A DNA stretch of 59,946 bases, the filler included. It is 3 parts of 3 records of this genome, joined end to end, with 100 filler letters (N's around TTAATTAATTAA, not from the genome) between each part and the next. Parts side by side here need not be neighbours in the genome. Positions count along the whole stretch, not along the records: positions 48,425 to 59,946 come from DRR723986_1325; 2 more parts are not named here. One strand, written 5' to 3'. This document shows positions 1 through 59,946 of this stretch, piece by piece. A program made the position numbers and the translations under genes. Numbering within the stretch: the first letter of the stretch is position 1; every line of letters starts with the position of its first letter. The notes below the pieces were generated by a model that saw only the letters and a list, made by a program, of their open reading frames with translations, ran no database searches and was not told where the DNA came from.

Positions 1-1
1 T

Positions 2-256
2 GGCAAGATGGACAAATGTACCTTCTGCGCCGGTGGCCCCGAAGAGAACCACTCAACAGCCGAGTTTGCCAAATATGGCCGCAATCGTCTGGCCGAAGGC
101 AAACTGCCGATCTGTGCCGAGATGTGTTCGACCAAGGCCTTGCTCGCGGGTGATGGGGATCAAGTGTCCCAGATCTACCGCGAACGCGTGGTTGCACGTG
201 GGTTCGGATCTGGCGCTTGGGGTTGGGGCACCGCCTACCAGCTCAAGGGTGAATGA
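2..256 (+). CDS. fdhB: Formate dehydrogenase iron-sulfur (beta) subunit, C-terminal part (5' end outside window)
   Basis: KMDKCTFCAGG...LPICAEMCSTKAL ferredoxin-type cysteine motifs; directly upstream of an FDH gamma subunit. Confidence 0.9.
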   Translation, partial: GKMDKCTFCAGGPEENHSTAEFAKYGRNRLAEGKLPICAEMCSTKALLAGDGDQVSQIYRERVVARGFGSGAWGWGTAYQLKGE

Positions 257-272
257 TACAATTCGACCCTGA

Positions 273-300
273 CAGGACGGCCCTGAATTGGGCCGTCCTG
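273..300 (+). other. Intercistronic stem-loop between fdhB and fdhC
   Basis: CAGGACGGCCC-TGAATT-GGGCCGTCCTG, perfect 11-bp stem. Confidence 0.6.
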
Positions 301-330
301 CATTCTAATTTTTGCCAAGGAGGAGCGACC

Positions 331-1530
331 ATGCTGCGCATGGCACTCGCACTTGTTCTGACGCTTGCACTGGCATCTTTTGCGCAGGCTCAGGAAAAAC
401 CTGCGGACATTGATCGGTCATCGACCGGCGGTGCGCAGACGCTTGAGGATATTCTGAACCGGCAAGCGGGGCAGAAGGTTGATGATGCGTTCCGCCGTGA
501 TGCGGTTGGGTCGGCGGACAATGCGGCCGGGATCGCTTCGCAACTGGGCACGCTTGGGGGTGTTTCAGATCCGGAGATGTGGCGAGCGTTGCGCTATGGT
601 TCGGCTGACTTGAAGGTTTCGGCCGGCGGAGAGGTGGCAACTGTCGTGATGCAGGACGGAGGCATGACATGGCTTGAGTTCCGGCGCGGGCCGCTGCGAA
701 CCTATGGCGGATGGTTGTTGCTGGGGACGCTGGCGGCGTTGGCTGTGTTCTATCTGTTGCGCGGCAAAGTTCGGACTGATGCGCCGAACACGGGGCGTTT
801 GGTCGTTCGTTTCAAGGCCATTGAACGTTTTGGTCATTGGCTATTGGCGGGGTCTTTCATCTTGCTGGGGGTCACTGGCCTTGCGGTTCTGTTTGGTCGC
901 GTTGTCCTTGCCCCTGCGTTGGGCAAAGACGTGAACGCGACGCTTTTGGTTTGGTCAAAGCTGATCCATAACAACGTGGCTTGGGCGTTTATTCTGGGCC
1001 TTGTGATGGTATTCGTCATGTGGGTCGCGAACAACATTCCAAGCCGGCTTGATCTTGTGTGGTTCCGACAGTTTGGCGGTATCATCGGGAATGCACACCC
1101 ACCAGCAAAGAAGTTCAACGCAGGCCAAAAAATTATTTTCTGGTCCGTCATACTGTTTGGGACTTCGATTGCGTTGACAGGCGTATCGTTGCTGTTCCCC
1201 TTTGAGATGCCATTGTTTGCCAAATCGTTCTCGGTTTTGAACGCAACCGGTCTGCCACAGTTGGTTGGGCTGGGAGAGTTGCCGGTTGTGCTTGCACCGC
1301 AAGAAGAGATGCAACTGGCACAAGTCTGGCACACGTTGCTTGCCTTTGTTCTGATGGCGATAATCCTCGCGCACATCTATATCGGATCGGTCGGCATGGA
1401 AGGTGCTTATGATGCGATGGGATCTGGCGAAGTGGACGAAGCATGGGCTGAACAACACCACTCGCTCTGGTTAGAGGAAGTTTTGGAGAGCCAAAGCTCT
1501 GACACAAAAAGCGGAACGGCCGCCGAGTGA
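331..1530 (+). CDS. fdhC: Formate dehydrogenase gamma subunit (cytochrome b556-type) with long N-terminal periplasmic extension
   Basis: ATG 331 after AGGAGG; signal peptide; RF..IERFGHW, KLIHN, KKFNAGQKIIFW and AHIYIG heme-b motifs. Confidence 0.9.
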   Translation: MLRMALALVLTLALASFAQAQEKPADIDRSSTGGAQTLEDILNRQAGQKVDDAFRRDAVGSADNAAGIASQLGTLGGVSDPEMWRALRYGSADLKVSAGGEVATVVMQDGGMTWLEFRRGPLRTYGGWLLLGTLAALAVFYLLRGKVRTDAPNTGRLVVRFKAIERFGHWLLAGSFILLGVTGLAVLFGRVVLAPALGKDVNATLLVWSKLIHNNVAWAFILGLVMVFVMWVANNIPSRLDLVWFRQFGGIIGNAHPPAKKFNAGQKIIFWSVILFGTSIALTGVSLLFPFEMPLFAKSFSVLNATGLPQLVGLGELPVVLAPQEEMQLAQVWHTLLAFVLMAIILAHIYIGSVGMEGAYDAMGSGEVDEAWAEQHHSLWLEEVLESQSSDTKSGTAAE

Positions 1531-1540
1531 TTTCCATCTC

Positions 1541-1570
1541 CATGGCCCGTCTGTTACCCTGCGGGCCATG
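1541..1570 (+). other. Stem-loop after fdhC
   Basis: CATGGCCCG...CGGGCCATG inverted repeat. Confidence 0.5.
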
Positions 1571-1597
1571 CATTCTATTCGAACTGGAGAAATTGGT

Positions 1598-1723
1598 ATG
1601 AAAGCCATGATGACAGGATTTGCCGGGGTCGTTCTGGTGGCGGTTTGCGCAAATCTGGTGCTGAGCAATCTTGGGTTTGCTTCGCAGGATGTACATTCGG
1701 GCGCGTCGGTTCGGCTGGATTGA
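1598..1723 (+). CDS. Small 41-aa membrane/exported protein (below ORF-track cut-off)
   Basis: GGAGA RBS; MKAMMTGFAGVVLVAVCANLVLSNLGFASQDVHSGASVRLD*; fills the fdhC-regulator gap and ends 5 nt before the next ATG. Confidence 0.6.
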   Translation: MKAMMTGFAGVVLVAVCANLVLSNLGFASQDVHSGASVRLD

Positions 1724-1728
1724 GAGCG

Positions 1729-3075
1729 ATGTCATCGTACAAGCAGGATGAGTATGGCGAAAGTCTTGCGGATGCATCGATTCTTGTGATCGATGACGAA
1801 CCTGGGATGCGCAATTTCCTGACCAAGATTTTGTCACCACGGTGTAAGCGAGTTGAACAAGCCGGGTCTGCTGCCGAGGCATCGGCGATCCTTGATAAGC
1901 ATCACTTTGACCTTGTGGTTCTGGACAATATCATGCCGGGCAAGACTGGGCTGGACTGGTTGCGCGAACAGGGCAAAGTCGGCCTGTTTTCGGATGCGAT
2001 TTTGATCACCGCCTATGCGGATTTGGAAACGGCCATCGAAGCCTTGCGCATGGGCGTTGTGGATTTCGTTCTGAAACCGTTTCGAGCAAACCAAATCCTG
2101 AACGCGGTTGCCCGGGCCTTGGACCGCAAGATACTGCGCCGGGATAACTCGCTTCTTAAACACGCGCTTTTGTCCGAAGAGAGTTCGGCGCGGGGGCGCC
2201 TGTTGGGGAATTCTACGCCAATTGAACAGGTGCGCGAAATGCTGGCGCGTCTTGCACCTTTGCCAACACCTGTTTTGTTTCTTGGCAAAACCGGAACCGG
2301 AAAAGAGGTTGCCGCACGGACACTGCATGCGATATCAGATCGGGCTGAAAAGCCGTTTGTGGCGGTGAACTGCGCTGCGATTTCGCCCAAGCATTGTACC
2401 GAAGAACTGTTTGGGATGATCGACGAAAACGGGCGCAGCCGGGATGGGTTGTTTCTGTTGGCAGATGGGGGCGTTTTGTTTCTGGACGAAGTCGCACAAA
2501 TGCCAGAGCAGACCCAAGTGGCCTTGCTGCGCGTATTAGAGGATCAACGCATTCGTCCGGTCGGGGCAGAGCGGGACATCCCGCTGAACTTACGGATTTT
2601 CTTTGCCACCAACGTGGATCTGGATCAGGCAGTCGCAGATGGTAGATTTCGATCTGATCTGTATCACCGGATCAACGTGGTCAGCATCGACATGCCGGAC
2701 CTCAAAGATCGGTCTGACGATATCGTTGAACTAGCTGCGTTGTTTATGGACCAGATGTCAAAGACGCTTGCGTTGCCGGGATTAGAGCTGGACGAAGAAA
2801 CCCTACTGAAGCTGTGTCGTTATGACTGGCCGGGAAATGTGCGAGAGCTGCGAAATACGATAGAACGTTCGGTGATCTTGGGTGAGTTCTCGGAAGAGTT
2901 CGCTGGAGCCGGACAAGTCACTGGGATGCAGGCGATTGAATCGCTGGATCTGGTGACGCAACGCCACATCATGCAGGTGTTGGACGCTTGTGGTGGCAAT
3001 CGCGCCGAGGCCTCGCGCAGGCTTGGTGTGTCGCGCAAAACCATTGATCGGAAATGCGCCTCTTGGGGGATGTAG
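1729..3075 (+). CDS. NtrC-family response regulator (REC-AAA+-Fis HTH), lacking GAFTGA
   Basis: ILVIDDE..LDNIMPG receiver; GKTGTGKE Walker A; LFLDEV Walker B; WPGNVRELRN; GNRAEASRRLGVSRKTIDRK HTH. Confidence 0.9.
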   Translation: MSSYKQDEYGESLADASILVIDDEPGMRNFLTKILSPRCKRVEQAGSAAEASAILDKHHFDLVVLDNIMPGKTGLDWLREQGKVGLFSDAILITAYADLETAIEALRMGVVDFVLKPFRANQILNAVARALDRKILRRDNSLLKHALLSEESSARGRLLGNSTPIEQVREMLARLAPLPTPVLFLGKTGTGKEVAARTLHAISDRAEKPFVAVNCAAISPKHCTEELFGMIDENGRSRDGLFLLADGGVLFLDEVAQMPEQTQVALLRVLEDQRIRPVGAERDIPLNLRIFFATNVDLDQAVADGRFRSDLYHRINVVSIDMPDLKDRSDDIVELAALFMDQMSKTLALPGLELDEETLLKLCRYDWPGNVRELRNTIERSVILGEFSEEFAGAGQVTGMQAIESLDLVTQRHIMQVLDACGGNRAEASRRLGVSRKTIDRKCASWGM

Positions 3076-3101
3076 GGGCGTTCTCTGGTCGCCCCTATTT
3101 T
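3073..3101 (+). terminator. Rho-independent terminator
   Basis: TAGGGGCG-loop-CGCCCCTA followed by TTTT, between convergent genes. Confidence 0.65.
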
Positions 3102-3113
3102 GACGCACCCTGT

Positions 3114-3572
3114 TCAACTCACCCGGTCAGGTAAGCCTTTGCCGTTGTTCCACCAACGGTTCGGGTTGTTGCTTTGCGGATCATAGGCCGCGCGGCTCGC
3201 CCAGTCCTCTCTGATGAAAATCACGGGTTCTTCGTAGTGATGTACATAGATTATTGCGTCCATGACTTTGGAAAGAACGTCTAGATCTCGTTCGATGGAT
3301 ATTTTCAACTCAACCATCGGATAGGTTTCGGTTGATCCTGCTTCGAACCCTGCGACATGAGTCGTCGTTGTTGAATTCGGCTCTGGTTGCGTTGTTTCTG
3401 AGCCAATCGCCGAAACACTGGCATTGCGTTGATACCTGCCAAAGCTGAGCGGATGGACGGTCATGACAGCATCAAGGATGCGGTCCGTGTCTTCTATCAA
3501 GGTCTGCACCTCAATTGTCCAAACTGGTACGAGCCGTCCGGACTTGGCTTTGTATGCCATGAGATTGTTCAT
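3114..3572 (-). CDS. Hypothetical protein, YqfO/NIF3-insert (PII-like) type; paralog of 4461-4928
   Basis: GRY, HHYEEPVI (HPYEEP-like) and NPNRWWN motifs. Confidence 0.7.
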   Translation of the reverse strand: MNNLMAYKAKSGRLVPVWTIEVQTLIEDTDRILDAVMTVHPLSFGRYQRNASVSAIGSETTQPEPNSTTTTHVAGFEAGSTETYPMVELKISIERDLDVLSKVMDAIIYVHHYEEPVIFIREDWASRAAYDPQSNNPNRWWNNGKGLPDRVS

Positions 3573-3612
3573 TTGAAATTCTCCATTTTGAAACAGATGT
3601 GTTCGTTGGGGG

Positions 3613-4464
3613 TTATCTTTGACCCTTTGCCGCCAATAGGACGGCGACCAACACCAACATCCCCCCGGCTAAGGTACGCGTGTGTGGAATTTCCGAGAGA
3701 AGGAGAAAGGCCAGAACTGGGGCCAGCGGAACTTCTAGCGTGCTGAGCAGCGCCGTCTGGCCAGAAGGGAGGCGTTTTGCGCCTTCGGCTAGGGTGACTG
3801 AGGCTATGGCAAAGACGAGGCCAAACGCGCTGAGTATCAGGATTTCGTGCATCGGAATTCCGAACGGGTCCCCAAATTTGAGCGCAACAGGCACGAGCAA
3901 TAAGGAAGACAGCGCAGCGGGACCGGCGCCTGGCGTTGTTGGGTACCTCCGATAGATCACCATCAAGACCGCCATTGCGATTGCCATGCCAAGGGCCAGC
4001 AGATCGCCGCGCAGATTTATCTGTCCGAGGGATCCTGACACGATGATCGTTACCCCAACAAGTGCGAGCAGCGAACCGGTAATGACGGCTTTCGATGTCT
4101 TCTCGCCAATCCAGAACCAGGCCAAGAGCGCGGCCAGCATTGGGGCGACTGCATAGATCAAAGAAACATTGGCGATTGTGGTCAGTTTGAACGCTGCGAT
4201 GAAAGCGGAAGTGCCAAGCGCGCCCACAATGGCGACTGCGACACCACTGATCCCCATTTTGGGAAAGTTGTCCCAAAGCTGCCCGCGATGCCAAACCCAG
4301 ATAGTCGTAAACCCGGCCGAGAATACGCCGCGCCAAAAAATGATGTCCCAAGGTGCGGCTTGCACCCCCTTGGCAAACAACCCGGCGGTGCTGAAAGTAA
4401 TCGCGGACATCACAACGAGCATAAGACCAAGCCCGTTTTGAGACTTTGGGAGCTGTGCGATCAT
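3613..4464 (-). CDS. DMT/EamA-family transporter
   Basis: About 10 hydrophobic segments in two EamA-like repeats; ATG overlaps the upstream stop (ATGA). Confidence 0.85.
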   Translation of the reverse strand: MIAQLPKSQNGLGLMLVVMSAITFSTAGLFAKGVQAAPWDIIFWRGVFSAGFTTIWVWHRGQLWDNFPKMGISGVAVAIVGALGTSAFIAAFKLTTIANVSLIYAVAPMLAALLAWFWIGEKTSKAVITGSLLALVGVTIIVSGSLGQINLRGDLLALGMAIAMAVLMVIYRRYPTTPGAGPAALSSLLLVPVALKFGDPFGIPMHEILILSAFGLVFAIASVTLAEGAKRLPSGQTALLSTLEVPLAPVLAFLLLSEIPHTRTLAGGMLVLVAVLLAAKGQR

Positions 4465-4928
4465 GCTTTGTCCGCCGCGCGCGCAATTGCAGTACCGTGG
4501 ATTTTCTGCGCATCGGGGCGGTTCCAATACTTGTTTGGATTGCCGGTGTCGCCTGTGTATCTGGACCGCGTGGCCCAGCATTCAGTGATGCGAATGGTCG
4601 GGTCTTCGTGGACGTGATTTTCAAGGATGATCGCGAGGGTCTGTTCAAGAAGCCGCCTGTCTGGTGCAATGGAAACTGTGATGTCCACCACCGGCACGGA
4701 TTGTATCGTATGTTCGGCCCCAGCGTGCGATCCTGCCAAGGCGCGAAACTGTTGCTCGCCTGGAGGCGAGACATGGAGGCAGCATTCATAATGACCTTGC
4801 TTTAGGTCCACGCTCTGACGCAGTGCATCAAGCAAAATGTCGTGCCCAAGTGTGGGCGTTTGGATCGTTATGACCCATTCCTTTTTCAGAAGCGCATCTT
4901 TCAAATTGATCTCAGCCAGAGCAGTCAT
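4461..4928 (-). CDS. Hypothetical protein, YqfO/NIF3-insert type; paralog of 3114-3572
   Basis: GHYECC, GEQQFRAL, HVHEDPTI and NPNKYWN motifs. Confidence 0.7.
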   Translation of the reverse strand: MTALAEINLKDALLKKEWVITIQTPTLGHDILLDALRQSVDLKQGHYECCLHVSPPGEQQFRALAGSHAGAEHTIQSVPVVDITVSIAPDRRLLEQTLAIILENHVHEDPTIRITECWATRSRYTGDTGNPNKYWNRPDAQKIHGTAIARAADKA

Positions 4929-4973
4929 TTGCAGTCCCTTATGTGTGCCCTTCTGGTTTATCGGTTGACCAGT

Positions 4974-5007
4974 CATGCATGTTTCGGATATTTCCGAAGT
5001 ATGCATG
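4974..5007. promoter_or_regulatory. Palindromic operator overlapping the ArsR start codon
   Basis: CATGCATgtTTCGGA-tatt-TCCGAAgtATGCATG, 13 of 15 positions symmetric, in a 72-bp divergent gap. Confidence 0.6.
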
Positions 5008-5708
5008 ATGAACCTTCCATGTCGCGTGTGGGGGCTTTGATAGGCTCACCGGCACGCGCTTTGATGTTAACGGAATTGTTCGATGGCCGTGCCTTGACAG
5101 CCACCGAACTTGCCGGTGTTGCGAGCGTTTCACCTGCAACTGCAAGTGAACACTTGAGCCTTTTGTTGTCGGGTGGGTTGGTGACGCGGGAAAAGAGTGG
5201 GCGGCACAATTATTACCGCCTTGCGTCTCCGGAAATCGCAAGCGCACTTGAACAGCTTGCCGTGCAAACCGCGAATATCACCCCTGCTGCAAAAACCACC
5301 CGAACAGTCCGGAAGCCAATTCAAAATGCCCGGATGTGTTATGATCACATCGCTGGGCATTTGGGCGTTTCGATTGCAGATGCTCTGGTGGAAAAGGGAG
5401 CCTTGGTTGCGTTGGACACGGATTATGAGCTGACCGCGAAAGGTACAGCGTTGTTTGCTGATCTGGGGATAAACCCTGCTGAATTGAAGCGAACGAAACG
5501 CGTGTTTGCGCGACAATGCTTGGATTGGAGCGAGCGCCGTCATCATGTCTCGGGCGCTGTTGGGGCTGCTCTTGCAGATCTGGCATTCGACCGGGGCTGG
5601 ATTGCCCGTGCGGCAGAACGCCGGGTCTTGATTGTGACACCGTTTGGGCAACGGGAAATGAAGGCCCTCCTTGGCGTCAATTTTGATCAGAGAGGACGAG
5701 CGGTTTAG
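5001..5708 (+). CDS. ArsR/SmtB-family regulator (YdfF-like, with second C-terminal domain)
   Basis: PARALML..ATELA..SPATASEHL..GRHNYYRL wHTH; ARMCYDHIAG and CLDWSERRHH motifs. Confidence 0.85.
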   Translation: MHDEPSMSRVGALIGSPARALMLTELFDGRALTATELAGVASVSPATASEHLSLLLSGGLVTREKSGRHNYYRLASPEIASALEQLAVQTANITPAAKTTRTVRKPIQNARMCYDHIAGHLGVSIADALVEKGALVALDTDYELTAKGTALFADLGINPAELKRTKRVFARQCLDWSERRHHVSGAVGAALADLAFDRGWIARAAERRVLIVTPFGQREMKALLGVNFDQRGRAV

Positions 5709-5748
5709 AAACCGGTTTTCAGTACTGCACCTCCAATTGATGCACGGT

Positions 5749-7698
5749 TCATGTGCCTGTGACTGCGGGGACCCAAATCGTGAAAATTGCCCCTCCTGTT
5801 GGTTGATTTCGGGCTGAAATACGCCCTCCGGTTTGCTGGATCAGAGTTTGACTTATGGAGAGCCCTAACCCAGTGCCTTCGCCCAGTTTGGTGGTATGAA
5901 AGGGGTCGAATACCCGTTTCATATGCTCTGCATCTATGCCGGGTCCCGTATCAGAAACAGACAGTTCCACGCCATCACGCTCATTCCTAGGCGATGGTTT
6001 GACCCTGATGTCCAGCTGACCGTTCCCCTCCATGGCTTGAATGGCATTGACCATCAGATTGACAAGGACCTGCTGCATCTCCCCAGTATCTATCGCAACA
6101 TTTGGTGCCGCATCAAATTGAGTGGAAATTTGCACGTTCTGTTGGGGATGCACGTGGGTGATTAGGCTTTTGCAGTCGTCGATCAACATTTCCAGCGATG
6201 TGCCTTCGCTGGAGGCCGAAAATTCAGTTGGGCGGGCAAATTGCAATAGCTTTCCAACGATCCCGTCAATGCGCTGTACCTGCTTATCGATCAGGGTCAA
6301 TTCGGTTTCCACGCCGGCGGCGTCCGGTCCCAGGGTCTGGCGCACGACGTCGACATTGCCCTGAATGACCGCAACTGGATTGTTGATTTCATGGGCAACC
6401 CCTGCAGTAATTTCCCCGATCGAGGCGAGCTTTTCAGAGAGCACCAATTGCTGGAATGTCTCTTCCAGCTTTTCATTGGCATCGCGAAGCTCTGAGGTGC
6501 GCCGATCAACGCGATCATTCAGCTCTTCTGCCCAACTGCGTAGAGCCTGATCCCGTTCTTGGACCTGATCAAGTAATGTATCTAGATGGGTTGCGACTTG
6601 GCTGATTTCATCCTTGGATCCGACGCTGCCGTTGCGCGCTGACAGATCCCCGTTCTCCACACGGCTCATGGTTTTGGTCATACGTTCTAGCGGCGAAAAA
6701 ATCCCGCGGGCCATCCTAAGGAAAAGCGGAATAGACAAGGCAAGTACGATGACCATGGCGGCGAGCATGGTTAGGTAAGCAGATTTTTTTGCGTTGGCAA
6801 ATGGCGCCTCTAAGAAGCCAACATACAGCATCCCAACTCGGTTTCCGAAACTATCAATGAGCGGCAGATAGCCCGAAATGTACCAATCGTTCACGACAAA
6901 GGCGCGGTCCAGCCAGGTTCGGCCCTGATCCAAAACGGCGGCTCGGACTTCGGCAGAAACGCGGGTTCCCAACGCGCGCACGTCTTCAAACAGGCGCACG
7001 TTGGTCGAAACACGAACGTCTTCGAGAAACAAGGTTGCGGTGCCCTGCCTTTCCCCGCCCGTCGCCGCATTGAGGTACACCAGCGCGTTGATGGTATCGA
7101 TGAAATCAAGATTCCTGTTCAGCAAGATCCCCCCGATCAGGACACCTTGATGCCCTAGCAGGTCAACGGGGGCCGCGGTATGGACCACCATGCCGCGATC
7201 CTCGACCACACGATCGGTGGGCACTGCGGCTTCGGTGTCGATCAGATCCACCCGCGCACGTTTAGCCAAGTCAGGGAAGTTGGCTATGGTATCGGCCGGG
7301 AAGATGTCAATTTGCGACGACAGCTCGCCCCCAAGCGCGGCCTGAACCACTGGCCAACGTTGGGCTTTGCCTGTCTGTGTCGCGGGAAGATAATATAGAA
7401 AGTCGAGCGCCTGCTGAACGCGTTGCTGTTCTAGGTATGCGGCTCTCGTCTCCGCTGGCCCGGTCAAGGCAAATTGGAAATGGCGGGAATCTGCAATGGC
7501 AGCGATACCTGCCCCTGTCCCGGCCAAAATGCGGCCCAGATATTGTTCGGCAATGCGTAAATCACTGTCGACTTTGGCAATCAAGAGCTCGTCGTAATCG
7601 GATGTCCAGCGGGTCATTGCCAGCAACATCAACAAGGGCAGTAAAACCACAAGAGGCGCCAGTGCGAGCACCAACAGTTTCAGGCGTACTGAATTCAA
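5749..7698 (-). CDS. Membrane sensor histidine kinase (Cache-HAMP-HisKA-HATPase), probable partner of the 1729-3075 regulator
   Basis: TTG start after GAGGGGG; two TM segments; AGVAHEINNP H-box; NLMVNAIQA; DTGPGI; GTGLGLSI. Confidence 0.85.
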   Translation of the reverse strand: MNSVRLKLLVLALAPLVVLLPLLMLLAMTRWTSDYDELLIAKVDSDLRIAEQYLGRILAGTGAGIAAIADSRHFQFALTGPAETRAAYLEQQRVQQALDFLYYLPATQTGKAQRWPVVQAALGGELSSQIDIFPADTIANFPDLAKRARVDLIDTEAAVPTDRVVEDRGMVVHTAAPVDLLGHQGVLIGGILLNRNLDFIDTINALVYLNAATGGERQGTATLFLEDVRVSTNVRLFEDVRALGTRVSAEVRAAVLDQGRTWLDRAFVVNDWYISGYLPLIDSFGNRVGMLYVGFLEAPFANAKKSAYLTMLAAMVIVLALSIPLFLRMARGIFSPLERMTKTMSRVENGDLSARNGSVGSKDEISQVATHLDTLLDQVQERDQALRSWAEELNDRVDRRTSELRDANEKLEETFQQLVLSEKLASIGEITAGVAHEINNPVAVIQGNVDVVRQTLGPDAAGVETELTLIDKQVQRIDGIVGKLLQFARPTEFSASSEGTSLEMLIDDCKSLITHVHPQQNVQISTQFDAAPNVAIDTGEMQQVLVNLMVNAIQAMEGNGQLDIRVKPSPRNERDGVELSVSDTGPGIDAEHMKRVFDPFHTTKLGEGTGLGLSISQTLIQQTGGRISARNQPTGGAIFTIWVPAVTGT

Positions 7699-7830
7699 TG
7701 TTCCCCCCTCGGCGCTGGTATCAACAAAACGAATGTGTTTTCGTAGCTTACCAGACAGAAATACCTGTACCAGAACCTTCTGATTGTAGGCCGTGTTCCG
7801 GGGTCGATCTGCCCGAAAGCAGAGGAAGAT

Positions 7831-7856
7831 CGGACAAAATGGCGGACAAAATGTCC
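7831..7856. promoter_or_regulatory. Candidate regulator binding site in the kinase/tup divergent region
   Basis: Tandem CGGACAAAATG x2; the second copy extends to palindrome GGACA-AAA-TGTCC. Confidence 0.4.
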
Positions 7857-7965
7857 TCATTTCCCGATTGAGGGTTGAATTTGGTTTTTCTGGTGCGCGG
7901 GCTGTGATTGAGCTGTGTTGAACAACATCGGAACCGACACGCCGTGTCAAAGCCCGGGGGAAGGC

Positions 7966-8670
7966 ATGTTTGAAATATGGGACGGCCTTACTCAGGCTTT
8001 TTGGCTCGTGGTAACGCTGGATGCGGATCTTGTTGAAATCACGGTACGGTCTTTGCATGTCACCTTGACGGCCTTGGTGATTGCTTCGCTTTTTGCCTTG
8101 CCGTTGGGCGCGCTTTTGGCCGTGCGCAGGTTTCGCGCACGGCGGATTACCATTGCGGTGCTCAATGCACTCATGGGGTTGCCGCCGGTTGTTGTTGGCC
8201 TGATTGTGTATGTTATGTTGAGCAGATCCGGACCGTTTGGCGTTATGGGGCTGCTGTTCACGCCAACTGCGATGATCATAGCGCAGGTGATAATCATCCT
8301 GCCACTCATCGCGTCGATTGCGCATCAATCCTTGCGTGAACTCTGGTCAGATTACCACGATCTGCTGATTTCTATGAACACCACGCAACGGCAACGCATT
8401 GCAGCCCTGTTGTGGGATGGGCGTCGGGCGTTGATGACCGCCTCGTTGGCTGGGTTTGGACGCGCCATTGGTGAAGTGGGAGCGATTATGATCGTAGGAG
8501 GCAACATTGACCATCATACGCGCGTATTGACCACGGCCATTGCGCTTGAAACCGGTAAGGGGGATTTTGCATTGGCGCTTGGGCTTGGTTTTGTCCTGAT
8601 CTTTCTGGCGATTGCCGTGAACCTTGCGATTCATGTCATCGGTCGAACAGAACAGGAGGGCAGATGGTGA
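7966..8670 (+). CDS. tupB: Tungstate ABC transporter permease
   Basis: NALMGLPPVVVGL..LSRSGP; GFGRAIGEVGAIMIVGGNI..TRVLTTAIALET. Confidence 0.85.
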   Translation: MFEIWDGLTQAFWLVVTLDADLVEITVRSLHVTLTALVIASLFALPLGALLAVRRFRARRITIAVLNALMGLPPVVVGLIVYVMLSRSGPFGVMGLLFTPTAMIIAQVIIILPLIASIAHQSLRELWSDYHDLLISMNTTQRQRIAALLWDGRRALMTASLAGFGRAIGEVGAIMIVGGNIDHHTRVLTTAIALETGKGDFALALGLGFVLIFLAIAVNLAIHVIGRTEQEGRW

Positions 8671-9380
8671 GCGCCCTGTTTCCACTGGTGGTCGATGGTG
8701 CAACAGTGCGCCGGCGTGGCAAAGTGCTTGTCGGGCCCGTCGATTTAACCCTGTCAGCACAGGGCACCACGATTGTGATCGGTCCAAACGGGGCGGGTAA
8801 AACCTCTTTCTTACGTATGCTTCACGGGATTGCGCGAATGTCCGAGGGATCTGTGACTTGGGCATGTGCCGCAATCGAGGCACGCTCGCGTCAAGCATTT
8901 GTGTTCCAACAACCCGTGATGATGCGCCGTTCGGTTCTGGGCAATTTGGCCTATCCACTTCGTTTGAAGGGGGTTTCCCGGGCTCAGGCGCGCGGTCAGG
9001 CGGCACAAGCTGCCGCAGATGTTGGACTGGATCAGATGCTAGGCAGGCCCGCACATTTTTTGTCGGGTGGAGAACGCCAAAAATTGGCCTTGGCCCGTGC
9101 CCTGATTACCAAACCGGATGTGCTGTTTCTGGATGAGCCTTGTTCCTCGCTTGATGGACGTGCGACCCGAGAGATCGAAGCGATCCTAATGCGGGCGGCG
9201 TCGGCAGGCACACGACTAATTATGTCGACACATGATATGGGGCAGGCCCGGCGACTGGCGACAGAGGTGCTATTTTTGCTGAACGGTAAGTTACTCGAAT
9301 CCGGCCCGGCCACACAATTTTTCACGGACCCATCTACTGATGCGGCCCGCGCGTTTCTAAATGGAGATATTGTCGAATGA
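8664..9380 (+). CDS. tupC: Tungstate ABC transporter ATP-binding protein
   Basis: GPNGAGKT, LSGGERQ, LFLDEP; lies between tupB and tupA. Confidence 0.85.
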   Translation: MVSALFPLVVDGATVRRRGKVLVGPVDLTLSAQGTTIVIGPNGAGKTSFLRMLHGIARMSEGSVTWACAAIEARSRQAFVFQQPVMMRRSVLGNLAYPLRLKGVSRAQARGQAAQAAADVGLDQMLGRPAHFLSGGERQKLALARALITKPDVLFLDEPCSSLDGRATREIEAILMRAASAGTRLIMSTHDMGQARRLATEVLFLLNGKLLESGPATQFFTDPSTDAARAFLNGDIVE

Positions 9381-10171
9381 AGAATGCCATTCTGGGGGCC
9401 GTCGTTGCAGTTTTCATGGCCGGGGCAGGGGGTGCGGAGGAAATGAAGCTGGCGGTGACCACGTCATTTCACAACTCGGGTCTGGCTGAAATATTGCTTC
9501 CGCAAATCAAGCGGGACACGGGGATTGATGTTCAGTTGCTGGTCGTTGGAACCGGGCAGGCCATCAAGCTGGGTGAGGCGGGGGATGTAGATGCCATTCT
9601 TGTGCATTCCCGCAAGGCAGAAGACGCGTTTTTGGAAAAAGGGTTCGGAACCCATCGTCGGGCGATCATGTACAATGACTTTGTGTTCATTGGGCCAGCC
9701 TCTGACGAAGCAAACCTGTCCGAAGCGGCAAACGCTGCTGATGCTTTGAGCCGGATAGCGGCGTCTAAAGCCAGCTTTGTAAGCCGAGGGGACGATAGCG
9801 GGACACATAAGAAAGAGCTGAACCTATGGGCCACCGCCGAGGTCTCGCCGGATGGGGATTGGTACAATGCTGTTGGCGCAGGTATGGGATCGGCCTTGAA
9901 CATTGCGGTCGGCATGGACGCCTATATCATGTCAGATCGCGCGAGCTGGCTGAACTTTGGCAACAAGGGGAGCTTGAAAATAGCCTATGCGGGTGATCCG
10001 GCGTTGTTCAATCAATATGCCTACCTTCCGGTGACACCGGCAAAGCATCCCCATGTGAAGGCGGATTTGGCCGTGCAATTAGAGGCTTGGTTGGTTTCAG
10101 ATACAGCAGCAAACCTGATCAATGGCTATAAGATCAATGGTGAGACGCTGTTCGTTTTCAACGCCGAGTAA
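9377..10171 (+). CDS. tupA: Tungstate ABC transporter substrate-binding protein
   Basis: Signal peptide; VTTSFHNSGL, VGTGQA, SRGDDSGTHKKE and NQY TupA motifs. Confidence 0.9.
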   Translation: MKNAILGAVVAVFMAGAGGAEEMKLAVTTSFHNSGLAEILLPQIKRDTGIDVQLLVVGTGQAIKLGEAGDVDAILVHSRKAEDAFLEKGFGTHRRAIMYNDFVFIGPASDEANLSEAANAADALSRIAASKASFVSRGDDSGTHKKELNLWATAEVSPDGDWYNAVGAGMGSALNIAVGMDAYIMSDRASWLNFGNKGSLKIAYAGDPALFNQYAYLPVTPAKHPHVKADLAVQLEAWLVSDTAANLINGYKINGETLFVFNAE

Positions 10172-10174
10172 CAA

Positions 10175-10375
10175 GGCTTTTGCGATGAAGCCGTTAGCCA
10201 CGGGTTTGCCTGCCCGCGAGAAGTCGAGATCTACACCCTTTTGATAGGCCTAAAGATCAATCTCGCGGGAGATCAACTCACTGCCCTGGTCAACGCGGAT
10301 CGGCTTGGGCCAGCTGAGTTTCCTGCACACGCATTCAAGCGCCTGAACCACATCTTCGCCGCGGTAGCTGAACGG
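10175..10375 (-). mobile_element. IS3-family (IS407-group-like) transposase core remnant, with in-frame stop
   Basis: Hand translation: FSYRGEDVVQALECVCRKLSWPKPIRVDQGSELISREIDL*AYQKGVDLDFSRAGKP (IRVDQGSE and LDFSRxGKP motifs; W->TAG). Confidence 0.8.
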
Positions 10376-10412
10376 GGTATGTGGTCATGGCGCCAGTCCC
10401 CTCGACATGCGG

Positions 10413-10720
10413 TTACTTCACCGCCGTTACAACATGCGCGCTGATGTTGGCTGCGATCTGGCCGTCTCCGTGGCGTGCGGCAATTGCCTCGCCAGCTACA
10501 TCTGCAACGCGATCTAGCATGGCTGCACCGCGCGCTTCGATTCCATTGCGCAATGGCTTGCCCTGACAATATGCAACAGCTGGGTGCCAGATCGAAGGTG
10601 CCGCGCTGAGGTCTTCGATGGCTTCAATCGAAATGCCTTTTAAACCCAACCTAATGCAGGTCTTGGGTGATCACCTCAATATCATGGTACCGTGCGGCGT
10701 ATGTGACAAAAACCGAAGAG
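10413..10720 (-). pseudogene. C-terminal remnant of a class I SAM-dependent methyltransferase-like gene
   Basis: RFLSHTPHG/YHDIEVITQDLH*VGF/..AVAYCQGKPLRNGIEAR across two frameshifts and a stop. Confidence 0.55.
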
Positions 10721-11121
10721 GCTGCTAGCGCGCGTGGCCACCTGAGCGGCACCGTCACCTGTGTACCTACCATGTCGATGTCCAACGACACTTCGGTTGC
10801 GATCAAGGCAAAGTCATCCGCAATCGTGACATGTCGCCAGCCCCAGCTGAAACTCATTGCGTTGGCATACCATTCGACCCAATAGACTTGCATGCAGCTA
10901 TACGGCTTTGCTGAGAGGCGCTCTGGTAGGACTAGGATTAAATTGGCGTGGATGGCGATCAGCGTGCATCAAGTACAACAGGGCAGGCCATTGACGGCAC
11001 TCTTTTGTGAAAGATTGGGTGTAGGACCGACAGCAAGGTCAAATTGAATTCAAGGTGGCAAATGTTGGTTGCGCTCAGGCGATACAGATAGGTGCAGAGC
11101 TGCATTCACCGCAAAAAATGG

Positions 11122-11184
11122 CCCAGGCCAGCATTGGTGTACTCACGGCTTTTGGAGGCCGAAGTTCACCAATGCTGACTTGGG
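11122..11184 (-). terminator. Long imperfect hairpin with U-tract, terminator of the sulfatase gene
   Basis: CCCAGGCCAGCATTGGTG...CACCAATGCTGACTTGGG, ~30-bp stem; A6 run at 11113-11118. Confidence 0.6.
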
Positions 11185-11202
11185 GGTCGTCAAGTCAGTG
11201 GA

Positions 11203-13257
11203 TTAACCACCGTTCGAGTTTGCCAGTGGTGGCTGGGCAAAATCATTGGCTTGTGGGGTCAGGTCCTGTGCGCCGGTTCCGGGCATCAGCTCGAACCCGA
11301 GATCAAACTGATCCAGAGTAGAAGCCAATTTCTCGATGACAGTAACGTCACCCTCTGACTTGGCCGTGCCGTCGGCGATCAGGTCCACCAGACGCGTTTC
11401 GCCGATCATGACCTTTTCCAGATCACTGCGGTTGATTGAAACGCTCAGATCAGCATTGTCAGCGGTGTGACCAACGATATGCGTCAGGGTCGCGTTGCTC
11501 ATTTCCACAACGAGTTTTTCGTCCCGATCCGCGATGTTCAGATTTATGGTGAACGCCATATCTGCAGCCTTGGCGCTATCGACGCGAATGCCGATAAAAT
11601 CGAGCCACATGGAAATTGGCATCGCTTTGATCGTGTCAGGACCAGAGGTTTCAATGGTCGCGCCTTCCGGGATACCATTGCGTAGCTCATAGGCGGCACC
11701 CAGGAACGAGTTGCGAACCGAGGGGCTTTCTTTCTGGTACCCGATCTGTTCGAACGCATCAGCCAGCAGATCTTTCGCGTCCTGGTTTTCAGGCTCGGCA
11801 TAGACCAGCTTATTCAGGATTTCGGTCGCGCCCAGGTATTCACCACCCTTGATCAGCTCGTGCCCTTTGGCCAGAATTGGCTCGGCTCCGCCCATCATCT
11901 CAACGTAGAGAGGCGCGCTGTCTTCGGGGGACAGAGGGGTCAGGGTGGTTGGGTTTGCGTCCCAGTAGCCCAGATAGCGGTTGATCACCGCGCGGCTGTT
12001 GTGCTCGACCGAGCCGTGGTAGCTGCGCGCCGACCATTGGTCCTGCAAGCTGCCAGGCACCTCATAGACATTGTGCACCTGATTGACGGTCACGCCTTTG
12101 TTGGCGAGGTTCAGAACCCCGTTGTTCAGGTTGGCATAGGTGTCGCGCTGGGCGCGCATGACTTCCTGAATGCGGTCGTTGCCGAAACGCGGCCACGAAT
12201 GCGAGGCGAACATCAGATCGGCCTCTTGCCCGAACTCATACAGCGCGTCGTTGATATGCTTGGACCAGCTAAGTGCATCCCGTACCAACGCGCCGCGTAG
12301 GGTATAGATGTTGTGAATGGTGCCAGTGATGTTTTCAGCAGCCCAGAACGCCTTCAGATCCGGGAAATAGGTGTTCATTTCCGCAGGTGCCTCGGTGCCG
12401 GGCGTGTTTTGGAAAATCATGCGCACACCGTCGATGGTGATCTCTTCGTAGTCGTCGGCAACATAGCGGGTGGGCTCAATCAAGCCAGTTGTCCCGGCCG
12501 AGATGTTTTTGCCAATCGACTGATCTACGTGACCATAGGGGTTGCGTGGCAGCAGCACACCATATTGAAAAAACAGCCGGCGGTTCATTACGTTACCAGC
12601 ATAGACGTTTTCAGACACCGCGTGCTCCATAAAGCCAGCGGGTGCGATAACTTCGACACCATTGGCCACGTCTTCGTCAGAGATCACACCCCGGACACCA
12701 CCATAGTGGTCGGCGTGTGAGTGCGAATAGATGACCGCCTTGACCGGCAATTCACCAACCGTGTCGTTCAGCAGTTTCAGCGCAGCCGCCGCAGTTTCCT
12801 TGGACGCGAGAGGATCAAAAATGATCCAGCCGGTATCCCCGCGGATAAAGGAAATGTTGGACAGGTCAAACCCACGCACCTGATAGATCTTGCCTTCTTG
12901 AATTTCAAATAGGCCATAGTTCATATTGAGGATCGCCTGACGCTGAAGCGACGGGTGGATCGAGTCAAATTGCTGTCCGTCTTTCAGCAGAAACTCGTAG
13001 CTGCCAATATCCCAGGCGACGGTGCCATCTTCGGTCTTGATCTGGGTATAGTCCGGCGTTGCGATCAGACCCTTGCGGCTTTCTTCAAAATCGCGCTCAT
13101 CTTCGAACGGAAGAGACGCGCGCATGGCTTTCTGGAATTCAACGGTGAATTCCGATGGAAGCTTGCCTTTGGGGTCAAAGTGCTCCTGCGAGATCCCCAT
13201 GCCCGCAGTCAGGGTCAAGAGCGCAGTGGTCAGAAATAAGGTGTGTCGGCGTGCCAT
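11203..13257 (-). CDS. Secreted alkyl/aryl sulfatase (SdsA1/BDS1 type: MBL fold, dimerisation and SCP2 domains)
   Basis: Signal peptide; IYQVRGFDLSN, HSHADHYGG, TPGTEAPAEM, HNIYTLRGA..RD, YHGS..HN. Confidence 0.9.
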   Translation of the reverse strand: MARRHTLFLTTALLTLTAGMGISQEHFDPKGKLPSEFTVEFQKAMRASLPFEDERDFEESRKGLIATPDYTQIKTEDGTVAWDIGSYEFLLKDGQQFDSIHPSLQRQAILNMNYGLFEIQEGKIYQVRGFDLSNISFIRGDTGWIIFDPLASKETAAAALKLLNDTVGELPVKAVIYSHSHADHYGGVRGVISDEDVANGVEVIAPAGFMEHAVSENVYAGNVMNRRLFFQYGVLLPRNPYGHVDQSIGKNISAGTTGLIEPTRYVADDYEEITIDGVRMIFQNTPGTEAPAEMNTYFPDLKAFWAAENITGTIHNIYTLRGALVRDALSWSKHINDALYEFGQEADLMFASHSWPRFGNDRIQEVMRAQRDTYANLNNGVLNLANKGVTVNQVHNVYEVPGSLQDQWSARSYHGSVEHNSRAVINRYLGYWDANPTTLTPLSPEDSAPLYVEMMGGAEPILAKGHELIKGGEYLGATEILNKLVYAEPENQDAKDLLADAFEQIGYQKESPSVRNSFLGAAYELRNGIPEGATIETSGPDTIKAMPISMWLDFIGIRVDSAKAADMAFTINLNIADRDEKLVVEMSNATLTHIVGHTADNADLSVSINRSDLEKVMIGETRLVDLIADGTAKSEGDVTVIEKLASTLDQFDLGFELMPGTGAQDLTPQANDFAQPPLANSNGG

Positions 13258-13417
13258 TCTTAAATGGTTCCTGTCTAGGTCAAATCCAAATTCGAAGGCG
13301 ACAAGGTGGCAACGACCTAACCGTGCAACGAGGGAACACCCGGCTGGTCGTATGCTGTAACGGAGTGTTGTGAACTTAAACCACTCTGGTTCCTTGACGC
13401 CTCGGCGCTTGCCTGCG

Positions 13418-13433
13418 TGGCAAGCTGCTTGCC
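13418..13433. promoter_or_regulatory. Palindrome fitting sigma54 -24/-12 spacing on both strands
   Basis: TGGCAAGCTGCTTGCC: GG-N10-GC on + and - strands, in a divergent intergenic region. Confidence 0.35.
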
Positions 13434-13566
13434 TCTGGTAACCTCAGATTTCGATCAAAGAAGTGTGAACATGTTGCTACCTGCTCGTAATCCCATGTAT
13501 GCACTTGTTCTGAATGGCTTTCGTAGTTTGCTCTAATATCGTGTTATTGTGTTGAGGTTGGTTTAG

Positions 13567-15276
13567 ATGGACTTGGCGGATAGGGAAGTTCGGGCGCAAT
13601 TGGACCGCCTTTTGGCCTCCCCTGACTTCACGGCTACGCCTCAGCGCCGTGCGTTTCTCACTTATGTTGTAAGCGAATATCTGGCTGGCCGCGGCGGTCA
13701 AATCAAAGGCGTGTCCATCGCCATGTCAGTCTTTGGCCGGGATGAAACCTTTGATCAGCAGGTTGACCCGATCGTTCGACTTGAAGCGCGGCGCCTGCGC
13801 CAAGACATAGACAGCTATTATGCAGGACCGGGCCGGGAAGACCCCGTTAGACTCACCATTCCTAAGGGCGGTTACGCACCTCGGTTTCAAACCCAGACCC
13901 TATCACCAGAAACGCCACCCGTGCCGGCTGAGCCCTCTTCTGTTCAGGGTGACAGCCAGAGACGTTTACCCCCGGTTGGCTTTGCTGTTGCCGTGGCCAT
14001 GCTGCTGTGCGTAATGATCTGGGGCATTCTGTCAGTATGGGACGCACGCACGTCTTCGGATGCAACGCAGACATTGCCACGTGGCCCGGTGGTCGCCGTG
14101 TTGCCATTCGACACTCTCGGAGACGGACCAGGTTATTTTGCCGACGGCATAACCCAACAGTTGACCAGTGAACTTGTGCGGTTTCGCGATATTTGGGTTC
14201 TGCCGCTAGGCAGCGTAGAACGGTTTTTACGGGGTGACACTGACTTGCAGGCCCTGCGCAAAGAGCTCAACGCTGATTTCGCACTAGAAGGTAGCGTCCG
14301 AGATGGGGGCGACACACTTATGTTAACCGCCCGTCTCGTTGATCTAAAAAACCAGCGATACACTTGGGTTCAAAACTATTCAGTTGGGAGCGCACCCAGC
14401 GATATTTACGCGCTGCAGGATCAAGTCATACGCGACGTGATTGGGAAACTGGCAGGCAACTATGGTGTGCTTACGCAGGCATCCATGAAGACCGCATCAC
14501 GAACCCCACCTACCAGCCGTGATGCCTATGAATGTGTGTTGAGCTACTACAGCTATCAAATCACCATCAACCTTGACCAGCATGAGGGAATAAAGACCTG
14601 CATCCTGAGTGCGGTTGAACAAAATCCAGACTATGCCGAAGCTTGGGCGGCGTTGTCGAATCTTTACCTGCAGCAAATTCGGTACGGCTTGGGTGGAAAC
14701 CGCTCAGAGGTTATTTCCGCCGCAACCAGCGCTGCACGCCGGGCGGTGGAAAGCGATCCCAATCTGGCAGCAGGCCATCTGATGTTGGCCAACACACACT
14801 TTGTGTTAGGTGACATCGTGGGGTTTCGACACGCCGGGCAAATCGCCATGGATCTGAATCCAAACGACAGCTCTGTGTTGGCACACTTCGGAATGCGGCT
14901 GGCCTTTAGCCAAGGGTGGGACGAAGGGTTGGCAATCGTCGATAGGGCCATTGCCCTGAATCCAGTACATCCGCAATGGTTTCATTTTCCTCGGGTGTTC
15001 TATCAGTTTGATCAAGGAAACTACCAGCAAGCTCTGACAGTTATGGACCAGATCGAAATGCCAAATTTCTTTTGGACCCACCTATGGAACGCTGCCTTGA
15101 ATGGCGAGCTCGGGAATCAAACATCCGCTGAGGCTGCATTGGAAAAATTGCTATCTCAGCATACAAACTTTGCGTCCGATGCAGGTGATGTTCTATCGAT
15201 CTGGCAGTTGAGTGAATCGTTTCAGCTGAAATTGATGGATAGCCTCCGCAAAGCGGGTCTAAACAGTGAAACTTGA
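13567..15276 (+). CDS. Membrane-anchored TolB-like/TPR protein with N-terminal putative DNA-binding domain (family often labelled adenylate cyclase, no cyclase domain seen)
   Basis: LASPDF..RAFLTYVV..DPIVRLEARRLR..IPKGGYAP; one TM; VAVLPF TolB-like motif; TPR repeats. Confidence 0.75.
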   Translation: MDLADREVRAQLDRLLASPDFTATPQRRAFLTYVVSEYLAGRGGQIKGVSIAMSVFGRDETFDQQVDPIVRLEARRLRQDIDSYYAGPGREDPVRLTIPKGGYAPRFQTQTLSPETPPVPAEPSSVQGDSQRRLPPVGFAVAVAMLLCVMIWGILSVWDARTSSDATQTLPRGPVVAVLPFDTLGDGPGYFADGITQQLTSELVRFRDIWVLPLGSVERFLRGDTDLQALRKELNADFALEGSVRDGGDTLMLTARLVDLKNQRYTWVQNYSVGSAPSDIYALQDQVIRDVIGKLAGNYGVLTQASMKTASRTPPTSRDAYECVLSYYSYQITINLDQHEGIKTCILSAVEQNPDYAEAWAALSNLYLQQIRYGLGGNRSEVISAATSAARRAVESDPNLAAGHLMLANTHFVLGDIVGFRHAGQIAMDLNPNDSSVLAHFGMRLAFSQGWDEGLAIVDRAIALNPVHPQWFHFPRVFYQFDQGNYQQALTVMDQIEMPNFFWTHLWNAALNGELGNQTSAEAALEKLLSQHTNFASDAGDVLSIWQLSESFQLKLMDSLRKAGLNSET

Positions 15277-15286
15277 TGACCTCAAA

Positions 15287-15318
15287 CACAGGCCGCATAT
15301 TGTCTAATGCGGCCTGTG
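15287..15318 (+). terminator. Terminator-like hairpin
   Basis: CACAGGCCGCAT-loop-ATGCGGCCTGTG, perfect 12-bp stem. Confidence 0.55.
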
Positions 15319-15399
15319 AATGTGTTCTATTGAGGTTTCAGGCACCAAAAACGTGAACCAGACCTCTTTGCTCTCGCGTCACTCAAACTCGCCAACAGA

Positions 15400-15570
15400 T
15401 CCGGCGTCGATCTGAGTGCCGGGTTGCACATGCAGGGTTTTGACTGTGGCGTCGTGTTCTGCGTGGATGCCGGTTTCCATTTTCATCGCTTCAATCGTGA
15501 GCAGCAGATCGCCTTCTTTGACCTGCTGGCCCGCCGTCACAGCAACAGATGCAACAACACCAGGCATGGG
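15400..15570 (-). pseudogene. Fragment of a pyruvate carboxylase-type biotin carrier domain
   Basis: [34 protein letters not shown]; no native start. Confidence 0.7.
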
Positions 15571-15717
15571 CTGGCAGAAGAAGGCATGACCATGGTCTGT
15601 GTGCCACATGAAATGGGGTTTGCGCGGAAAGTCTCTAACAGGGTGATCTTTATGGATCAGGGGCAGATCAGCATTGCGCATATCGAAGAAAGTGATCTGC
15701 CTTTCGCACAAACTTAG
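15571..15717 (+). pseudogene. Fragment of a polar amino-acid ABC transporter ATPase C-terminus
   Basis: [33 protein letters not shown] (H-loop THEMGFA motif). Confidence 0.7.
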
Positions 15718-15813
15718 AAAGCCTATCAGGGGATCAGCGACTACTGAAAGGTTCCACCAATCGCATATATCTGTAAGGTAAGGTGAAAGGCACCCTAGAG
15801 GACTTGTTCACCC

Positions 15814-16347
15814 ATGAATACGTACCCAACTGGCTGGTTCGACCTATCACCGGAGAAGTATGCGGATTTAGGGACGATGCTGTATCTGTCGGGCCTTACA
15901 AGTACTCATAGGCAGCGAACACTGGCGCAATCTATATACGTCTTTGAAACGCCGCTTCGATTGGGTCAGTACCAGATCTTTCGCCAGAACGGATTCCCAC
16001 GCGGTTTCGTCACCTTTGGTGGGTTAAGCCCCGAATCCGAATACCGGCTGGGGGTCAAAGGGGAACACCTGCGCGATAGCGATTTTACCAGCGGATCCTC
16101 TTTTTGGATCCTCGATTTGGTCGCACCATTTGGCCAAGTTCGCCAAATTGTTGACATGTTGAAATGTGAAATTCCACATCAACGCGTTCGGACGAACCGA
16201 ATGGACAGTGATCAGTCAACCCCGCGGATTGTGGAATGGAACAAAGACGAGCAAGGCAAAGTGCATATGCGACTCTATCGGCGAGAGGACTTTGTCCGCA
16301 CGCTGATCGAGGAGGGTTTGCCTGATGGTATTGCCGGTTCCAACTGA
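15814..16347 (+). CDS. Toxin-activating lysine acyltransferase (HlyC/RtxC/TAAT family)
   Basis: TSTH (SxxH), PLRLGQY, GFVTF..LS, DFTSGSSFWILDLVAPFG. Confidence 0.8.
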   Translation: MNTYPTGWFDLSPEKYADLGTMLYLSGLTSTHRQRTLAQSIYVFETPLRLGQYQIFRQNGFPRGFVTFGGLSPESEYRLGVKGEHLRDSDFTSGSSFWILDLVAPFGQVRQIVDMLKCEIPHQRVRTNRMDSDQSTPRIVEWNKDEQGKVHMRLYRREDFVRTLIEEGLPDGIAGSN

Positions 16348-17281
16348 CGCTTTCTTGATTAACATCACCGGAGACACGACCGGGTTTGTGACGGGCGATC
16401 CCCCCAACGACGCAACTGGTGATCTAGATGCAACTGTTGAATTCCGAAACCCAAACTGGACCTTGCTCACGACCACTTGGGAAATCTCGGATGACCCAGG
16501 CATAGGTACAGCCACGATCAACCCTTTCACTGGCGAATGGGTCTATACAGTTGATCCCGCCGAATTTGCAGCCCTAGATGATGGCGAATTTACCACGGAC
16601 AGTTTCGTAGTCGAAGTAACGGCACTGGCTTTGAATCCAGGGGGACAGCTACAGACTGAAACCGCGCTCCAGACCGTGACAATCGCGATCGAGGGGGTCT
16701 GCTTTGCGGCCGGTACACTGATCGAAAGCGAACGTGGCCCCGTTCCGGTTGAAACCTTGCAGGCCGGAGACCGCGTTGCCACATTGGACAATGGATTTCA
16801 GCCGGTCCGATGGATCGAAAGCAGCGACCAAAGCCTGACCAAACTCCTGAGCAACCCAAAGCTCTGGCCTGTTAGGATTCGTGCCGGGGCTCTTGGCCCT
16901 GATTGCCCGAGGCGGGATCTATTTGTGTCTCAGCAACATCGAATATTGGTCGGCGGGGCACAGGTCGAGATGCTGTTTGGGACCGACGAAGTTCTCGCCT
17001 CGGCAAAATCGCTCTGCCATTTGTCAGGAATTGAGATTTGCGCCCCGACAGATAGTTTGACCTATGTTCATCTTTTGCTCGATAGACATGAAATTCTAGA
17101 GGCCGAAGGGGCACCTGCCGAAAGCCTCTTCTTGGGCGAAGAAGCCCTTTGTTCGCTGACGTCAGAGGCGCTGCAAGAACTCGCGGATATTTTCCCACAA
17201 ACAACAGTGCGTGGTAGGTGTATTTTTGGCCAAGCGGCCAGAAAAATACTGAGAGATAAGGAAGCGTTGGTCCTGAGTTGA
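16325..17281 (+). CDS. VCBS-like domain fused to a Hint (bacterial intein-like, type B) domain
   Basis: GTATINPFTGEWVYTVD..LDDGE..TDSF; Hint starts at Cys126 CFAAGTLI..VETLQAGDRV; VSQQHRIL; YVHLLLDRHEILEAEGAPAESL. Confidence 0.85.
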   Translation: MVLPVPTDAFLINITGDTTGFVTGDPPNDATGDLDATVEFRNPNWTLLTTTWEISDDPGIGTATINPFTGEWVYTVDPAEFAALDDGEFTTDSFVVEVTALALNPGGQLQTETALQTVTIAIEGVCFAAGTLIESERGPVPVETLQAGDRVATLDNGFQPVRWIESSDQSLTKLLSNPKLWPVRIRAGALGPDCPRRDLFVSQQHRILVGGAQVEMLFGTDEVLASAKSLCHLSGIEICAPTDSLTYVHLLLDRHEILEAEGAPAESLFLGEEALCSLTSEALQELADIFPQTTVRGRCIFGQAARKILRDKEALVLS

Positions 17282-17364
17282 AGGGCCAGTAACCCGAATA
17301 GCATGGCTTCGGCGCTGGGCGCACCCTTGCCTTTCCCATCGGTCTGGTCTTTGGGCGACTTCAC

Positions 17365-18267
17365 CTAAACGACAGATCGGATGGCGTCCTTGATCGCAGC
17401 AATTGCTGGTGTATCAATTTGGCTGATCCGGGATAAAAGACCGATGGGGCGTGTGATCTCCACATTTTGCAGCGTGCTAATCGCCACTTGAGCGGCGCTT
17501 GCGGACTGGAATACAGATTGGGGCAAGAGCGCCGCGCCGATGTTGCTGGCGACAAGCTCTAATGCGGTTGAGGATCGGCTCACTTCGTGGGCCCAGACCA
17601 TACGCAGCCGCGCGCGTGCCATGGCTTCGTCGATCAGCAACCTGTTCCCCGTGCCCCGCGCGGGCAGAATCAATGGCGTATCCATCACCTCTTCTAAGGC
17701 AACAGATGTCTTGTGGGCCAAGGCATGGCTCAGGGGCAAAGCCAGCACGATTTGGTCATCATACAAAGGTTCAAAGAGTGTCGAAGGCTCGAGTATTGGG
17801 ATTGAACACAGGCCAAAATCGGCCTCGCCGTCCGCAACGGTTTCAGCGACTTCGTTTGCGCTCGCTTCGAGCAGGCGAATGCGGGCCGAAAATCCACGGC
17901 CCCGAAAGCTGTGGATCGCCGGGGACAGAACCCGTGAAATCACTGTCGAAACGGTTGCGATTGTCACCAGAGCGTCCCGTTGATGGACAAAGGCCACGCT
18001 TTCGTCTCGCATTGCGCGCGCGGTTTCCGCTGCATCGTTGATAATGGCTTCGGCACGGGGCTGCAGGCGTTTGGCGGCCAATGTTGGCTTTACTGCACGG
18101 GTTGTGCGTTCAAAGAGCACGCTATCCAGTGCCTGTTCCAACTTTTGAACCCGTCGTGTGACAGCGGATTGGGACAGGTTCAAGCGTTCTGCCGCGCCAT
18201 GGAATGACCCTGTGTCTTTGACAGCAAGAAAGGCCTCAAGGTCATTGAAATCGTAATTAATGCGCAT
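17365..18267 (-). CDS. tcuR: LysR-family regulator, divergent from tcuAB
   Basis: GSFHGAAERLNLSQSAVTRRVQKLE..LFERTTR; symbol assigned from context only. Confidence 0.8.
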   Translation of the reverse strand: MRINYDFNDLEAFLAVKDTGSFHGAAERLNLSQSAVTRRVQKLEQALDSVLFERTTRAVKPTLAAKRLQPRAEAIINDAAETARAMRDESVAFVHQRDALVTIATVSTVISRVLSPAIHSFRGRGFSARIRLLEASANEVAETVADGEADFGLCSIPILEPSTLFEPLYDDQIVLALPLSHALAHKTSVALEEVMDTPLILPARGTGNRLLIDEAMARARLRMVWAHEVSRSSTALELVASNIGAALLPQSVFQSASAAQVAISTLQNVEITRPIGLLSRISQIDTPAIAAIKDAIRSVV

Positions 18268-18346
18268 AACGCAATAATCTCAGGAAAACCCTCATTGGTC
18301 AAACCAAACAGGGGGGCGTAGCAAGAATTCGACGAGGGGGCCCGGC

Positions 18347-19732
18347 ATGTGCACAGATTATGACATCACGGTCATCGGAGGGGGGAACGCAGCACTTTGT
18401 GCAGCGATGACGGCAGCCGAAGCCGGTGCCAAAGTGTTGATCCTTGAGGCCGCTCCCAAATCGTATCGCGGTGGTAACTCACGTCACACGCGCAACTTTC
18501 GTTGCATGCACACTGGGCCGCTGGGGCCATTGGTGGATGATTATAGCGAGGAAGAATACCTTGCGGACCTGCTAAAGGTCACCGGCGGCAAAACCAATCA
18601 GCACTTGGCGCGCCTTGCGATCCGAACGTCCGAGGGATGTTTGCCTTGGATGCGGGATCATGGTGTGCGGTTTCAGCCCTCCCTCTCGGGCACATTGTCG
18701 TTGGGCCGCACCAATGCCTTTTTCATGGGCGGCGGCAAAGGCTTGGTGAACGCCTATTATCGCACGGCTGAACAGCTGGGTGTGGATGTGTTGTACGAGG
18801 CCCACGTCTCCCATCTGGAGTTTGATGGCGATCGGATCACGCATATTGATTACACCTACGAGGGGCACGGCCACCGCATTGCCCCCAAGGCGGTAATTGT
18901 GGCGTCTGGAGGGTTTCAGGCTGACACAGATTGGCTCGCACGTGCATGGGGACCAGCGGCTCAAAATTTCTTAATCCGTGGCACACCCTACAATCGCGGT
19001 GTGGTGTTGGCCGATTTGTTGGAACAGGGCGTGCACTCCGTTGGGGATGCAGATCAATGCCACGCCGTTGCGATTGATGGACGGTCTCCCAAGTTTGACG
19101 GTGGCATTGTAACCCGGTTGGATTGTGTGCCGTTTTCCGTAGTGGTGAACAAGAACGCGGAACGCTTCTATGATGAAGGCGAAGATGTCTGGCCCAAACG
19201 CTACGCCATTTGGGGGCGCTTGGTGGCGGCTCAGCCAGATCAGATTGGCTATGTGATCATTGACGCCAAATCCCTTGAGCTGTTCATGCCATCGGTGTTT
19301 CCACCGCTCAAAGCGGATACTCTGGATGATCTGGCCGATCAGATGGACCTGCCCAAGACCAAGTTGCGCGAGAGCATTGATGAGTTCAACGCCGCGTGTG
19401 GGGATACGTCAGGGTTTCACCCCACTGAACTGGATGGGGTTGCCACCAACGGGCTGACACCGCCTAAAACAAACTGGGCGCGCCCGATAACCGATCCACC
19501 ATTTTATGGCTACTCGCTCCGGACGGGGGTGACCTTTACTTATCTGGGGCTAAAGGTTGATGAAAATGCGCAATGCAGCAGCGACCAAGGACCTATTCAG
19601 AACCTTTGGGCGGCAGGTGAAACCATGGCCGGATCCATTCTTGGGCAGGGGTATTTGGCAGGATTTGGAATGACAATTGGCACCGTCTTTGGCCGCATCG
19701 CAGGTCGGGAGGCCGCAGCCTATGCAAACTGA
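18347..19732 (+). CDS. tcuA: FAD-dependent tricarballylate dehydrogenase
   Basis: VIGGGNAALCAA, RGGNSRHTRN, RFYDEGEDVWPKRYAIWG, GYLAGFGMTIG. Confidence 0.9.
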   Translation: MCTDYDITVIGGGNAALCAAMTAAEAGAKVLILEAAPKSYRGGNSRHTRNFRCMHTGPLGPLVDDYSEEEYLADLLKVTGGKTNQHLARLAIRTSEGCLPWMRDHGVRFQPSLSGTLSLGRTNAFFMGGGKGLVNAYYRTAEQLGVDVLYEAHVSHLEFDGDRITHIDYTYEGHGHRIAPKAVIVASGGFQADTDWLARAWGPAAQNFLIRGTPYNRGVVLADLLEQGVHSVGDADQCHAVAIDGRSPKFDGGIVTRLDCVPFSVVVNKNAERFYDEGEDVWPKRYAIWGRLVAAQPDQIGYVIIDAKSLELFMPSVFPPLKADTLDDLADQMDLPKTKLRESIDEFNAACGDTSGFHPTELDGVATNGLTPPKTNWARPITDPPFYGYSLRTGVTFTYLGLKVDENAQCSSDQGPIQNLWAAGETMAGSILGQGYLAGFGMTIGTVFGRIAGREAAAYAN

Positions 19733-20780
19733 TCTGATCCAAGAAGCCCGCCGTCAGGCTGAAATCTGTAACGCCTGCCGTTATTGCGAAGGGTATTGTT
19801 CGGTGTTCCCGGCGCTTCACCGAGAACGAGCCTTTGCAGATGGGGATATCACCCAGCTCGCCAATCTCTGCCACAACTGCCGGGGGTGCTTTTACGCATG
19901 TCAGTATACAGCGCCACATGAGTTTGATTTGAACCTGCCCCAAGCCCTGGCCGAAGTCCGCCGCGACAGTTGGGAAAGCTATGCTTGGCCCCAACCGGTT
20001 GCGCGCCGTTTTCACACGCATGGTGGCGCGATTGCATTGGCTTTGGTGGCCGGGCTCGCCCTTATATTTCTTGCCCTCCGGTTCATTGGATCTGGTGATG
20101 GTAGTGGGTTTTACGCGGCGCTTTCTCATAATGCGATGGTGGCTATTTTCTTGCCCGCGTTTCTATTTCCGCTGGTCAGCTTAGGGATGAGCCTGCGCCG
20201 ATATTGGCATGCTGTCGGGGGGCAGGCGCTCAGATTACGAGATATCAGCGCCGCACTTGCGATGGTGGCAAAGATGAAAGATCTGGCTGCGGGCCATGGC
20301 GATGGGTGCAATTACGAGGACGAAGATCGGTTTTCGCATGCCCGTCGTTATGCGCATCAGGCCATCATGTACGGCTTCCTGCTGTGTTTCGCTGCAACCA
20401 GTGCAGGCACTTTGATGCATTACGCGCTCGATATGCCAGCTCCGTATGCGATCTGGTCCGCGCCTAAGCTGTTGGGTTTTACAGGCGGTGTGTTGCTGAC
20501 GGCCGGGTGTGGATGGATGGCCGCCCTAAAGGTGCGTGCAGACCAGAACCTTGGTGATACGCGCGCGTGGGGCGGGGATCTGGGATTTATCGCGCTGTTA
20601 GGATTTGTCGCGCTCAGTGGGCTAATACTCTATGCCCTTGGGTCCACGGCAGCCATGCCTGTGCTGCTCGCCGTGCATCTCGGCTCAGTGCTGAGCTTTT
20701 TTCTGATAACACCGTTTACGAAGATGGCGCACGGGTTCTATCGAATGACGGCTTTGATCCGCGAAGCCCAGAAAAAGTAG
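19722..20780 (+). CDS. tcuB: Tricarballylate utilisation 4Fe-4S membrane protein
   Basis: ICNACRYCEGYC, LANLCHNCRGCFYACQY..PHEF, TM helices, KMAHGFYR. Confidence 0.9.
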   Translation: MQTDLIQEARRQAEICNACRYCEGYCSVFPALHRERAFADGDITQLANLCHNCRGCFYACQYTAPHEFDLNLPQALAEVRRDSWESYAWPQPVARRFHTHGGAIALALVAGLALIFLALRFIGSGDGSGFYAALSHNAMVAIFLPAFLFPLVSLGMSLRRYWHAVGGQALRLRDISAALAMVAKMKDLAAGHGDGCNYEDEDRFSHARRYAHQAIMYGFLLCFAATSAGTLMHYALDMPAPYAIWSAPKLLGFTGGVLLTAGCGWMAALKVRADQNLGDTRAWGGDLGFIALLGFVALSGLILYALGSTAAMPVLLAVHLGSVLSFFLITPFTKMAHGFYRMTALIREAQKK

Positions 20781-20855
20781 AGCCTGCTGGCATCACGGCT
20801 TTGTTTCATAAGGCAAGGCCCGCGTCCGGGCCCCAGCTTGGGGGAAAAACGCCTC

Positions 20856-21317
20856 TTACTCGCTCTTTTTGCTGCTCAAAATTGCGGTTAAAATCGGCAC
20901 CAAAAGCGCGGGCAGGGATCCCAGAGGGTTCGCCCCGAAACCTTTGACCGCCTCTACCACTTCTCGCGCTTCGGTGGCCATGTCTTCCAATTCATCTTCG
21001 ATGTCTGCGATGGCCATATCGCGCACTTCGATGGCTGGCGCGATCTCTTGCTCTACGTTTGACTGTTTTGCGATCAGCACGAGCAGACCCGCCAACAGAA
21101 GATTTGCAAGGGATAGGACCGCCGCCGCCGCCGCCGAAGACAGCCATGTTTTCAAAACAAAATAGAGAGAGACATCGAGCAAGATAAGCCCCGCAAGTGC
21201 CGCGATACCCGCCACAACCATCAGGATGGTTTGTTGTTGAACGACGGCGAAACGTCGGCGCGCGATCAGCCGCTCAGTGCGGTAAATGGTGGTCAAATTC
21301 CGGCTAATTCTGTTCAT
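20856..21317 (-). CDS. YqjE/phage-holin-like two-TM membrane protein
   Basis: Two TM helices; paired with an ElaB-like gene. Confidence 0.55.
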   Translation of the reverse strand: MNRISRNLTTIYRTERLIARRRFAVVQQQTILMVVAGIAALAGLILLDVSLYFVLKTWLSSAAAAAVLSLANLLLAGLLVLIAKQSNVEQEIAPAIEVRDMAIADIEDELEDMATEAREVVEAVKGFGANPLGSLPALLVPILTAILSSKKSE

Positions 21318-21326
21318 GACTGTATC

Positions 21327-21626
21327 CTATTTCTGCACGCGGCCAACAACATACCCAAGCGTAAAAGCAACCGCTAAAACGGCAATGGGATAGTGTTCCT
21401 GAAGCTTGTGAAACTCCTCAATGACCTCATCCCCCATCGCTTCGATTTTCTTGAGATCAATGCCGTGCTCTTCTAGTGACTTCCTGATTTCATCCTTAGT
21501 CGCAACAGGCGAGGGGTTTTGCGAGACCTCATCATGTTCCGGCTTTTGGTTGGCCTGCGCCTTTAGCTCTTCATTGCGCGCGCGGAGCTTTTCCAGTTCA
21601 ATTTCCAGTTCGGCCTTGGTTGTCAT
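21327..21626 (-). CDS. ElaB/YqjD (DUF883)-like tail-anchored protein
   Basis: Coiled N-terminus; C-terminal HYPIAVLAVAFTLGYVVGR. Confidence 0.6.
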   Translation of the reverse strand: MTTKAELEIELEKLRARNEELKAQANQKPEHDEVSQNPSPVATKDEIRKSLEEHGIDLKKIEAMGDEVIEEFHKLQEHYPIAVLAVAFTLGYVVGRVQK

Positions 21627-21722
21627 GAAAACGTCGCCCTCCAATGTCCAGTCTGGCGTAGCCTATGCTTAGCCCATCGTACTTAGATTGGCCGTAATGA
21701 ACATCATTTTCGGAGTTTGCTC

Positions 21723-22469
21723 TTACTCTGTTGACCCAGCCAGACGGCGTTCCAAGCGATCGAGGCCAGAGCGCAGGGCCTCGTACCCGCCCTGTTCCGC
21801 CACATGCTCTCTCAACTCGGCGTTCAATCCGCCGGGGGTGTTCAGATCAGCCAGCGCCTTTGAAAGCGGACTGGATGACAGGGTGCTCCCAAGCAAAAGC
21901 CGCAGGAACTGATCGGCGTTTGCGGCGTCTTCGGTCCGATCAGCCAGCCACCCTGCTGCTACTTCGGTCATTTTCAGGGCCGGGGACAGGACAGCCTGTG
22001 CGGTCAAATAGGCATCCATCTGATCCGGGGTGTCGAACGAGAAGACGGTGTTCGCCGCCCCGAACAAAGTCTCAACCATCCTCGATTGTGGGCAGACCAA
22101 CACAGGCGAGTTTCCCTGAGAAATCGAGGGGAACGGGATCATGGTGGCGTCAAATGTGGCAGGCGCAATGAGGGTCGAAATCTGCTCGGAAGAGAGACCG
22201 GCCATAAACGAGACGACGCGTTGATCCGGGCGAAACGTAAGGGCTGAAAGAACTGAACCGGCGACATCTGCGGTGGTGCCCAGGAAGATGACCTCGCTGG
22301 CATCAATGACGCTCTGATTGTCCGCAATTTCGATATGTGGAAACGTCGCCCTTAGATGTTCCGATTTGGCCGCGCTGCGATTGCTGACCACGATCTGATG
22401 CCCATCATTCGCAATGCCGGTTATGACAGCACTTGCGATTGTTCCAGTTCCGATAACGCCAATTTTCAT
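21723..22469 (-). CDS. Pyrroline-5-carboxylate reductase-like NAD(P)-binding protein
   Basis: KIGVIGTGTIA, SNRS, DNQSVID, TPGGLN. Confidence 0.75.
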   Translation of the reverse strand: MKIGVIGTGTIASAVITGIANDGHQIVVSNRSAAKSEHLRATFPHIEIADNQSVIDASEVIFLGTTADVAGSVLSALTFRPDQRVVSFMAGLSSEQISTLIAPATFDATMIPFPSISQGNSPVLVCPQSRMVETLFGAANTVFSFDTPDQMDAYLTAQAVLSPALKMTEVAAGWLADRTEDAANADQFLRLLLGSTLSSSPLSKALADLNTPGGLNAELREHVAEQGGYEALRSGLDRLERRLAGSTE

Positions 22470-22509
22470 TGCATATTACTTTTCTGTTTTGGGTTATTGG
22501 GGTCCATTA

Positions 22510-24552
22510 TCAAATGTCCTTGACCAGCCGGAGGGCATCATAGATCGCGGCGTGGGTGTTGCGTGCCGAAACCGCGTCGCCAATTCTGAACAGATGATAC
22601 CCTTGGCCTGCGTCATCCGGTATCTGTGGAATGCCATCTAGCAAGTGGTCATAATTCACCGCACCCCTGTTGAGGCTTTGATCTTTGAGCTCAAAGTACA
22701 AATCGTCCAAGGGCATAGTGCCGTAATTGACAACGATCTGATCATACGTGGCTTGATATGTGTGATCACTGTAATCCGTGCCGATGGTGGCTGTCAGTTG
22801 ATTGCCTGCGCGCGCCACCCTGGTCAGACGTCTCGTCACGGTAAAATGGACATCCTGTGATTGTAGGCTGCGCATATACGGCACGAGGTTCATCCCCATG
22901 ATGTCAGGTGCGAAAGTCCGATCCGGGGTAATGATTTCGACCCGGGCTCCTGAAGCGGCTGCAATTTCCGCTGCTTGCAAGGCTGGATGGTCCCCGCTTT
23001 CATCGTAGATCAGGATCGACTTTGCGGGTTTCACATCGCCGGAAATGATGTCCCAGCTTGAGGTGACGTGGCCTGGTTCAGCATGAGTTTCAAACAGCTG
23101 CATGTTCGGCAAACCCCCAGTGGCGATGATGACCACGTCGGGATTCCGGGCCAATACATCTTCGGCTGTGGCCCAAGTGTTAAAGTGAAACGCGACATCG
23201 CGTGACGCACATTGGGCCATGCGCCAATCGATAATGCCTATCATTTCGCGTCGCCGTTGGGATTGCGCTGTTAACCGTACTTGCCCTCCGGGATCAGCAG
23301 CAGCTTCGAACACGGTGACGTGGTGACCGCGTTCTGCCGCGACACGGGCGGCTTCTAATCCGGCAGGACCCGCCCCGACGATAACGACCTTTTTGGGTGT
23401 CTCCGCTGGCGAGATATCATGCGGCATACTCAACTCGCGACCTGTTGCGGCATTGTGCAGGCACAGGGCCTCTCCCGCTTGATAGATCCGATCCAAGCAG
23501 TAAGTCGCGCCCACGCAAGGGCGAATATCGTCTTCGCGCCCCTCGGTGATCTTGCGGACAATATGGGGGTCCGCCATGTGCGCGCGGGTCATGCCGACCA
23601 TATCCAACAGGCCACTGGCCACAGCATGACGGGCAGTCGCTACATCCGGGATGCGCGAAGCATGAAAAGTTGGCATGCCGGTTTCCTTGCGCACAGCACC
23701 CGCGAAATCCAGATGGGGCGCGCTTTTCATGCCTTGGACAGGAATAATATCGGTCATGGCTGGGTCGGTGTGAATGCGGCCACGGATGACATTTAGGAAA
23801 TCAACCTGACCTGTGTCGCGCAACCGTTTAGAGATTTCCAAACCTTCTTGGGCAGAGACCCCGCCGCTTTGAGCCTCATCTGCAGTATAGCGTAGACCCA
23901 CAATGAACTTGGACCCGACCCGTTTTCGGATCGCATCGAGCACATCCATCGTAAACCGAAGACGATTGTCCAAAGTTGCTGCGCCATAAGGCCCGTCGAG
24001 AGTATTGGAAAGTGGCGACCAGAATTGGTCCATCAAATGGCCATAGGCCTGCAATTCGATCCCGTCCATGCCTCCGGCCTGCATCCGTTCAGCGGCGTCA
24101 GCATAGTCAGCAATGATACGATCTATGTCCCAATCTTCGAGCCGTTTGGGAAATGCGCGATGTGCCGGTTCACGATCTGCCCCCGACGACACCGATGGGA
24201 GCCAGTCACCCTTGTTCCATCCGGTGCGCCGCCCAAGATGGGTCAATTGGATCATGACGGCGCAGCCATGGTCATGACAGGCGTCCGTGAGGTTGCGAAT
24301 CCATGGCACCACTTCGTCTTTGTAGGCGAGAATGTTGTTAAATACGGGCGGGCTGTCCCGTGAGACCGCCGCAGATCCGGCTGTCATGGTCAGGGCGACA
24401 CCCGCTTTGGCCCGTTCTTCGTGATAGGCGCGGTATCGATCCTTGGGCATGCCATCTTCGGGGTAAGCCGGTTCATGACTGGTGGTCATAATCCGGTTTC
24501 GAAGGGTTAGATGTTTCAACTGATAAGGCTGCAGCAGCGGATCTGTGGACAT
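22510..24552 (-). CDS. stcD: NADH:flavin oxidoreductase, N-methylproline demethylase (StcD/HpbA)-like
   Basis: DPLLQPYQLKHLTLRNRI..HEPAYPEDGMPK; OYE barrel; CVGATYC..C Fe-S motif; GAGPAG. Confidence 0.75.
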   Translation of the reverse strand: MSTDPLLQPYQLKHLTLRNRIMTTSHEPAYPEDGMPKDRYRAYHEERAKAGVALTMTAGSAAVSRDSPPVFNNILAYKDEVVPWIRNLTDACHDHGCAVMIQLTHLGRRTGWNKGDWLPSVSSGADREPAHRAFPKRLEDWDIDRIIADYADAAERMQAGGMDGIELQAYGHLMDQFWSPLSNTLDGPYGAATLDNRLRFTMDVLDAIRKRVGSKFIVGLRYTADEAQSGGVSAQEGLEISKRLRDTGQVDFLNVIRGRIHTDPAMTDIIPVQGMKSAPHLDFAGAVRKETGMPTFHASRIPDVATARHAVASGLLDMVGMTRAHMADPHIVRKITEGREDDIRPCVGATYCLDRIYQAGEALCLHNAATGRELSMPHDISPAETPKKVVIVGAGPAGLEAARVAAERGHHVTVFEAAADPGGQVRLTAQSQRRREMIGIIDWRMAQCASRDVAFHFNTWATAEDVLARNPDVVIIATGGLPNMQLFETHAEPGHVTSSWDIISGDVKPAKSILIYDESGDHPALQAAEIAAASGARVEIITPDRTFAPDIMGMNLVPYMRSLQSQDVHFTVTRRLTRVARAGNQLTATIGTDYSDHTYQATYDQIVVNYGTMPLDDLYFELKDQSLNRGAVNYDHLLDGIPQIPDDAGQGYHLFRIGDAVSARNTHAAIYDALRLVKDI

Positions 24553-24839
24553 TATGGCTGAACCTCTCAATCGATCTCAGTAAAGGTGCGGGCTTTGTCC
24601 AGAGAATGGGGCAAATCATACGCCATGTGCCAGAGCAAAAAAACTCATAGGTGCATTAATCCAGCTCACCTTTGAAGCACGCAGAGAGAGGCGTCTTGGC
24701 TGACGGGAACGTCGGAAAATTGTGTTGAATGCTCTGGCTATGCCAGAAAAAAAACTGCCCTCCGGGTGCGAAAATTGCACCGGAGGGCAGGGTCGTCCGT
24801 GAGTGGTGGTGGTATTTGTATGTGTTGTACTTGTGAGCC

Positions 24840-26003
24840 TTACGCCCAGCGACCGCCAAAATCGGCGGGGACCAATAGGTTGTCGTGATTCAATCCCGCT
24901 ACATTTTTCTCGCCACAAAGCGCCATCGTCGTATCAAGCTCTTTGTGAATGACTTCTAGCGCTTTGGTGACGCCAGCTTGCCCCATCGCCCCTAACCCAT
25001 AAACAAAGGCACGCCCAACGTATGTGCCCTTTGCCCCTAGGGCGAGGGCCTTTAGAACGTCCTGGCCTGAACGAATGCCGCTGTCCAAATGCACTTCGAC
25101 GCTGTCGCCGACGGCGTCCATGATCTCTGGCAGAACGCGGATCGAACTTAGGGCCCCATCCAATTGACGCCCGCCATGGTTGGATACGATAATTGCATCC
25201 GCACCTAGCTTAGCCGCCATTTTGGCGTCTTCAGCATCCAGAATCCCTTTAAGGATCACTTTGCCGCCCCATTCATTCATCAGCTTTTCAACCTTGCCCC
25301 AATCCAGGCTTGGATCGAATTGCTCGGCGGTCCACGCCCCGAGAGAGGAGGCATCGGAAATTCCATCAACGTGGCCAACGATGTTGCCGAACTCGCGACG
25401 ATGCGCCCGCAACATCTGCAAACCCCAAGTCCACTTCGTCATCAAGTTTGCGATTGTGCGTGGGGTCAGTTTTGGTGGGGCGGACAGACCGTTCTTGAGA
25501 TCTTTGTGACGCTGCCCAAGGATTTGAAGATCCAGCGTGATCACCAGAGCCGAACATTTGGCATCTTTCGCGCGCTGAATCAGGCGGCTGACATAGTCCG
25601 TGTCTTTCATCGTATACAGCTGAAACCAAAAAGGCTTGTTGGTATAGCTGGCGACGTCTTCGATCGAGTTGATCGACATAGTTGAAAGCGTGAAAGGCAC
25701 GCCAAAGTCTTCGGCTGCGCGTGCGGCTTTCATTTCGCCATCTGCATGTTGCATGCCTGTCAACCCGACTGGGGCAAGGGCAACCGGCATTGTCACATCC
25801 TGTCCGATCATCTGACTCGCCGTGTTCCGCCCAGTCATATCCACTGCTACCCGTTGGCGCAGCCGGATCTGGTCGAAATCCGATGTGTTCTCGCGAAACG
25901 TCTGCTCGGTCCAGCTGCCGCTCTCGGCATAGTCATAAAACATCCTGGGAACGCGTCGTTCATAGATGCGTTTGAGGTCTGAAATATTAGTAATGACAGG
26001 CAC
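24840..26003 (-). CDS. lldD: FMN-dependent alpha-hydroxy acid dehydrogenase (L-lactate dehydrogenase)
   Basis: RMFYDY, FWFQLY, LKGIL, VSNHGGRQLDG, DSGIRSGQD; GTG start after GAGGGAG. Confidence 0.85.
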   Translation of the reverse strand: MPVITNISDLKRIYERRVPRMFYDYAESGSWTEQTFRENTSDFDQIRLRQRVAVDMTGRNTASQMIGQDVTMPVALAPVGLTGMQHADGEMKAARAAEDFGVPFTLSTMSINSIEDVASYTNKPFWFQLYTMKDTDYVSRLIQRAKDAKCSALVITLDLQILGQRHKDLKNGLSAPPKLTPRTIANLMTKWTWGLQMLRAHRREFGNIVGHVDGISDASSLGAWTAEQFDPSLDWGKVEKLMNEWGGKVILKGILDAEDAKMAAKLGADAIIVSNHGGRQLDGALSSIRVLPEIMDAVGDSVEVHLDSGIRSGQDVLKALALGAKGTYVGRAFVYGLGAMGQAGVTKALEVIHKELDTTMALCGEKNVAGLNHDNLLVPADFGGRWA

Positions 26004-26025
26004 GAAAGGCACTCCCTCGCTAATG

Positions 26026-26044
26026 TGGTTAAGTTTTATTACCA
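26026..26044. promoter_or_regulatory. Candidate GntR/FadR (LldR/GlcC-type) operator
   Basis: TGGTTAA-GTTTT-ATTACCA dyad just upstream of lldD. Confidence 0.35.
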
Positions 26045-26138
26045 ATTTCTCGATCCAGATGCAATCGCAGATCGGCATCGTTAAGCGGCCATTTACGAGT
26101 TGAGCATACTTTTGACGCACAGAACGTCGGAGGATGCC

Positions 26139-26684
26139 ATGAAAGGCGTTGTTTTTGTTGAACTATTGCGGATGGCTGAGTCTGTTTTAGGCGAAGATGC
26201 TGTGGATCAGGTACTGGATCAGGTCGATTTAGAATCCAATGGTGCCTTTAGCGCGGTCGGCAACTATCCGTGTCGAGAGCTTCTTAGTTTGGTTGACGCG
26301 TTCGGAGCGCGCCTTGATGCACCGCCAGAAGCTTTGCAGGTAAAGTTTGGACATTGGATGTTCGGCCGGTTCGTTGAAGGGTACCCCGAATTTTTCGAAG
26401 GCAAACGGGATGCCTTCGAAATGCTTGAGGCAATCGAGGGCGAAGTTCATGTCGAAGTGAGGAAACTGTACCCAGAGGTAGAGCTTCCGAGTTTTGCCAC
26501 CGAACGTCCGCTCCCATCGCAATTGCGCATGGTTTACGAATCTGACCGCCCCTTGATGCATTTCTGCCTCGGCTTGATCGAGGCCTGCATCGCGTACTTT
26601 GAAGATCAGGCAGATATTAAAATGGAAGAACAGTCGACCCCAGGAAAGTTTCGAGCCGAGTTTTTGATCCAAAAGGCGGCCTGA
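26139..26684 (+). CDS. Heme NO-binding (H-NOX) protein
   Basis: MKGVVF, EVHVEVRKLYP (proximal His), LPSF, YESDR (YxSxR), CLGLI. Confidence 0.9.
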   Translation: MKGVVFVELLRMAESVLGEDAVDQVLDQVDLESNGAFSAVGNYPCRELLSLVDAFGARLDAPPEALQVKFGHWMFGRFVEGYPEFFEGKRDAFEMLEAIEGEVHVEVRKLYPEVELPSFATERPLPSQLRMVYESDRPLMHFCLGLIEACIAYFEDQADIKMEEQSTPGKFRAEFLIQKAA

Positions 26685-26689
26685 GCTGA

Positions 26690-28051
26690 ATGTCTGAAAC
26701 GTCTCATCCGTCACCTCCAACGGTGTCTCGCCGCCGCTATGAACGAGCCCTGATCGCCAGAGAAGAGGCCGAGCGGTTGCTAGAGGCCAAAAGCCGGGAA
26801 CTGTATGAAGCCAATCAAGGATTGCTGAAGTCCAAATCGTGGCTGGAAAACGCGGTTCAAGAACGCACTGTTGAGCTTGAAGCAGCCCGTATCGCTGCCG
26901 AGGCGGCGAACGAAGCCAAATCTGTCTTTCTGGCCTCTATGAGCCACGAAATCAGGACCCCTCTGAACGGAATATTGGGGATGGCATTGGCGCTGTCAGA
27001 AAATGGGCTCACGAAAGAGCAAGGTGCGATTGTTGATGTCATTCGAGACAGCGGCTCGCTTTTGCTGTCTGTCCTAAATGACATTTTAGATCTCTCCAAA
27101 ATTGAGGCTGGAAAGCTCGAATGTGAAGAAGCGCCGTGTGACTTGTCAGACCTCTTTGGGTCGATTGAAAAACAGTACCAGCTGAACACTCAAGAAAAGG
27201 GATTAGAATTCCGGGTGTCTGTTCCCAAGGGGGCTGGCAATTGGGTGAAAACGGACGCCACGCGTTTGCGCCAAGTTGTTGGGAATTTGTTGTCCAACGC
27301 GATCAAATTTACGGACACGGGGTGCGTTACGCTGACCGCCAAGGTAACCCCTTGTGCCGACGGGAAGTCTAAGCTTACGATAACAATTACTGATACGGGC
27401 CCGGGCATTTCTAAAATTCAGCAAACGCGGTTGTTCAAGCCATTTTCGCAGGCAAATACCAGCATCACCCGCAATTTTGGTGGAACAGGGCTTGGCTTGG
27501 TCATTTCTCGTAGAATTTGCGAGACTATGGAGGGAACCCTTACTCTGAAAAGTGAGGCAGGTCAGGGGGCGGAATTCGTGTCTTCGGTCTTGGTTGAACC
27601 CTGTGCCAGTGAAGCAGCAGTCGATGAAACTCAGGATCGCGATGAGGCGGTGCTTACCAGTACGAAATGGCGCGTTTTAGCAGCCGAGGACAATCGCACC
27701 AATCGCTTGGTTCTGCATCATATGCTCAAGCGCTTTGACCTGTGCCTGGACATAGCCGAAAACGGAGAGCAATTGATTTCACGCTGGCGGGCGGAACCTT
27801 GGGATTTGATTCTGATGGATGTGAACATGCCGGTCATGGACGGGCTGCGGGCGACGCAGATCATTCGTGATCAAGAGCATGAGCAGCGCAAGACGCCGAT
27901 CCCAATTATCGCGGTGTCGGCAAATGCCATGTCACATCAGGTTAATGGATATCTGGCGCACGGGATAACGGATCACGTGGCCAAACCGTTGCGCCGCGCC
28001 GAACTTGTCCGGGCGATGGCAACGGCTTTGACCTCAAAAACTTTCGATTAG
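26690..28051 (+). CDS. Soluble hybrid histidine kinase (HisKA-HATPase-REC), H-NOX-associated
   Basis: [43 protein letters not shown]; no TM. Confidence 0.9.
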
Positions 28052-28839
28052 GCGCGATGGGCGCCATCCGACAGGGTTTTTACAAATGCCAAAACCTCTG
28101 CTGTGGATTTGCCTTGCGCCAGTTGGCTGACAATTGCACTGCCGACGACGGCTCCATCTGAAAGGCTGGCGATGGTTTCAGCGCGTTCTGGTGTGTTGAT
28201 GCCAAACCCCACAATAATCGGCAGATCAGTGGCCGCTTTCAGGCGTGCAACTTCAGGCCCTACATCACCAGCCTGTGCCTCCGCTGCACCGGTGATCCCG
28301 GTGATCGAGACATAATACACAAACCCCGAGGTGTTCTGCATGACACGGGGCAGACGCTGATCGTCAGTTGTTGGGGTCGCAAGGCGGATAAAGTTTAGCC
28401 CAGCCGCTTGCGCTGGCAGGCAGAGCTCGTCGTCTTCTTCTGGCGGCAGATCCACAACAATCAAGCCATCAATGCCAGCCGCTTTTGCTGCACTCAGAAA
28501 CGCATCGACGCCCATGGAGTAGATCGGGTTGTAATAGCCCATCAAAACAATCGGGGTTGTGTCATCGGTTTCACGGAACTGGCGCGCCAAATCCAATGTT
28601 TTGTTCAAAGTCATGCCCGCATCCAGGGCGCGCTGCCCCGCCAATTGGATGGTTGGGCCGTCTGCCATTGGGTCGGTAAAAGGCAGGCCAAGCTCAATGA
28701 TGTCAACGCCTGCGCCGGGCAGACCTTTGACCAGCTCCAACGACGTTTCAAAATCCGGGTCACCCGCCATCACATAAGAAACAAAGGCCTTTTTGCCCTT
28801 GGATTTTAGATCTGCGAATTTGGCGTCGATACGGGTCAT
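28048..28839 (-). CDS. trpA: Tryptophan synthase alpha chain
   Basis: [47 protein letters not shown]. Confidence 0.97.
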
Positions 28840-29080
28840 GGTCTGCATCCTTTTCGGTTGAGACTGATGTGCAGAAACTTGGCGGGAAAATCAATCCCGG
28901 CTGGGTCCAGATCGTGAGAAGAATGCGCTGAAACCGTACGATAGAGGGGCTGGACTGTACAATTCGCTCTGAATTTCCGGTAAATGGCCGCCTAAGTACC
29001 GATTGAAAGCGCGACCTTGTCTTGCGTCTTAGCCTCTAGCTGCCTAGAAGCAGCCGTCATATGGCTTCAGGAGACCGGCA

Positions 29081-29500
29081 ATGGGCTTTAAAATGGGAAT
29101 CGTGGGTCTGCCCAATGTTGGCAAGTCGACCCTGTTCAACGCGTTGACTAAAACCGCAGCAGCACAGGCGGCGAATTTCCCGTTCTGCACAATCGAACCC
29201 AACGTAGGTGAGGTCGGCGTACCAGATGCGCGCCTTGATAAACTCGCCGCGATTGCGGGATCAAAGCAGATCATTCCAACGCGCATGACTTTTGTGGACA
29301 TTGCTGGCCTCGTCAAAGGCGCGTCCCAAGGCGAAGGCCTGGGCAACCAGTTTCTGGCTAACATTCGGGAAACTGACGCGATTGCGCATGTATTGCGCTG
29401 TTTCGAAGACGGCGATGTGACCCACGTTGATGGCCGCGTGGACCCGGTAGAAGATGCCGAAACCATCGAAACCGAACTGATGCTGGCCGACATTGAAAGC
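29081..29500 (+). CDS. ychF: Redox-regulated ATPase YchF, truncated by the gap
   Basis: [50 protein letters not shown]. Confidence 0.97.
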
Positions 29501-29600
29501 NNNNNNNNNNNNNNNNNNNNNNNNNNNNNNNNNNNNNNNNNNNNTTAATTAATTAANNNNNNNNNNNNNNNNNNNNNNNNNNNNNNNNNNNNNNNNNNNN
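29501..29600. other. Assembly gap with artificial six-frame stop linker
   Basis: N-run containing TTAATTAATTAA. Confidence 0.97.
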
Positions 29601-29601
29601 C

Positions 29602-29709
29602 GAAGAAGAGCTGGTCATGGCCTGCTGCTTTAACCCGCCCGTGACCGGCACCGAAGTGCACCGCGAAGACGGATCTTATGCTCCGGCGGCAAAGCTTGAA
29701 ACCGCCTGA
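29602..29709 (+). CDS. ectC: Ectoine synthase, C-terminal part (not in ORF track)
   Basis: [35 protein letters not shown], matches the EctC FNPP.TG.EVH..DG.Y signature. Confidence 0.85.
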
Positions 29710-29884
29710 AGGCGATACAAACTGGATATAGAGTTCGACTTGTCCAGTATCTTTGTGTCACTTCAAGGCAACGCCCCCTGCCTCAGATAGTTTACCATTG
29801 GGCAGGGTAAAGCTCTGCCATGCTTGGCTTTACCAAGAATGATCTGATCCCTTTTATTGACCCGCAAACATGAAAGAGATGCTC

Positions 29885-30988
29885 TCATCCCTCGTCGGAT
29901 GGAGCATCCGAAAACGTTAAGAGGTTGCGCATTTGTTCGTCCAACCGGGGCTGAACACTGCGCCGCGCCCTTGTAATTTTGGCCCGCTCCTCCAATCGAC
30001 GAGAAAGCGTGTCGATATCGAGATCACGTAATTCCAACCATTGCACCAAAGCGCCTTGATCATGCAGGGCGCGATGTTGACGGAATTCAGAAACCTCGCG
30101 TGCAAGATCGCCCAAGGGAACAGGGCTCGGTGATTGCCGGTCAAGTGCCAGTGCCAGTTCCGCGATCTCAGCATCGGCTCGAACCCGCTCGAATCCCTCG
30201 GGAGAGGCTGCACGCAACCTTTCAAGGGTATCAGGATCGCTCGCGGGACACTCCGAAACGACCTCGGTTAGCAAGGTGTCGAAAGCGTCCGAATGCTGGA
30301 ACTCAAATGGCGCCGCAACTGGCAGCGCACCTGCATCAAAATCAGCTGCGACACGCTCTAAGCAGGCCCGAGCATCAATGTTTTTTTGATCAATTCGCCC
30401 CGTCGACAACCAAACACGAAACCCCTCGGCGGTATCTGGATCAATCTTGGAACACGCTGCTAACAGCGCGTCATAACTCCGGTTTGGATAAAATTCAGCC
30501 TCGGTCATGCGCAGCAACTGGGCCGCAATCTCAGGGCGCAAGATGGCCGTTGTAACGGCCGCGTTAAGGGTCCAACGAATATTCACCAGCGGCTCTGAAA
30601 GGTAAGAATACGCCACTTCCTTTGGCGCGTGGGTCAGCGCAACCTCATCGTCTCTGGTAAGCGTACCATCAACGAAGGCGTCAAAGATTTCCCCAACACC
30701 GACCATCCCGAAACTGTGCAGCTCAGCGGCCCGCAAGGCCCCGGTTGAAGCCGCGCCATAGACGGGAATCCCTGCATCCAGCGACCAAAGGATTTCTTTG
30801 TGATAGACGGCAGGAAACGCCTCAAAGAACCCATCGATCAAAACAATCGCAGCCGGGCGCAAGAGAGCCGCGCGCAACACATCGCCTTGGGCAGCGGGGC
30901 CAAGCCTCTGAATCGGAAGTTTACCTTCCACCTCGCACGGGACCGGCAGCGACGGGCCTGCAAACACGACAATGTTTTCGCCATTCAT
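29885..30988 (-). CDS. tfuA: TfuA-like protein with C-terminal extension
   Basis: VFAGPSL, PAAQGDV, LIDGFF, HKEIL, VYGAASTGALRAAEL, DDEVALTH, LVNIR, FYPNRS, DQKNIDA. Confidence 0.9.
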   Translation of the reverse strand: MNGENIVVFAGPSLPVPCEVEGKLPIQRLGPAAQGDVLRAALLRPAAIVLIDGFFEAFPAVYHKEILWSLDAGIPVYGAASTGALRAAELHSFGMVGVGEIFDAFVDGTLTRDDEVALTHAPKEVAYSYLSEPLVNIRWTLNAAVTTAILRPEIAAQLLRMTEAEFYPNRSYDALLAACSKIDPDTAEGFRVWLSTGRIDQKNIDARACLERVAADFDAGALPVAAPFEFQHSDAFDTLLTEVVSECPASDPDTLERLRAASPEGFERVRADAEIAELALALDRQSPSPVPLGDLAREVSEFRQHRALHDQGALVQWLELRDLDIDTLSRRLEERAKITRARRSVQPRLDEQMRNLLTFSDAPSDEG

Positions 30989-32202
30989 TGGTACGCCCTC
31001 AAGGCCAAAGCCCGCGCGCCCGGTTTATACCCGGGGGCATCAGATGTGCCTTCTAATCCCGGCACCAGAACTCTGACGACTGAGGCCGGAATATCAGCAA
31101 TGGACAAATCCACGACCACAGGGACCCCAAGCCCCGCCCGACTAAGGGCCGCAAGCATACAAGAGAGGGCCTGATCCACCCCCAACACGGGGTGCGTGCA
31201 GATATCAGAAAAACGCCGGAGGGCTGAGCCATCGACGATTTCAGCCCGCTGCGCCTGAAGGGTCGTTGCGCCTCGCATTTTGCGATAAGACGCCCGCGAC
31301 CGATCATCCCGCGCGCCAGAGATCAACGTCAGGCGGCTTTGTGCGGCTTCGGTCAAAGCGCGTGACAGCGCGCTTCCGCGATCTGGATGAGCCCCCGAAC
31401 CCGAGGCGGCGTGCAGGCCCCTACGTGCATCATCGACCCTGTCAACGATGGTGACAAAGAAAGCAGGTATTTCAAGGTCCGATGTCACGTCCCAAATGGC
31501 ACACGCCACGCCTGCCCTGTCGAACCGCGCAAGAAGATCCATGCAGGCGGGATCATCAACCGTGTCGAGGTCCACGCGACGTTCGGACGGACCACTTGGC
31601 TGGTGCCGCCAGAGCGTGATGGCATCTCGCTCGATCGCCTCAGCGAGGGCTTGTGCGACGGCAGCGTCAATACTCATTCCAGCCGCAAGGCCGGTCGAGG
31701 ACATCAAAAAGCAGCCAAGCCGTGGGGGCAATGGCAGCGTATAATTCATGTGGATCACTTCATAAGGCACCCAAACAGGGCGACCCCTACCAACGGGTTT
31801 TCCCTCAGCCCAGAGCGCCGTGCGATCCCTTGGAATCGGCTTGCCTTCTAACAGCGGCAGACGCTCCAGAGGAATGATTTCACCCCCTAAAGACAGCTCA
31901 TTAGCCGTCGCAAGGCGCAAGGGGATCACGGGTGTCTCAGCGCAACTCAGCTCCACCGCTTCCATGATAGCGGAAGTTTTGGCGTCTTCGAGGGTCGCGC
32001 CTTTTCCCTGAGTGATCGCCAGAGACCGGGCATTGGGCCGATGTGCGGCACAGACCGGTATCCCGATGGCATCCAATCCGGTCAGGTCGGCCACCCGCGT
32101 AACACCAATCTTGGGAAGGTGGGGCAAAATCCGATCAAGTACGTCTTTAGATGAAACAGCGTGAAGAGCCGCCACGCGCCCTTGTTCGAATTCTTGCCCC
32201 AT
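30985..32202 (-). CDS. ycaO: YcaO-family protein, TfuA-associated (thioamide-forming) type
   Basis: GVTRVADLTGLDAIGIPV, QGKG, SAIMEAVE, SSTGLAAG..EAIERDA, RALTEAAQSR..ISGARDD, VPGLE; no PxP tail. Confidence 0.9.
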   Translation of the reverse strand: MGQEFEQGRVAALHAVSSKDVLDRILPHLPKIGVTRVADLTGLDAIGIPVCAAHRPNARSLAITQGKGATLEDAKTSAIMEAVELSCAETPVIPLRLATANELSLGGEIIPLERLPLLEGKPIPRDRTALWAEGKPVGRGRPVWVPYEVIHMNYTLPLPPRLGCFLMSSTGLAAGMSIDAAVAQALAEAIERDAITLWRHQPSGPSERRVDLDTVDDPACMDLLARFDRAGVACAIWDVTSDLEIPAFFVTIVDRVDDARRGLHAASGSGAHPDRGSALSRALTEAAQSRLTLISGARDDRSRASYRKMRGATTLQAQRAEIVDGSALRRFSDICTHPVLGVDQALSCMLAALSRAGLGVPVVVDLSIADIPASVVRVLVPGLEGTSDAPGYKPGARALALRAYQ

Positions 32203-32207
32203 TGTCT

Positions 32208-32519
32208 TTAGCTGGGTGACTTTGAACCACGGATGAACTTATGATTTTGCTTCAACCCATCAATGTTCACCAAATAGCAGGTGCCCATCGGCTCCACTTT
32301 TCCCGCCGGCAAATAGTCTGTTGGCGGAATTGTGGCAAGATTTACACCACATTGAAGCAGATCCCTCACGAGCGACCAGCCCTCGTGGTTTTCGTAATCT
32401 TTCGGATCAATTCTATATTCATCTCGATCCCACACATCTCTGGGAATGTGTAGAACTGTCCCATCATCACTTGCGATAATTAGGTCATGACGAAAACCTT
32501 CAAGATCATTATTTGACAT
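32208..32519 (-). CDS. Small 103-aa hypothetical protein, candidate YcaO/TfuA substrate
   Basis: GGAGG RBS before MSNNDLEGFRHDLII...; stop 5 nt before the ycaO ATG. Confidence 0.75.
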   Translation of the reverse strand: MSNNDLEGFRHDLIIASDDGTVLHIPRDVWDRDEYRIDPKDYENHEGWSLVRDLLQCGVNLATIPPTDYLPAGKVEPMGTCYLVNIDGLKQNHKFIRGSKSPS

Positions 32520-32652
32520 CAATTCAATCCTCCAAAATGTATCTGGTTTCAGTAGACCAAAAAAGCGGGCTTGCAACAAGGGTTTCGAAAATACGCTGAT
32601 CCACCCCCTGAAACCGAGCCCTATTCCACCACATTTCAGAGACGTTTTCGGG

Positions 32653-35600
32653 TCATAAAAAGTGAAACTCTCGGGCGGCAGCAATAAGCTCCGCTGACTT
32701 TTCCTTCATATTACCTTCGTCACGTCCGGCGGCCATCGTTGAAATTTCGGCGGCAATACCGCGTATCGCCTTTGGAAGGATTTGTTGACTCGAGTCGATC
32801 ATGCGGGCGCAAAGATCGGGAACTTTGAGAATATCGTTTGCGGATGTGCTGAGTGCAATCAACGGGAGAATTACCGACCACTCGAACGGGTAAGCAATCG
32901 AAGCTTTGTCGAACTCTGCCAAGGCTTCTGCCGCAAAAGAACGAGCTTTCTCAACGGATCCGCGGCGCCAGGCGGCCCAAGACAGGTTGGATTTTGCCAA
33001 GCCCACATATTCATGCATTCCCAACTCAACAGCTAGGGCAATGCTCTCATGCGAGAGCGCCAGCGAGTCAGAGATTTCGCCCATGCGCCTATGGATTGTC
33101 GCCAAATAGGTCATGCAGCGAACTTCGATCTTTCGATGCCCAGAGGCGCGCGCAGAGGCCAAACTGGCATTCATTGCGACACAGGCTTCATTCAGCTGTG
33201 CGCTGTGCAATCTAACAAACCCCTGAATGAACTGAGCCGATGCAATCGTTGCCAGATTGCCAGTCTCCATCGCCGCAGACACATAATCCTTGGCCGTTGT
33301 ATGGGTTTCTTCCGTGGGCGCGTATCGGGACATCCTAAGGTCACGCAACACCAACTGGTCATAGTATTCAGCCCGCTGTTCGGGTGTCATTCGGTCAACC
33401 AAAGGGGCAAGATTGGCCGCAAGCTCCAGCATAGTTTCGCCGTCGCCGCTCCAGTAATGAACATTGAGCCTGTTTAGTTGGATATCAATCCACTCGCACA
33501 GCAACTCTGTATCGTCCTGCCAGTTGGTTTCAATCAAAACACTTTCCGCTATAGCAAGCTCTGCAAGAGATCCATGGCGATCTTGTTGCAGCGCATTGCC
33601 CGCGAGGCGATGAAGTCTTGCAATGCGAAGGACATCGCCCCCAGAAATCTCGGCAGCTTCTCTAAAGGCCGCAACTGCATCCTCAAGGTCGTGCACCAAT
33701 GTCAGGACCGAGCCGAGCTGCTCTAGCAATTCAACGCGGCTTGGCAACGCGCTCGAATTTCCGCCCTCGGTTAAGTCAACTCGGTCAAGGTAGGACAACG
33801 CCGTTTCATAATATGCTTTGGCTTCTGTATTCGCGTAACGGGACCGCGCCAATTCTGCCGCTTGGCAGAAACATCGGGCTGCTTCGGCATGATTGCCCGA
33901 TAATCCCCAATGGTTCCCAAGCACATGCCCGGGCGTGCTTTTTCGGAAACTTGACTTAAGGACCGTGGCAACCCGTGCATGCACCATCGCACGAACAGAA
34001 CGCAGCATGGTTTGATAGGCCGCGTCTCGCATCAGCGCATGTCGGAAAGAATATGTCCCCGGCGTATGGGCCTTGGGCACAATAATTTGCGCCGCTACCA
34101 GCACCCCCAGATTTTCCTGGAGATCTGACTTCGCCTCTTCTATCACCGCTGACAGAGTTTCAAGCGAGAAGTCGCGCCCGATCGCCGCCGCCGTCTGAAG
34201 GATCCGCCTGGATTCAGGATACCTATCGAGACGGGCAATCAACAGCTCGCTCAATGAGGTCGGAATCGCAGAGGTATCCATTGAAACATCCTCGCCCGGT
34301 TTCCGGTCTAGAACTTGTGTTTCAATAAATGACTTTGACAGCTCTTCAGCAAACAAAGGAATTCCGTCTGATCTCTCAATCACCACTTCCAGAACCCGTA
34401 CTGGCAAAGGTTGTACGCCATAAACATTGGCCGCAATCTCGCCGATCGCTTCATTGGAAAGTCGTTTCAGCGCAATACGCCGGATGCGTACGCTGCCTTC
34501 CCAATCTGCCTGAAAATTTGGCCGGCAGGTGAACACCAGCATGACCGGATCAGCTTTAACCACCTCTACCAACCGCCCAAGAAGATCTTTGGTGGTCGGG
34601 TCCACCCAATGCAAATCTTCAAACACAAGCAGGACTTTTTTGCCGCTCACATACCATTTAAGCAATGCAATAAGCGCTTGAAGCGTTACTTCTTTTTGTC
34701 CCTGCGCATCACGCGTCAGATCCGTTTCATTACTGTTTTTTCGAAACCCGATAAGCGCTTCCTGAAGCGAGGCTCTTTTGTTTTGGTCCAGCGTTGTAGA
34801 AGCAAGAAATTCCTCCAATCGATCAACCTCAGTAAGGTCGCCCGATTGAGGCCCCGCAAGGATGCGTGACCAAATATAGGTGTAGATCGGGTAGAGCGCA
34901 TCGTTGGTATGAAAGGGCGAACAATGAAAGCACATAACTCTGCCATCTTGTTCTAAAACTTGGGAAGAAAACTCTTCGATCAACCGCGATTTTCCGATTC
35001 CCGGCTCTCCGGACAGAACCATTGCCTGGCGCTGCTCTTGCCCGATACGACGCCAGGTCTCGTTAAGATCTGCTAGTTCCGCCTTTTGGTTTGTAATTGG
35101 CAGCTTCGTATGAGGATCCCGTTCAAGCCCTGCGAACGTTTCATCAATTATTCCGTCAACACGCCAAACCTTTATCTGCCCCTTGAACCCTTTCAACTTG
35201 TGATCACCCAGATCAAAAAAAGCGAACTTGTTCTCTACAATTTCCTTTGTTTCGTCAGAAATTGCCACGGTCCCCGGATCAGCCATCAACTGAATTCGCG
35301 CAGCTAAGTTCGGGGCACGGCCAACGGCTTGGTCTTCTTCGACATAGGAGTTTCGAATGTGATCGCCGACCACAACGTTCCCTGTAGCAATACCAATGCG
35401 ACAATTCATTTTGTTGCCATGCTGTTTGCTCAGTAATTGCATCGCATCCGTAATCCTAAGGCTAGATCGGATCGCACGCTCAACATCATGTTCATAGGCT
35501 TGTGGCCAGCCAAAATATGCAAGAACTCCATCCCCGAGATATTGTGAGATAAAGCCGCCGTATTCTTCGGTAACCTCGGTGACGACACTTTTAAAATCAC

Positions 35601-35952
35601 TCAATAATGCAGTCAGCTCCTCGACTTCGAGCTGTTCAGACAGCTGCGTCGACCCGACCAGATCAGTGAACACCACAGAAAGCTGGCGCCGTTCCTGACT
35701 TCGCGCATTGGGCTGATGTTCTTTTCTCTTTGCGACATGGCCATTTGCGAAATCGTGGACGTGATCGTGGCGCAAGAATGCGATGGCATCCAAAAGTTGT
35801 CGCCGGTGCCCAACTGATGCAATCCCCAAATCCCGGAGATCCTGTGCCGTAATCGAAGGCAGAATTGAACTGGTGATATCATGCTCGTGGAAAACAGCCG
35901 CATAACGGCTCAACCCAAGCGACCCAAGCCAATCATCAATGTCGATTTCCAT
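32653..35952 (-). CDS. SAM domain - class III nucleotide cyclase - STAND (AAA) ATPase - TPR protein
   Basis: WLGSLGLSRY..F SAM; FTDLVGST, GDG and NLAARIQ cyclase; GEPGIGKSRL; LVFEDLHWVD; GIPLFAEEL; YSFRHALMRDAAY; TPR-like tail. Confidence 0.9.
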   Translation of the reverse strand: MEIDIDDWLGSLGLSRYAAVFHEHDITSSILPSITAQDLRDLGIASVGHRRQLLDAIAFLRHDHVHDFANGHVAKRKEHQPNARSQERRQLSVVFTDLVGSTQLSEQLEVEELTALLSDFKSVVTEVTEEYGGFISQYLGDGVLAYFGWPQAYEHDVERAIRSSLRITDAMQLLSKQHGNKMNCRIGIATGNVVVGDHIRNSYVEEDQAVGRAPNLAARIQLMADPGTVAISDETKEIVENKFAFFDLGDHKLKGFKGQIKVWRVDGIIDETFAGLERDPHTKLPITNQKAELADLNETWRRIGQEQRQAMVLSGEPGIGKSRLIEEFSSQVLEQDGRVMCFHCSPFHTNDALYPIYTYIWSRILAGPQSGDLTEVDRLEEFLASTTLDQNKRASLQEALIGFRKNSNETDLTRDAQGQKEVTLQALIALLKWYVSGKKVLLVFEDLHWVDPTTKDLLGRLVEVVKADPVMLVFTCRPNFQADWEGSVRIRRIALKRLSNEAIGEIAANVYGVQPLPVRVLEVVIERSDGIPLFAEELSKSFIETQVLDRKPGEDVSMDTSAIPTSLSELLIARLDRYPESRRILQTAAAIGRDFSLETLSAVIEEAKSDLQENLGVLVAAQIIVPKAHTPGTYSFRHALMRDAAYQTMLRSVRAMVHARVATVLKSSFRKSTPGHVLGNHWGLSGNHAEAARCFCQAAELARSRYANTEAKAYYETALSYLDRVDLTEGGNSSALPSRVELLEQLGSVLTLVHDLEDAVAAFREAAEISGGDVLRIARLHRLAGNALQQDRHGSLAELAIAESVLIETNWQDDTELLCEWIDIQLNRLNVHYWSGDGETMLELAANLAPLVDRMTPEQRAEYYDQLVLRDLRMSRYAPTEETHTTAKDYVSAAMETGNLATIASAQFIQGFVRLHSAQLNEACVAMNASLASARASGHRKIEVRCMTYLATIHRRMGEISDSLALSHESIALAVELGMHEYVGLAKSNLSWAAWRRGSVEKARSFAAEALAEFDKASIAYPFEWSVILPLIALSTSANDILKVPDLCARMIDSSQQILPKAIRGIAAEISTMAAGRDEGNMKEKSAELIAAAREFHFL

Positions 35953-36151
35953 ACCGTCTCTTACCGCATTTTTCGTCGATGGCACCTGATAGATACGACG
36001 AGGCGCGCCCTTCCCTTACGTCCAATTCCCCATCCACCGAATGTCGCGGCAGGGAATTCATCTTTCAAAATCAGGTGCTAAATAAATACCATTACGAAGC
36101 AATCTCCATTATGATGGCAACTATATCAATATCAAGAGAAAGACAGATATC

Positions 36152-36802
36152 ATGGCCAATTCACTGAATCTTCTTGTTGTGGGGACTGGAAACGTCGCCT
36201 GCGCTCTTGTTCGCCGTTTTGCTGCGACCGATAACACCGTTTCCATCGGGTCGCGCGATGCTGATCGCGGGGCCGAGGTAGGCACCAGCCTTGGTGTCAA
36301 CGGCGGGGCCGCATCAGATCAGGTGAACAACGCGGATGTCATTTTCCTGGCGGTACCGTTTACCGCTCTGGATGAGACCGTAGAAGCGCTCGGTCCTATG
36401 ACGGGCAAGATCGTCGTCGATTGCACAAATCCTTTGACCGAAGACTACCTGGCTTTAACCCACGGCCACACCACATCGGCCGGTGAGCAATGCTTGGCAA
36501 AGCTGCCCGAAGCACGCGTCGTCAAAGGCTTTAATGCCATTTTCGCAGATGTCGTACACACCAACACGCAGTATAACGGCATGAAACCACAGATCTTTCT
36601 TGCGGGCGATGACACCGAGGCCAAAGGCGTTGTGTCGGATCTGGTTCGGGCAATTGACTACGAACCTGTTGACAGCGGTCCAATGAAAAATGCGCGTTAT
36701 GTTGAGCCGCTCGCGGAATTGATTATTCAGCTCGCGTATGTGCAAGGCGAAGGCACCCAGATCACACCGATTATCATGCGCAGTTCCGCTGATCCGGCCT
36801 AG
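36152..36802 (+). CDS. NADPH-dependent F420 reductase-like oxidoreductase
   Basis: VGTGNVA, GSRD, FLAVP, VDCTNPL, VVKGFN, AGDD. Confidence 0.85.
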   Translation: MANSLNLLVVGTGNVACALVRRFAATDNTVSIGSRDADRGAEVGTSLGVNGGAASDQVNNADVIFLAVPFTALDETVEALGPMTGKIVVDCTNPLTEDYLALTHGHTTSAGEQCLAKLPEARVVKGFNAIFADVVHTNTQYNGMKPQIFLAGDDTEAKGVVSDLVRAIDYEPVDSGPMKNARYVEPLAELIIQLAYVQGEGTQITPIIMRSSADPA

Positions 36803-37034
36803 CGGGTGAAACAATAGAATGCCGGACGATCATTGATACCAAAGGGCTCGTTGATCGTTCGGCTCCGGCCACACTGAGTGAGACGCGGCTCTTCTAACAG
36901 CACCGTCCCGTGGCAACCCGCTCCAGACCTGATCGAAACCCGACATGCGACCCCGAAGCCGTTTGACGGGCGGATGCCAAAACTGTACTCCCTAAAAAAC
37001 AGAAACTTGATTACAAAGGGCAATTCGAACCGCC

Positions 37035-37910
37035 ATGCAGCTGATTTTCCACACTGGCGCACACGCGACTGACGAAGACCGACTGCTCAAGGTTCTGCTG
37101 ACGAACAAACAAGAATTTGCGCAACGGGGCATTGCCGTGCCAGGTCCCGGCAAGTACCGCCCGCTGTTCAAAGACACCTTTACCGCGCTCGAAACCTCGC
37201 CTCCATCAGCGAATGCACGGGATGTTCTGATGGACGCCATTTTGGATGATGAGGTTGCGGACCGAATTCTGATGACGCATCAGCATTTCTTTGGCACGCA
37301 ATGGTCTGCTATTCGCGATGGTGTCTTTTACCCTCTGGCAGGTCCCCGGGTCGCACAGCTCAAACACGTGTTTGAGTTTGATCAAGTCGAAGTCTTTATG
37401 TCGATCCGAAACCCTGCGACGTTTGTTCCGGCGGTGCTGGCAAAAACCGCGCCGAAACGGCAGCAACAGGTCTTGGAAGAGATCGATTTCCTGTCTCTTC
37501 GGTGGTCCGATATGGTTCAGCGCATTCGCGATGACGCGCCGGATGTTCCGCTGACCATCTGGTGTAACGAAGATACGCCGCTGATTTGGGCGCAGATCAT
37601 TCGCGACATGGCGGGGTTGGATCATGGCACCAAGTTCACCGGTGGATTCTCACTACTGTCCGAAATCATGTCCAAAGAAGGCATGAAAAGATTTCGCGCC
37701 TACCTGCATCAGTATCCCGAGATGACCGAGATGCAAAAGCGTCGCGTCATCGCAGCCTTTCTCGATAAATATGCCATCGAAGACGCCGTTGAAGAAGAAC
37801 TGGATCTGCCGGGCTGGACCGAAGAGTTGGTCGATCAACTGACGGAACTCTATGACGAAGATGTCTTTGCCATTCAGCGTATTCCAGGCGTCCAATTTAT
37901 CGAGCCCTGA
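37035..37910 (+). CDS. Conserved hypothetical protein (possibly sulfotransferase-like fold)
   Basis: Long clean ORF; FHTGAHAT resembles the HIGxxKT start; IRNPATF. Confidence 0.7.
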   Translation: MQLIFHTGAHATDEDRLLKVLLTNKQEFAQRGIAVPGPGKYRPLFKDTFTALETSPPSANARDVLMDAILDDEVADRILMTHQHFFGTQWSAIRDGVFYPLAGPRVAQLKHVFEFDQVEVFMSIRNPATFVPAVLAKTAPKRQQQVLEEIDFLSLRWSDMVQRIRDDAPDVPLTIWCNEDTPLIWAQIIRDMAGLDHGTKFTGGFSLLSEIMSKEGMKRFRAYLHQYPEMTEMQKRRVIAAFLDKYAIEDAVEEELDLPGWTEELVDQLTELYDEDVFAIQRIPGVQFIEP

Positions 37911-37990
37911 CTTGGAACGGCAGCGCGCGAACAAAGCTAACACCCACCGATCTGGCCCTGATTGTGCCTACGATACAGAGGGGCTTTGCT

Positions 37991-38761
37991 TTGACATTGC
38001 GTAAACTCCTGCTGATCCTCCCCTTTGCTGTCCTGTTAGGGGCGCAAAGTGCGCGCGCGCAGCAACCTGTCGTGGTTTTTGCCGCCGCCAGCCTGAAAAC
38101 CGCACTTGATGAGATCGCAACCCAATACCAAGCACAGAGCACACACAGCATTCGCATCTCTTATGCTGGTAGTTCAGCATTGGCGCGACAGATCCAATAT
38201 GGCGCCCCCGCCGAGCTGTTTATTTCGGCCAATTCTGCGTGGATGGACACTCTGGCACAAGACGGGCTGATCGAGGATGCCAGTCGTGTTGATCTGCTCC
38301 GCAATCGCTTAGCTCTTGTCGGCCCCCAGACCACACCAGAACCCTTTGATATTTCGACCGACCTGAAAACAACGCTCGGGACTGAACGGTTGGCTCTAGC
38401 CTTGGTTGATGCAGTTCCGGCTGGCATCTATGCAAAGGCAGCCTTGCAATCACTGGGGATGTGGGACCCGCTGCAAACCCAGATCGCGCAGACCGACAAC
38501 GTGCGCGCCGCTTTGCGACTTGTTGCGATCGGAGAGGCCCCATTGGGCATCGTGTACGACACAGATCACCGTGCAGAAGATCACGTTAAGGCGCTGTATC
38601 TATTCCCGGAAAACAGCCACCCGCCCATACTCTACCCCGCTGCCTTGATATCTGATCAAACCACCGAGGCAGGCCGGGCCTTCCTTGACTATCTGCAAGA
38701 CTCAGACAGCACAGCCATCTTTCAGGCGCATGGATTTATCACTATGGGGAATGCCCCGTGA
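37991..38761 (+). CDS. modA: Molybdate ABC transporter binding protein
   Basis: VFAAASL, AGSSALARQI..GAPA, VPAGIYA; TTG start after GAGGGG (start approximate). Confidence 0.92.
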   Translation: MTLRKLLLILPFAVLLGAQSARAQQPVVVFAAASLKTALDEIATQYQAQSTHSIRISYAGSSALARQIQYGAPAELFISANSAWMDTLAQDGLIEDASRVDLLRNRLALVGPQTTPEPFDISTDLKTTLGTERLALALVDAVPAGIYAKAALQSLGMWDPLQTQIAQTDNVRAALRLVAIGEAPLGIVYDTDHRAEDHVKALYLFPENSHPPILYPAALISDQTTEAGRAFLDYLQDSDSTAIFQAHGFITMGNAP

Positions 38762-39456
38762 ACGCCGGGTTTGGTCCAGAAGAATGGCAAGCTGTTCTTC
38801 TCTCGCTCAAGGTTTCGATCTGGGCCGTTGCCCTCAGCCTGCCTTTGGCTGTTTTCACGGCGTATGCGCTAGCCCGGTGGCAATTCCGCGGCCATCAGTT
38901 GCTAAATGGTCTAGTGCATCTCCCCCTGATCCTGCCCCCGGTTGTCACTGGGTATTTACTGTTGCTCACCTTTGGGCGACGCGGTGCAATTGGCAGCTGG
39001 CTTGAGGAAACTCTGGGCCTTGTGTTGGCGTTTCGATGGACCGGTGCAGTTTTGGCAGCCGCTATCATGGCATTTCCCCTCACGGTTCGGGCCATCCGTT
39101 TGGCCATCGAGGCGGTGGACCCAAAACTGGAAGAAGCCGCAGCAACCCTAGGGGCATCGCGCCTGTGGGTTTTTGCCACGATCACCTTGCCCTTGATCCT
39201 GCCTGGTTTGATCGCAGGTGTTGTGCTCGGATTTGCGAAAGCGATGGGCGAGTTCGGAGCCACCATCACCTTTGTGTCCAATATTCCAGGCCAGACCCAA
39301 ACGTTGCCCTCGGCCATCTATACCTTTTTGCAGGTTCCCGGTGGTGAAACAGCCGCCCTTAGGCTGGTCGTCCTGTCCGTTGCCGTTGCGATGAGCGCGC
39401 TAGTAGCATCCGAAATTCTGGCAAGACGTGCCGCACGACGGATATCTGGCAGATGA
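38758..39456 (+). CDS. modB: Molybdate ABC transporter permease
   Basis: LPLILPPVVTGY, EEAAATLGA, GEFGATITFVSNIPGQTQT. Confidence 0.93.
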   Translation: MNAGFGPEEWQAVLLSLKVSIWAVALSLPLAVFTAYALARWQFRGHQLLNGLVHLPLILPPVVTGYLLLLTFGRRGAIGSWLEETLGLVLAFRWTGAVLAAAIMAFPLTVRAIRLAIEAVDPKLEEAAATLGASRLWVFATITLPLILPGLIAGVVLGFAKAMGEFGATITFVSNIPGQTQTLPSAIYTFLQVPGGETAALRLVVLSVAVAMSALVASEILARRAARRISGR

Positions 39457-40541
39457 GCCTTTCTCTGGATATCACCCATCAGTTGCCCGATTTTTCTCTG
39501 TCGGTCTGCTTTGAGGTACCGCCGGGTATAACTGCGTTGTTTGGCCCATCTGGCACGGGCAAGACAACGGTGATCAATGCAGTGTCCGGTCTACTTAAGC
39601 CCGATGCAGGTCGCATAATTTTGGCAGGCGAGCCGATTTTCGATACATCCCTACGCATCAACCTGCCGCCACACAAACGGCGCCTTGGGTATGTGTTCCA
39701 AGACGGCCGGCTCTTCCCGCACCTCAGCGTTGAGAAGAACTTGCTTTACGGTCAGCGCTTTGCGCCTAAGGGCGAACCCGGTCCCGAACTCGGGTCTGTA
39801 TCTGACTTGCTCGGCATCACCCCGTTGCTACAGCGCGCCCCGGGCACCTTGTCTGGTGGTGAAAAGCAACGTGTCGCGATTGGGCGGGCTTTGCTCTCGC
39901 GCCCTAGAATGCTGCTGATGGATGAACCGTTGGCGGCTCTTGATGAGCCACGCAAAGAAGAGATCCTGCCCTATCTAGAACGTCTGCGCGATCAAACTGA
40001 CATTCCAATTCTGTATGTCAGCCATTCCGTCGCCGAAGTCGCCCGGCTTGCGACCTCTGTTGTGCTTCTCGACAAAGGATCTGTCCTTCGATCCGGGCCC
40101 GCGGAACAAGTTCTATCCGATCCGACCACCGTTCGCCAACTTGGACTGCGGCAAGCCGGATCCGTGCTCTCTGCGTCCATTACCGCGCATCATGCAGATG
40201 GTCTGACCGAGCTCACGGTTTCAGGCGGCACATTGTTCCTGCCCAAGATGGATCGCCCCGTTGGTGCCAGAACCCGTGTTCGTATTCTGGCACAAGACAT
40301 AATCGTCGCAGGGTCCCTGCCCCGCGATCTGTCCGCTCTGAACATTCTCCCTGCCGAAGTGACCACAGTACAGCCAGGTTCGGGACCGGGTGTCGTCATT
40401 CAAATGCGATCCGGGTCTGACCATCTGCTGGCCCGCATCACTCGACGATCTGCTGAAAAGATGCGCTTGAAACCGGGGGCACACGTGTTTGCTGTGATCA
40501 AAGCTGTCTCTGTGGCCCGAACCGATATCGGCACACGATAA
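39453..40541 (+). CDS. modC: Molybdate ABC transporter ATPase
   Basis: GPSGTGKT, LSGGEKQRVAIGRAL, C-terminal TOBE (SALN..ARIT..IKAV). Confidence 0.93.
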   Translation: MSLSLDITHQLPDFSLSVCFEVPPGITALFGPSGTGKTTVINAVSGLLKPDAGRIILAGEPIFDTSLRINLPPHKRRLGYVFQDGRLFPHLSVEKNLLYGQRFAPKGEPGPELGSVSDLLGITPLLQRAPGTLSGGEKQRVAIGRALLSRPRMLLMDEPLAALDEPRKEEILPYLERLRDQTDIPILYVSHSVAEVARLATSVVLLDKGSVLRSGPAEQVLSDPTTVRQLGLRQAGSVLSASITAHHADGLTELTVSGGTLFLPKMDRPVGARTRVRILAQDIIVAGSLPRDLSALNILPAEVTTVQPGSGPGVVIQMRSGSDHLLARITRRSAEKMRLKPGAHVFAVIKAVSVARTDIGTR

Positions 40542-40616
40542 CGCAAAAGGCAGCCCGAACAGAGCTGCCCATCTCAGTGTGCAAACATACGGACCCTGTG
40601 ACCCGCCCGCGCGGAA

Positions 40617-40874
40617 TTACATCCCGAGCGCTTCTTTGTACATTTCCAGAACCGCTTCTTCTTCGGCGATATCGTCTTTGTCGCGCTTACGCAGAGCAAT
40701 AACCTTGCGGATGACCTTGGTGTCGTACCCGCGCGCCTTGGCCTCGGCCATGACTTCTTTTTGCTGCTCGGCAAGGTCCTTCTTTTCAGCATCCAGCCGC
40801 TCGATCCGCTCGATAAACTGGCGCAGTTCACCAGCTGTTACGCGGTAATTGGCATCGGCCTGGGACTCTTCCAT
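40617..40874 (-). CDS. gapR: DUF2312/GapR-family nucleoid-associated protein
   Basis: LRQFIERIERLDAEKK..EAKARGYDTKVIRKVIALRK..Y..ALGM. Confidence 0.85.
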   Translation of the reverse strand: MEESQADANYRVTAGELRQFIERIERLDAEKKDLAEQQKEVMAEAKARGYDTKVIRKVIALRKRDKDDIAEEEAVLEMYKEALGM

Positions 40875-41041
40875 CTCTGTACTCCGTCAATGTGCTAAAT
40901 GAGGCGACCTGCGGGATACATCGGCCCAGCCTCTGCCGCAAGCATCCATTGCACGGATCGTGAAACCTGCAAGGCTCCGCTTGCGCTGCATCATTTGATC
41001 CGGTAACGCGGCACCCATGTAACCAGAACCGGTGGACCAAT

Positions 41042-41260
41042 ATGTTTGATCTGATCATCTGGGGCGGTGCTGCCCTGTCTCTTGCCGGTCTTGTCGGATT
41101 GATCTGGTGTATCTTTCGCGTCAATGCCGCCCGCAAGGCAGGACTTACGGACGACGAATTGCGCGCGGCGGTTCAGGCAGTGTTGCCTTGGAACCTTGGG
41201 TCGCTCTTTCTGTCAATCTTGGGCCTCATGATGGTTATCCTCGGCATTTCGCTGGGATAA
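41042..41260 (+). CDS. Small two-TM hypothetical protein
   Basis: 72-aa ORF with two hydrophobic helices. Confidence 0.65.
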   Translation: MFDLIIWGGAALSLAGLVGLIWCIFRVNAARKAGLTDDELRAAVQAVLPWNLGSLFLSILGLMMVILGISLG

Positions 41261-41268
41261 CCACCGCT

Positions 41269-41487
41269 TTAGACTGGCATATTGTCGAACTGAGCTTCGA
41301 CAGCTTCTTCGGCGAGCATCGAATCCAAATGACGTAAATGCTGGGGAATTTCTGCCCCTTCCGCTCTAAGCCGGTCAACAACCAAGCTCAACCTTGGTTG
41401 CAATTGCAACCGCAGATCCAGATCAGCACCATCAAGTTTCTGTTCGAGGTGCTCAGCTTCTTTCAGCAAGTCCTGTAGTTTCATCAT
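41269..41487 (-). CDS. Small hypothetical protein
   Basis: GAGG RBS; helical protein ending EAQFDNMPV. Confidence 0.65.
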   Translation of the reverse strand: MMKLQDLLKEAEHLEQKLDGADLDLRLQLQPRLSLVVDRLRAEGAEIPQHLRHLDSMLAEEAVEAQFDNMPV

Positions 41488-41763
41488 AGTCCTCGTTCCT
41501 CCCCTATCCTTTGAGCCTGCCAAAAACAGGTAACAACCGTAAGAAGAATCCCCACAACGTAGACGTTAGAGCAGCGATTCTCTGGAAATCGCCGCTTTTA
41601 TTAGCACTTGGCGATCTCTTTGGTAAAAATAGTGTCATACTTCCACACGCAAAACCTTGACCCGTATCAATGTGTACACTGCGTACGTCAGATGCAGATC
41701 AAAACCATTGCATCACATTCTGGATTTACTATATGATAACTTCATGACCAATCGGAGAAACAC

Positions 41764-42627
41764 ATGACACCCTTTGTAAAAGCCTTCTTCGACGAAGCCA
41801 CCTTTACGGTGTCCTATCTGGTGCGGGACCCCGAAGGCAGCGCCTGTGCCATTATCGACAGCGTTCTGGATTTTGACCACGCGTCGGGGCGCACTGACAC
41901 AACTTCCGCCGACAAGATAATCCAGTTTGTCAAAGACAACGCCTTTACTGTTGAGTGGATCCTCGAAAGCCATGTGCACGCGGACCATCTTTCTGCGGCC
42001 CCCTATCTGCAAGAGGCGCTTGGTGGTAAAATTGGCATTGGGTCCAACATCACTCTGATCCAAGACACCTTTGGCAAGGTCTTTAACGAAGGCACCGAAT
42101 TCCAACGGGACGGCAGCCAATTTGATGCCCTGTTTGAACAGGGTGACAGTTTTCACATCGGACAGTTGCGCGGGGATGTCATGCATACGCCGGGACATAC
42201 CCCCGCCTGTATGACCTATGTGATCGGCGATGCCGCCTTTGTGGGCGATACGTTGTTCATGCCTGATTTCGGAACAGCACGGTGTGATTTTCCCGGCGGT
42301 TCTTCTGAAATGCTATTCCAATCAATCCAAAGCATTCTAGCTTTGCCCGACGAGACACGCATCTTTGTAGGCCATGACTACAAGGCCCCCGGACGCGACG
42401 AATTTGCCTGGGAAACCACAGTTGGCGAACAAAAAGCCCTAAACGTCCACATTGGTAAGGGGCGTCCCATCGAAGATTTCGTAGAAATGCGTGATGCGCG
42501 CGACGCCACCTTGGCTATGCCGCGGCTGATCCTGCCGTCGTTGCAAGTCAACATGCGCGCCGGGCAGATGCCGGAACCGGACGCCGATGGGGACGTCTTT
42601 TTGAAAATCCCGATCAACAAAATCTAA
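41764..42627 (+). CDS. Persulfide (sulfur) dioxygenase, Blh/ETHE1-like MBL hydrolase
   Basis: ESHVHADH, HTPGHT, GDTLFMPDFGTARCDFPGG, GHDY, RDATL. Confidence 0.88.
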   Translation: MTPFVKAFFDEATFTVSYLVRDPEGSACAIIDSVLDFDHASGRTDTTSADKIIQFVKDNAFTVEWILESHVHADHLSAAPYLQEALGGKIGIGSNITLIQDTFGKVFNEGTEFQRDGSQFDALFEQGDSFHIGQLRGDVMHTPGHTPACMTYVIGDAAFVGDTLFMPDFGTARCDFPGGSSEMLFQSIQSILALPDETRIFVGHDYKAPGRDEFAWETTVGEQKALNVHIGKGRPIEDFVEMRDARDATLAMPRLILPSLQVNMRAGQMPEPDADGDVFLKIPINKI

Positions 42628-42666
42628 CTCAGACGACAAATCGCGCGAACACAAAGGAACACACAC

Positions 42667-43095
42667 ATGGAAACAGATTGGATCTGGGGCCTGATCGGCG
42701 GCGCGCTGATCGGGACAGGCGGGGCCATCTACCTGTTGGGCAACGGTCGCATCATGGGGGCTAGTGGCATCCTGGGTGGGCTGGTTGACGGTACCGGGCG
42801 ATCGACGATGGTGGAACGCATCGCCTTTGTTCTGGCGGTTATTCTGACGCCCCTCTTGCTCATGCCCGTCTATGCCGTGGATATCAGCACGCACATCACA
42901 TCCAATCTGGCCGTTGTCATTGCTGCGGGATTGCTGGTTGGAACCGGGACACGCATCGCGAATGGCTGCACCTCAGGTCACGGCGTTTGTGGCATCTCGC
43001 GCTTTTCGTTGCGAGGCATCGTTGCGACCGTTTTCTACATACTAGCAGGTGGCATCACGTTGGTTTTGTTCCGCCATATTTTGGGGGTCATTTGA
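42667..43095 (+). CDS. YeeE/YedE-family sulfur transporter half (PmpB-like)
   Basis: GGALIG, GRIMGASGI, GCTSGHGVCG. Confidence 0.85.
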   Translation: METDWIWGLIGGALIGTGGAIYLLGNGRIMGASGILGGLVDGTGRSTMVERIAFVLAVILTPLLLMPVYAVDISTHITSNLAVVIAAGLLVGTGTRIANGCTSGHGVCGISRFSLRGIVATVFYILAGGITLVLFRHILGVI

Positions 43096-43526
43096 TGCGT
43101 ATTGTCATTGCAGTGCTTGCTGGCGCGTTTTTCGGGGCCGGTCTGTTCGTTTCTGGTATGACCGACACCACCAAAGTCCAAGGCTGGTTGGATGTGTTTG
43201 GCAATTGGGATCCCACACTGGCCTTTGTCATGGGCGGGGCCATAATCCCAATGTTCATCGCATGGCGACTGACCCCAAATCGCACCCCTCTGGCCGGTGG
43301 AGAATTCCCCTCGTTGCCGCGCCCTGAACTGGATCACCGCCTGATTGTCGGGTCCGTTCTATTTGGTATGGGATGGGGGTTAGCTGGCCTGTGTCCGGGA
43401 CCTGCCATGGCCTCACTAAGCTATGGTGGGACTGCAGGTATCGTTTTTCTGATTGCTATGATTGCTGGCATGATTGCAGCACCTCCGCTGGGTGTAAAAC
43501 TGGACAGGCTGGCAGGCACAGCGTAA
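43095..43526 (+). CDS. YeeE/YedE-family sulfur transporter half (PmpA-like)
   Basis: SGM..KV..WLD..WDPTLAFVM, FGMGWGLAGLCPGP; TGATG coupling. Confidence 0.85.
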   Translation: MRIVIAVLAGAFFGAGLFVSGMTDTTKVQGWLDVFGNWDPTLAFVMGGAIIPMFIAWRLTPNRTPLAGGEFPSLPRPELDHRLIVGSVLFGMGWGLAGLCPGPAMASLSYGGTAGIVFLIAMIAGMIAAPPLGVKLDRLAGTA

Positions 43527-43535
43527 GGAAAGCCC

Positions 43536-43967
43536 ATGGATATTCGACCCATCACCTCCCGCTACGCTGTCTCGCCGCAAATCTCGGTTGAAGACGTGCC
43601 CGCCATCGTCGATGCAGGCTTTTGCAAAGTCATTTGCAACCGTCCCAATTCAGAAGTGCCCCCCAGCCATCAGGCAGAAGTCATTGCCGAAGCCGTCCGC
43701 GCAGCAGGGCTGGAATTCGAAATTCTAGAGCTGACCCACCAGACAATGACACCGGACAATGTGTCTCGGCAGCGAGCGCTGTCAGAATGTGACGCAGGTC
43801 CGGTTCTTGCCTATTGCGCCTCTGGGACACGCAGCTCTGTCATCTGGGCCTTGGGACAATGCGAGGCGTCTGATCCTGACTCTATCTTGTCCCAAACCAA
43901 CGCTGCTGGCTATCAACTCGAAGGGCTACGCCCAACGTTGGCTCAACTCTGTGATTCAGCGAAATAA
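43536..43967 (+). CDS. DUF442/TIGR01244 sulfurtransferase
   Basis: VSPQI, ICNRP.E, PVLAYCASGTRS. Confidence 0.85.
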   Translation: MDIRPITSRYAVSPQISVEDVPAIVDAGFCKVICNRPNSEVPPSHQAEVIAEAVRAAGLEFEILELTHQTMTPDNVSRQRALSECDAGPVLAYCASGTRSSVIWALGQCEASDPDSILSQTNAAGYQLEGLRPTLAQLCDSAK

Positions 43968-44029
43968 CGAAAGACGGCGCGGTTTTCATGCCAAGCTTGC
44001 GCCGCCTCAAGCCGTTCATTTCCCAAAGC

Positions 44030-45190
44030 TTAAGAAGATGGTGACATCAAGGGAAATGCGGCTTCATCCTCTCCCAATCCTGCCAATTGCGAAATTTCAA
44101 CTGCCGCTAGGTCAGAGTTCATATCAAACAGCGGCTGCTCTTCTGCAGTAGGGTTAGACTGGGGTACCGCCGCCTCACTATCGGGCGCGGTTACAAAATC
44201 CGTATGATCGATGACATCAGGATGCGTCAGGTTCTCAGCCCCCTCGGCCGAGAGCGCATCTCGCTCACCTGCAGCGCCATGTGCCTGAAACCCTGCATCA
44301 TAGGGTTCAACAACCACATCCGATTCCTTGGTCTCATTCAGCCGCACAGCCCGCACGCCTCGACATTGCCCCAATCGAGCCAACGCAATTTGTTTGCCGT
44401 CAATCGTTAGAATTTCGGTCCGATCCAACTTGTTCCCAATCAACGGCAACACATCCCCTGGCTTCATGTCGGCAAAGGCAGACAAGGGCAAACGAACCCG
44501 TGAGATAACCGCCTGCAGATCTGCACGCATCACACCAAAGGACTGATCCAGCCGTGGGCCAGCCTCTGCGCCATCGCCCTCTTCCATATCCTCAACAAGG
44601 TCCGGGATATCAGGCAATATCAAGGTGATCTGCCCCTGTGCCTTGCCAACTGCAATTTCTATAGTCAGATCAAAGGTGCGATAATCATCTGCTTCCATCG
44701 CCAGCAACAATGTGCGCGAATCTTCCGCTCGCGAGCAAAACTCGTACCCAGAGAGGCACCGCCGGTCTGACAGCGTTTCGCACTGATCCGCAGCGCGTGG
44801 AAGGATGGTATCGATGAGCGGGGCAACCATAGCGGCATCGGTACCGGTAAACGCACGCTCACTTGGCGCCCCTTCAAAAACCTGTCCCATCGTTTGCTGT
44901 TGAATAATCGCCGTCAAACAAGCCCGATCCACACAAGCCGCGCCCATACGATCCTCTGGGCCGATCAACAGTAGATACAACCGATCCTCAGCCACCCCTG
45001 CCGCAAGAGTTTCAGCCGACCGGCGCGCCTGCGTTGCACCAATAACGGACATCGCCAAATCAAATGAATCGGCCGCAGCACGAGCCAATGACAAGCGCAA
45101 CGCCCGAAGAATTGATCGTTTGCTGTCCTGTCCATCGTCCTGGGCCAACGCAACTTTGCGCGCTAGAATTGAAAGAGTGTCCGCATCCAT
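44030..45190 (-). CDS. FliM/FliN (SpoA) C-terminal domain protein, outside a flagellar cluster
   Basis: LQAVISRVRLPL..MKPGDVLPL..ARLGQCRGVRAVRL; acidic tail. Confidence 0.65.
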   Translation of the reverse strand: MDADTLSILARKVALAQDDGQDSKRSILRALRLSLARAAADSFDLAMSVIGATQARRSAETLAAGVAEDRLYLLLIGPEDRMGAACVDRACLTAIIQQQTMGQVFEGAPSERAFTGTDAAMVAPLIDTILPRAADQCETLSDRRCLSGYEFCSRAEDSRTLLLAMEADDYRTFDLTIEIAVGKAQGQITLILPDIPDLVEDMEEGDGAEAGPRLDQSFGVMRADLQAVISRVRLPLSAFADMKPGDVLPLIGNKLDRTEILTIDGKQIALARLGQCRGVRAVRLNETKESDVVVEPYDAGFQAHGAAGERDALSAEGAENLTHPDVIDHTDFVTAPDSEAAVPQSNPTAEEQPLFDMNSDLAAVEISQLAGLGEDEAAFPLMSPSS

Positions 45191-45272
45191 TTTTGAACGA
45201 CCTTATTTCTGGTCTCGTTTTGGACTCTGGTTTAGCGCACAGGAGGTTACGGAACCCTTTACGTTTCCCGAT

Positions 45273-47948
45273 TTACATTGAGGCGCGTTCTTCTTTTGGG
45301 AGCCGGACCCGAAAGGCTCCGCCTTCTTTGCTGGACAAATAACTCACGTCCCCCCCGAGGCGCTGCATGATCTCTTTACAGATCGCCAACCCTAGACCCG
45401 CACCCCCCGCCTTTTCCGCAGAAACACGCGCAAATTTTTCAAAAATCATGGATTGTGCATCGCTTGGGATGCCACTGCCATTATCGACAAAATCTACCAT
45501 GACCTGTCCCCATACATCATGCACGGTAATCGTCAGCTCTGGCTCAGCCGCATCACAATATTTCTGAGCATTGGCAATCAGGTTGATGAACACTTGACCC
45601 AGTCGATCCAAATCCGAATACAAGACGATACGCTCATTCGAAAAACGACGCTTCACAGTCAGAGGGTTGCTCCATCCCGCCAGTGCCGTTGAAACGGATC
45701 GCTCCAGAACATCGCTCAAATCGCCACGCGCCCTGTTCAAATTCACCTGACCACTTTCCAAAACACTCAAGTCCAGAAGATCATCCAATAGCCGGGTCAG
45801 TCGCAGGGCCTCATCGTGAATGATCGTAGAATATCGAACCTGTTCTTCTGGACCCAATCCGTCGGTATCGCGCAAAATCTCTGAAAACGCCCGGATCGAG
45901 GTCATCGGCGTGCGTAGCTCGTGGCTCACCTGACTGAGAAAGGCATCCTTTTGCAAAGAGATTTGAGTGAGTTTGGTATTGGCCTCTCGCAGCTTGAGGG
46001 CCGTCTGGCTCAGCTCAGATGATTTGGCTTCAAGCCGACTTGAATATTCCAAAAGCTGCGCAGATTCATCGGCCACCGCCAACAAATCCTCAACAGAAAC
46101 AGACGAACCCCCAACAATTTGGCCAATCATGGCATGGGCCGCAGCGGCTCCAACGGAACCGCCCAACTCACGCTCTAACCGCTCGAGAAAGACAGGGGTC
46201 GGTTCTGGCAACCCTCCGCGCCCGCCTTGTTCCAACGTTTGCACACGGAAAAATTCCTGCGCTTCACGTGCACCTAAAATACGCTGGGACATAATCATCA
46301 GGTCTTCGCTCTGCGCCGCTGATCCGCTCCACCCGCGGGGGCCTGCCGAATGCTCAAAAACATTGACGAACTGAGCCCCTTGCAAACGTTCCAGAGGGCG
46401 TGGAAAGCTGAGCACAGAGGCAATGCAAAAAGCCGCAACGTTCAACGACAAAGACCACATCACAGCATGCACCATCGGGTCCAAACCTGCGATGTCAAAC
46501 AACGCCTGCGGGCGCAACCAGCCCCAGCCAAATGGTCCATGATCCAGCACAGATTGCGGCATGGCTTCGCCGCCGATCCCGGGCAAAAGCAGGGTATAGA
46601 CCCATAGTGCAAAGCCGACAGTAAGCCCCGCCAACGCGCCCGTCCGTGTTGCCCCCCGCCAAAACAGACCGCCCACAAGCGCGGGCAAAATTTGCGCGAT
46701 TCCAGCGAATGCAATCAATCCAATCGACGCCAGAGCCGCACCACCACCTGACAGGCGGTAATAGAAATAACCCAGCGCCATGATGACAGCGATCGAAACT
46801 CGGCGTGCATACAGGACAACGGATCGCACATCCCCGGACACCATCGCGCCACCGCCCTTGGAGCTCAGCCAGATTGGCATGACGATGTGGTTGGACACCA
46901 TAGTCGACAACGCCATCGCCGCCACAATCACCATAGACGTCGCCGAAGAAAACCCACCAAGAAATGAGAGCATCGCCAATCCGTCTTGGCCTTGGCTCAG
47001 TGGGACGGTCAACACAAACAGATCCGGGTTCGCGCCTTGTGGTAAAAGGTCCAAGCCCACCACAGCGATAGGCACAACAAACAGGCTCATCAACATGAGA
47101 TACAGCGGAAAGGCCCAAGCTGCCGTGCGCAGATGCCGTTCGTCATCATTTTCAACAACCATCACCTGAAACATCCGCGGAAGACAGACAAAAGCCGCCG
47201 CCGAAAGGAACGTGATGGTCGCCCAGCGCCCTCTGTCCACCTGCCATTGACCAATTTCGGATGCATCGATCCGATCCAATGTCGGGCCAATCCCCCCGGC
47301 AACGCCCCAAACCACAAAGATGCCAACAGCCAGCAAAGCGACCAACTTTACCACGGCCTCCAGCGCAACGGCGGTCACCACCCCATGATGCCGCTCGTTC
47401 GCATCCAAGTTGCGCGTGCCGAACAAAATGGCAAAGACCGCAAGCCCCGCCGCAACCCAGAACACGCTGGCCCCTTCGTAGTAATGGCTACCTGGGTCCG
47501 CTTCGGCGAAGATCGAGAAGGACAGCGTGATGGATTGCAATTGCAACGCGATATAGGGTGTGACCCCGATCACAGCCAGGATCGTCACGCAGATCGCCAG
47601 AGTATTCGACTTGCCATATCGCGATGAAATCAAATCCGCGATCGAGGTTACGCGCTGGCTGCGCCCGACCCGTACAAGTTTCCGTAAACCCCACCACCAG
47701 CCGATCATGACCAAGGTGGGGCCCAAATAAATTGTCACAAACTCCAGCCCGGACCGGGCGGCATATCCGACAGCGCCGTAAAAAGTCCAAGCTGTGCAAT
47801 AGATCGACAGGGACAGCGTATAAACCAGTGGGGATCGCAACCAAGTACTGCGCCCCGCAGCGGCAAGCCGGTCGGCTGCAAACGCCACCCCGAACAGCAA
47901 AACAACATACCCTAAACAAACAAGGATCAAGACATTCAGAGACGCCAT
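45273..47948 (-). CDS. SLC5 sodium:solute symporter domain fused to histidine kinase (CrbS/CbrA-like)
   Basis: YTLSLSIYCTAWTFYGAVG, PYIALQL, LPRMFQV, SHELRTPMTSI, GAGLGL. Confidence 0.88.
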   Translation of the reverse strand: MASLNVLILVCLGYVVLLFGVAFAADRLAAAGRSTWLRSPLVYTLSLSIYCTAWTFYGAVGYAARSGLEFVTIYLGPTLVMIGWWWGLRKLVRVGRSQRVTSIADLISSRYGKSNTLAICVTILAVIGVTPYIALQLQSITLSFSIFAEADPGSHYYEGASVFWVAAGLAVFAILFGTRNLDANERHHGVVTAVALEAVVKLVALLAVGIFVVWGVAGGIGPTLDRIDASEIGQWQVDRGRWATITFLSAAAFVCLPRMFQVMVVENDDERHLRTAAWAFPLYLMLMSLFVVPIAVVGLDLLPQGANPDLFVLTVPLSQGQDGLAMLSFLGGFSSATSMVIVAAMALSTMVSNHIVMPIWLSSKGGGAMVSGDVRSVVLYARRVSIAVIMALGYFYYRLSGGGAALASIGLIAFAGIAQILPALVGGLFWRGATRTGALAGLTVGFALWVYTLLLPGIGGEAMPQSVLDHGPFGWGWLRPQALFDIAGLDPMVHAVMWSLSLNVAAFCIASVLSFPRPLERLQGAQFVNVFEHSAGPRGWSGSAAQSEDLMIMSQRILGAREAQEFFRVQTLEQGGRGGLPEPTPVFLERLERELGGSVGAAAAHAMIGQIVGGSSVSVEDLLAVADESAQLLEYSSRLEAKSSELSQTALKLREANTKLTQISLQKDAFLSQVSHELRTPMTSIRAFSEILRDTDGLGPEEQVRYSTIIHDEALRLTRLLDDLLDLSVLESGQVNLNRARGDLSDVLERSVSTALAGWSNPLTVKRRFSNERIVLYSDLDRLGQVFINLIANAQKYCDAAEPELTITVHDVWGQVMVDFVDNGSGIPSDAQSMIFEKFARVSAEKAGGAGLGLAICKEIMQRLGGDVSYLSSKEGGAFRVRLPKEERASM

Positions 47949-48250
47949 CAGTTGCGCTCTGATCCCTGCGGGTCACCGCCAGACCAACGCCGCGCTGCTA
48001 TTCCAAACAAGACACTGAATACAATCAAGCCCGCCCAAACCCCAAACACATATCGAATTGCGACCGAGGTCGGCACACCCTCAAGCCTGCCCCCCGAAGG
48101 CCATAGCAGGGGCACAGCAAACAACGCCGCCCCAAACACCGGGAGCAACCTTGCCGCATCCATCAACCGTCGACGCCGATAACTTTGACGTTCCAAAAAA
48201 ACGGGCGGTGGGGCCACCGGCGGTGGATCGGAATCGAGGCTCTGGCTCAC
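47948..48250 (-). CDS. Small two-TM hypothetical protein coupled to the SLC5-kinase
   Basis: FLERQSYRRRRLMDAARLLP; overlaps both neighbours. Confidence 0.7.
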   Translation of the reverse strand: MSQSLDSDPPPVAPPPVFLERQSYRRRRLMDAARLLPVFGAALFAVPLLWPSGGRLEGVPTSVAIRYVFGVWAGLIVFSVLFGIAARRWSGGDPQGSERN

Positions 48251-48324
48251 AGTTGCGTGGCCTGTGCATGCAGATCACGCACAGCAGTCAGAACTTCGGC
48301 ATTGGAAAACGGTTTGGTCATAAA
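48247..48324 (-). CDS. Receiver-domain protein, C-terminal end (truncated by the gap)
   Basis: FMTKPFSNAEVLTAVRDL, REC KPF motif. Confidence 0.7.
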   Translation of the reverse strand, partial: FMTKPFSNAEVLTAVRDLHAQATQL

Positions 48325-48424
48325 NNNNNNNNNNNNNNNNNNNNNNNNNNNNNNNNNNNNNNNNNNNNTTAATTAATTAANNNNNNNNNNNNNNNNNNNN
48401 NNNNNNNNNNNNNNNNNNNNNNNN
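48325..48424. other. Assembly gap with artificial linker
   Basis: N-run containing TTAATTAATTAA. Confidence 0.97.
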
Positions 48425-48440
48425 CTGGCGGAGAGGAAGG
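48425..48440 (+). repeat. att core, displaced copy
   Basis: CTGGCGGAGAGGAAGG, identical to 59931-59946; followed by non-tRNA sequence. Confidence 0.9.
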
Positions 48441-48559
48441 CCGCCGCACCCGTGTCCGCACGTTTCCGCCGCCGACCAAATATCCTGTGGAAACATAAGG
48501 CTTAGGTGGACAATCCTTCCACTTCTCACCGTGACAAACCGCACACAAACACCGATAAT

Positions 48560-48581
48560 GGGTGGGTAGCCGGATGGGTAG
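48560..48581 (+). promoter_or_regulatory. Integrase arm-type site pair
   Basis: GGGTGGGTAG and GGATGGGTAG at a 12-bp period; same motif at the other end. Confidence 0.65.
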
Positions 48582-48607
48582 TTCTCCGGTCAAGCGGAGC
48601 GATTGTC

Positions 48608-49810
48608 ATGGCGCGGACACTGAACCGACTGACGGCCAACCAGATCAAGGCCGCCAAGGGAAAGCAGATGCTGCCGGATGGTGGAGGGCTCTACCTGCAA
48701 GTTACTGGAACTGACGCGCGATCCTGGCTGTTTCGATACCGATGGCAGGGCAAGCGTCCCGAAATCGGCCTTGGCCCCTACCCTGCCATTACACTTGCCG
48801 AGGCCAGGCGCCGGGCTGACGTTGCAAGGTCGGCCCTCGCTGATATGCCGCCACGAGATCCGAAGGCGGTGCTGAAGGGCGAAGGTGATAAACCTATTCC
48901 CACATTCGGCGAGTATGCGAATGAGTGGATGGACGCAAATCTTGGCGATTACACGAACGCCAAGCACCGCCAACAATGGCGCAACACATTGGATGCTTAT
49001 GGCAAGCCTCTGCGGGACAAGCCGATAAACGCCATCGAGACCGCCCATATTCTCGAAATTCTGAAACCCATCTGGAATAAAAAACGGGAAACCGCGACGC
49101 GCCTCAGGGGCCGTATAGAGCGCATTCTGGACGCGGCAAGTTCCGAAGGCTTCCGGACAGGTGACAACCCTGCTCGCTGGCGCGGCCACCTGAAGAACCT
49201 GCTACCGAACCAGAAGAAGCCGGTGAAACATCATGAGGCCCTGCCCTTTGCAGACGTGCCAGCCTTCATGAAACGCCTGCAGGAACGCGAAGCTCTCAGT
49301 GCCCGAGCGCTGGAGTTCCTGATCCTGACATGCGTGCGCTCTTCCGAAGGACGCGGAGCCAAGTGGGCCGAAATCGACCTTGATGCCCGCCTGTGGGTGA
49401 TCCCGCCCGAACGAATGAAGGAACCGAGGGAGCATCGCGTGCCCCTCAGTGACGCCGCCGCCGCAATCCTGGAATCCCTGTCCGATACGAAGACCGGCAA
49501 CTACGTCTTCCCGAATATGAGCGGCAAGGGCTGCATTTCCGAAACGTCACTTCGAAAGTTGATGGACCGCATAGGCACCACCGGTCCGACCATTCACGGC
49601 TTCCGGTCCACGTTCAAAGACTGGGCGACCGAGACGACGAACTTTTCCTGGGACCTTTCCGAACAGGCGCTGGCGCACATTGTCGGGGATCAGACGGAAC
49701 GGGCTTACCGAAGGGGCGATGCGCTAGAGAAGCGCCGTGCGCTGATGCAGGCTTGGGCAGATTATTGTGCAGGCAATGCCACTGGCAAGGTGGTGCGGTT
49801 ACATGGATAG
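48608..49810 (+). CDS. int: P4-like tyrosine integrase with arm-binding domain
   Basis: DGGGLYL..W.FRY..GLGPYP.ITLAEAR; catalytic R (CVRSSE), K, HGFRS, LAH, AYRR. Confidence 0.95.
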   Translation: MARTLNRLTANQIKAAKGKQMLPDGGGLYLQVTGTDARSWLFRYRWQGKRPEIGLGPYPAITLAEARRRADVARSALADMPPRDPKAVLKGEGDKPIPTFGEYANEWMDANLGDYTNAKHRQQWRNTLDAYGKPLRDKPINAIETAHILEILKPIWNKKRETATRLRGRIERILDAASSEGFRTGDNPARWRGHLKNLLPNQKKPVKHHEALPFADVPAFMKRLQEREALSARALEFLILTCVRSSEGRGAKWAEIDLDARLWVIPPERMKEPREHRVPLSDAAAAILESLSDTKTGNYVFPNMSGKGCISETSLRKLMDRIGTTGPTIHGFRSTFKDWATETTNFSWDLSEQALAHIVGDQTERAYRRGDALEKRRALMQAWADYCAGNATGKVVRLHG

Positions 49811-50612
49811 ATTAGAACGAATGATCCGAGAGGCTGCTGAGCGCAGATTTCCTGATGTCCCTCTCGCGCCTTCAGGCAGGACGTTAGACGATATACCTGA
49901 CGAAATGATGGCGGCATGGGCAAGGAGTGTACTGAGAGCGCTTGCGGACATTCCAAACATTTCTTTCAAGACAGAACCTGATCCAATTGCAGAGGCGATG
50001 AGGCAGGCCACGTTGTATGACCTGTTCAAGTCTTCCGTCTTAACTGCACCTACTGTTGGAGAGGCAGACGAAGTTGTCAGCCGCCTGTTTTCAGAAGCCG
50101 TATCACTTGCAGTGCACCTGCGCATCGGAATCGAACGCAAAGAGTTACCTCAATTCGGACTAAAGCGACCTGGCGCGAGCTACAGAGATACAAACACGAC
50201 AAAATGGGGCGGCATACAGGCGACTAGTGTCACGTCAGCGACCTTGATGGAGATGGGGGGGCTAAGCCGTCGGCAGGCGTGCAGGAAGGTGGCTGCCATA
50301 CTTGCTCGCCACGGTGTTGATGTAGCGGGCGAGACTATTCGCCGAACCTGGTTTGGTCTCTGGGATGACTGGAGCTGCCTGCATCCAACCGAGTTCGGAG
50401 ATTCCCTGCCTCCGCTGGCGATTGACATCTGGATCGGTGAATTGCCCGGGCTCGCATGGGGGTCTGAGGGCAGTAAGGATTTAGAGGCGTTTACTGAATA
50501 CGTTCTTTCGAAACGAAACGACTTGCTAAATCGTTATATCCCGAAGGAACTGGCAGAGGCTTGCGAAGACTGGAAAGCCGAATTGATGAAAATGGGGGAT
50601 AACGGGGTATAG
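49803..50612 (+). CDS. Hypothetical protein overlapping the int stop, possible HTH
   Basis: LSRRQACRKVA..GETIRRTW helix pattern. Confidence 0.65.
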   Translation: MDRLERMIREAAERRFPDVPLAPSGRTLDDIPDEMMAAWARSVLRALADIPNISFKTEPDPIAEAMRQATLYDLFKSSVLTAPTVGEADEVVSRLFSEAVSLAVHLRIGIERKELPQFGLKRPGASYRDTNTTKWGGIQATSVTSATLMEMGGLSRRQACRKVAAILARHGVDVAGETIRRTWFGLWDDWSCLHPTEFGDSLPPLAIDIWIGELPGLAWGSEGSKDLEAFTEYVLSKRNDLLNRYIPKELAEACEDWKAELMKMGDNGV

Positions 50613-50685
50613 ATTCCCCCCACAACAGGCTCGACCATCTCCATACACCCCCACGCAATTCCGTGTGGCGAGTATGGAGGCCAAA

Positions 50686-50889
50686 ATGTCACAGAAAGAA
50701 CAGGTCGCTTATTCGATCCCAGGCGCTTGCGATGCGTCAGGCTTCGGCAAAAGCACCCTTTATGAAGAGATTGCCAAAGGCGCGCTCCGGGCTCGGAAGA
50801 TGGGCTCTCGGACGTTTATAATGGCGGAAGACCTGAAGGCATGGCTGGAAGCCCAGCCGGAAGCCCGCATCACTTACACGAAATCCTGA
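50686..50889 (+). CDS. Excisionase/AlpA-like HTH protein
   Basis: GGAGG RBS; AYSI..GFGKSTLYEEIAKGALRARKMGSRTFI..DL.AWL. Confidence 0.85.
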   Translation: MSQKEQVAYSIPGACDASGFGKSTLYEEIAKGALRARKMGSRTFIMAEDLKAWLEAQPEARITYTKS

Positions 50890-50896
50890 AAAGAAA

Positions 50897-50925
50897 ACCC
50901 GCTCCAATGGGCTGTCGGAGCGGGT
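50897..50925. other. Hairpin after xis (terminator-like on the - strand)
   Basis: ACCCGCTCC..GGAGCGGGT preceded by an A-rich run. Confidence 0.45.
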
Positions 50926-50975
50926 CTCTAATTGCGTCTTGCCAGGCGTGTCACCCAATCGCGCGAGGAAATCGA

Positions 50976-51170
50976 ATGACCCGCAAAATATACAAGAACC
51001 GCACACGAATGCAACGCCAGCTCAGCCTGTTTCACTGGGCGGCGATGCAACCTCAAACACCCCACCTTGCAGCCGTCCGCTACGTACAGGGCTTTGGCGT
51101 ACGTTCACCGTCCCTTGCGCTGCTCATAGCCGAGCATGCAGGGCTGCACGTGGGGGCTGATCATGACTAA
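50976..51170 (+). CDS. Small hypothetical protein
   Basis: GAGG RBS; MTRKIY..QLSLFHW; overlaps the next gene. Confidence 0.55.
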   Translation: MTRKIYKNRTRMQRQLSLFHWAAMQPQTPHLAAVRYVQGFGVRSPSLALLIAEHAGLHVGADHD

Positions 51171-51534
51171 GCAACCTGAGTCCGCGCTCCAGAAGGCCGT
51201 GGTGGAATACCTTCGCCTTGCCCTTCCGCCGCACGAGGCCGTCTTTTGGCACACACCGAACGGCGGCTACCGCGCCCCGCGTACTGCCGCCCGCCTCAAA
51301 GCTGAAGGTGTCGTCCCAGGTGTTGCGGACATTATCATCCTCTGGGCAGGCCGCTGTATCGCCATTGAACTGAAGGCGAAAGGCGGTAGCCAGTCAGCAG
51401 CACAGAAGGCGTGGGCGGACCAATTCACCACCGCAGGCGGCGCTTATGCCGTGTGCCGCTCTGTCGAGGCCGTGGAGCGCTTCCTTGATGCGGCGGGCAT
51501 TCCTTTACGGGCCAGTGTGGGAGGCGCGTCATGA
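51163..51534 (+). CDS. VRR-NUC domain nuclease
   Basis: ESALQ, HTPNGG, GVVPGVADI..IELK..Q (PD-(D/E)xK). Confidence 0.85.
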   Translation: MTKQPESALQKAVVEYLRLALPPHEAVFWHTPNGGYRAPRTAARLKAEGVVPGVADIIILWAGRCIAIELKAKGGSQSAAQKAWADQFTTAGGAYAVCRSVEAVERFLDAAGIPLRASVGGAS

Positions 51535-51767
51535 GCAAATACCCTCCTGGATATTTCGGGCTCCGCGAATGGCTTGGGCCGCCTATCGGGCTGTTGTTTG
51601 AACTTCGCCAGGATCCGGCTTTTCCGAACCGGCTACGGGCTTCCCTGAAAGCCATCAGCCTGCAGTTGGTCGGGCTTGTTGATGACGATGAGCTTGGGCT
51701 CATCGATACGTCACCAGAAGAACGCTTGCGCTCTGCCCAACAATGGAGGGAGCGCAAAGATGATTGA
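51531..51767 (+). CDS. Small hypothetical protein
   Basis: GGAGG RBS; ATGA coupling to VRR-NUC. Confidence 0.55.
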   Translation: MSKYPPGYFGLREWLGPPIGLLFELRQDPAFPNRLRASLKAISLQLVGLVDDDELGLIDTSPEERLRSAQQWRERKDD

Positions 51768-53226
51768 TGCTTACAGGCTATCTGCCGCAGCTAACCTCGA
51801 ACGCGATTACGGCGGCACGCAAATCCGCAATGGATCGGATGCTGACAGTAAACACCAATGGCCGGATCCAGAGCCAATCGACACCGATGAAGGAACCCCT
51901 GCCACGTTTCCACTGGATGCGCTCCCTGCGATGATGAAGCGGGCTGCGCAAGACATAGCCAACGGCACGAAATGCCCACCGGCGCTGGCTGCCGCGTCAG
52001 TCCTGTCTGTCGCTTCCTTCTCGGTACAGAACCATTTCGATGTGGAGTTTGCCCAGCGTCAGAGACGCCCTTTGTCCCTATGTATCTTGACGGTTGCGGC
52101 ATCAGGTGAACGTAAGTCCACGGTGGATCGGTATGCGGCAAGAGGTGTCTACGAATACAGGGTACAGCTGGCTCTCGAACATGCAGCCCGGGAAAAGGAC
52201 ATTGCCGACGCCAAAAAGGCAAAGGCGGATCACCTCCCTGACCCGTTGCCAGACCCCAATATCGTCATTGGCAATATGACCTTGCAGGGCATCTTCCGGG
52301 CTTTTGCAGAGGGGCAATCAAGCCTTGCACTCTTTTCCGATGAGGGCGGCGAGTTCCTTGGCGGACATTCGATGAAAGCAGAAAACCGCCTCGGTTCCCT
52401 GGCGGGGCTTTCAAAGTTCTGGGATGGCGGGCTGCAGGCTTACAAGCTGAGAGGCACCAAGGACAAATCCGAGACACTGACGGCCGATGATTGCCGCCTT
52501 GCTGTCCACTTGCAGGCCCAGCCCGTTGCCTTGCAGCCTTTCCTTGCTGACCCGATGGCAAAGGGACAGGGCCTCCTCGCACGCTGCCTGATCCACAAAC
52601 CGGCTTCCACGATTGGCACGCGGATCATGACGCTGGAAGAGTGGCAGGCTGATGGTATGACCGTCGAAGTGCAGTCCTTTGCCATGCGCGTTAAGACCTT
52701 GCTTAGTCGGCCCGTGAGCCGGGATGATGGCGCAGTCCAGCGTGACCTTCTGCGCCTTACCCTGGAAGCCATGCAAGCATTGCTGGACTACACGAACGAG
52801 GTTGAGCGATCCCTTGCCCTTGCAGGCGACCTGGAAGGTATGAGCGACCTTGTAAACAAGCTGTCCGAACAGGCCGCTCGCATTGCAGGAACATTTGCCG
52901 CCTTTGACAACCAGACCGAAGTGTCAGGCCGCACAATGGAAGACGCTATTCGCATCGCCCGCTATTTCCTTTCCGAAACTATACGGCTTGCGCGGCTGGT
53001 TCCGCAGGAGGCAGGCACCAAGGACGCCATCGCCATCGCCCGGTGGCTGCATCAGCGCGGCGGTCGCGTGAGCAACACCGATCTCAACAACAGCTTGCCC
53101 AATCACCTCCGTCGTAAGAAAGCACGCGCGAAGCCGATGGCGTTGCTTCAGGAAGCGGGATGGATCCGTCAGTCCGGCAAGTACTGGGAGCTGAACCCGA
53201 CCAGTGCCGAGCGGGGCTGGGTATAG
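51760..53226 (+). CDS. DUF3987/YfjI-family replication protein (P-loop helicase-like with C-terminal wHTH)
   Basis: FPLDALP, AASGERKS Walker A, FSDEGG, FWDG, QP, GLLARCL, QAARIAG. Confidence 0.85.
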   Translation: MIDAYRLSAAANLERDYGGTQIRNGSDADSKHQWPDPEPIDTDEGTPATFPLDALPAMMKRAAQDIANGTKCPPALAAASVLSVASFSVQNHFDVEFAQRQRRPLSLCILTVAASGERKSTVDRYAARGVYEYRVQLALEHAAREKDIADAKKAKADHLPDPLPDPNIVIGNMTLQGIFRAFAEGQSSLALFSDEGGEFLGGHSMKAENRLGSLAGLSKFWDGGLQAYKLRGTKDKSETLTADDCRLAVHLQAQPVALQPFLADPMAKGQGLLARCLIHKPASTIGTRIMTLEEWQADGMTVEVQSFAMRVKTLLSRPVSRDDGAVQRDLLRLTLEAMQALLDYTNEVERSLALAGDLEGMSDLVNKLSEQAARIAGTFAAFDNQTEVSGRTMEDAIRIARYFLSETIRLARLVPQEAGTKDAIAIARWLHQRGGRVSNTDLNNSLPNHLRRKKARAKPMALLQEAGWIRQSGKYWELNPTSAERGWV

Positions 53227-53242
53227 GATCGGACAGGCGTGG

Positions 53243-53483
53243 GCTTATCCGTACGCTGCTTATTCTGCTTATTTAGCGCATTGTTGGCGGGATCTGGAAT
53301 GAATATTGGAGATTTGGAGAAGCGGGCCCGTTGCTTAAGCCTGCTTATACCGGCTTATTTTCAGCGCCGCCCCGGAAAAATAAGCAGCAATAAGCAGGCA
53401 TAAGCAAATCGGCTGCTTATTGCGATCTGTAGTGTCTATTCAGCGTTTGAGCGCAGGCGCAGCAAATAAGCAGAATAAGCAGC
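53243..53483. repeat. Iteron-like array, putative replication origin
   Basis: 11 copies of GCTTAT/ATAAGC (consensus CTGCTTATT) in both orientations; perfect 20-bp inverted repeat 53255-53274/53464-53483. Confidence 0.75.
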
Positions 53484-53935
53484 AAGCTGAGCTGGTAGCG
53501 GTCCGGTCAGGAGGTCAGTCGCAATCAGGAAAGCGTACAGCTGGACACCGTAGTGAAGAGCGTCGTGGACACGATCATACGGAGCAAGGTTGCCACGGGC
53601 CCGGCAATGAACATAGCTGTTCCGATGCTAAACGCCTTGATGCTGCCGCGCCAGTACTCCCTATTCGCTGCAACGCAATCCTCATGGATCTTGTCAGCTA
53701 CAACTGGCTTGAAGTCGTCGTAACCGGTTGTCAGGGGTGTGATCGGAATGCGTCCTGTCTCACCGCCAGCCAGATCCAGCAACATACTGTAAATTTTATA
53801 TTTTATATAAGGGTCTGGTTGGTAACCCCGCCTGAGTTTGGTGCCTGTTGCGAACAATCACGAAAACTGGCGAATTGCACACCTAACATCAGCGTGGTTG
53901 AATGATTCGCAATCTTGTGTTGCGGGGGGGGTGGA

Positions 53936-55270
53936 ATGTTTGAGATCAACAATCTCACGAATCCGGTCGTGCTCGGTCAAGCAATTGGTGCGTTGGCGAT
54001 TTTGGCAGCGCTATCTGCCGGCCTTGCTGGAGCGTTCAAACAGAAGCTACCCAGGTTGGCACACTCGATAAGCTTTGTTCTTGTTGGGGCCGCTTCAACC
54101 GTGTTGGGCGCATTTGGATTTTCTGATGGTGGCTCTCCGGCTTGGCTCGTCGCGGGTCTTCAGTATGGTCTTCCCTGTGCTGTAGCGGCGATAGCAGCCC
54201 TTCTCTTGGGGGTTATCTCAAAGAATGCCGAATTTTTGTGGGCATACGGCGTTCTTGCGATATCCACTGTTGTTGGTGGGGCCGGAAGCAATCTGGCGAT
54301 TTACTACGCGGACGATGAACGTATCTTCGAAGACCCCTTGATGAAAGGATTTGCCGCGATTGAAGACCATTACCCGCTCGCTTGGGCAGAGCTGAAACAG
54401 GATCTGAGAGCTGCGGACTTGAGCGTAGGCAAGAGTGCGGCGCCTATCGTTCAAAGCTTCTACGCGAAGCACCAGCCTCAATTTTTTAGGATGGCTAGTG
54501 ATGAGGCTGTAGCCAGCCTTCAGAAGTCCGTCACGCGCAAACTCGAATATCTGGCTAATTCGAATCCTGGAGCCTGTGTGTCCTTTGTCTCCGGTAAAGT
54601 GCCCAATGAGATCTCATCTATACTGCCCTACAACATCAAACTCGAAGAAGCAGAATTGATTGAAAATCTGATCCAGTCATCAGGTGGTTCCAGCTCTGGT
54701 GTGGCGGGACAGGAAGAAGCCGAAGAATTGTTCGTTTCAGCAATTCTCACGCTAGCAGATCGAGAGCCTAATCTATTCTACGCTTATGTGGGAGAAAATG
54801 TGAACGGCACACCCAGCGATAAAGAGACCTGCGAATCTTGGATTGCGATAAACAGGATTATCGAAAGCCGTCCGGTAGATGAGTATGCGAGGTTTGTTCG
54901 AAGTGATTTGTGGCTCGTTTCTGAGAGCTCAATGTCAGACTCCGCTGGCGAAGATTTGGCTCTTGCTGCTTTGTACGCGGATGCCGCGATAACTCGCCGT
55001 GAATTACCGATCCAGATAGATCAGAGTACCACTCTGGTGGATGTGAGTTTTGATGGGGAAGCATACCATTATCGGTATGAACTTTCTGGACTTTCCGGCT
55101 CAGCTGGAGACTTCAGGAAATGGTTTGAGAGCCAGAGCGCCCCCAATATCTGTATTGGAGAGGATACAGCGCCGCTTATCGAGTTCGGTGTTTCGCTCAT
55201 ATACGAGTATGAATTAAACGGCGCTACTGTTTCTATACCTGTGGATCAGGCGCTCTGCCAAAAGCTGTAG
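53936..55270 (+). CDS. Cargo: multi-TM protein with soluble C-terminal domains
   Basis: Four N-terminal TM helices; C-terminal LPIQIDQSTTL..YRY..C..YEY resembles the AspS/PA3611-like fold. Confidence 0.7.
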   Translation: MFEINNLTNPVVLGQAIGALAILAALSAGLAGAFKQKLPRLAHSISFVLVGAASTVLGAFGFSDGGSPAWLVAGLQYGLPCAVAAIAALLLGVISKNAEFLWAYGVLAISTVVGGAGSNLAIYYADDERIFEDPLMKGFAAIEDHYPLAWAELKQDLRAADLSVGKSAAPIVQSFYAKHQPQFFRMASDEAVASLQKSVTRKLEYLANSNPGACVSFVSGKVPNEISSILPYNIKLEEAELIENLIQSSGGSSSGVAGQEEAEELFVSAILTLADREPNLFYAYVGENVNGTPSDKETCESWIAINRIIESRPVDEYARFVRSDLWLVSESSMSDSAGEDLALAALYADAAITRRELPIQIDQSTTLVDVSFDGEAYHYRYELSGLSGSAGDFRKWFESQSAPNICIGEDTAPLIEFGVSLIYEYELNGATVSIPVDQALCQKL

Positions 55271-55277
55271 TAAGGGT

Positions 55278-55841
55278 ATGATGGGAAAACTGCTTTGGAG
55301 CCCAATTCGTCCCGGTGAGAACTGGGCTCAGACACTGGTGCGGGTGGCCGGAAACCTGCTTCGTTGGATTATTGGCCTTCCGATAGTAGTTGGTTTGCTC
55401 ATCTGGGGAGGGGTGGCGGGTTACGGCTGGTGGAGTGACAGGCCTCAACGAATTACCGAACTTGAAGGCATCGTAATTGGAATGACTTCGACGGACGTCA
55501 CGCTGCTGAAGGGAGTGCCCAAATCGAACGGCCCCGAGGAAGGAAATGACGGTTCCTGGACAGAGGGGATGTTTTTTGGCGATTTGTTGGTGCTCCTCAG
55601 TGGGCTGTCCCAAGACAAAATGACAGTTTACAGAGTGTGTCACACCAATCCGGGATACTATGATAAGGTCTCGGGCATTACCGGGTCAGACAGCGAGAAG
55701 TTTGTCATCGCCCACCTCGGTGAGCCAGATGAAGTGGTGATTGATGATGATAAGCTGGGCAAGGCTTCGTACTTCGAACGCTACAACCTGATGGTTCGCT
55801 TCGCTAAGGCTCAGGTGGATGCAATTTGTGTGGGAACCTAG
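55278..55841 (+). CDS. Cargo: single-TM hypothetical protein
   Basis: N-terminal TM; GMTSTDV..KG.P and HLGEPD repeats. Confidence 0.65.
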   Translation: MMGKLLWSPIRPGENWAQTLVRVAGNLLRWIIGLPIVVGLLIWGGVAGYGWWSDRPQRITELEGIVIGMTSTDVTLLKGVPKSNGPEEGNDGSWTEGMFFGDLLVLLSGLSQDKMTVYRVCHTNPGYYDKVSGITGSDSEKFVIAHLGEPDEVVIDDDKLGKASYFERYNLMVRFAKAQVDAICVGT

Positions 55842-55856
55842 CTGGGCGGCCGCCAC

Positions 55857-56084
55857 CTAGTCTGCTTCCCACCAGCGCTCTGGTTCGTCTAGGCCAGGCC
55901 GGGTGCCTTCCAGTTCATCAAGTTCGGCATTGATGATTTCAGCCAGCGAGCGGTACTGCGCGACCTCATCTCCATGAGCCATGTCCCCGCCCTTCAATTT
56001 GTCGAAGATAGCGCGCGCTGGAACGCTGCGGAGCGCTCTTATGATGTTGTCCAGTCGAGCATAGCGGATGCGGTCAAAGCACAT
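55857..56084 (-). CDS. Cargo: small hypothetical protein
   Basis: 75-aa ORF converging on the upstream gene; no motif. Confidence 0.4.
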   Translation of the reverse strand: MCFDRIRYARLDNIIRALRSVPARAIFDKLKGGDMAHGDEVAQYRSLAEIINAELDELEGTRPGLDEPERWWEAD

Positions 56085-56421
56085 ATGATCGTGCTTAGTT
56101 CCTGGGCACCGCCCAAGAAAGGCGGTTCGCCTGAATTAGTTGGGGAAAGAGATCTGTTCCCGGCGTCTGTTTTGAGCCAAACCAGACATTCATTTGCGAC
56201 CGCGGAAGCGGCGGGATATGGCCCTTTTTTAGACTTTCCTATGCAGCTGTATTCGTCGGCGTTTTTACACAGTGGCGCGGGATCAAGGGGGGCCAGGTCA
56301 GTGGGAATGATTACGATTGGATGGCGTAATGAACGTGAAATTCTAATCCCGTCCGCTGATCGCTGTTGCTTCACCCCGCTTTTGCAGCTTCACTCTTCAG
56401 GACATTAAACGGGGGGTACAA

Positions 56422-57201
56422 ATGCCAAAGGGCGAAGGAAAGCGTCTCGGATTCGTTACTACATTTGCCGTCACGCTGGTTTTCATTCTATGGATTTTAC
56501 TTGTGGCCGCGATTGCTTTCGGCATCCAAAGCGGCACTCTTCAATTATTGTGGACAAATATTGAGGATGGCCAAGCGCAAATTCTCTCCTCAACAATTGC
56601 TGCATTGGGCCTCGTGACTTCGGCAGTTTTAGTGCCGTTTGTGTTTAAGGATCGCATTCGCGATCTGGACAGCGCTGTCGGCGAAATGCGCGAAACCATT
56701 GAAAACTTCGAAAGTGATGCCAGTCAGAAAATAGAGAAGCTTTCGGCTCTACTGAATGAGAGGATGGAAGAGCTCGAAAGGCGCGGCAGTGAAGATGTCG
56801 ATCGATTGGGGGATGTCCTGGAAGAGATTAGGTCTGCAGTCATCTTGTCGGTCAGTGATGGGCAGATTTCTGATCCGAAGCATGCAAAGGTCTTCGTCCA
56901 ACACCTCTATAACAACGCGGTCTCTGCTCTGAAGAGACGTGTGCGTGAGAAACCTTATCTCCGAGAAATCACAAAGGACCAAATCGCCAATCTTCGCACG
57001 ATGTCGAAGCAATATCTGGACAAGCTGCTGGAGACACAAATCATCACGCCCGCGGAACGTACGATTGTGGATCGAGTAAAGGAATTTGCCTATAGACGTT
57101 CGGACTTTGTCATGTCTGACATCACTGCGATCAACAAAACGCGCAGCGACTTCGATAATGCTTTTGGCGAAAGCTCTGTTTCGGATGTAGACGCAGTCTA
57201 A
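56422..57201 (+). CDS. Cargo: two-TM plus coiled-coil protein
   Basis: Two hydrophobic helices followed by a heptad-rich segment. Confidence 0.7.
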   Translation: MPKGEGKRLGFVTTFAVTLVFILWILLVAAIAFGIQSGTLQLLWTNIEDGQAQILSSTIAALGLVTSAVLVPFVFKDRIRDLDSAVGEMRETIENFESDASQKIEKLSALLNERMEELERRGSEDVDRLGDVLEEIRSAVILSVSDGQISDPKHAKVFVQHLYNNAVSALKRRVREKPYLREITKDQIANLRTMSKQYLDKLLETQIITPAERTIVDRVKEFAYRRSDFVMSDITAINKTRSDFDNAFGESSVSDVDAV

Positions 57202-57321
57202 CGCCCGACAAAGGTCCGCTTTCGGCGATTTTCGGAGCCCGGCCATAAGGCTTTCATTGTCCCAGGCTTTGTTCGATCCAACGCGCCTTTTTAAGTAGTA
57301 TTTGAAATTAAGGAGTGACGA

Positions 57322-57693
57322 ATGAAAAGGAAATATTTGCTGATTTTTTCGGTGTTCATGGCGGCTTGCACTACACCTGTGGGTCATACAAACCGTCCCA
57401 TGATGAATTATGATCGCGATACTGAATATAATATTACCGATTCAGAAGATGGTTTTAGCGTTACGGTTTTCTATTCTCGATACCAATTCATTCCTGAAGG
57501 TTCCACCGCAGCAACAGCCTGCAAACAGCAGCTTACCTCGATAGCGTATGAGCACGCGGATGGCGTCGGCAGAAAAATAGAGCCGATAAATGAGCAGCGG
57601 ATCCGCATCTCCATGGGACGGAACGGGCTTACTGGGGTGACGTCTTGTCAGGCGTATGGTGAAGCAAAATGGGCTAGTTCCCCAAGCGAATAG
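57322..57693 (+). CDS. Cargo: predicted lipoprotein
   Basis: AAGGAG RBS; MKRKYLLIFSVFMAA-C lipobox. Confidence 0.75.
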   Translation: MKRKYLLIFSVFMAACTTPVGHTNRPMMNYDRDTEYNITDSEDGFSVTVFYSRYQFIPEGSTAATACKQQLTSIAYEHADGVGRKIEPINEQRIRISMGRNGLTGVTSCQAYGEAKWASSPSE

Positions 57694-57697
57694 TCTC

Positions 57698-58135
57698 ATG
57701 AATATGACGCTCAAGCATCTCTGTTTAATTCTGATGATGTTTAGTTCTTGCTCGTTCGCAGCAGCAGATGGCATTTTGTGCAATGCTGACAAAGCGATGG
57801 CACTGGTTCGACAAAACAACTCAAAAGAGTGGGATTCTATCGAACCGGAGTCGGGTACTTTTTTTCTGACCGTTGAACTCGACTCCGCCAAGGGCTTCTC
57901 TGTCGGAGCGTTAGGTGACCCAGTACCATATTTGTCCGGCGACGACTGCCAAATGTTAGAGTCGGATAAATCAACAGCGATAGTCTGTGACAACATTATG
58001 AGTTCGTTCAGGCTAGATGTGGAGACAGCACAGTTTGTGTTCGCACAGCATTCTGGGCTCTGGAGATCAGCTGAAAATGGCCAGCTTGTTACTGTTGTTG
58101 GTCGGTGCACAACGTATAGAGGCCACAACAATTAA
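57698..58135 (+). CDS. Cargo: predicted exported protein
   Basis: Signal-peptide-like N-terminus; four Cys in the mature region. Confidence 0.6.
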   Translation: MNMTLKHLCLILMMFSSCSFAAADGILCNADKAMALVRQNNSKEWDSIEPESGTFFLTVELDSAKGFSVGALGDPVPYLSGDDCQMLESDKSTAIVCDNIMSSFRLDVETAQFVFAQHSGLWRSAENGQLVTVVGRCTTYRGHNN

Positions 58136-58331
58136 ACTGATATTTCCATCCTAAACAGCGTACACATTGTAAATCTCCTTTTCTTCAAATTCTGAGCACG
58201 GCTAATGTCGGCTTCCGGCGAGTTTCAGCCTCTGCCCCCCTACTCCCGCGAACGACTGCAATCGGGCCTCATGGCAGACATTGCTCACCTTGCCGAATAA
58301 CTGTATCAATTTGATATTGATGGAGCGGGCA

Positions 58332-58766
58332 ATGGCAGGCGCTGACAACCGTAAAAACGGGCGCAATACGGATGGCACCTTCACCAAGGGCAACTCCGGA
58401 AAGCCACGCGGAGCACGCCACAAGGCGACCCAGGCAGCCCTTGCATTGATCGACGGCGAAGGCGAGGCCCTGATCCGCAAAGCGATCGACATGGCGCTGG
58501 AAGGTGACAGCGTTGCGCTCCGTCTTTGCCTGGAACGCCTGGCCCCTCCCCGCAAAGATGCGCCGGTTCGTTTCGCATTGCCCGTCATGGCAGGTGCTGA
58601 GAGCGCCGCATCCGCTATGGGCGCTATCCTTAGTGGCGTCGCCAATGGTGACCTTACACCCTCCGAGGCCAGAGCACTTGCGGGCTTGGTTGAAGGATAT
58701 CGCAAGGCGCTGGAAACAACGGAACTGGAAGCCCGTCTCAGGGCACTGGAGGAGCGGCAAGCATGA
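58332..58766 (+). CDS. DUF5681-like protein (putative small terminase-like)
   Basis: GTFTKGNSGKPRGARHK; KAIDMALEGD..ALRLCLER; ends ELEARLRALEER. Confidence 0.7.
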   Translation: MAGADNRKNGRNTDGTFTKGNSGKPRGARHKATQAALALIDGEGEALIRKAIDMALEGDSVALRLCLERLAPPRKDAPVRFALPVMAGAESAASAMGAILSGVANGDLTPSEARALAGLVEGYRKALETTELEARLRALEERQA

Positions 58767-58954
58767 ACTTGAAAGGACAGATAGTCCGCCTGGAGCGCAA
58801 ACATTGTCCTGATGGTGAGTTTGCGCATTTGTCAGATGCTGAACTGGTCACCCGTATCCAACATCTCGCAACGATACTGAACCAGTGCGGAGACCTTCCT
58901 TCGGAAATTGCAGCCCAGCTTCAGACGACCGGACTATGGGAAGCATCTCCGTGA
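58763..58954 (+). CDS. Mini-protein 1 of coupled array
   Basis: ATGA overlap; MNLKGQIVRLER. Confidence 0.7.
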   Translation: MNLKGQIVRLERKHCPDGEFAHLSDAELVTRIQHLATILNQCGDLPSEIAAQLQTTGLWEASP

Positions 58955-59178
58955 ACAGCATTGAACGCCGACTGAATGCAATTGAGAAGGTTTCGATCCA
59001 GCGCGGAAACGATGCTACAAGGATGAGTCAGTTCAGGGAACGCCTCGCCCGCGCCAAGGAGCGTTCGGGCCTTGCACAGCGAAGGTCAATCTGGGAGGAC
59101 GATCCACCACCGCCTGGGCTGAACCTTGCGGAGCTTCTGGATCTTGCGCGACGCCGGCATCGGGAGTGGCAAGAATGA
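58951..59178 (+). CDS. Mini-protein 2 of coupled array
   Basis: GTGA overlap; MNSIERRLNAIEK. Confidence 0.7.
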   Translation: MNSIERRLNAIEKVSIQRGNDATRMSQFRERLARAKERSGLAQRRSIWEDDPPPPGLNLAELLDLARRRHREWQE

Positions 59179-59423
59179 ACAGCATGGAAAGGCGCATGAA
59201 AGCGCTTGAAAAAAAAGCTGGGCCAAGTTGCGACGAGATGGACGTAACCATCGTTCGATTTGTTGCACCACTGCCTGACCTCACTGGCCCAGACCTAGAT
59301 ACACCCGCCAGCGGCTGGGCGATTATCCGCTCCGGCCCGAATGCTGGCATGACGCTGTATCCACATGAAGGAGAAACATGGGCGTCCTTTGAACAACGTG
59401 TCGATGAGGCGAAGGTCGCATGA
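59175..59423 (+). CDS. Mini-protein 3 of coupled array
   Basis: ATGA overlap; MNSMERRMKALEK. Confidence 0.7.
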   Translation: MNSMERRMKALEKKAGPSCDEMDVTIVRFVAPLPDLTGPDLDTPASGWAIIRSGPNAGMTLYPHEGETWASFEQRVDEAKVA

Positions 59424-59614
59424 CTATCAAGCACCGCTTAACCCGATTGGAGAAAGAGAACTCGCCCGTCTACCACTGCACCGAGGACATCCCGACGCCT
59501 GCGCTGGAGGCGATGGTCCGGAAGGCTTACCGGGAAGGAAACTACACGCCGGAGGAGGCTGCGCTGTATCGCAAGCTTGAAGATAGCGGCTTTGACCTTG
59601 GGGCGGCCCAGTGA
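59420..59614 (+). CDS. Mini-protein 4 of coupled array
   Basis: ATGA overlap; MTIKHRLTRLEK. Confidence 0.7.
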   Translation: MTIKHRLTRLEKENSPVYHCTEDIPTPALEAMVRKAYREGNYTPEEAALYRKLEDSGFDLGAAQ

Positions 59615-59820
59615 ACCTGAAGCCACGCATCGCCCGTCTTGAACGGAACGCGCCCGCGGTTCGGGCCGACGTGGATGCCCATATCGATGGCGTGGTAGCC
59701 GCAAGCCTGAAAGCCGCGTTCGAGCTATGGCCGGAAGAGATGGCGGAAGGCCTTAGTCCAGGGGAGCGCGCTATCCTTGCCCGACTGGAGCCTGACCTGC
59801 TGAGCCGGATTTGTCCGTAG
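59611..59820 (+). CDS. Mini-protein 5 of coupled array
   Basis: GTGA overlap; MNLKPRIARLER. Confidence 0.7.
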   Translation: MNLKPRIARLERNAPAVRADVDAHIDGVVAASLKAAFELWPEEMAEGLSPGERAILARLEPDLLSRICP

Positions 59821-59855
59821 CTGACCGCCCGAAATTGGGTGAGACTGGAGCATGT

Positions 59856-59877
59856 GGATGGGTATATGGATGGGTAG
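59856..59877 (+). promoter_or_regulatory. Integrase arm-type site pair
   Basis: GGATGGGTAT and GGATGGGTAG at a 12-bp period. Confidence 0.65.
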
Positions 59878-59930
59878 ACAACCCAATCCAAAAAAATTGT
59901 TGTTATATTCCAATTGGTTACACGGATAGG

Positions 59931-59946
59931 CTGGCGGAGAGGAAGG
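59931..59946 (-). tRNA. att core matching the 3' end of a tRNA-Ser (body presumably beyond the window)
   Basis: Reverse complement CCTTCCTCTCCGCCA: acceptor strand CCTCTCC, discriminator G, CCA; only the last 15 nt are visible. Confidence 0.6.

What the first reader, a model, noticed from the sequence alone, without database searches (positions are those of the whole stretch)
29885..35952. Cyclase-STAND sensor, small protein, YcaO and TfuA: candidate thioamide-linked signalling system
Seen: four co-oriented genes with spacers of 133 bp, 5 bp and a 4-bp overlap, inserted downstream of ectC. No protease, exporter or leader-core peptide is present. Established: YcaO-TfuA pairs install backbone thioamides (methyl-coenzyme M reductase, thioamitide RiPPs); STAND-TPR proteins are ligand-triggered switches. 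Inference: not a standard RiPP cluster but a pathway in which a thioamidated protein is the ligand, regulator or output of an NLR-like nucleotide cyclase, in signalling or defence.
Basis: partly seen in the sequence, partly recalled or inferred. Interest (0 to 1): 0.85.

Follow-up and report, generated by a model that had tools for sequence, protein, structure and literature searches.

The report
Small-protein YcaO-TfuA module with STAND cyclase
A rare five-gene unit in marine and root-nodule bacteria pairs enzymes that chemically edit a protein backbone with an unnamed 103-residue protein and a large switch protein that makes a cyclic-nucleotide signal, which suggests, without proving it, that the edited small protein and the switch work together.

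Summary
The four genes and their spacers (133 bp, 5 bp, 4-bp overlap) are real, but there is no ectC. The left flank is an artificial contig joint (N-run plus TTAATTAATTAA, 29501-29600), and a fifth gene, a divergent NADP oxidoreductase, belongs to the unit.

The order oxidoreductase | SAM-cyclase-STAND-TPR, small protein, YcaO, long TfuA recurs in 9 of 9 genome loci (Ruegeria, Rhizobium, Ensifer/Sinorhizobium, one MAG) and on S. meliloti pSymA. Flanks differ, and no protease or exporter is conserved.

The small protein belongs to no Pfam or NCBIfam family and is under purifying selection. It has a conserved N-terminal part and a C-terminal stretch modelled with low confidence that carries an invariant Cys in a C-Y-L-x-N-L motif.

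Distant relatives on metagenome contigs keep STAND, small protein, YcaO and TfuA. There the cyclase is replaced by a Ser/Thr kinase, and a B12 radical-SAM enzyme is added. The STAND C-terminal sensor region occurs once per genome, always beside the small gene.

Best reading: YcaO-TfuA modify the small protein, and the STAND is the module's own signal transducer. Whether the STAND senses the small protein is untested, because the complex predictor was unavailable. The closest precedent is the uncharacterised TIGR03903 'TOMM kinase/cyclase' system. Verdict: a new variant of a known kind; interest 0.62.

The parts
29885..30988 (-). Long TfuA (367 aa): a TfuA domain followed by a conserved C-terminal extension of about 150 aa
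   Evidence: PF07812, 144 bits, residues 52-171. NF033432, 184 bits, below its cut-off of 235, residues 5-214. The closest solved chain, 6xp8 (217 aa), matches residues 47-181 only. The extension, residues 215-367, is conserved in 9 orthologues with invariant F230, D234, A235, F236, W317, D324 and D326. The gene overlaps ycaO by 4 bp.
30985..32202 (-). YcaO (405 aa), ATP-dependent backbone amide activation enzyme
   Evidence: PF02624, 245 bits, over the full profile 1-325. Best NCBIfam match is TIGR03266, the McrA-glycine thioamidation YcaO (186 bits, below its cut-off of 365); TOMM_cyclo_SagD scores 118 bits. Closest solved chain: MJ1094, 6pe3, E 1e-21.
32208..32519 (-). Small protein (103 aa) of an undescribed family; candidate substrate of YcaO-TfuA
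   Evidence: No Pfam or NCBIfam match. 16 clusters at 57-100% identity. 36 representatives in 1.84 billion proteins. C81 is invariant, and D12, G20, L55, G58, A62, P65, Y82 and N85 are nearly invariant, in 31 sequences. dN/dS is 0.115-0.53 in the 21 of 36 pairs where dS is not saturated. AlphaFold2 mean pLDDT is 57.5, with residues 78-82 and 84-103 below 50. GGAGG lies 7 nt before the ATG.
32520..32652 (.). 133-bp spacer between the STAND gene and the small gene; probably holds the promoter of small-ycaO-tfuA
   Evidence: In L001, L003, L006 and L007 other genes sit at this position: a trypsin-like peptidase, IS transposases, and an AMP-binding enzyme on the opposite strand. The downstream trio must therefore be transcribed on its own. 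No element conserved across genera apart from the ribosome-binding site. No Rfam match.
32653..35952 (-). SAM-cyclase-STAND(AAA_16)-TPR protein (1099 aa from M12; the longest ORF runs to 35985)
   Evidence: Domains. In 10 orthologues these are invariant: D108 and D152 (metal), N226, R230, Walker A G-x-P-G-I-G-K-S 326-333, Walker B E-D-L-H-W 456-460, and Q148 and Q219 at the base-selecting positions. TIGR03903 scores 384 bits, below its cut-off of 706, covering profile positions 282-928 of 1267. The sensor region 500-1110 has 11 full-length orthologue clusters, then a drop from 414 to 155 bits.
35953..36151 (.). Divergent intergenic region between the STAND gene and the oxidoreductase gene
   Evidence: One promoter-like site on the minus strand at 36135-36108 (10 of 12 positions). 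Such sites are not more frequent here than in shuffles: 6 found against a mean of 4.4. No inverted repeat.
36152..36802 (+). NADP oxidoreductase of the F420_oxidored / NpdG-like family (216 aa), fifth conserved member of the module
   Evidence: PF03807, 60.5 bits. TIGR01915 npdG, 90 bits, below its cut-off of 150. Closest solved chain: F420:NADP oxidoreductase 5n2i, E 2e-20. Present and divergent from the STAND gene in 9 of 9 genome loci and in L021, at 56-69% identity.
29501..29600 (.). Artificial contig joint (N-run, TTAATTAATTAA linker, N-run); not part of the system, but it sets its left limit
   Evidence: Read directly. A second linker lies at 48369-48380.

Best explanation
This is a self-contained, cytoplasmic, five-gene module.

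Shown: gene content, order, the conserved catalytic residues, and the exclusive linkage of the parts.

Inferred, step 1: YcaO, with the long TfuA delivering sulfide, modifies the 103-aa small protein in its conserved C-terminal stretch around the invariant Cys81-Tyr82-Leu-x-Asn85 motif. The most likely product is a backbone thioamide; a thiazoline at Cys81 is the alternative. The conserved N-terminal part of the small protein, and possibly the TfuA extension, would provide recognition.

Inferred, step 2: the NADPH oxidoreductase carries out an accessory redox step.

Inferred, step 3: the SAM-cyclase-STAND-TPR protein is the module's own signal transducer. Its family-specific C-terminal sensor region binds the small protein (modified or not). 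Nucleotide-dependent oligomerisation then brings the cyclase domains into active dimers, and a cyclic nucleotide of uncertain base is made. In distant relatives the same sensor drives a Ser/Thr kinase instead.

The product stays inside the cell, since no exporter is conserved. It acts as a signal or regulator rather than as a secreted antibiotic.
For: 1. Linkage. All five genes, in the same order, occur in 9 of 9 genome loci from at least four genera and on S. meliloti pSymA. Clustering of all ORFs of 100 aa or more finds four families common to all 10 loci. The fifth, the small protein, falls under the 100-aa limit in part of the loci and was shown in 9 of 9 by tblastn. The other shared clusters are antisense shadow ORFs or are confined to one genus.

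2. Deep conservation of the partnership. Metagenome loci of small proteins 35-45% identical to distant family members carry a homologous STAND in 4 of 6, YcaO in 4 of 6 and TfuA in 2 of 6. The misses are at the ends of short contigs. L017 and L019 have Pkinase-AAA_16-sensor in place of SAM-cyclase, yet they share invariant sensor residues W832, Y844, W845, R884, R887, Y888, P1033, F1034 and W1036.

3. Specificity of the sensor. There are 11 full-length orthologue clusters, then a drop to partial matches. Each of 5 genomes has exactly one match, 0.1-2.0 kb from the small gene. The same genomes hold 12 TfuA matches, 7 of them elsewhere.

4. The small protein looks like a substrate. It sits directly upstream of ycaO. 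Its C-terminal stretch is modelled with low confidence but is conserved, with an invariant Cys. Distant loci add a B12 radical-SAM enzyme whose best match is a RiPP C-methyltransferase model, below its cut-off. Fused or repeated forms exist: an S8 peptidase fusion, two repeats and four repeats.

5. The enzymes look active. YcaO matches its full profile. The cyclase metal and transition-state residues and both Walker motifs are invariant.

6. No Pfam signal-peptide or transporter domain was found in the conserved core, and the flanks are heterogeneous.
Against: - No call tested binding or chemistry. The complex predictor was not available, so the sensor-ligand step is pure inference from gene linkage.
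- The small protein is conserved along its whole length and is the best-conserved gene of the module: 57-76% identity, against 37-63% for the STAND. That is unlike most RiPP precursors and would also fit an accessory protein.
- The model of the small protein is poor (pLDDT 57.5), so 'disordered tail' is weak evidence. It found no fold match.
- The STAND and the small-ycaO-tfuA trio are separate transcription units, and other genes can be inserted between them.
- No cyclic-nucleotide receptor lies in or near the module, so the output is unknown.
- The base-selecting residues are non-canonical (Q148, Q219), so even the product of the cyclase is unknown.
- The same linkage is expected if the STAND is simply a cluster-situated regulator.
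Confidence: 0.35

Rival explanations
1. This is a RiPP-type biosynthetic cluster with a cluster-situated regulator. The small protein is a long-leader precursor that YcaO-TfuA and the reductase turn into a natural product. The STAND cyclase or kinase senses some unrelated metabolic or environmental cue and switches production on or off through cyclic nucleotide or phosphorylation. It would work like the large ATP-binding regulators found in secondary-metabolite clusters.
For: The TIGR03903 'TOMM system kinase/cyclase fusion protein' is the best NCBIfam match of the STAND. [quoted passage not shown] The STAND is a separate transcription unit. Distant loci carry a B12 radical-SAM enzyme that resembles RiPP methyltransferases. 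Peptidases appear sporadically: a trypsin-like gene in L001 and an S8 fusion in P0048.
Against: - No exporter, immunity gene or protease is conserved.
- The putative core is conserved rather than variable.
- There is no DNA-binding output domain and no linked cyclic-nucleotide receptor.
- A generic cue would not explain why the sensor region is confined to this module and co-diverges with it while the output domain is swapped.
Confidence: 0.3
2. The small protein is not the substrate but an accessory of YcaO-TfuA. It would be a persulfide or sulfur carrier using its invariant cysteine, or an adaptor that presents another substrate (the STAND protein itself, or an unlinked protein), as in the thioamidation of the proteins McrA and uL16.
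For: - A single invariant Cys in 31 sequences.
- Conservation over the full length, higher than that of the enzymes.
- Protein substrates of thioamide-forming YcaO enzymes can be encoded elsewhere. McrA and uL16 are the two known cases, according to the passages read of Rice et al. 2026.
Against: - No match to any Pfam or NCBIfam family in 31 members, sulfur-carrier families included.
- The Cys lies in a stretch modelled with low confidence, not in a folded active-site loop.
- Forms with two and four repeats, and the peptidase fusion, look like multi-core precursors rather than carriers.
- The position directly upstream of ycaO is the usual one for a substrate.
Confidence: 0.12
3. This is an anti-phage defence system: an NLR-like STAND senses infection and makes a cyclic-nucleotide alarm signal, as Pycsar cyclases do, with the YcaO-TfuA-modified protein as effector or trigger.
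For: - STAND-TPR architecture.
- The cyclase domain matches PADLOC PycC models, best 58 bits.
- Non-canonical base-selecting residues.
- Patchy, rare distribution, including a conjugative megaplasmid.
Against: - The PycC matches are no better than the general class III cyclase match (75 bits).
- None of the other five proteins scanned, four of them in the module, matches PADLOC.
- No cyclic-nucleotide-binding effector, nuclease, TIR or pore protein is in the module or conserved nearby.
- The neighbours are ordinary metabolic genes and differ between genera.
- The module has diverged deeply as a unit (37-76% identity), which does not point to a fast arms race.
Confidence: 0.05

Closest known systems
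McrA thioglycine system of methanogens (YcaO TIGR03266 + TfuA NF033432; solved MJ1094 6pe3 and TfuA 6xp8)
   Same: These are the best family and structure matches of both enzymes. The gene pair is adjacent and the target is a protein rather than a short peptide. Distant relatives of this module also carry a B12 radical-SAM enzyme that weakly matches the McrA glutamine C-methyltransferase model.
   Different: Both proteins score below the equivalog cut-offs (186 against 365; 184 against 235). The TfuA here has an extra 150-aa domain. The presumed substrate is a dedicated 103-aa protein encoded next door. A STAND signalling protein and an NADP oxidoreductase are added. The hosts are alphaproteobacteria, not methanogens.
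TOMM system kinase/cyclase fusion protein (TIGR03903) with NHLP-Burk precursors (TIGR03795) in Burkholderiales (Haft et al. 2010, PMC2887384; passages read)
   Same: A large STAND-type protein with a kinase and/or cyclase output is linked to a YcaO enzyme and precursor-like proteins of about 100 aa. Precursors occur in tandem or fused there, as in L020 and P0051 here. It is the best NCBIfam match of the STAND. As far as my searches show, neither system has been characterised.
   Different: - The score is below the cut-off (384 against 706).
- There is no kinase domain.
- The match stops at profile position 928 of 1267, so the C-terminal sensor parts do not align.
- The YcaO here is the TfuA type, not the fused cyclodehydratase-docking type.
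- The small protein does not match TIGR03795 even at E 10.
Actinobacterial thioamide RiPP clusters (thioamitides, thiovarsolins); the proteobacterial TfuA-YcaO clusters surveyed by Malit et al. 2021 (PMC8120280; passages read)
   Same: Adjacent ycaO-tfuA next to a ribosomal substrate gene. According to that survey, proteobacterial clusters are numerous and uncharacterised.
   Different: There is no protease or exporter. The conserved stretch is not a variable core. The leader-like part is long. The word 'cyclase' does not occur in the main text of that survey; its supplementary figures could not be seen and may show such clusters.
E. coli YcaO thioamidation of ribosomal protein uL16 (Rice et al. 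2026, PMC13063428; abstract and passages read)
   Same: Thioamidation of a protein in Pseudomonadota. The paper states that McrA and uL16 are the only characterised thioamidated proteins.
   Different: That YcaO has no TfuA and no neighbouring small ORF, and it recognises a folded surface. The NF040716 model named for E. coli-type YcaO, annotated as an S12-RimO accessory factor, scores only 28 bits here.
STAND-type class III cyclases and kinases without a RiPP context (cyclase-AAA_16-TPR proteins; MalT-type sensors; M. tuberculosis Rv0386, recalled from memory)
   Same: The same architecture and the same presumed mechanism: ligand-driven oligomerisation activates a dimeric output domain. Many SAM-cyclase-AAA_16 paralogues of about 1100 aa exist. 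Non-canonical base-selecting residues are recalled for Rv0386 (Gln/Asn); no call verified this.
   Different: Those paralogues match only 26-52% of the region 500-1110 and lack this sensor. In one search, Lys at the first base-selecting position is about as frequent as Gln overall (15 against 18 of 50 rows) and predominates among the SAM-cyclase paralogues.
Pycsar anti-phage cyclases (PADLOC PycC)
   Same: A homologous class III cyclase fold.
   Different: There is no cyclic-nucleotide-activated effector gene. The cyclase is fused to a STAND-TPR protein. The context is not a defence island.

Membership tests
YcaO-TfuA backbone-thioamidation pair | YcaO ATP-binding domain present over its full length | tested here: met
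   PF02624, 245 bits, profile positions 1-325 of 325.
YcaO-TfuA backbone-thioamidation pair | TfuA domain encoded next to ycaO | tested here: met
   PF07812, 144 bits. 4-bp overlap with ycaO. The same adjacency holds in 9 of 9 loci.
YcaO-TfuA backbone-thioamidation pair | Product is a backbone thioamide (+16 Da) | not testable with these tools
   Needs mass spectrometry. An azoline at Cys81 is not excluded.
McrA-thioglycine equivalogs (TIGR03266 / NF033432) | Score above NCBI's equivalog cut-off | tested here: not met
   186 against 365 bits; 184 against 235 bits.
TOMM system kinase/cyclase fusion protein (TIGR03903) | Score above the cut-off over the whole model, including the N-terminal kinase | tested here: not met
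   384 against 706 bits. Only profile positions 282-928 of 1267 are matched. No Pkinase match; a SAM domain is there instead.
TOMM system kinase/cyclase fusion protein (TIGR03903) | Neighbourhood holds an NHLP-Burk precursor (TIGR03795) and a fused cyclodehydratase-docking protein | tested here: not met
   The small protein has no NCBIfam match at E 10. Six distant relatives have none at E 0.01. The YcaO is stand-alone with TfuA.
STAND NTPase signalling proteins | P-loop NTPase with Walker A and B, followed by helical/TPR sensor repeats and carrying an output domain | tested here: met
   AAA_16 302-484. GxPGIGKS 326-333 and EDLHW 456-460 are invariant in 10 orthologues. TPR_12/TPR_2 matches at 752-1023. 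The cyclase is N-terminal.
Class III nucleotide cyclases | Two metal-binding Asp residues and a transition-state Asn/Arg | tested here: met
   D108, D152, N226 and R230 are invariant. Their positions were assigned by alignment to CyaB 3r5g; the roles of the residues are recalled from the literature.
Class III nucleotide cyclases | Canonical base-selecting pair (Lys/Asp for ATP, Glu/Cys for GTP) | tested here: not met
   Q148 aligns with the Lys of CyaB; Q219 is at the second position. Both are invariant in the closest orthologues. The product is therefore uncertain.
RiPP biosynthetic gene cluster | Precursor with a recognition (leader) part and a modified (core) part | tested here: inconclusive
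   A conserved N-terminal part, a variable linker and a conserved C-terminal motif with an invariant Cys. The low-confidence model gives no fold.
RiPP biosynthetic gene cluster | Leader peptidase and exporter in the cluster | tested here: not met
   Neither is among the families shared by the 10 loci. The flanks are heterogeneous. Peptidases appear only sporadically, in L001 and in the P0048 fusion.
Pycsar defence system | Cyclase paired with a cyclic-nucleotide-binding effector gene | tested here: not met
   Only generic PycC matches for the cyclase. No PADLOC match for the other five proteins scanned. No cNMP-binding domain in the flanks scanned.

The most novel reading that the evidence does not exclude
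A post-translationally modified small protein is the cognate intracellular ligand of an NLR-like STAND switch. YcaO-TfuA, together with the reductase (or, in other lineages, a radical-SAM enzyme), write a backbone mark on a dedicated 100-aa protein. The family-specific sensor region of the STAND reads that mark. The output is a cyclic nucleotide here and protein phosphorylation in distant relatives. It would be the first case in which RiPP-type chemistry serves as an internal signalling code rather than making a secreted product. It would also give a function to the long-unexplained kinase/cyclase proteins of TOMM clusters.
Probability: 0.25. Interest if true: 0.85.

Novelty: new variant of a known kind. 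Interest (0 to 1): 0.62.

Why it matters
Only two proteins are known to carry YcaO-made thioamides, McrA and uL16 (Rice et al. 2026, passages read). A dedicated small protein would be a third and simpler case to study.

The exclusive, deeply conserved pairing of a STAND sensor with a YcaO substrate-like protein, with the output domain swapped between cyclase and kinase, gives a concrete and testable idea for two things. One is what the 'TOMM kinase/cyclase' proteins flagged in 2010 do. The other is what ligands bacterial STAND-TPR cyclases sense.

The module occurs in tractable, harmless hosts: Ruegeria, and S. meliloti on pSymA.

My searches found no paper that links TfuA/YcaO with a cyclase or STAND protein.

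Tried and rejected
- **Complex prediction** (small protein with STAND residues 500-1110): the queue was full, then the tool became unavailable. Nothing was folded.
- **Protein Atlas:** no usable hit for the small protein. It was closed for the TfuA extension.
- **Fold search** with the small-protein model: no match with Z of 2 or more among 48,161 chains. The model is poor.
- **Whole genome of the window:** none is held.
- **Phyletic profile:** the small-protein family was not found in the 400 other sampled genomes of the phylum of G001, nor in the 300 other sampled genomes of the family of G002. There were too few positives for a co-occurrence statistic.
- **Regulatory elements:**
  - No Rfam match at E 1 in 29601-37100.
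  - Promoter-like and terminator-like sites were no more frequent than in shuffles.
  - No inverted repeat in the two intergenic regions.
  - No operator conserved across genera upstream of the small gene.
- **RNA evidence:** no RNA holder listed; read laying was not used.
- **Last word-index search,** for the TfuA extension: only 3 close relatives.
- **L019 ORF 5256-6173** is not similar to the NmrA-like reductase of L017.
- **P0041** (3074 aa) matches only residues 17-41 of the profile and was set aside as a probable chance repeat match.
- **Rv0386 paper** (PMC2447327): its text is not held beyond the references, so the Gln/Asn statement is recalled only.
- **ectC context:** rejected.

Full report
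**1. What is in the sequence**

On the minus strand lie four genes:
- a 1099-aa protein at 32653-35952. The longest ORF starts at a GTG at 35985, but the ATG at 35952 is residue M12, which is invariant in ten orthologues;
- a 103-aa ORF at 32208-32519, with GGAGG 7 nt before its ATG;
- ycaO at 30985-32202;
- tfuA at 29885-30988.

Pfam finds these domains:

| Protein | Domain | Position / score |
|---|---|---|
| Large protein | SAM_1 | 15-72 |
| Large protein | Guanylate_cyc | 96-276 |
| Large protein | AAA_16 | 302-484 |
| Large protein | TPR repeats | about 750-1023 |
| YcaO | full-length YcaO domain | 245 bits |
| 367-aa protein | TfuA domain | 52-171 |
| Small protein | none | - |

**2.

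There is no ectC. The ORFs to the left are trpA, a fragment of ychF (profile positions 1-141 of 368), H-NOX and a hybrid histidine kinase.

More importantly, positions 29501-29600 are an N-run around the linker TTAATTAATTAA. A second such linker lies at 48369-48380. The window is therefore a chain of contigs, and the module sits at the start of its contig, with the tfuA stop 284 bp from the contig edge. Nothing can be said about what lies beyond tfuA in this organism.

On the other side there is a divergently transcribed NADP oxidoreductase of the F420_oxidored/NpdG-like family at 36152-36802. After it come an ORF of no known family, modABC and a group of sulfur-related genes.

**3. The module is conserved as a unit of five genes**

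- The small protein has 16 relatives at 57-100% identity in the 5.8-billion-protein collection. It is conserved over its whole length.
- A scan of one genome per species found 9 loci: three Ruegeria, one Pseudomonadota MAG, two Rhizobium and three Ensifer/Sinorhizobium.
- In 9 of 9 loci, tblastn finds the oxidoreductase (divergent), the STAND cyclase, the small protein, YcaO and TfuA, in this order. None of the window's other neighbours was found.
- All-against-all clustering of ORFs of 100 aa or more finds four families common to all ten loci. The small gene is the fifth; it is shorter than 100 aa in part of the loci. Everything else is an antisense shadow ORF or is restricted to one genus.
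- No protease or exporter is shared.
- In four loci other genes sit between the STAND gene and the small gene: IS transposases in L003, an AMP-binding enzyme on the opposite strand in L006 and L007, and a trypsin-like peptidase in L001. Small-ycaO-tfuA is therefore its own transcription unit.
- The module is also on pSymA of two S. meliloti strains and on a S. terangae replicon, 3 of 72,556 plasmid records.
- It is rare. The family was not found in the 400 other sampled genomes of the phylum, nor in the 300 other sampled genomes of the family of G002.
- Near-identical DNA occurs in marine metagenomes from several studies.

**4. The small protein**

- It matches no Pfam or NCBIfam model, even at permissive thresholds. 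The same holds for 31 family members in Pfam and for six distant members in NCBIfam.
- The gene is under purifying selection: dN/dS is 0.115-0.53 in the 21 of 36 pairs in which dS is not saturated.
- A profile search of 1.84 billion representatives finds 36 proteins at E of 0.001 or less, most of them 80-125 aa.
- I aligned 29 of the 36, plus P0001 and P0013. I left out three fragments (P0018, P0022, P0033), one protein with a split match (P0032) and three long proteins (P0041, P0048, P0051).
- In that alignment Cys81 is invariant, and D12, G20, L55, G58, A62, P65, Y82 and N85 are nearly invariant.
- The pattern is a conserved N-terminal part (F-x-x-D-L-I-I-A-x-D-D-G-x-x-Y-H-I, then L-L-x-x-G-V-x-x-A-A-x-P), a variable linker, a C-Y-L-x-N-L-x-x-L island, and a variable tail.
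- AlphaFold2 gives a poor model: mean pLDDT 57.5, with residues 78-82 and 84-103 below 50. It has no fold match.
- Variants exist with two repeats (L020), with four repeats (P0051) and with an N-terminal S8 peptidase fused (P0048).

This is the anatomy of a long-leader substrate with a conserved modification site, not that of a hypervariable antibiotic core. The N-terminus as read (MSNNDLEGF...) is acidic, with no hydrophobic stretch of the kind a signal peptide has. No exporter is linked. I therefore take the protein to be cytoplasmic; this is inference.

**5. The enzymes**

- YcaO is closest to the McrA-thioglycine type: TIGR03266 at 186 bits, against 118 bits for the azoline type. The closest solved relative is MJ1094.
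- TfuA is closest to the McrA-associated type, and to 6xp8 over residues 47-181.
- Both score below the equivalog cut-offs, so I do not file them as McrA enzymes.
- TfuA carries a conserved C-terminal extension of about 150 aa with no match to any solved chain. The distant locus L019 has an even longer one. Its role is unknown; substrate recognition is my guess.

**6. The STAND protein**

- Cyclase residues D108, D152, N226 and R230 and both Walker motifs are invariant in ten orthologues. Their positions were assigned by alignment to CyaB 3r5g.
- The Lys that selects adenine in CyaB is Gln148 here, and the second selecting position is Gln219. Both are invariant in the closest orthologues. Another subgroup has Arg/Ser, and many of the paralogues have Lys (15 of 50 rows). 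The nucleotide made is therefore uncertain.
- The region after the NTPase, residues 500-1110, has 11 full-length orthologue clusters (414 bits or more, coverage 91% or more). Scores then drop to 155 bits with coverage of 52% or less, although SAM-cyclase-AAA_16 paralogues are common.
- In five genomes that carry the module, residues 740-1110 match exactly one place each. It is always the gene next to the small gene.
- The same genomes hold 12 TfuA matches, seven of them elsewhere. The STAND therefore goes with this small-protein family, not with TfuA in general.

**7. Distant relatives**

A metagenome scan with eight distant family members gave six loci.
- L017 and L019 read: Pkinase-AAA_16-sensor (1238 and 1272 aa), then an NmrA-like NAD(P) reductase (L017) or an ORF of unknown family (L019), then a B12-binding radical-SAM enzyme, the small protein, YcaO and TfuA.
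- L020 reads: STAND sensor, a NIPSNAP-like ORF, a two-repeat small protein, YcaO.
- L015 reads: the end of a STAND gene, then the small protein.
- L018 reads: small protein, YcaO.
- L016 (1.4 kb) shows no partner.
- The radical-SAM enzymes best match the RiPP C-methyltransferase model TIGR03975, below its cut-off.
- The kinase-type STANDs align with the cyclase type through the sensor region and share invariant aromatic and arginine residues.

So the conserved core is sensor-STAND + small protein + YcaO + TfuA. The output domain (cyclase, kinase; SAM, zinc ribbon or none at the N-terminus) and the tailoring enzymes vary.

**8. Explanation**

*Shown:* content, order, linkage, selection, and intact catalytic motifs.

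*Inferred:*
- YcaO-TfuA modify the small protein near Cys81.
- The reductase adds a redox step. Its replacement by a non-homologous NAD(P) reductase in L017 hints that such a step matters.
- The STAND is the module's own transducer.

I commit to the reading that its sensor binds the small protein, at a confidence of 0.35. The reason is that the sensor is exclusive to the module and stays with it while the output domains are swapped.

The main rival (0.30) is a cluster-situated regulator that senses something else. The accessory or sulfur-carrier reading (0.12) and the defence reading (0.05) are less likely, for the reasons given under the rivals. PADLOC gave only generic cyclase matches. No cyclic-nucleotide receptor or effector is linked.

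The one computation that could have shifted these odds, a controlled complex prediction, was not available.

**9. Comparison with what is known**

The closest precedent is NCBIfam TIGR03903, 'TOMM system kinase/cyclase fusion protein'. It is the best match of the STAND but falls far below its cut-off, and it aligns with neither a kinase nor the sensor part. Haft et al. 2010 (passages read) noted a large Ser/Thr kinase beside NHLP-Burk precursors, which also occur in tandem or fused. The small protein here does not match that precursor model. So this module is not a member of that system, but it may work like it.

The survey of TfuA clusters by Malit et al. 2021 does not mention cyclases in its main text; its supplements were closed. 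Searches for TfuA/YcaO together with adenylate cyclase, STAND, TPR or TIGR03903, and a listing of the best 40 of the 52 papers since 2022 that mention TfuA, gave no description of this module.

Rice et al. 2026 state that McrA and uL16 are the only characterised thioamidated proteins.

**10. Verdict**

It is a new variant of a known kind, namely YcaO-TfuA systems, with a STAND partner of the sort flagged but never explained for TOMM clusters. Interest is 0.62.

Noticed in passing
window 29501-29600 and 48369-48380: N-runs with the all-frame stop linker TTAATTAATTAA. The window is a chain of at least three contigs, so gene neighbourhoods across these points are artificial.
   Followed up: yes
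window 29081-29500 (+): N-terminal fragment of ychF (TIGR00092 positions 1-141 of 368), cut by the contig end. It is not a truncated gene.
   Followed up: yes
window 26100-28051 (+): An H-NOX (haem-NO-binding) gene directly followed by a hybrid histidine kinase with a receiver domain. This is a typical NO-sensing pair and lies on a different contig from the module.
   Followed up: no
window 41764-43967 (+): A run of a metallo-beta-lactamase-fold protein, a Sulf_transp (YeeE/YedE-like) fragment, DUF6691 and a BLH phosphatase-like protein. It looks like a sulfide or persulfide handling cluster, about 5 kb from the module on the same contig. It is not conserved next to the module elsewhere.
   Followed up: partly
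window 37035-37910 (+): A 291-aa ORF between the oxidoreductase and modABC with no Pfam, NCBIfam or PADLOC match. It is absent from the nine related loci.
   Followed up: partly
L020 2606-3322; proteins P0051 and P0048: The small-protein domain occurs as two tandem repeats (L020; the first repeat lacks the Cys), as four tandem repeats (P0051, 413 aa), and fused behind an S8 subtilase domain (P0048, 556 aa).
   Followed up: partly
L006 and L007 about 6008-7610; L009 1869-3614: An AMP-binding (acyl-CoA synthetase-like) gene keeps company with the module in Rhizobiaceae. In L006 and L007 it sits between the STAND gene and the small gene (split in L006). In L009 it sits beside the oxidoreductase.
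   Followed up: no
L003 5200-7760: Two transposase-like ORFs are inserted between the STAND gene and the small gene in one Ruegeria MAG. The module genes themselves are intact.
   Followed up: partly
L017 929-1672; L020 2352-2660: Weak NIPSNAP-like ORFs (below the Pfam cut-off) recur beside the kinase-type STAND loci.
   Followed up: no
L021 1533-3869: On S. meliloti pSymA a second, membrane-type cyclase (dCache-HAMP-Guanylate_cyc) lies about 1 kb from the module's oxidoreductase gene.
   Followed up: no

Follow-up and report, generated by a model that had tools for sequence, protein, structure and literature searches.

A 103-amino-acid protein (P0001), which belongs to a family without a name, is encoded directly ahead of a TfuA-associated ycaO gene in the window, our term for the whole 59,946-nucleotide stretch of DNA that was analysed. 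The small gene is part of a conserved cassette. Its constant core consists of the small protein, YcaO, TfuA and a STAND ATPase, in which cyclase and kinase heads can replace each other; the TfuA partner and this shared core were present in 12 of the 12 related loci with enough flanking sequence. From this linkage we tentatively propose, at slightly less than an even chance, that the neighbouring YcaO-TfuA enzymes have the small protein as their dedicated substrate, a protein encoded together with them. The features of the cassette are collected in Table 1.

Table 1 Features of the small-protein cassette in the window.
Feature	Position	Strand	Basis
Small-protein gene (P0001), 103 aa; family without a name, candidate YcaO-TfuA substrate	32208..32519	-	Translation, homologues, purifying selection
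Shine-Dalgarno sequence GGAGGA, 8-nt spacer to ATG 32519	32528..32533	-	Direct sequence reading; GGAG-like purine-rich stretches in related loci
Codons of Cys81-Tyr-Leu-Val-Asn85, motif C-[YWF]-[LVFI]-[VLI]-N, predicted beta-strand 81-84	32265..32279	-	Alignments of 30 + 25 sequences; AF2
ycaO, 405 aa, TfuA-associated, thioamidation-like	30985..32202	-	PF02624 at 1.3e-72, residues 65-384
tfuA, 367 aa, TfuA domain 52-171 and C-terminal extension of ~150 aa	29885..30988	-	PF07812 at 2.5e-42
1110-aa protein with SAM domain, class III nucleotide cyclase, AAA_16 (STAND) ATPase and TPR	32653..35985	-	Pfam, TIGR03903
Divergent NADP oxidoreductase, 216 aa, F420_oxidored-like	36152..36802	+	PF03807 at 2.4e-16

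The longest form of the small reading frame starts at TTG 32684, ends at the stop at 32208 (-), would encode 158 amino acids and overlaps the 3' end of the STAND gene (32653). The first-pass annotation had placed the true start at ATG 32519 and not at 32684, with a GGAGG ribosome-binding site of its own, and our results agree: GGAGGA lies at 32528-32533, the homologues align from the Met, and this aligned Met is the start in 16 of 16 close homologues. A GGAG-like purine-rich stretch precedes the ATG in all nine genomic homologues; at L003, for which the script picked an ATG 33 nt further upstream, the stretch was judged at the start common to L002 and L004. Pairwise comparison of the window and nine loci (4348 codon comparisons) gave 1020, 727 and 2205 differences at codon positions 1, 2 and 3, respectively, indicating that the frame is translated and selected. 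The ORF is real and under purifying selection, and its best homologue matches go down to E = 1e-45. Its stop is followed after a gap of 5 nt by the ATG of ycaO at 32202, in keeping with the annotated place directly ahead of ycaO, and 133 nt separate it from the end of the STAND gene. The segment EPMGTCYLVNI, described earlier as the C-terminus, turned out to be residues 76-86, after which 17 more residues follow (DGLKQNHKFIRGSKSPS). A separate promoter for the small gene did not emerge from the scan of promoters and terminators, which was at chance level (6 sites versus 4.3 ± 2.1 expected, and 10 versus 8.4 ± 3.5).

The contig that carries the cassette stops some 285 nt past tfuA, and gene content farther on can be checked in relatives only. 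Positions 29501-29600 of the window are an N-run with a six-frame stop linker (TTAATTAATTAA) in its middle, which marks a contig join and thus at least two contigs, and a YchF-like GTPase ORF (29081-29548) is cut by this join. Positions 26100-28051 (+) hold a 194-aa ORF, which we take to resemble an H-NOX-type sensor partner, followed at once by a 453-aa ORF resembling a hybrid histidine kinase/receiver.

Pfam and NCBIfam gave no match to the small protein, even when 19 members were scanned at E up to 5. Sixteen relatives were found among 90%-identity clusters and 18 representatives at 50% identity (E up to 0.001, 1.84 billion proteins searched), and a profile search with the family returned 26 proteins, every one of them named 'hypothetical', from Sinorhizobium, Rhizobium, Archangium, Pyxidicoccus and metagenomes. 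The family is rare, with about 26 clusters at 90% identity in Alphaproteobacteria, Myxococcota and metagenomes; an even phylum sample contained it in 1 of 401 genomes, the centre genome only, and each of the five carrier genomes has a single copy.

Among the 16 close relatives, nearly all positions of the small protein are conserved, including G79-T80-C81. When 30 sequences were aligned, and likewise with 25 diverse ones, only Gly58, Cys81 and Asn85 were invariant after the start Met, and Tyr82, replaced by W or F at most, was nearly so; the CYLxN motif is thus conserved at its Cys, its Asn and, nearly, its Tyr. In distant relatives, Gly79 gives way to A, I, D, M, C, V or L and Thr80 to F, M, A, V or I. 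The Gly-adjacent M-G-T-C segment, previously put forward as the candidate site, is therefore not supported, as Gly79 and Thr80 are invariant only in the 16 close homologues. Should a conserved site exist, our best guess from the alignments is that it would be the C-Y-L-V-N strand rather than Gly79, because Cys81 and Asn85 are the conserved residues capable of chemistry. The C-terminal tails after the motif vary across the family and are rich in Lys/Arg in several members.

Some members have a modified architecture. In P0038 (metagenomic, 560 aa), the sole long form among 8000 scored candidates, a domain of the P0001 type, with the segment ACYLVNL, follows a Peptidase_S8-type domain as an in-frame C-terminal fusion. 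P0044 (Pyxidicoccus trucidator, 218 aa) contains a tandem second copy of the domain, with the motif MGVLVNL, in which the Cys is lost and the Asn kept. P0034 (L019, 6962-7372) has an additional hairpin-like segment at its C-terminus, beyond the motif.

From an alignment of 30 sequences, AF2 predicted a small alpha/beta fold (mean pLDDT 79.5, pTM 0.63), which supports the earlier impression of a globular protein. The predicted elements are beta-strands at 13-16 and 22-25 and three short helices at 27-30, 39-44 and 46-56, followed by beta-strands at 61-64 and 81-84, the latter being the CYLV motif, and a helix at 86-89. A first AF2 model based on the 16 close sequences was discarded (pLDDT 55.5, C-terminus below 50, motif region unstructured). 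With the retained model, Foldseek found no neighbour in the PDB (best E = 0.31) and VIA-align against 48,161 chains found no Z of 2 or more; the ESM Atlas contained no usable match. These empty fold searches are evidence neither for novelty nor for a wrong model. Homology to beta-propellers was rejected: a profile search of PDB sequences matched designed 'Cake' propellers and BamB/PQQ blades to the N-terminal hairpin only (positions 11-34), which we read as a probable generic DG-turn hairpin, that is, a resemblance at the motif level.

The linkage of the small gene was evaluated in two sets of loci. A pattern scan with one genome per species yielded nine loci (L001-L009) from three Ruegeria, Ensifer adhaerens, two Rhizobium, two Sinorhizobium and one MAG, and the order STAND-cyclase gene, small gene, ycaO, tfuA was found in all nine. 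A metagenome scan with distant members yielded five loci, two of which, L015 (1.4 kb) and L016 (1.1 kb), were too short for linkage; in the three evaluable ones (L017, L018 and L019, of which the last two are near-identical and represent one lineage), the small gene lies directly before ycaO-tfuA with a kinase-STAND gene upstream, and the small-protein relatives are 28-44% identical. The neighbourhood on which the earlier substrate proposal hinged, homologues beside ycaO-tfuA, is thus found in 9 of 9 genome loci and 3 of 3 evaluable metagenome loci. In L017 and L019, a Ser/Thr-kinase-AAA_16 protein, which resembles the STAND/TPR part of the window protein, replaces the cyclase version. The small protein is the best conserved member of the cassette, with 57-76% identity to its counterparts in L001-L009, compared with 45-66% for YcaO, 43-58% for TfuA and 37-63% for the STAND protein.

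The close linkage to the STAND gene speaks against a substrate in that the small protein could serve the STAND protein and not YcaO. It might then bind or regulate the STAND-TPR switch in unmodified form, its adjacency to ycaO reflecting operon packaging. The small gene has the STAND gene on one side and ycaO on the other in 12 of 12 loci, and it is retained whether the head is a cyclase or a kinase, as would suit such a role. However, insertions part the small gene from the STAND gene and never from ycaO. An IS481-like transposase gene (L003, 5200-8000), an opposite-strand AMP-binding enzyme gene in two pieces (L006 and L007, 6007-7610) and a trypsin-like peptidase gene, also on the opposite strand (L001, 7076-7933), each lie between the STAND gene and the small gene, whereas no insertion between the small gene and ycaO was found in the evaluated loci. 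Together with the gap of only 5 nt in the window, this makes a mere STAND ligand very improbable.

Beyond the four genes of the cassette, the only further gene common to all nine loci L001-L009 is the oxidoreductase homologue, which was not seen in L017 or L019. In L017, positions 4435-6845, between the kinase-STAND gene and the small gene, encode an NmrA-like NAD(P)-binding protein and a B12-binding radical SAM enzyme, which hints at additional modification steps in this lineage.

No protease or exporter common to the nine alphaproteobacterial loci was found, and this bears on whether the small protein is a classical RiPP precursor, in which residues 1 to ~78 would be a leader and the C-terminal motif a core that is modified, cut and exported. 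Its length and its position ahead of the enzymes are typical of such precursors, and those of the NHLP-Burk system, likewise paired with a kinase/cyclase STAND protein, have about 110 amino acids (PMC2887384, accessible part). Proteolysis would be favoured in some lineages by the S8-type peptidase fusion in P0038, by the S8/pro-kumamolisin peptidase gene ~5.8 kb upstream in L019, where a MatE pump gene also lies nearby, and by the trypsin-like gene that precedes the small gene in L001, on the side of the STAND gene. These peptidases are sporadic (L001, L019, P0038), though, and the protein is conserved over its full length and predicted to fold, with the C-terminal motif as its most conserved part. 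Nor does it contain a Gly-Gly or other cleavage motif, only the variable tails lying beyond the motif, and we regard a classical precursor as quite unlikely. Conservation extends over the whole of a protein predicted to fold, and neither a protease nor an exporter is conserved with it; a modified product would therefore most likely be intracellular.

The best NCBIfam match of the window YcaO is methan_mark_1 (TIGR03266, McrA-glycine thioamidation) with 186 bits and E = 9.8e-55, a score that does not reach the cut-off of 365. The match to the SagD-type cyclodehydratase model is weaker (3.6e-34), and the S12/EcYcaO-type model NF040716 gave 28.4 bits only. The closest solved chain is MJ1094 (6pe3) at 1.1e-21, ahead of TruD and LynD (1.4e-16) and of MusD. 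Judged by these matches, the window YcaO is nearer to the thioamide-forming than to the azoline-forming YcaOs. The window TfuA, whose gene overlaps the end of ycaO by 4 nt at its start, scored 183.7 bits with NF033432, below the cut-off of 235.2. That both enzymes score under the cut-offs of the McrA-type equivalogs counts against the substrate proposal. The C-terminal extension of TfuA (29885-30328, residues ~220-367) weakly matches TIGR04500, 'putative peptide maturation system protein' (E = 0.0018); it is present in many relatives and missing in the 246-267-aa TfuAs of L019, L056 and L057. For the 1110-aa STAND protein, the best NCBIfam model is TIGR03903 (TOMM_kin_cyc) with 383.6 bits, under the cut-off of 705.75; the match spans profile positions 282-928 only, and the N-terminus is a SAM domain, with no kinase.

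These scores also help to weigh a different chemistry on the same substrate, namely a thiazoline between residue 80 and Cys81, possibly then reduced by the NADP oxidoreductase, or an amidine at Asn85, and no thioamide. The invariant Cys is a hallmark of azoline sites and is no less compatible with such a site, or with sulfur relay, than with a thioamide site, a point against the main proposal; Asn85 is invariant too. A reductive step could draw on the oxidoreductase conserved in the nine alphaproteobacterial loci, or, in L017, on the NmrA-like reductase and the B12-radical SAM gene in the same position. Against this, a TfuA partner accompanies the YcaO in 12 of 12 loci, the YcaO scores favour the thioamide types (9.8e-55; 1.1e-21) over SagD, TruD and LynD (3.6e-34; 1.4e-16), and neither an E1-like/ocin-ThiF partner nor an FMN dehydrogenase was seen among the cassette genes. 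An azoline or amidine in place of a thioamide is, in our judgement, improbable.

The association with YcaO is restricted to part of the YcaO family. In 400 scored genomes (family of G002), 93 had a YcaO at E up to 1e-60, and among the best 30 of these YcaO loci, a member of the small-protein family within 1.5 kb was detected at the centre genome locus only (hmmsearch, E up to 10), so that the small protein belongs with a single subclade of YcaO. A sister YcaO (402-485 bits, ~40% identity) with a TfuA, and without a conserved upstream ORF, occurs in 22 genomes. Six of these sister loci, from genomes of the Rhizobiaceae-family sample, were enlarged (L053-L058): a conserved protein of 407-466 aa without a Pfam match comes after TfuA in all six, a protein of 185-300 aa is next in four, ending in SGARV x8 in L056 (5009-5605, -), and cyclase-TPR or cyclase-STAND genes lie nearby. 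This SGARV-repeat protein (P0037) is unrelated to the small protein (hhalign probability 0.2%), which itself has no repeats. In a quick maximum-likelihood tree of 41 YcaOs, which has long branches and for which the 'repeat' label has been confirmed at 6 of the 22 loci, the small-protein-linked and repeat-linked YcaOs form a joint clade (SH-aLRT 99) apart from seven others. Within it, the ten alphaproteobacterial small-protein-linked YcaOs group together (SH-aLRT 94), and those of L017 and L019 are basal to the repeat-linked ones. Because the module of the nearest YcaO relatives has a different substrate-like protein, this clade may well carry protein substrates of its own.

The sister clade is also relevant to the possibility that the small protein assists YcaO-TfuA instead of being modified by it, acting either as an adaptor for another target or as a persulfide or sulfur-relay carrier through Cys81. 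Such a role would account for the single invariant Cys of the family, a fold predicted to be compact with the motif strand in its interior, and the tight packing with ycaO, which suits a subunit; moreover, sulfur delivery to YcaO enzymes is often unresolved, according to the accessible text of PMC13063428. Yet the sister YcaO-TfuA clade works without the small protein and carries the substrate-like repeat protein instead. The small protein has variable C-termini and no C-terminal Gly-Gly of the ThiS/MoaD type, it matched no sulfur-carrier family in Pfam or NCBIfam at E up to 5 (19 members) and no known fold, and an accessory role leaves the invariant Asn85 without explanation. We consider an accessory unlikely.

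Returning to the proposed substrate, YcaO would use ATP to phosphorylate or adenylate a backbone amide oxygen of the small protein, and TfuA would help to deliver sulfide, so that the amide oxygen is exchanged for sulfur and a thioamide results; this mechanism follows the McrA and thioamitide systems (PMC8939145 and PMC13063428, in their accessible parts). The modified place would most likely lie within or beside the Cys81-Tyr-Leu-Val-Asn85 strand, not at the variable Gly79, and the modified small protein would most likely stay in the cell instead of being a secreted peptide. A plausible partner is the linked STAND switch: its TPR domain may bind the modified protein, and the output would come from its cyclase or kinase head. 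In the alphaproteobacterial version, the divergent NADP oxidoreductase may contribute a further step. That the STAND-TPR protein senses something connected with the small protein is speculation, prompted by the exchangeable output head on a constant STAND-TPR body. The first-pass annotation had called the 103-aa protein a probable thioamidation substrate. The substrate role stays plausible in view of the linkage to ycaO-tfuA and a YcaO closest to MJ1094, while the M-G-T-C site is not supported. Two further points weigh against a substrate. The motif is predicted to be an internal beta-strand and not a free tail, which may hinder access by YcaO, and TfuA has a second clade without characterised members, as the accessible part of Malit et al. 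(PMC8120280) reports.

A more specific version of the substrate proposal, which we regard as unlikely, combines these elements. Here the small protein would be a folded cytoplasmic protein with a backbone-modified Cys-Tyr-x-x-Asn strand, in which the YcaO-TfuA thioamide and Cys81 possibly form a soft-metal- or redox-sensitive site, and would be read by a STAND TPR sensor that answers with cAMP or phosphorylation, making it a third kind of YcaO protein substrate. If true, a backbone post-translational modification would be coupled to a signalling circuit instead of antibiotic production. To our knowledge, thioamidation by a YcaO enzyme has been established for just two proteins, methyl-coenzyme M reductase and, since 2026, the ribosomal protein uL16, and we know of no substrate for most proteobacterial YcaO-TfuA pairs. 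The small-protein family offers a candidate that is encoded beside its enzymes and small enough for intact-mass MS, and its carriers Ruegeria, Sinorhizobium and Ensifer are harmless and tractable. The constant STAND link with interchangeable cyclase and kinase heads suggests a connection between backbone modification and signalling, and literature searches returned no description of a link of this kind.

Neither the literature searches nor the accessible part of PMC8120280 contained a description of the small-protein family or of the cassette. The antiSMASH survey in the latter, as far as its accessible part goes, includes many proteobacterial TfuA clusters and may include the window cassette without naming the small protein; the terms CYLVN, CWLVN, Ruegeria and Ensifer are absent from one of its supplementary files, and its other supplements could list the cluster.

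The cassette can be compared with several known systems. The repeat-tailed sister module is alike in having the nearest YcaOs (~40% identity) and cyclase-TPR or STAND genes nearby; in contrast to the window, its substrate-like protein is encoded downstream of TfuA after the 407-466-aa protein, ends in tandem repeats and is unrelated to the small protein. The actinobacterial thioamidated RiPPs, thiovarsolins and thioamitides, also place a YcaO-TfuA pair beside the gene of a ribosomal substrate (PMC8120280, accessible part), but their precursors are short, with variable or repeated cores, and are cleaved, whereas the window candidate is conserved, predicted to be foldable, has one invariant motif and is accompanied by no conserved protease.

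The NHLP-Burk system of Haft et al. 2010 comprises a large kinase/cyclase STAND protein, precursors of ~110 aa and a YcaO-type enzyme, with no transporter (PMC2887384), and, on the accessible part of that paper, it is the closest described architecture to the window cassette. Both have the order STAND/TPR protein, precursor-like protein of ~100 aa with a Cys near the C-terminus, and YcaO-family enzyme (TIGR03795/TIGR03903 in NHLP-Burk), and this gene order also occurs in L020 with a true TIGR03795 protein. They differ in that NHLP-Burk has a fused cyclodehydratase-docking protein where the window has a stand-alone YcaO and TfuA, and in that the window STAND protein scores under the TIGR03903 cut-off and carries a SAM domain where the kinase would be. 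An assignment of the small protein itself to NHLP or NHLP-Burk was rejected: 19 members gave no TIGR03795 match at E up to 5, and hhalign against the L020 TIGR03795 protein gave a probability of 1.1%. A W-x-x-[DE]-E-[FY]-[KR] stretch considered as motif 1 of Haft et al. was also dismissed, its resemblance not being kept in distant relatives.

In E. coli, YcaO thioamidates the folded ribosomal protein uL16 at Met82 through recognition of its tertiary surface, and the authors expect that more YcaO protein substrates remain undiscovered (PMC13063428, accessible text). The earlier statement that known protein thioamides lie at or beside Gly (MCR; Met82 followed by Gly83 in uL16) agrees with that text. 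The window resembles this case, also from Pseudomonadota, in the thioamidation of a folded bacterial protein, for which the small protein is a candidate; unlike E. coli YcaO, which according to the same source acts without TfuA on a substrate encoded at an unlinked gene, the window has a TfuA and an adjacent candidate. Lastly, the McrA thioglycine system of methanogens (MJ1094, PDB 6pe3/6peu) shares with the window a YcaO-TfuA pair, a protein target, putative in the window, and McrA-type models as the best match. The window enzymes differ in scoring under the equivalog cut-offs (186 versus 365 and 183.7 versus 235.2), and their candidate target is a dedicated, adjacent 103-aa protein without similarity to McrA, linked to a STAND switch.

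Follow-up and report, generated by a model that had tools for sequence, protein, structure and literature searches.

An integrative island with an int/AlpA/DUF3987 backbone and a DUF5681 operon, probably a helper-dependent satellite

What kind of mobile element is the 11,522-bp contig that occupies positions 48425–59946 of the window (the whole stretch of DNA analysed, 59,946 nt), and by what means might it spread? A sequence-only reading had taken it for a complete 11.5-kb satellite-like element at a tRNA-Ser gene. The window consists of three contigs with artificial N/TTAATTAATTAA linkers between them, one at 48325–48424 (N44-TTAATTAATTAA-N44) and a second at 29501–29600; what adjoins this contig in the window therefore does not adjoin it in the genome. 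The claim of completeness stands insofar as a complete small integrative element is supported, although it is a whole separate contig and not an embedded one. The gene order given earlier was recovered in full (integrase, overlapping ORF, HTH_17/excisionase-like gene, VRR_NUC, DUF3987, repeat array, unannotated cargo, DUF5681 and five mini-genes), and all ORFs are on the plus strand except two small ones, in agreement with the near-single-strand layout noted before. The features are as follows.

48425–48440: left 16-nt att core, CTGGCGGAGAGGAAGG, identical to 59931–59946; the first bases of the contig
48441–48607: P′ arm, with two arm-type repeats GGRTGGGTA (48560–48568 and 48572–48580)
48506–49810, plus strand: tyrosine integrase of the P4 type (Pfam Arm-DNA-bind_3, Phage_int_M and Phage_integrase; phrog_1)
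49767–50612, plus strand: integrase-overlapping ORF of 281 aa without a family; positional analogue of PICMI iolg/icg
50665–50889, plus strand: AlpA/Xis-like HTH_17 protein (PF12728; phrog_66, "excisionase and transcriptional regulator"; TIGR01764, excisionase family)
50841–51170, plus strand: orf109, a conserved backbone ORF (84% identical in L141, 57% in L142)
51136–51534, plus strand: VRR-NUC nuclease (PF08774; phrog_824; phrog_93, endonuclease; phrog_5702, Holliday junction resolvase)
51531–51767, plus strand: orf78, a small conserved ORF overlapping the helicase start
51676–53226, plus strand: DUF3987 (YfjI-family) replicative helicase (PF13148, E 1.7e-68; phrog_2373, DNA helicase)
53243–53480: iteron array of 11 GCTTAT/ATAAGC units in both orientations (TRF arrays; 20-nt perfect inverted repeat I2)
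53525–58135: cargo region of lower G+C
53525–53857, minus strand: cargo ORF
53915–55270, plus strand: cargo ORF of 451 aa
55278–55841, plus strand: cargo ORF
55857–56084, minus strand: orf75m, 75 aa (79–82% identical in L140 and L143, where it lies beside the helicase)
56422–57201, plus strand: cargo ORF of 259 aa
57322–57693, plus strand: cargo ORF
57656–58135, plus strand: cargo ORF
58281–58766, plus strand: DUF5681 protein (PF18932; N-terminal domain common to phage genes in the small-terminase position)
58763–59820, plus strand: five mini-genes, translationally coupled by ORF overlaps (58763–58954, 58885–59178, 59166–59423, 59420–59614 and 59611–59820)
59821–59930: P arm, with two arm-type repeats (59856–59864 and 59868–59876)
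59931–59946: right 16-nt att core, with which both the contig and the window end

The att repeats proposed for the element ends are present: the terminal 16 nt of the contig are identical and form a direct repeat of the tRNA-3′-end kind that bounds the element, with the integrase beside one copy. The arm-type motif GGRTGGGTA has four matches in the window against 0.42 expected, a number reached by none of 100 shuffles, and the two-plus-two arrangement of these sites recurs in the relatives L141 and L142. Both ends of the contig fall exactly on the core, which may be an outcome of the assembly graph, if each end joins more than one partner there. ARAGORN detected no tRNA gene in the window, and no Rfam family was found there. 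The att repeat itself only resembles a tRNA 3′ end read as the reverse complement.

The tRNA becomes visible in the relatives only. The 7.96-kb element on the Tara scaffold L141 has the same 15-nt core at either end; the right core is the 3′ end of tRNA-Ser(GCT), and the left arm is also the same. This 15-nt core likewise flanks the related element of L142, and in L019 the matching core is the 3′ end of tRNA-Ser(GGA). The tRNA-Ser site thus holds by way of L141 and L019, not by a tRNA in the window. The close relatives in L140, L141 and L142 are integrated between chromosomal flanks. Among 80 genome loci, a tRNA 3′-end repeat delimits 31, and 27 of these have the integrase no more than 600 nt from the left repeat. 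The 27 delimited relatives span 5.9–15.7 kb and have a common backbone; the homologs are repeat-delimited elements and not pieces of larger prophages or ICEs. The target is tRNA-Ser in 12 of the 27.

The integrase ORF opens at 48506, and its NCBIfam match begins at residue 35; translation probably starts at Met35 (48608). The integrase of L141 is 92% identical to it. The adjoining 281-aa ORF had no match in Pfam, PHROG, NCBIfam or PADLOC, and the ORF in its position in L141 is 27% identical; a same-strand ORF starting no more than 120 nt from the integrase end was found in 19 of the 27 delimited relatives. Further downstream, orf109 had no family match in Pfam or PHROGs, the VRR-NUC gene occurs in L140 and L142 and not in L141, and orf78 is 83–96% identical across L140–L142, with a dN/dS of 0.12 relative to L140. 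The genes of the element are intact and under purifying selection, the small ones included.

In the replication module, the helicase, whose start is probably at 51760, is unevenly conserved. Residues 61–440 are 83–97% identical to those of the relatives, while the C-terminal part is only 40–42% identical; K147 and D222-E223 are invariant (alignment A1). Database sources label DUF3987 homologs "YfjI family protein". The repeat array reported earlier directly follows the gene: 11 of the 26 GCTTAT sites of the whole window fall within 53243–53480. The relatives have an array in the matching position, but its unit is GGCGAAC; array and helicase C-terminus therefore co-vary between the element and its relatives. 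The array is probably the origin of replication, and the C-terminal ~76 aa of the helicase are probably an origin-recognition domain. A separate DnaG-like primase was not found in the element with PHROGs, unlike in ~20 relatives, a difference that counts against the satellite reading. A DUF3987 protein has been demonstrated to be a 5′→3′ helicase, according to the available part of the report (PMC11724360).

The cargo differs from the backbone in G+C (0.45–0.55 vs 0.56–0.63). Its ORFs gave no significant family in Pfam, NCBIfam or PADLOC and no tblastn match among the 80 loci, and the best Atlas score of the 451-aa ORF was 0.80. Several have N-termini that appear hydrophobic by eye, and these may be membrane or secreted proteins.

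Two features were found in the operon at the right end. One is the DUF5681 protein, which probably starts at 58332, giving 144 aa. Its C-terminal half is a long helix with a terminal ...LEARLRALEE, and its AF2 model has a pLDDT of 88.5. It has 2,205 close homologs, mostly of 143 aa, within a family of 7,650 clusters at E ≤ 1e-3. Its dN/dS is 0.11, and its family-wide conservation is 46–68% vs ~35% for integrase or helicase, as would be expected if an external partner constrains it. The other is the set of mini-genes, each of which opens with an R-[LIM]-x-x-[LI]-E helix (Q replaces R in mini1); the motif copies differ in synonymous codon use, and of 17 loci examined, 12 show the motif again downstream of their DUF5681 gene. 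The mini3 family alignment of 14 sequences has 5 invariant residues, and the dN/dS values of mini3, mini4 and mini5 are 0.19, 0.32 and 0.65, respectively.

DUF5681 also occurs beside terminases. A large terminase lies directly downstream of it in 10 of 23 other sites examined and likewise in Leptospira phage LE3, whose depositors call DUF5681 hypothetical; the same arrangement is described by the authors of Salmonella phage STGO-35-1. Many "methylase-DUF5681-terminase" loci have no portal or capsid genes downstream and are therefore not plainly helper prophages. The island and terminase-adjacent types match with an hhalign probability of 98% over ~60 N-terminal columns only, and their C-terminal halves do not align. 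DUF5681 matched no solved TerS, and a full-text literature search returned it from a single paper, where it is one row of a virion proteome table. By analogy of gene position alone, it may have a terminase role. A more speculative proposal, which we advance tentatively and consider rather doubtful, is that DUF5681 is a large unrecognised family of phage small terminases or terminase adaptors, of which the island subfamily swapped its C-terminal half for the "LEARLxALE" helix and forms a packaging-hijack module with the mini-proteins. DUF5681 would then be the DNA-recognition subunit, the helper's large terminase would be redirected to the island, and the 1–5 mini-proteins sharing the R-L-x-x-L-E start would be interchangeable adaptors or decoys.

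The lack of particle and transfer genes asserted by the sequence-only reading was upheld: a scan of 22 ORFs with Pfam and PHROGs recognised no capsid, portal, large terminase, tail or relaxase gene, and no head or morphogenesis (capsid-size redirection) gene. Lysis, oriT-type protein and partition genes were also not found with these collections, and Pfam gave no coupling protein or type IV secretion gene. The 137 ORFs of the 27 delimited relatives likewise include no capsid, portal, large terminase, tail or conjugation gene. Only 5 of these relatives carry a small-terminase-like gene (3 DUF5681, 2 phrog_51); in L039 and L070, a canonical small terminase (phrog_51) lies just after DUF3987.

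We place the element in the int/AlpA/DUF3987 class of integrative islands that replicate themselves and consider it, on balance, most likely a satellite that depends on a helper phage, similar to PICMIs, PICIs and VEIMEs. It probably resides in a marine Hyphomonas-like alphaproteobacterium. A rival of some weight, though in our judgement unlikely, is a plasmid-like integrative element, made up of integrase, helicase and origin, that is no satellite, is maintained through integration and spreads by such means as vesicles, transformation or mobilisation, with DUF5681 and the mini-proteins acting as DNA-binding regulators or in phage defence. It would agree with the 22 of 27 delimited relatives that have no terminase-like gene, with the restriction of the DUF5681 match to the N-terminal domain, with a cargo resembling membrane or secreted proteins, and with the viral contig collection, which contains no close relative (a single DUF5681 locus, 56% identical, and seven DUF3987 loci, 29–35% identical). 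However, neither a relaxase nor an oriT-type protein nor a partition gene accompanies the element (Pfam, PHROGs), the canonical small terminases of L039 and L070 occupy the matching slot, and DUF5681 is far better conserved than integrase and helicase. Moreover, PICMIs have these three core genes too and are proven satellites although they lack a terminase gene of any kind, as stated in the available part of their description (PMC10803314).

A free small circular plasmid is improbable, as is the view that nothing is integrated and that the terminal repeat arose in assembly: the piece is indeed a stand-alone contig with identical ends and no chromosomal flank in the window, but a randomly cut circle would open exactly at the core only about once in 11,500 cases, the close relatives L140, L141 and L142 sit between chromosomal flanks, an integrase with arm sites is present, and megablast against 72,556 plasmid records gave no match. 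Decay from a larger prophage or ICE is even less probable. The phage-type integrase, excisionase-like and VRR-NUC genes and the occurrence of the DUF5681 family in phages would fit such an origin; against it stand the att-bounded relatives with the same backbone, the absence of structural or conjugation genes among the 137 family ORFs (0/137), the intact genes under purifying selection and the lack of a megablast match among 50,697 phage records. Packaging and movement by a gene transfer agent instead of a phage appears the least probable of all. Alphaproteobacteria, the probable host class, commonly carry RcGTA-like clusters, and a GTA-gp10-like gene occurs on one virome contig that also carries DUF5681, but RcGTA-type particles hold roughly 4 kb, which is exceeded by 11.5 kb and by the 5.9–15.7 kb of the relatives, and no GTA gene is found in the element.

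For the helper-dependent satellite, we infer excision, replication, the terminase role of DUF5681, a role of the mini-proteins and helper dependence as follows. The P4-type integrase, acting on the four arm-type sites, would recombine the 15–16-nt core with the 3′ end of a tRNA-Ser gene, and excision would be driven by the AlpA/Xis-like protein, which the integrase-overlapping ORF may assist. The DUF3987 helicase would recognise its own iteron origin via the C-terminal domain and amplify the circle, VRR-NUC perhaps resolving or processing the replication products. DUF5681 and the co-transcribed mini-proteins would direct the large terminase and capsids of the helper phage to the island DNA. 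If this reading is true, the "minimalist" int/AlpA/DUF3987 satellites known from Vibrio also occur in marine Alphaproteobacteria, where they target tRNA genes; the helicase offers a clean case of a DUF3987 protein whose origin specificity lies in the final ~76 residues; DUF5681 gains a testable role in packaging recognition; and its conserved operon with the mini-proteins becomes a new handle for satellites and helpers in metagenomes.

Among known systems, P4-like satellites are characterised by Psu, Delta, Sid, an alpha-type primase and cos; no match to these genes was found in the 22 ORFs, and only the integrase type is in common. The CP4-57-type islands of E. coli have an intA-alpA-yfjI layout, and the P4-type integrase, AlpA and YfjI/DUF3987 backbone is alike; the present element is much smaller, with other cargo and an added DUF5681 operon. 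PICIs and SaPIs combine int with AlpA or Xis, an initiator-helicase for replication beside its own specific iteron origin, and a small-terminase-like gene for packaging redirection. Of these, int, an alpA/regulator gene and an initiator with its adjoining origin have counterparts here. DUF5681, which occupies the TerS slot of phages but shares only its N-terminal domain with the genes there, may be a counterpart of the last; it is no recognised TerS family, and homologs of capsid-morphogenesis or Ppi/Rpp genes were not found. Tycheposons, described in Prochlorococcus, are reportedly small marine elements that target tRNA genes and carry a tyrosine recombinase, a replication module and cargo; the likeness is one of description.

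The satellite-like module order agrees with the PICMI model, which, in the available part of its description, requires three co-located mandatory genes: an integrase, AlpA (PF05930 or PF12728) and a primase (DUF3987, PF13148, or DUF5906) (PMC10803314). In the element, a 4.7-kb stretch of one strand contains PF00589, PF12728 and PF13148, and an integrase-overlapping ORF like iolg, accessory cargo and the lack of capsid-remodelling genes add to the resemblance. PICMIs are characterised by induction by a helper phage and by packaging in its particles as concatemers. They are, however, described beside fis in Vibrio(naceae), whereas the element belongs, by its relatives, at a tRNA-Ser 3′ end in an alphaproteobacterial host; no fis-like gene was found in the contig with Pfam. 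It is also ~2 times the size of PICMI115 (6.1 kb; no terS, sid or ppi homolog, by the same partial account, PMC10803314), with VRR-NUC and the DUF5681/mini-gene operon in addition. VEIMEs, as far as their available description goes (PMC9618062), are marine elements with a tyrosine integrase, AlpA and a primase/helicase that were defined by concatemers in virus particles; some of their modules have small-terminase homologs, and some hosts are Alphaproteobacteria. The element is likened to them by description, being marine, without major capsid genes and with the same three functions, but VEIMEs were found in particles, whereas it is known here from its genes. Since comparable marine virion-packaged elements are already published as VEIMEs (PMC9618062), the earlier suggestion of a new satellite type falls away, and the element is a further variant in a class already known from marine bacteria.

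The third contig of the window is very probably a complete integrative, self-replicating element that targets tRNA-Ser. Linkers of the form N44-TTAATTAATTAA-N44 lie at 29501-29600 and 48325-48424 of the window. Thus, the window is three contigs end to end and not one genome stretch, and features that span or abut the linkers are not genomic neighbours. The element (48425-59946) is one entire contig of 11,522 bp, and its first 16 nt are the same as its last 16 nt (CTGGCGGAGAGGAAGG, referred to as the core hereafter). The G+C content is nearly equal across the three contigs (0.545-0.547). The gene list of the sequence-only reading proved correct in ORF calls and domain searches, and the features are as follows.

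48608 (probable start, Met35): tyrosine integrase, P4-type, with Arm-DNA-bind_3, Phage_int_M and Phage_integrase
overlapping the end of the integrase gene: 281-aa ORF without a family match
upstream of orf109: HTH_17/excisionase-family protein, AlpA-like
between the AlpA-like gene and VRR-NUC: orf109
between orf109 and orf78: VRR-NUC nuclease
between the VRR-NUC and DUF3987 genes: orf78
51676..53226 (+): DUF3987 ('YfjI family') protein, E 1.7e-68; phrog 'DNA helicase'
53243..53480: iteron array
about 4.7 kb, lower G+C: cargo region
58281..58766 (+), after the cargo: DUF5681 protein
58763..59820 (+), after DUF5681: five small overlapping ORFs (mini1-mini5)

In these searches nothing in the element resembled a gene for a capsid, portal, large terminase, tail, lysis function or relaxase, and a megablast search of the contig against plasmid and phage records gave no match. 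None of the cargo ORFs matched a family; several have hydrophobic N-termini, as judged by eye. The best ESM Atlas score for the 451-aa cargo ORF was 0.80, which is not a lead, and PADLOC, run on 10 ORFs, returned a single weak LeoBC match (E 0.0011).

Read on the opposite strand, the core looks like a tRNA acceptor end that includes CCA. ARAGORN detected no tRNA gene and no Rfam family was found in the window. The location at tRNA-Ser, as previously read, is therefore carried by relatives that share the core at tRNA-Ser and not by a tRNA in the window; likewise, the completeness of the element is supported through comparison with relatives rather than by the window itself. One such relative is L141, a Tara scaffold, whose integrase is 92% identical to that of the window. 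Next to its left core is an arm sequence identical to that of the window contig, the 3′ end of tRNA-Ser(GCT) forms its right core, and its element measures 7.96 kb between the cores, with chromosomal DNA on both sides. In the Aliishimia locus (L019), the target is tRNA-Ser(GGA) and the core is the same as the window's. In addition to the core, the motif GGRTGGGTA occurs in four copies in the window versus 0.42 expected, a number reached in 0 of 100 shuffles. One pair sits 120-150 nt in from the left end and the other pair 55-75 nt in from the right end, which is the layout expected of arm-type sites for an integrase with an arm-binding domain.

Two further relatives are L142 and L140. The locus L142 is similar to L141, and its right core is followed only by a fragment of a tRNA T-arm (9477-9700). 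Beyond this truncated remnant, the start of a second integrase-like ORF was noticed by eye; the two together suggest that tandem insertions may occupy one site. The locus L140 shares its backbone with the window element, but its integrase is only 59% identical and its att is a 26-nt hairpin-forming direct repeat (6734-6759 and 16347-16372), not a tRNA end, spanning 9.6 kb.

The contig ends coincide exactly with the cores. A random opening of a circle exactly at the recombination core would rarely happen. In an assembly graph, when each end of an element has more than one partner, the resulting contig starts at the first shared base and stops at the last. We infer that this applies here, as the ends show the pattern expected of such multi-partner ends; attL plus attP, attR plus attP, or a number of chromosomal contexts would be possible partners. 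The base preceding the left core is C, the same as that preceding the right core, and the chromosomal base at the position before the left core is G or A in L141 and L142. This C weakly suggests that the sample contains either an excised form or more than one insertion context. The chromosomal (attB) flanks of L140-L142 were also sought in the other two contigs of the window, and no similar sequence was found there.

In the replication module, eleven of the window's 26 GCTTAT sites fall, in both orientations, within 238 bp directly after the helicase gene, and this array includes a 20-nt perfect inverted repeat. An equally dense array exists at the same position in L140-L142, with GGCGAAC as its unit instead. 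The window helicase is 83-97% identical to those of L140 or L141 over residues 61-440, but only 40-42% identical over the last 76 residues, whereas L140 and L141, which share iterons, are 74% identical to each other over the last stretch. Since the iterons and the identity of the last 76 residues differ in parallel, the C-terminal domain and the iterons change together, as would be expected if the domain recognises the origin that it belongs with. Published work showed 5′→3′ helicase activity for a PriCT-DUF3987 protein, which has Walker motifs and a small domain at its C terminus (PMC11724360), and the conserved Lys and Asp-Glu of DUF3987 are invariant in our alignment of homologs. In the cargo, a 75-aa ORF at 55857-56084 (−) is 79-82% identical to its counterparts in L140 and L143, where it directly follows the helicase gene; in the window, the insertion of two ORFs (53915-55841) appears to have separated it from the origin.

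For a wider comparison, 80 loci from species-representative genomes were fetched with a profile of DUF3987 homologs, and four close relatives were taken from metagenome contigs. Of the 80 loci, 53 have the integrase upstream in the same orientation. In 31 loci, a tRNA 3′ end is duplicated upstream over 14-52 nt, and the intact tRNA follows downstream on the other strand; in 27 of these 31 the integrase starts within 600 nt of the left repeat. The 27 elements so delimited are 5.9-15.7 kb long (median 8.1 kb). Their target is tRNA-Ser in 12 elements, tRNA-Leu in five, tRNA-Thr and tRNA-Arg in three each, and tRNA-Tyr, tRNA-Phe, tRNA-Asn and tRNA-Glu in one each. In 19 of the 27, a same-strand ORF begins no more than 120 nt from where the integrase ends, and a DnaG-like primase, which the window element does not have, lies just upstream of DUF3987 in about 20. 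Only five carry a terminase-like gene. In two Parvibaculum islands of this family, both at tRNA-Ser, the slot immediately following DUF3987 holds phrog_51, a canonical small terminase (L039, 11672-12106; L070, 5854-6291); in L141, L142 and L036, this slot is occupied by DUF5681. A search of viral contigs with the DUF3987 profile gave only seven distant loci (29-35% identity), and no close relative was found in that collection.

DUF5681 is a large family, with 7,650 clusters (50% identity) at E ≤ 1e-3. The window protein gave 2,205 matches, the best 120 of which are 68-90% identical and mostly 143 aa long. Among the 80 loci, 14 carry DUF5681 at 46-68% identity, while their integrases and helicases are at about 35%. 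We also examined 23 other DUF5681 sites, in the genomes behind the loci and in 61 genomes from the same order. Ten of the 23 have a large terminase directly downstream, usually after a ParB-methylase gene; nine of these have a Terminase_6C match, and L095 was counted on 40% identity in an alignment (A5). One site (L127) has a 449-aa ORF without a Pfam match in the large-terminase slot, eight are without a terminase, and four belong to the island type, namely L136, L138, L139 (integrase fragment) and L137 (unclear). The islands L136 and L138 have the same P4-type integrase and DUF5681, but an AAA_25 helicase in place of DUF3987, and so the packaging-like module combines with differing replication modules. 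Leptospira phage LE3 has a homolog with a hypothetical annotation; its gene runs into the start of the annotated large-terminase gene, after which comes the portal gene.

Because DUF5681 occupies a slot beside large terminases and phrog_51 stands in the matching island slot, we argue from gene positions that it is a putative small-terminase-like protein. In a profile-profile comparison, about 60 N-terminal columns are common to the island and terminase-adjacent forms (probability 98%), with the C-terminal halves unaligned. No functional match was found among solved or predicted viral structures: Foldseek returned nothing from either PDB or BFVD at E ≤ 1e-3, the wide VIA search gave only generic helical hairpins (Z ≤ 7.1, residues 87-144), the profile matched only designed proteins among PDB sequences, and ESM Atlas returned the family itself. 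Four longer, fused forms were uninformative, one being a merged gene model, and a full-text term search gave one paper, with an entry in a virion proteome table.

The order ParB-N6-methylase, DUF5681, large terminase (Terminase_6C) recurs as a unit (L123-L126, L129, L130, L095 and L098-L100, from genomes G002-G052). It often adjoins a large serine recombinase, and is followed by restriction-modification, caspase or host-like genes, not by portal or capsid genes. It may be its own kind of mobile or hijacking unit, or a common prophage remnant.

The small ORFs after DUF5681 are real genes. One to four ORFs starting with R-[LIMV]-x-x-[LIM]-E recur 3′ of DUF5681 in 12 of 17 loci examined, including L081 and L082, small contigs from virus collections; mini-genes are also present in L140-L142. 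The window has five, counting mini1, which the motif search missed. The dN/dS values versus L140 are 0.19 (mini3), 0.32 (mini4) and 0.65 (mini5, with few changes). An alignment of 14 mini3 sequences has five invariant residues, and the predicted fold is a helix, a small sheet and a helix (pLDDT 88.3), for which no structural neighbour was found (best Z 3.5). A DNA-level (pac-like) repeat was ruled out for the RLxxLE motif: each copy uses different codons, and the motif is therefore a protein feature. The island DUF5681 ends in a C-terminal LEARLxALE helix similar to it, and one may speculate that the mini-proteins are adaptors or decoys. In L081 (MT836812.1, 8,660 bp) and L082 (IMG/VR, 9,002 bp), DUF5681 and the mini-genes are followed by tail-type genes: both have Neck1/tail completion and tape measure genes, and L081 has a GTA-gp10/tail-tube-like gene. 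L081 also carries a Mob_Pre relaxase, whereas L082 encodes a second replication protein in addition to a DnaG-like primase; neither contig showed a capsid or terminase gene.

Taken as a whole, the element is rather likely to be a phage satellite, and we regard it as a putative one. In the published PICMI model (PMC10803314), the genes required are an integrase, AlpA (PF05930 or PF12728) and a 'primase' of the DUF3987 or DUF5906 family, and integration is marked by fis. PICMI115 is described there as a 6.1-kb element with an integrase-overlapping gene required for excision and no terS, packaged as concatemers by a virulent phage. The window element resembles this model in having all three genes and also an integrase-overlapping ORF, but differs in that fis is not its marker and that it is probably alphaproteobacterial. 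Marine VEIMEs are described as carrying a tyrosine integrase, AlpA and a primase/helicase without major capsid genes; some carry small terminases, and some have alphaproteobacterial hosts (PMC9618062). By this published description, elements of the present kind are already covered by the marine VEIMEs.

Follow-up and report, generated by a model that had tools for sequence, protein, structure and literature searches.

SaPIs carry their own small terminase (TerS), TerS-S, at the island end opposite the integrase, and their small Ppi protein interferes with the helper terminase. To our knowledge, TerS-S and Ppi belong to a different protein family and to hosts of a different phylum from the locus described here, and have neither its common tag nor its array. 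In the Gram-negative PICIs, the small satellite protein Rpp binds the phage small terminase and alters the packaged DNA (PMC6739421). According to PMC9611059, the TerS fold has an HTH at the N-terminus, a core formed by a helical hairpin, and a C-terminal moiety that is flexible; the C-terminal regions of the lambda and P22 TerS bind the large terminase (TerL), and in P22 the binding site for TerS has been mapped to the first 23-58 residues of TerL. The same source pairs a TerS C-terminal segment with the first residues of TerL in lambda gpNu1-gpA and between P22 gp3 140-162 and gp2 1-58. The T4 internal proteins are diverse small proteins with a common short N-terminal sequence, which targets them to the scaffolding core inside the prohead of the same phage (PMC3012670). 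PICMIs, minimalist marine satellites of Vibrionaceae that are defined by AlpA and Fis, are small integrative elements with few genes; these include an integrase and a DUF3987-type primase, and genes for capsid remodelling are absent. The paper describing them uses DUF3987 as a primase marker and notes ATGA-coupled small genes, and its main text does not contain the word 'terminase' (PMC10803314).

The window analysed here, the whole stretch of 59,946 nucleotides, ends with contig DRR723986_1325 (48425-59946, 11.5 kb), a small integrative element of an alphaproteobacterium and most likely a phage satellite. We assigned satellite status because an integrase, a VRR-NUC nuclease and a DUF3987 protein are present, and because capsid, portal and large terminase had no match in the element in Pfam, PHROGs or NCBIfam. 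The tyrosine integrase (48608..49810, on the plus strand like all genes of the element given here) has Arm-DNA-bind_3, Phage_int_M and Phage_integrase domains, the VRR-NUC nuclease (51136..51534) was recognised by a family match, and the DUF3987 protein (51676..53226, E 1.7e-68) is taken as the element's replication gene, of the primase/helicase type. They are followed by a lower-GC cargo of six ORFs (53420..58135) without a confident family or defence match, for which the matches were one below-cut-off NCBIfam match and one weak PHROG match for 56422-57201. The gene content is that of a satellite, small, with an integrase and its own replication gene and with an incomplete virion and packaging-motor set, and this layout recurred in nine of 11 annotated related loci; L003 and L005 among these 11 had no integrase or replication gene. 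Like PICMIs the element is small and combines an integrase with a DUF3987-type gene, whereas AlpA and Fis were not found in it and its host belongs to the Alphaproteobacteria. A 16-nt direct repeat, CTGGCGGAGAGGAAGG, which is probably the att core, stands at both ends of the contig (unstranded): the left copy (48425..48440) forms the first bases after the N/TTAATTAATTAA linker, and the right copy (59931..59946) forms the final bases of the contig and of the window. The left copy was also observed to resemble the complement of a tRNA 3' end.

Downstream of the cargo lies a gene for a DUF5681 protein of 144 aa (58332..58766), which matches PF18932 over residues 15-73 (E 9.1e-10, 39.4 bits against a gathering threshold of 27.5) and has a disordered, basic arm at the N-terminus, followed by two helices, a helical hairpin and an acidic helix at the C-terminus. 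In the AlphaFold2 model (pLDDT 81), helices were predicted at residues 31-56 and 60-70 and the hairpin at 91-105/110-143, an order that is compatible with the HTH, hairpin core and C-terminal moiety of the TerS fold. No solved TerS was retrieved with this model: Foldseek against the PDB gave nothing at E <= 0.001, and a wide VIA search gave generic helical hairpins alone (Z <= 6.9). The best E value of the profile from the DUF5681 alignment A2 against PDB sequences was 0.84, and the ESM Atlas gave no usable match for DUF5681.

Five mini-proteins are encoded directly behind this gene, which the first-pass annotation had described as coupled by five consecutive stop/start overlaps and as sharing an R-h-x-x-h-E motif with the DUF5681 C-terminus. 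Upon re-reading, the junctions were ATGA, GTGA, ATGA, ATGA and GTGA. The N-termini were QIVRLE, RLNAIE, RMKALE, RLTRLE and RIARLE and the C-terminal motif of DUF5681 was RLRALE, as that annotation had given them; the latter motif (58734..58751) lies inside the acidic stretch ELEARLRALEER. The sharing of the motif held in part: the strict form (Arg at g, hydrophobic residues at a and d, Glu at e, in a helix) is present in four of the five mini-proteins and at the DUF5681 C-terminus, but mini1 has Q where R is needed. In order, the genes encode mini1 (58763..58954, 63 aa, tag MNLKGQIVRLE, of the 'LSDxEL' subfamily, cluster 5), mini2 (58951..59178, 75 aa, GTG start, tag MNSIERRLNAIE), mini3 (59175..59423, 82 aa, tag MNSMERRMKALE, of cluster 0, the commonest subfamily with 48 members), mini4 (59420..59614, 64 aa, tag MTIKHRLTRLE, cluster 9) and mini5 (59611..59820, 69 aa, GTG start, tag MNLKPRIARLE). 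The remainders of the proteins had been called unrelated, and the tag-stripped minis 1, 3 and 4 indeed fell into three separate BLAST clusters, and none of the 14 clusters listed contained mini2 or mini5. None of the five gave a match at or above the curated threshold in Pfam, PHROGs, NCBIfam or PADLOC. In the predicted model of mini3 the tag is helical (residues 3-15), and a linker of lower confidence connects it to a small alpha/beta domain of three strands and a C-terminal helix; the best hits of its fold searches were Z 3.9 in VIA and E 0.61 in BFVD.

Comparative analysis of related loci, taken as the best 80 of 253 genome loci, showed that the array is a conserved module in which a constant tag is joined to a variable domain. 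In these alphaproteobacterial genomes, one to five adjacent tagged mini-ORFs were located at 76 of 81 DUF5681 genes, as the earlier reading would have them recur beside DUF5681 homologs. The best 80 of 253 loci and the window together contained 152 tagged ORFs beside DUF5681 (131 downstream and 21 immediately upstream), of which 138 have the strict motif, and the proteins, 54-119 aa long, formed 66 unrelated clusters once the tag was stripped. Four-nucleotide overlaps were found at the junctions of 72 of 92 chain members. The matrix for scoring tags derives from 92 ORFs of these very loci, and counts that use it are to that extent circular, whereas the regex, whole-genome and phage checks do not depend on it. 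Among loci outside the matrix building, eight of ten had tagged ORFs, among them one on a Methylobacterium plasmid and one on a virome contig of 8.66 kb, and in five whole genomes (~21 Mb) all eight matches to the mini3 family were downstream of a DUF5681 gene and no more than 5.7 kb from it. The literature, with subscription journals mostly uncovered, yielded no description of the arrangement, and the first-pass annotation had known of none.

The C-terminal helix of DUF5681 is conserved together with the tag. The strict C-terminal motif was present in 80 of the 81 DUF5681 genes of the best 80 of 253 loci and in 124 of the 150 top representatives of the family. In a library clustered at 50% identity, the family has 11,746 representatives at E <= 0.001, and phrog_9747 was matched by each of the 80 sequences in alignment A2. 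In 72 distinct DUF5681 helices, positions -7, -4 and -2 are acidic (97-99%) and the mean net charge is -3.1, whereas 135 distinct tags are basic at -2 (46%), -1 (47%) and +3 (73%), with a mean net charge of +1.9. The helices and the tags thus follow one heptad register with common hydrophobic positions and opposite charge. A complex prediction for DUF5681 and mini3, run without controls and without supplied alignments, scored 0.00, which counts neither for nor against binding. Tails of 30-118 aa past the motif in some DUF5681 representatives were considered as natural DUF5681-mini fusions and set aside as evidence, as hhalign of the mini3 family with one such representative aligned the motif and linker only, at a probability of 6.7%.

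To place the DUF5681 family, we turned to phages, where relatives of the protein of Salmonella phage STGO-35-1 were found in 302 phage records. In all nine phages examined, the DUF5681-family gene directly precedes, on the same strand, the next large gene, which was taken as TerL: the two overlap by 5-23 nt in six phages and are 129-140 nt apart in two, and in STGO-35-1 one small ORF stands between them. The next large gene is annotated as a terminase in eight of the nine. This is the position of a TerS gene in the phage relatives, the window's element itself being without TerL, and it bears out the term 'small-terminase-like' that the first-pass annotation had applied; the window DUF5681 protein is a probable small terminase. 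The strict motif was present at all ten phage C-termini read (the nine phages and Yersinia phage P400). The tag was also found on TerL: the TerL N-termini of four Vibrio phages scored 26.6, 21.9, 14.1 and 13.8 on the tag matrix, and only 53 of 51,567 background starts scored at least 14. In five enterobacterial phages, representing one TerL lineage, the TerL N-terminus is only tag-like (MARKRLSALAIEKLE) and scored -5 to -7, so that the clean TerL tag comes from the four Vibrio phages. By hhalign, the tag of the mini family was placed on TerL residues 3-17 with low probability (12-20%); a descent of the mini domains from TerL found no support, as the tag alone was aligned and the mini domains were not. 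Judged by its sequence, the tag is most likely a TerL N-terminal docking peptide, because DUF5681 occupies the TerS slot in phages, the TerS motif is acidic and the basic tag occurs on the Vibrio TerL. The earlier interpretation was that variable mini-domains dock by a common helix and might thereby redirect or block helper packaging, and it is supported in part: docking by a common helix agrees with the tag on four Vibrio TerL and with the opposite charges, but a generic coiled-coil plug gives way to probable TerL mimicry.

The reading that we prefer is a satellite TerS accompanied by mini-proteins that mimic the N-terminus of TerL, carry variable domains and dock on TerS, and we regard the case for it as evenly balanced. 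The element would have kept a DUF5681-type TerS as part of its last module, with five minis translationally coupled behind it and occupying the slot of TerL, each made of a putative TerL-type docking helix (~12 residues) that a short linker joins to a small variable domain. If lambda and P22 are a guide, the acidic C-terminal helix of TerS and the basic N-terminal helix of TerL may form the docking interface, and each mini would attach to a DUF5681 TerS oligomer, be it that of the element or that of the helper, at the C-terminal helix to which TerL would bind. A docked mini could then serve as an accessory subunit that can be exchanged, and as an adaptor or decoy it could bias the assembly of terminase in favour of the element; minis on the TerL-binding helix of the element's own TerS would be expected to hinder that TerS, not to help it. 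We infer physical binding, its stoichiometry and an effect on helper packaging, as we do satellite status. In contrast to lambda and P22, the predicted pair consists of acidic and basic R-h-x-x-h-E helices, DUF5681 has no sequence or fold match to the lambda, P22 or any solved TerS, and the TerL-type segment of the element is carried by the minis and not by TerL. The genes resemble that of Rpp in lying in a small integrase-bearing island, but Rpp is a single protein and is not known as a TerL mimic, whereas here one to five variable proteins with the N-terminal helix of TerL stand beside the element's own TerS.

More broadly, we tentatively suggest, with somewhat more doubt than conviction, that a large and undescribed alphaproteobacterial satellite family hijacks packaging by TerL mimicry, with exchangeable minis that plug onto the TerL-binding helices of the terminase ring as adaptors to foreign motors or decoys against that of the helper, and that the acidic and basic R-h-x-x-h-E helices are a TerS-TerL recognition code in hundreds of phages. 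If the tag is a TerL docking peptide, the DUF5681 family would gain a function, as small terminase, and a mapped partner-binding helix. The TerS-TerL contact, poorly defined in most phages, would here be readable from sequence and testable with peptides. Satellites would have a new route to exploit or interfere with helper packaging, in which the motor N-terminus is mimicked on small swappable proteins, and an explanation would be at hand for a gene array that is common in Alphaproteobacteria of sea and soil but lacks annotation. The short tag would also be a potential tool for loading proteins onto terminase complexes.

It is scarcely credible that the mini-ORFs are no genes at all, with the motif a chance or annotation artefact or arising from a repeat in the DNA, for instance a pac site. 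Homologues of minis 2 and 5 are, it is true, very few (one and two, respectively, at 76-87% identity, among 5.8 billion proteins), and a search of sequencing runs gave one run with 0.05 of the words, with no RNA run listed. The tagged array is nevertheless real and far beyond chance, as the strict motif occurs within the first 18 residues of only 85 of 13,658 background ORFs of related loci (0.6%) while the 152 tagged ORFs of the best 80 of 253 loci and the window come from several genera. GC content by codon position fits coding frames in the array (GC2 lowest, 0.41-0.48). At the invariant tag positions the full sets of six Arg codons and six Leu codons are in use, and the third positions of the conserved tag codons carry 0.1-0.45 bit (~1 bit at the Glu codon), so that synonymous codons vary freely at conserved residues; the tag is under protein-level selection, and a DNA-repeat or pac-site origin of the motif was ruled out by this codon analysis. 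Granted that the genes are real, the minis might simply form homo-oligomers (trimers), as diverging paralogues that kept an oligomerising helix without contact to DUF5681 or TerL. R-h-x-x-h-E is indeed an established trimerisation motif in the cited sources (PMC3653964, PMC6173795), and mini2 and mini3 have tags with 76% identity across 37 nt, which suggests duplication or gene conversion. The helix, however, covers only ~1.5 heptads and is followed by a Pro-, Gly- and Ala-rich linker, the motif switches topology solely within a trigger sequence according to PMC3653964, and the strict linkage to DUF5681, the opposite charges and the TerL tag would be left unexplained, which makes self-association decidedly unlikely.

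Two further readings were weighed. The N-terminal helix could target a capsid or virion, such that the variable minis, for example anti-defence factors, are injected from helper particles with the element DNA, and DUF5681 could be their carrier or be loaded in parallel. Mass spectrometry of STGO-35-1 virions detected DUF5681 (2 peptides, 19.4% coverage), and several related elements carry genes for DNA-accompanying or conduit proteins: L085 and L080 encode a tape measure, and L079, L078 and L025 encode homologues of a virion-module protein known from a podovirus. Sulfitobacter phage NYA-2014a and Brucella phage Pr, podoviruses with the virion protein common to some elements, had no DUF5681. 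The same virion preparation from STGO-35-1 also gave lysin, pointing to possible carry-over. Together with the finding of the tag at the N-terminus of TerL, a non-virion protein, and of a matching acidic helix on the protein in the TerS slot, and with no protease-site pattern or scaffold partner known, this leaves virion loading unlikely. The likeness to T4 internal proteins is confined to architecture, a conserved N-terminus and a diverse body; the tag here matches the TerL N-terminus and the TerS helix, and the element has no capsid genes. We consider it highly improbable that the elements are integrative mobilisable elements in which DUF5681 and the minis are relaxosome-type DNA-processing accessories with no part in packaging: TerL adjoins the DUF5681-family gene in all nine phages, relatives carry tail and virion genes, and neither a relaxase nor a coupling protein was found in the window's element. 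Such a role would fit the basic arm and HTH-like helices predicted for DUF5681, and no helper phage was identified; a profile search of five genomes (E <= 0.01) retrieved only element-type DUF5681 copies, one or two per genome. One relative, MT836812.1, does encode a Mob_Pre relaxase.

MT836812.1 was also the sole match of the element's DUF5681 subfamily in blastn and tblastn searches of 50,697 phage records. Against plasmids, blastn gave nothing and tblastn gave five records for this subfamily. A collection of viral contigs also contains relatives of the element, 6-9 kb in length, and one further relative is a virome record; this is no more than suggestive of packaging by a helper.

Re-reading of the sequence bore out the anatomy proposed in the first-pass annotation, in which a DUF5681 gene (58332-58766, plus strand; PF18932 in Pfam at E 9.1e-10, which exceeds the curated cut-off) is followed by small ORFs with overlapping stops and starts. 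The five plus-strand ORFs, mini1 to mini5, encode 63, 75, 82, 64 and 69 aa, and the successive overlaps from DUF5681 through mini5 are ATGA, GTGA, ATGA, ATGA and GTGA. The codon-position GC of the minis is consistent with coding frames. Their N-termini, termed tags here, read MNLKGQIVRLE, MNSIERRLNAIE, MNSMERRMKALE, MTIKHRLTRLE and MNLKPRIARLE, and the DUF5681 protein ends in ...ELEARLRALEERQA. The motif R-h-x-x-h-E, which had been assigned to all five minis, is strict in four of them, while mini1 has Q for R; as background, 85 of 13,658 ORFs (0.6%) in related loci carried the strict motif within their first 18 residues. The tag-coding starts of mini2 (58952-58988) and mini3 (59176-59212) are 76% identical over 37 nt and the remainders of the two genes are unrelated, which hints at duplication or gene conversion confined to the tag.

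The DUF5681 gene and the minis were located last on the 11.5-kb final contig (48425-59946), downstream of genes for a tyrosine integrase, a VRR-NUC nuclease and a DUF3987 protein. Contigs in the window are chained by N...TTAATTAATTAA...N linkers at 29545 (29545-29556) and 48369 (48325-48424), and the genes left of 48325, encoding a histidine kinase and a FliN-like protein, are therefore not neighbours of the element. Both contig ends carry an identical 16-nt repeat (48425-48440 and 59931-59946) that, judged by its sequence, resembles a complemented tRNA 3' end, and the contig is either the assembled circular (excised) form or one broken at att repeats. Just inside these ends, paired TGG(A/G)TGGGTAG-type repeats (48559-48581 and 59855-59877) may be arm-type binding sites of the integrase. 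A block of about 4.7 kb with lower GC (0.47-0.53; 53420-58135), between the replication gene and DUF5681, is inserted cargo; searches of Pfam, NCBIfam, PHROGs and PADLOC for families and defence genes matched none of its six ORFs with confidence, and those at 57322 and 57656 have signal-peptide or lipoprotein-like starts. No capsid, portal or large terminase (TerL) gene was found on this contig.

Comparative analyses showed that the module of DUF5681 and tagged ORFs is conserved. Searching one genome per species gave 253 relatives of the DUF5681 protein, and the best 80 of these represent 79 loci, all of which their record titles assign to Alphaproteobacteria, a few odd MAG labels excepted. 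Downstream of the DUF5681 stops of these best 80 relatives there were 92 strict-motif small ORFs, 72 with a 4-nt overlap with the previous stop, and the consensus derived from them was M-[TS]-L-[KR]-x-R-[LIV]-x-[KR]-L-E; in 89 of 92, Arg is residue 6-8. A position matrix trained on these 92 ORFs, the counts of which are thus partly circular for them, identified 152 tagged ORFs next to DUF5681, of which 131 lie downstream and 21 directly upstream; the motif is strict in 138 of the 152. At least one tagged ORF adjoined 76 of 81 DUF5681 genes, two of the five exceptions having just 44 nt of downstream sequence, and arrays contained 0-5 minis within 2.5 kb downstream. Because of this circularity, untrained loci and whole genomes were used as independent checks. 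Adjoining tagged ORFs were present in 8 of 10 loci outside the training, including arrays on a Methylobacterium plasmid (five tagged ORFs) and a virome contig (four). When five whole genomes (about 21 Mb) were searched with a mini3 family profile, all eight matches lay on the same strand within 5.7 kb downstream of DUF5681, seven of them within 1 kb. One Roseovarius genome (L047/G005) has two copies of the module, each with DUF5681 and two minis, about 590 kb apart.

The motif is a protein tag and not a DNA repeat, which was ruled out because synonymous codons vary where Arg, Leu and Glu are invariant. Arg and Leu are each encoded by all six of their codons, roughly as elsewhere in the genes, and third-position information at the invariant codons is 0.1-0.45 bit (about 1 bit at two-codon Glu). 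After removal of the first 14 residues, the 152 tagged proteins (54-119 aa, 5th-95th percentile) fell into 66 BLAST clusters, 50 of them singletons; the largest had 48 members, including mini3, another had 13 upstream-type members, and mini1 and mini4 were in small clusters. Among 5.8 billion proteins, mini2 had one homologue and mini5 two. The AlphaFold2 model of mini3 (pLDDT 82.7) predicts a helix at residues 3-15 that leads through a lower-confidence linker to three strands and a C-terminal helix, and fold searches with it gave no match.

Structure and sequence searches of DUF5681 against solved proteins gave nothing specific. Its model combines a disordered basic arm with two helices, a helical hairpin and a long C-terminal helix, and this predicted layout is compatible with the small-terminase (TerS) plan described in PMC9611059. 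The sole paper found to name DUF5681 concerns Salmonella phage STGO-35-1, and relatives of that phage's DUF5681 protein were found in 302 phage records. In nine of these records gene order was inspected: six phages show a 5-23 nt overlap between the DUF5681-family gene and the large gene that follows it, in SB28 and DS8 the following large gene begins 129-140 nt downstream, and in the STGO-35-1 record one 48-codon ORF separates DUF5681 from the large terminase (circular map, across the record origin). As this following gene carries a terminase annotation in eight of the nine, the family occupies the small-terminase slot, and gene position thereby upholds the earlier description of DUF5681 as small-terminase-like. 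The intervening ORFs of STGO-35-1 and SB28 (45-48 codons; L096/L095, MW477799.1 47348..11, and L100:440-577) are without the tag, and that of SB28 is membrane-like in look.

The tag was also found on TerL itself. TerL N-termini scored 26.6 in PVA1 (MASALSKRLSKLEES), 21.9 in phiV208 (MQASLAKRLDAIES), 14.1 in 1.061.O (MSSLLNRLKRVEP) and 13.8 in 1.276.O (MNLATLNKRLDRIQ) on the tag matrix, on which just 53 of 51,567 background starts reached at least 14; the looser N-terminus of five enterobacterial phages of one TerL lineage (MARKRLSALAIEKLE) scored below 0. The mini-family tag aligned to TerL residues 3-17 (hhalign). Strict R-h-x-x-h-E was likewise present in an acidic C-terminal helix in all ten phage DUF5681-family proteins read, and at the C-terminus in 80 of 81 element copies and 124 of 150 best representatives. 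This helix and the tag have one heptad register in common and differ in charge: acidic residues occupy -7, -4 and -2 in 97-99% of 72 distinct DUF5681 helices (mean net charge -3.1), and basic residues occupy -2, -1 and +3 in 46%, 47% and 73% of 135 distinct tags (mean net charge +1.9). According to PMC9611059, the first residues of TerL are bound by the C-terminal part of TerS in lambda and P22.

The simplest account is that the tag is a TerL-type docking helix, and we infer that it pairs with the acidic C-terminal helix of TerS, as the basic N-terminal helix of TerL would in terminases of this type. The elements would have retained TerS, with minis in the TerL slot instead, each combining the docking helix with a variable small domain; translational coupling suggests that the minis assemble with DUF5681. 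The main rival is that the tag loads the minis into virions, for which the T4 capsid targeting sequence is a precedent; ejection-type genes in some related elements favour it too, as does the reported detection of DUF5681 in STGO-35-1 virions by mass spectrometry. If the tag is a docking helix, the minis could serve as accessory subunits, connect non-cognate helper motors as adaptors, or act as decoys that engage the helper's TerS. Small terminases and terminase-binding proteins encoded by satellites are already known, for example Rpp (PMC6739421). In the literature searched, which did not extend to most subscription journals, we found no description of an array of TerL N-terminus mimics, a TerS role for DUF5681, or this alphaproteobacterial DUF5681/mini element family.

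Nine of 11 annotated related loci have the same gene order, namely integrase, a protein of about 220-300 aa with no assigned function, primase and/or helicase (Toprim_3 with DUF3987, Prim-Pol, or AAA_25), DUF5681 and minis; in L003 and L005 no integrase or replication gene was seen nearby. Of 58 loci scanned, 19 have an opposite-strand tRNA gene within 3 kb downstream, and 25 have one within 10 kb. Some arrays are followed by a tape measure gene (L085:10879-13377), by genes for tape measure, tail assembly chaperone and Neck1-type proteins (L080:2627-6038), or by homologues of a podovirus virion-module protein (L079:10933-12750, L078:12585-14180 and L025:12237-13724), so that the elements, though small, contribute tail or ejection parts as well. 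A viral-contig collection also contained relatives, on contigs of 6-9 kb. Taken together, the gene layout, the tail and virion genes and these contigs make the elements look like a family of phage satellites. The 450-500 aa virion-module protein is encoded, in Sulfitobacter phage NYA-2014a and in Brucella phage Pr, between the genes for a peptidoglycan-hydrolase virion protein and the tail fibre. RefSeq labels the proteins of about 500 aa, SUFP_018 (NC_027299.1, L090) and gp26 (NC_019447.1, L091), as 'major head protein', a label that phrog_21712 bears too; it is probably wrong, because of that location and because both phages have a separate major head protein of about 330 aa beside scaffold or structural genes. 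The 8.66-kb virome contig MT836812.1 (L080) mixes phage-type and plasmid-type functions, carrying DUF5681, four tagged minis, tail genes and a Mob_Pre-type relaxase (6523-7686, minus strand).
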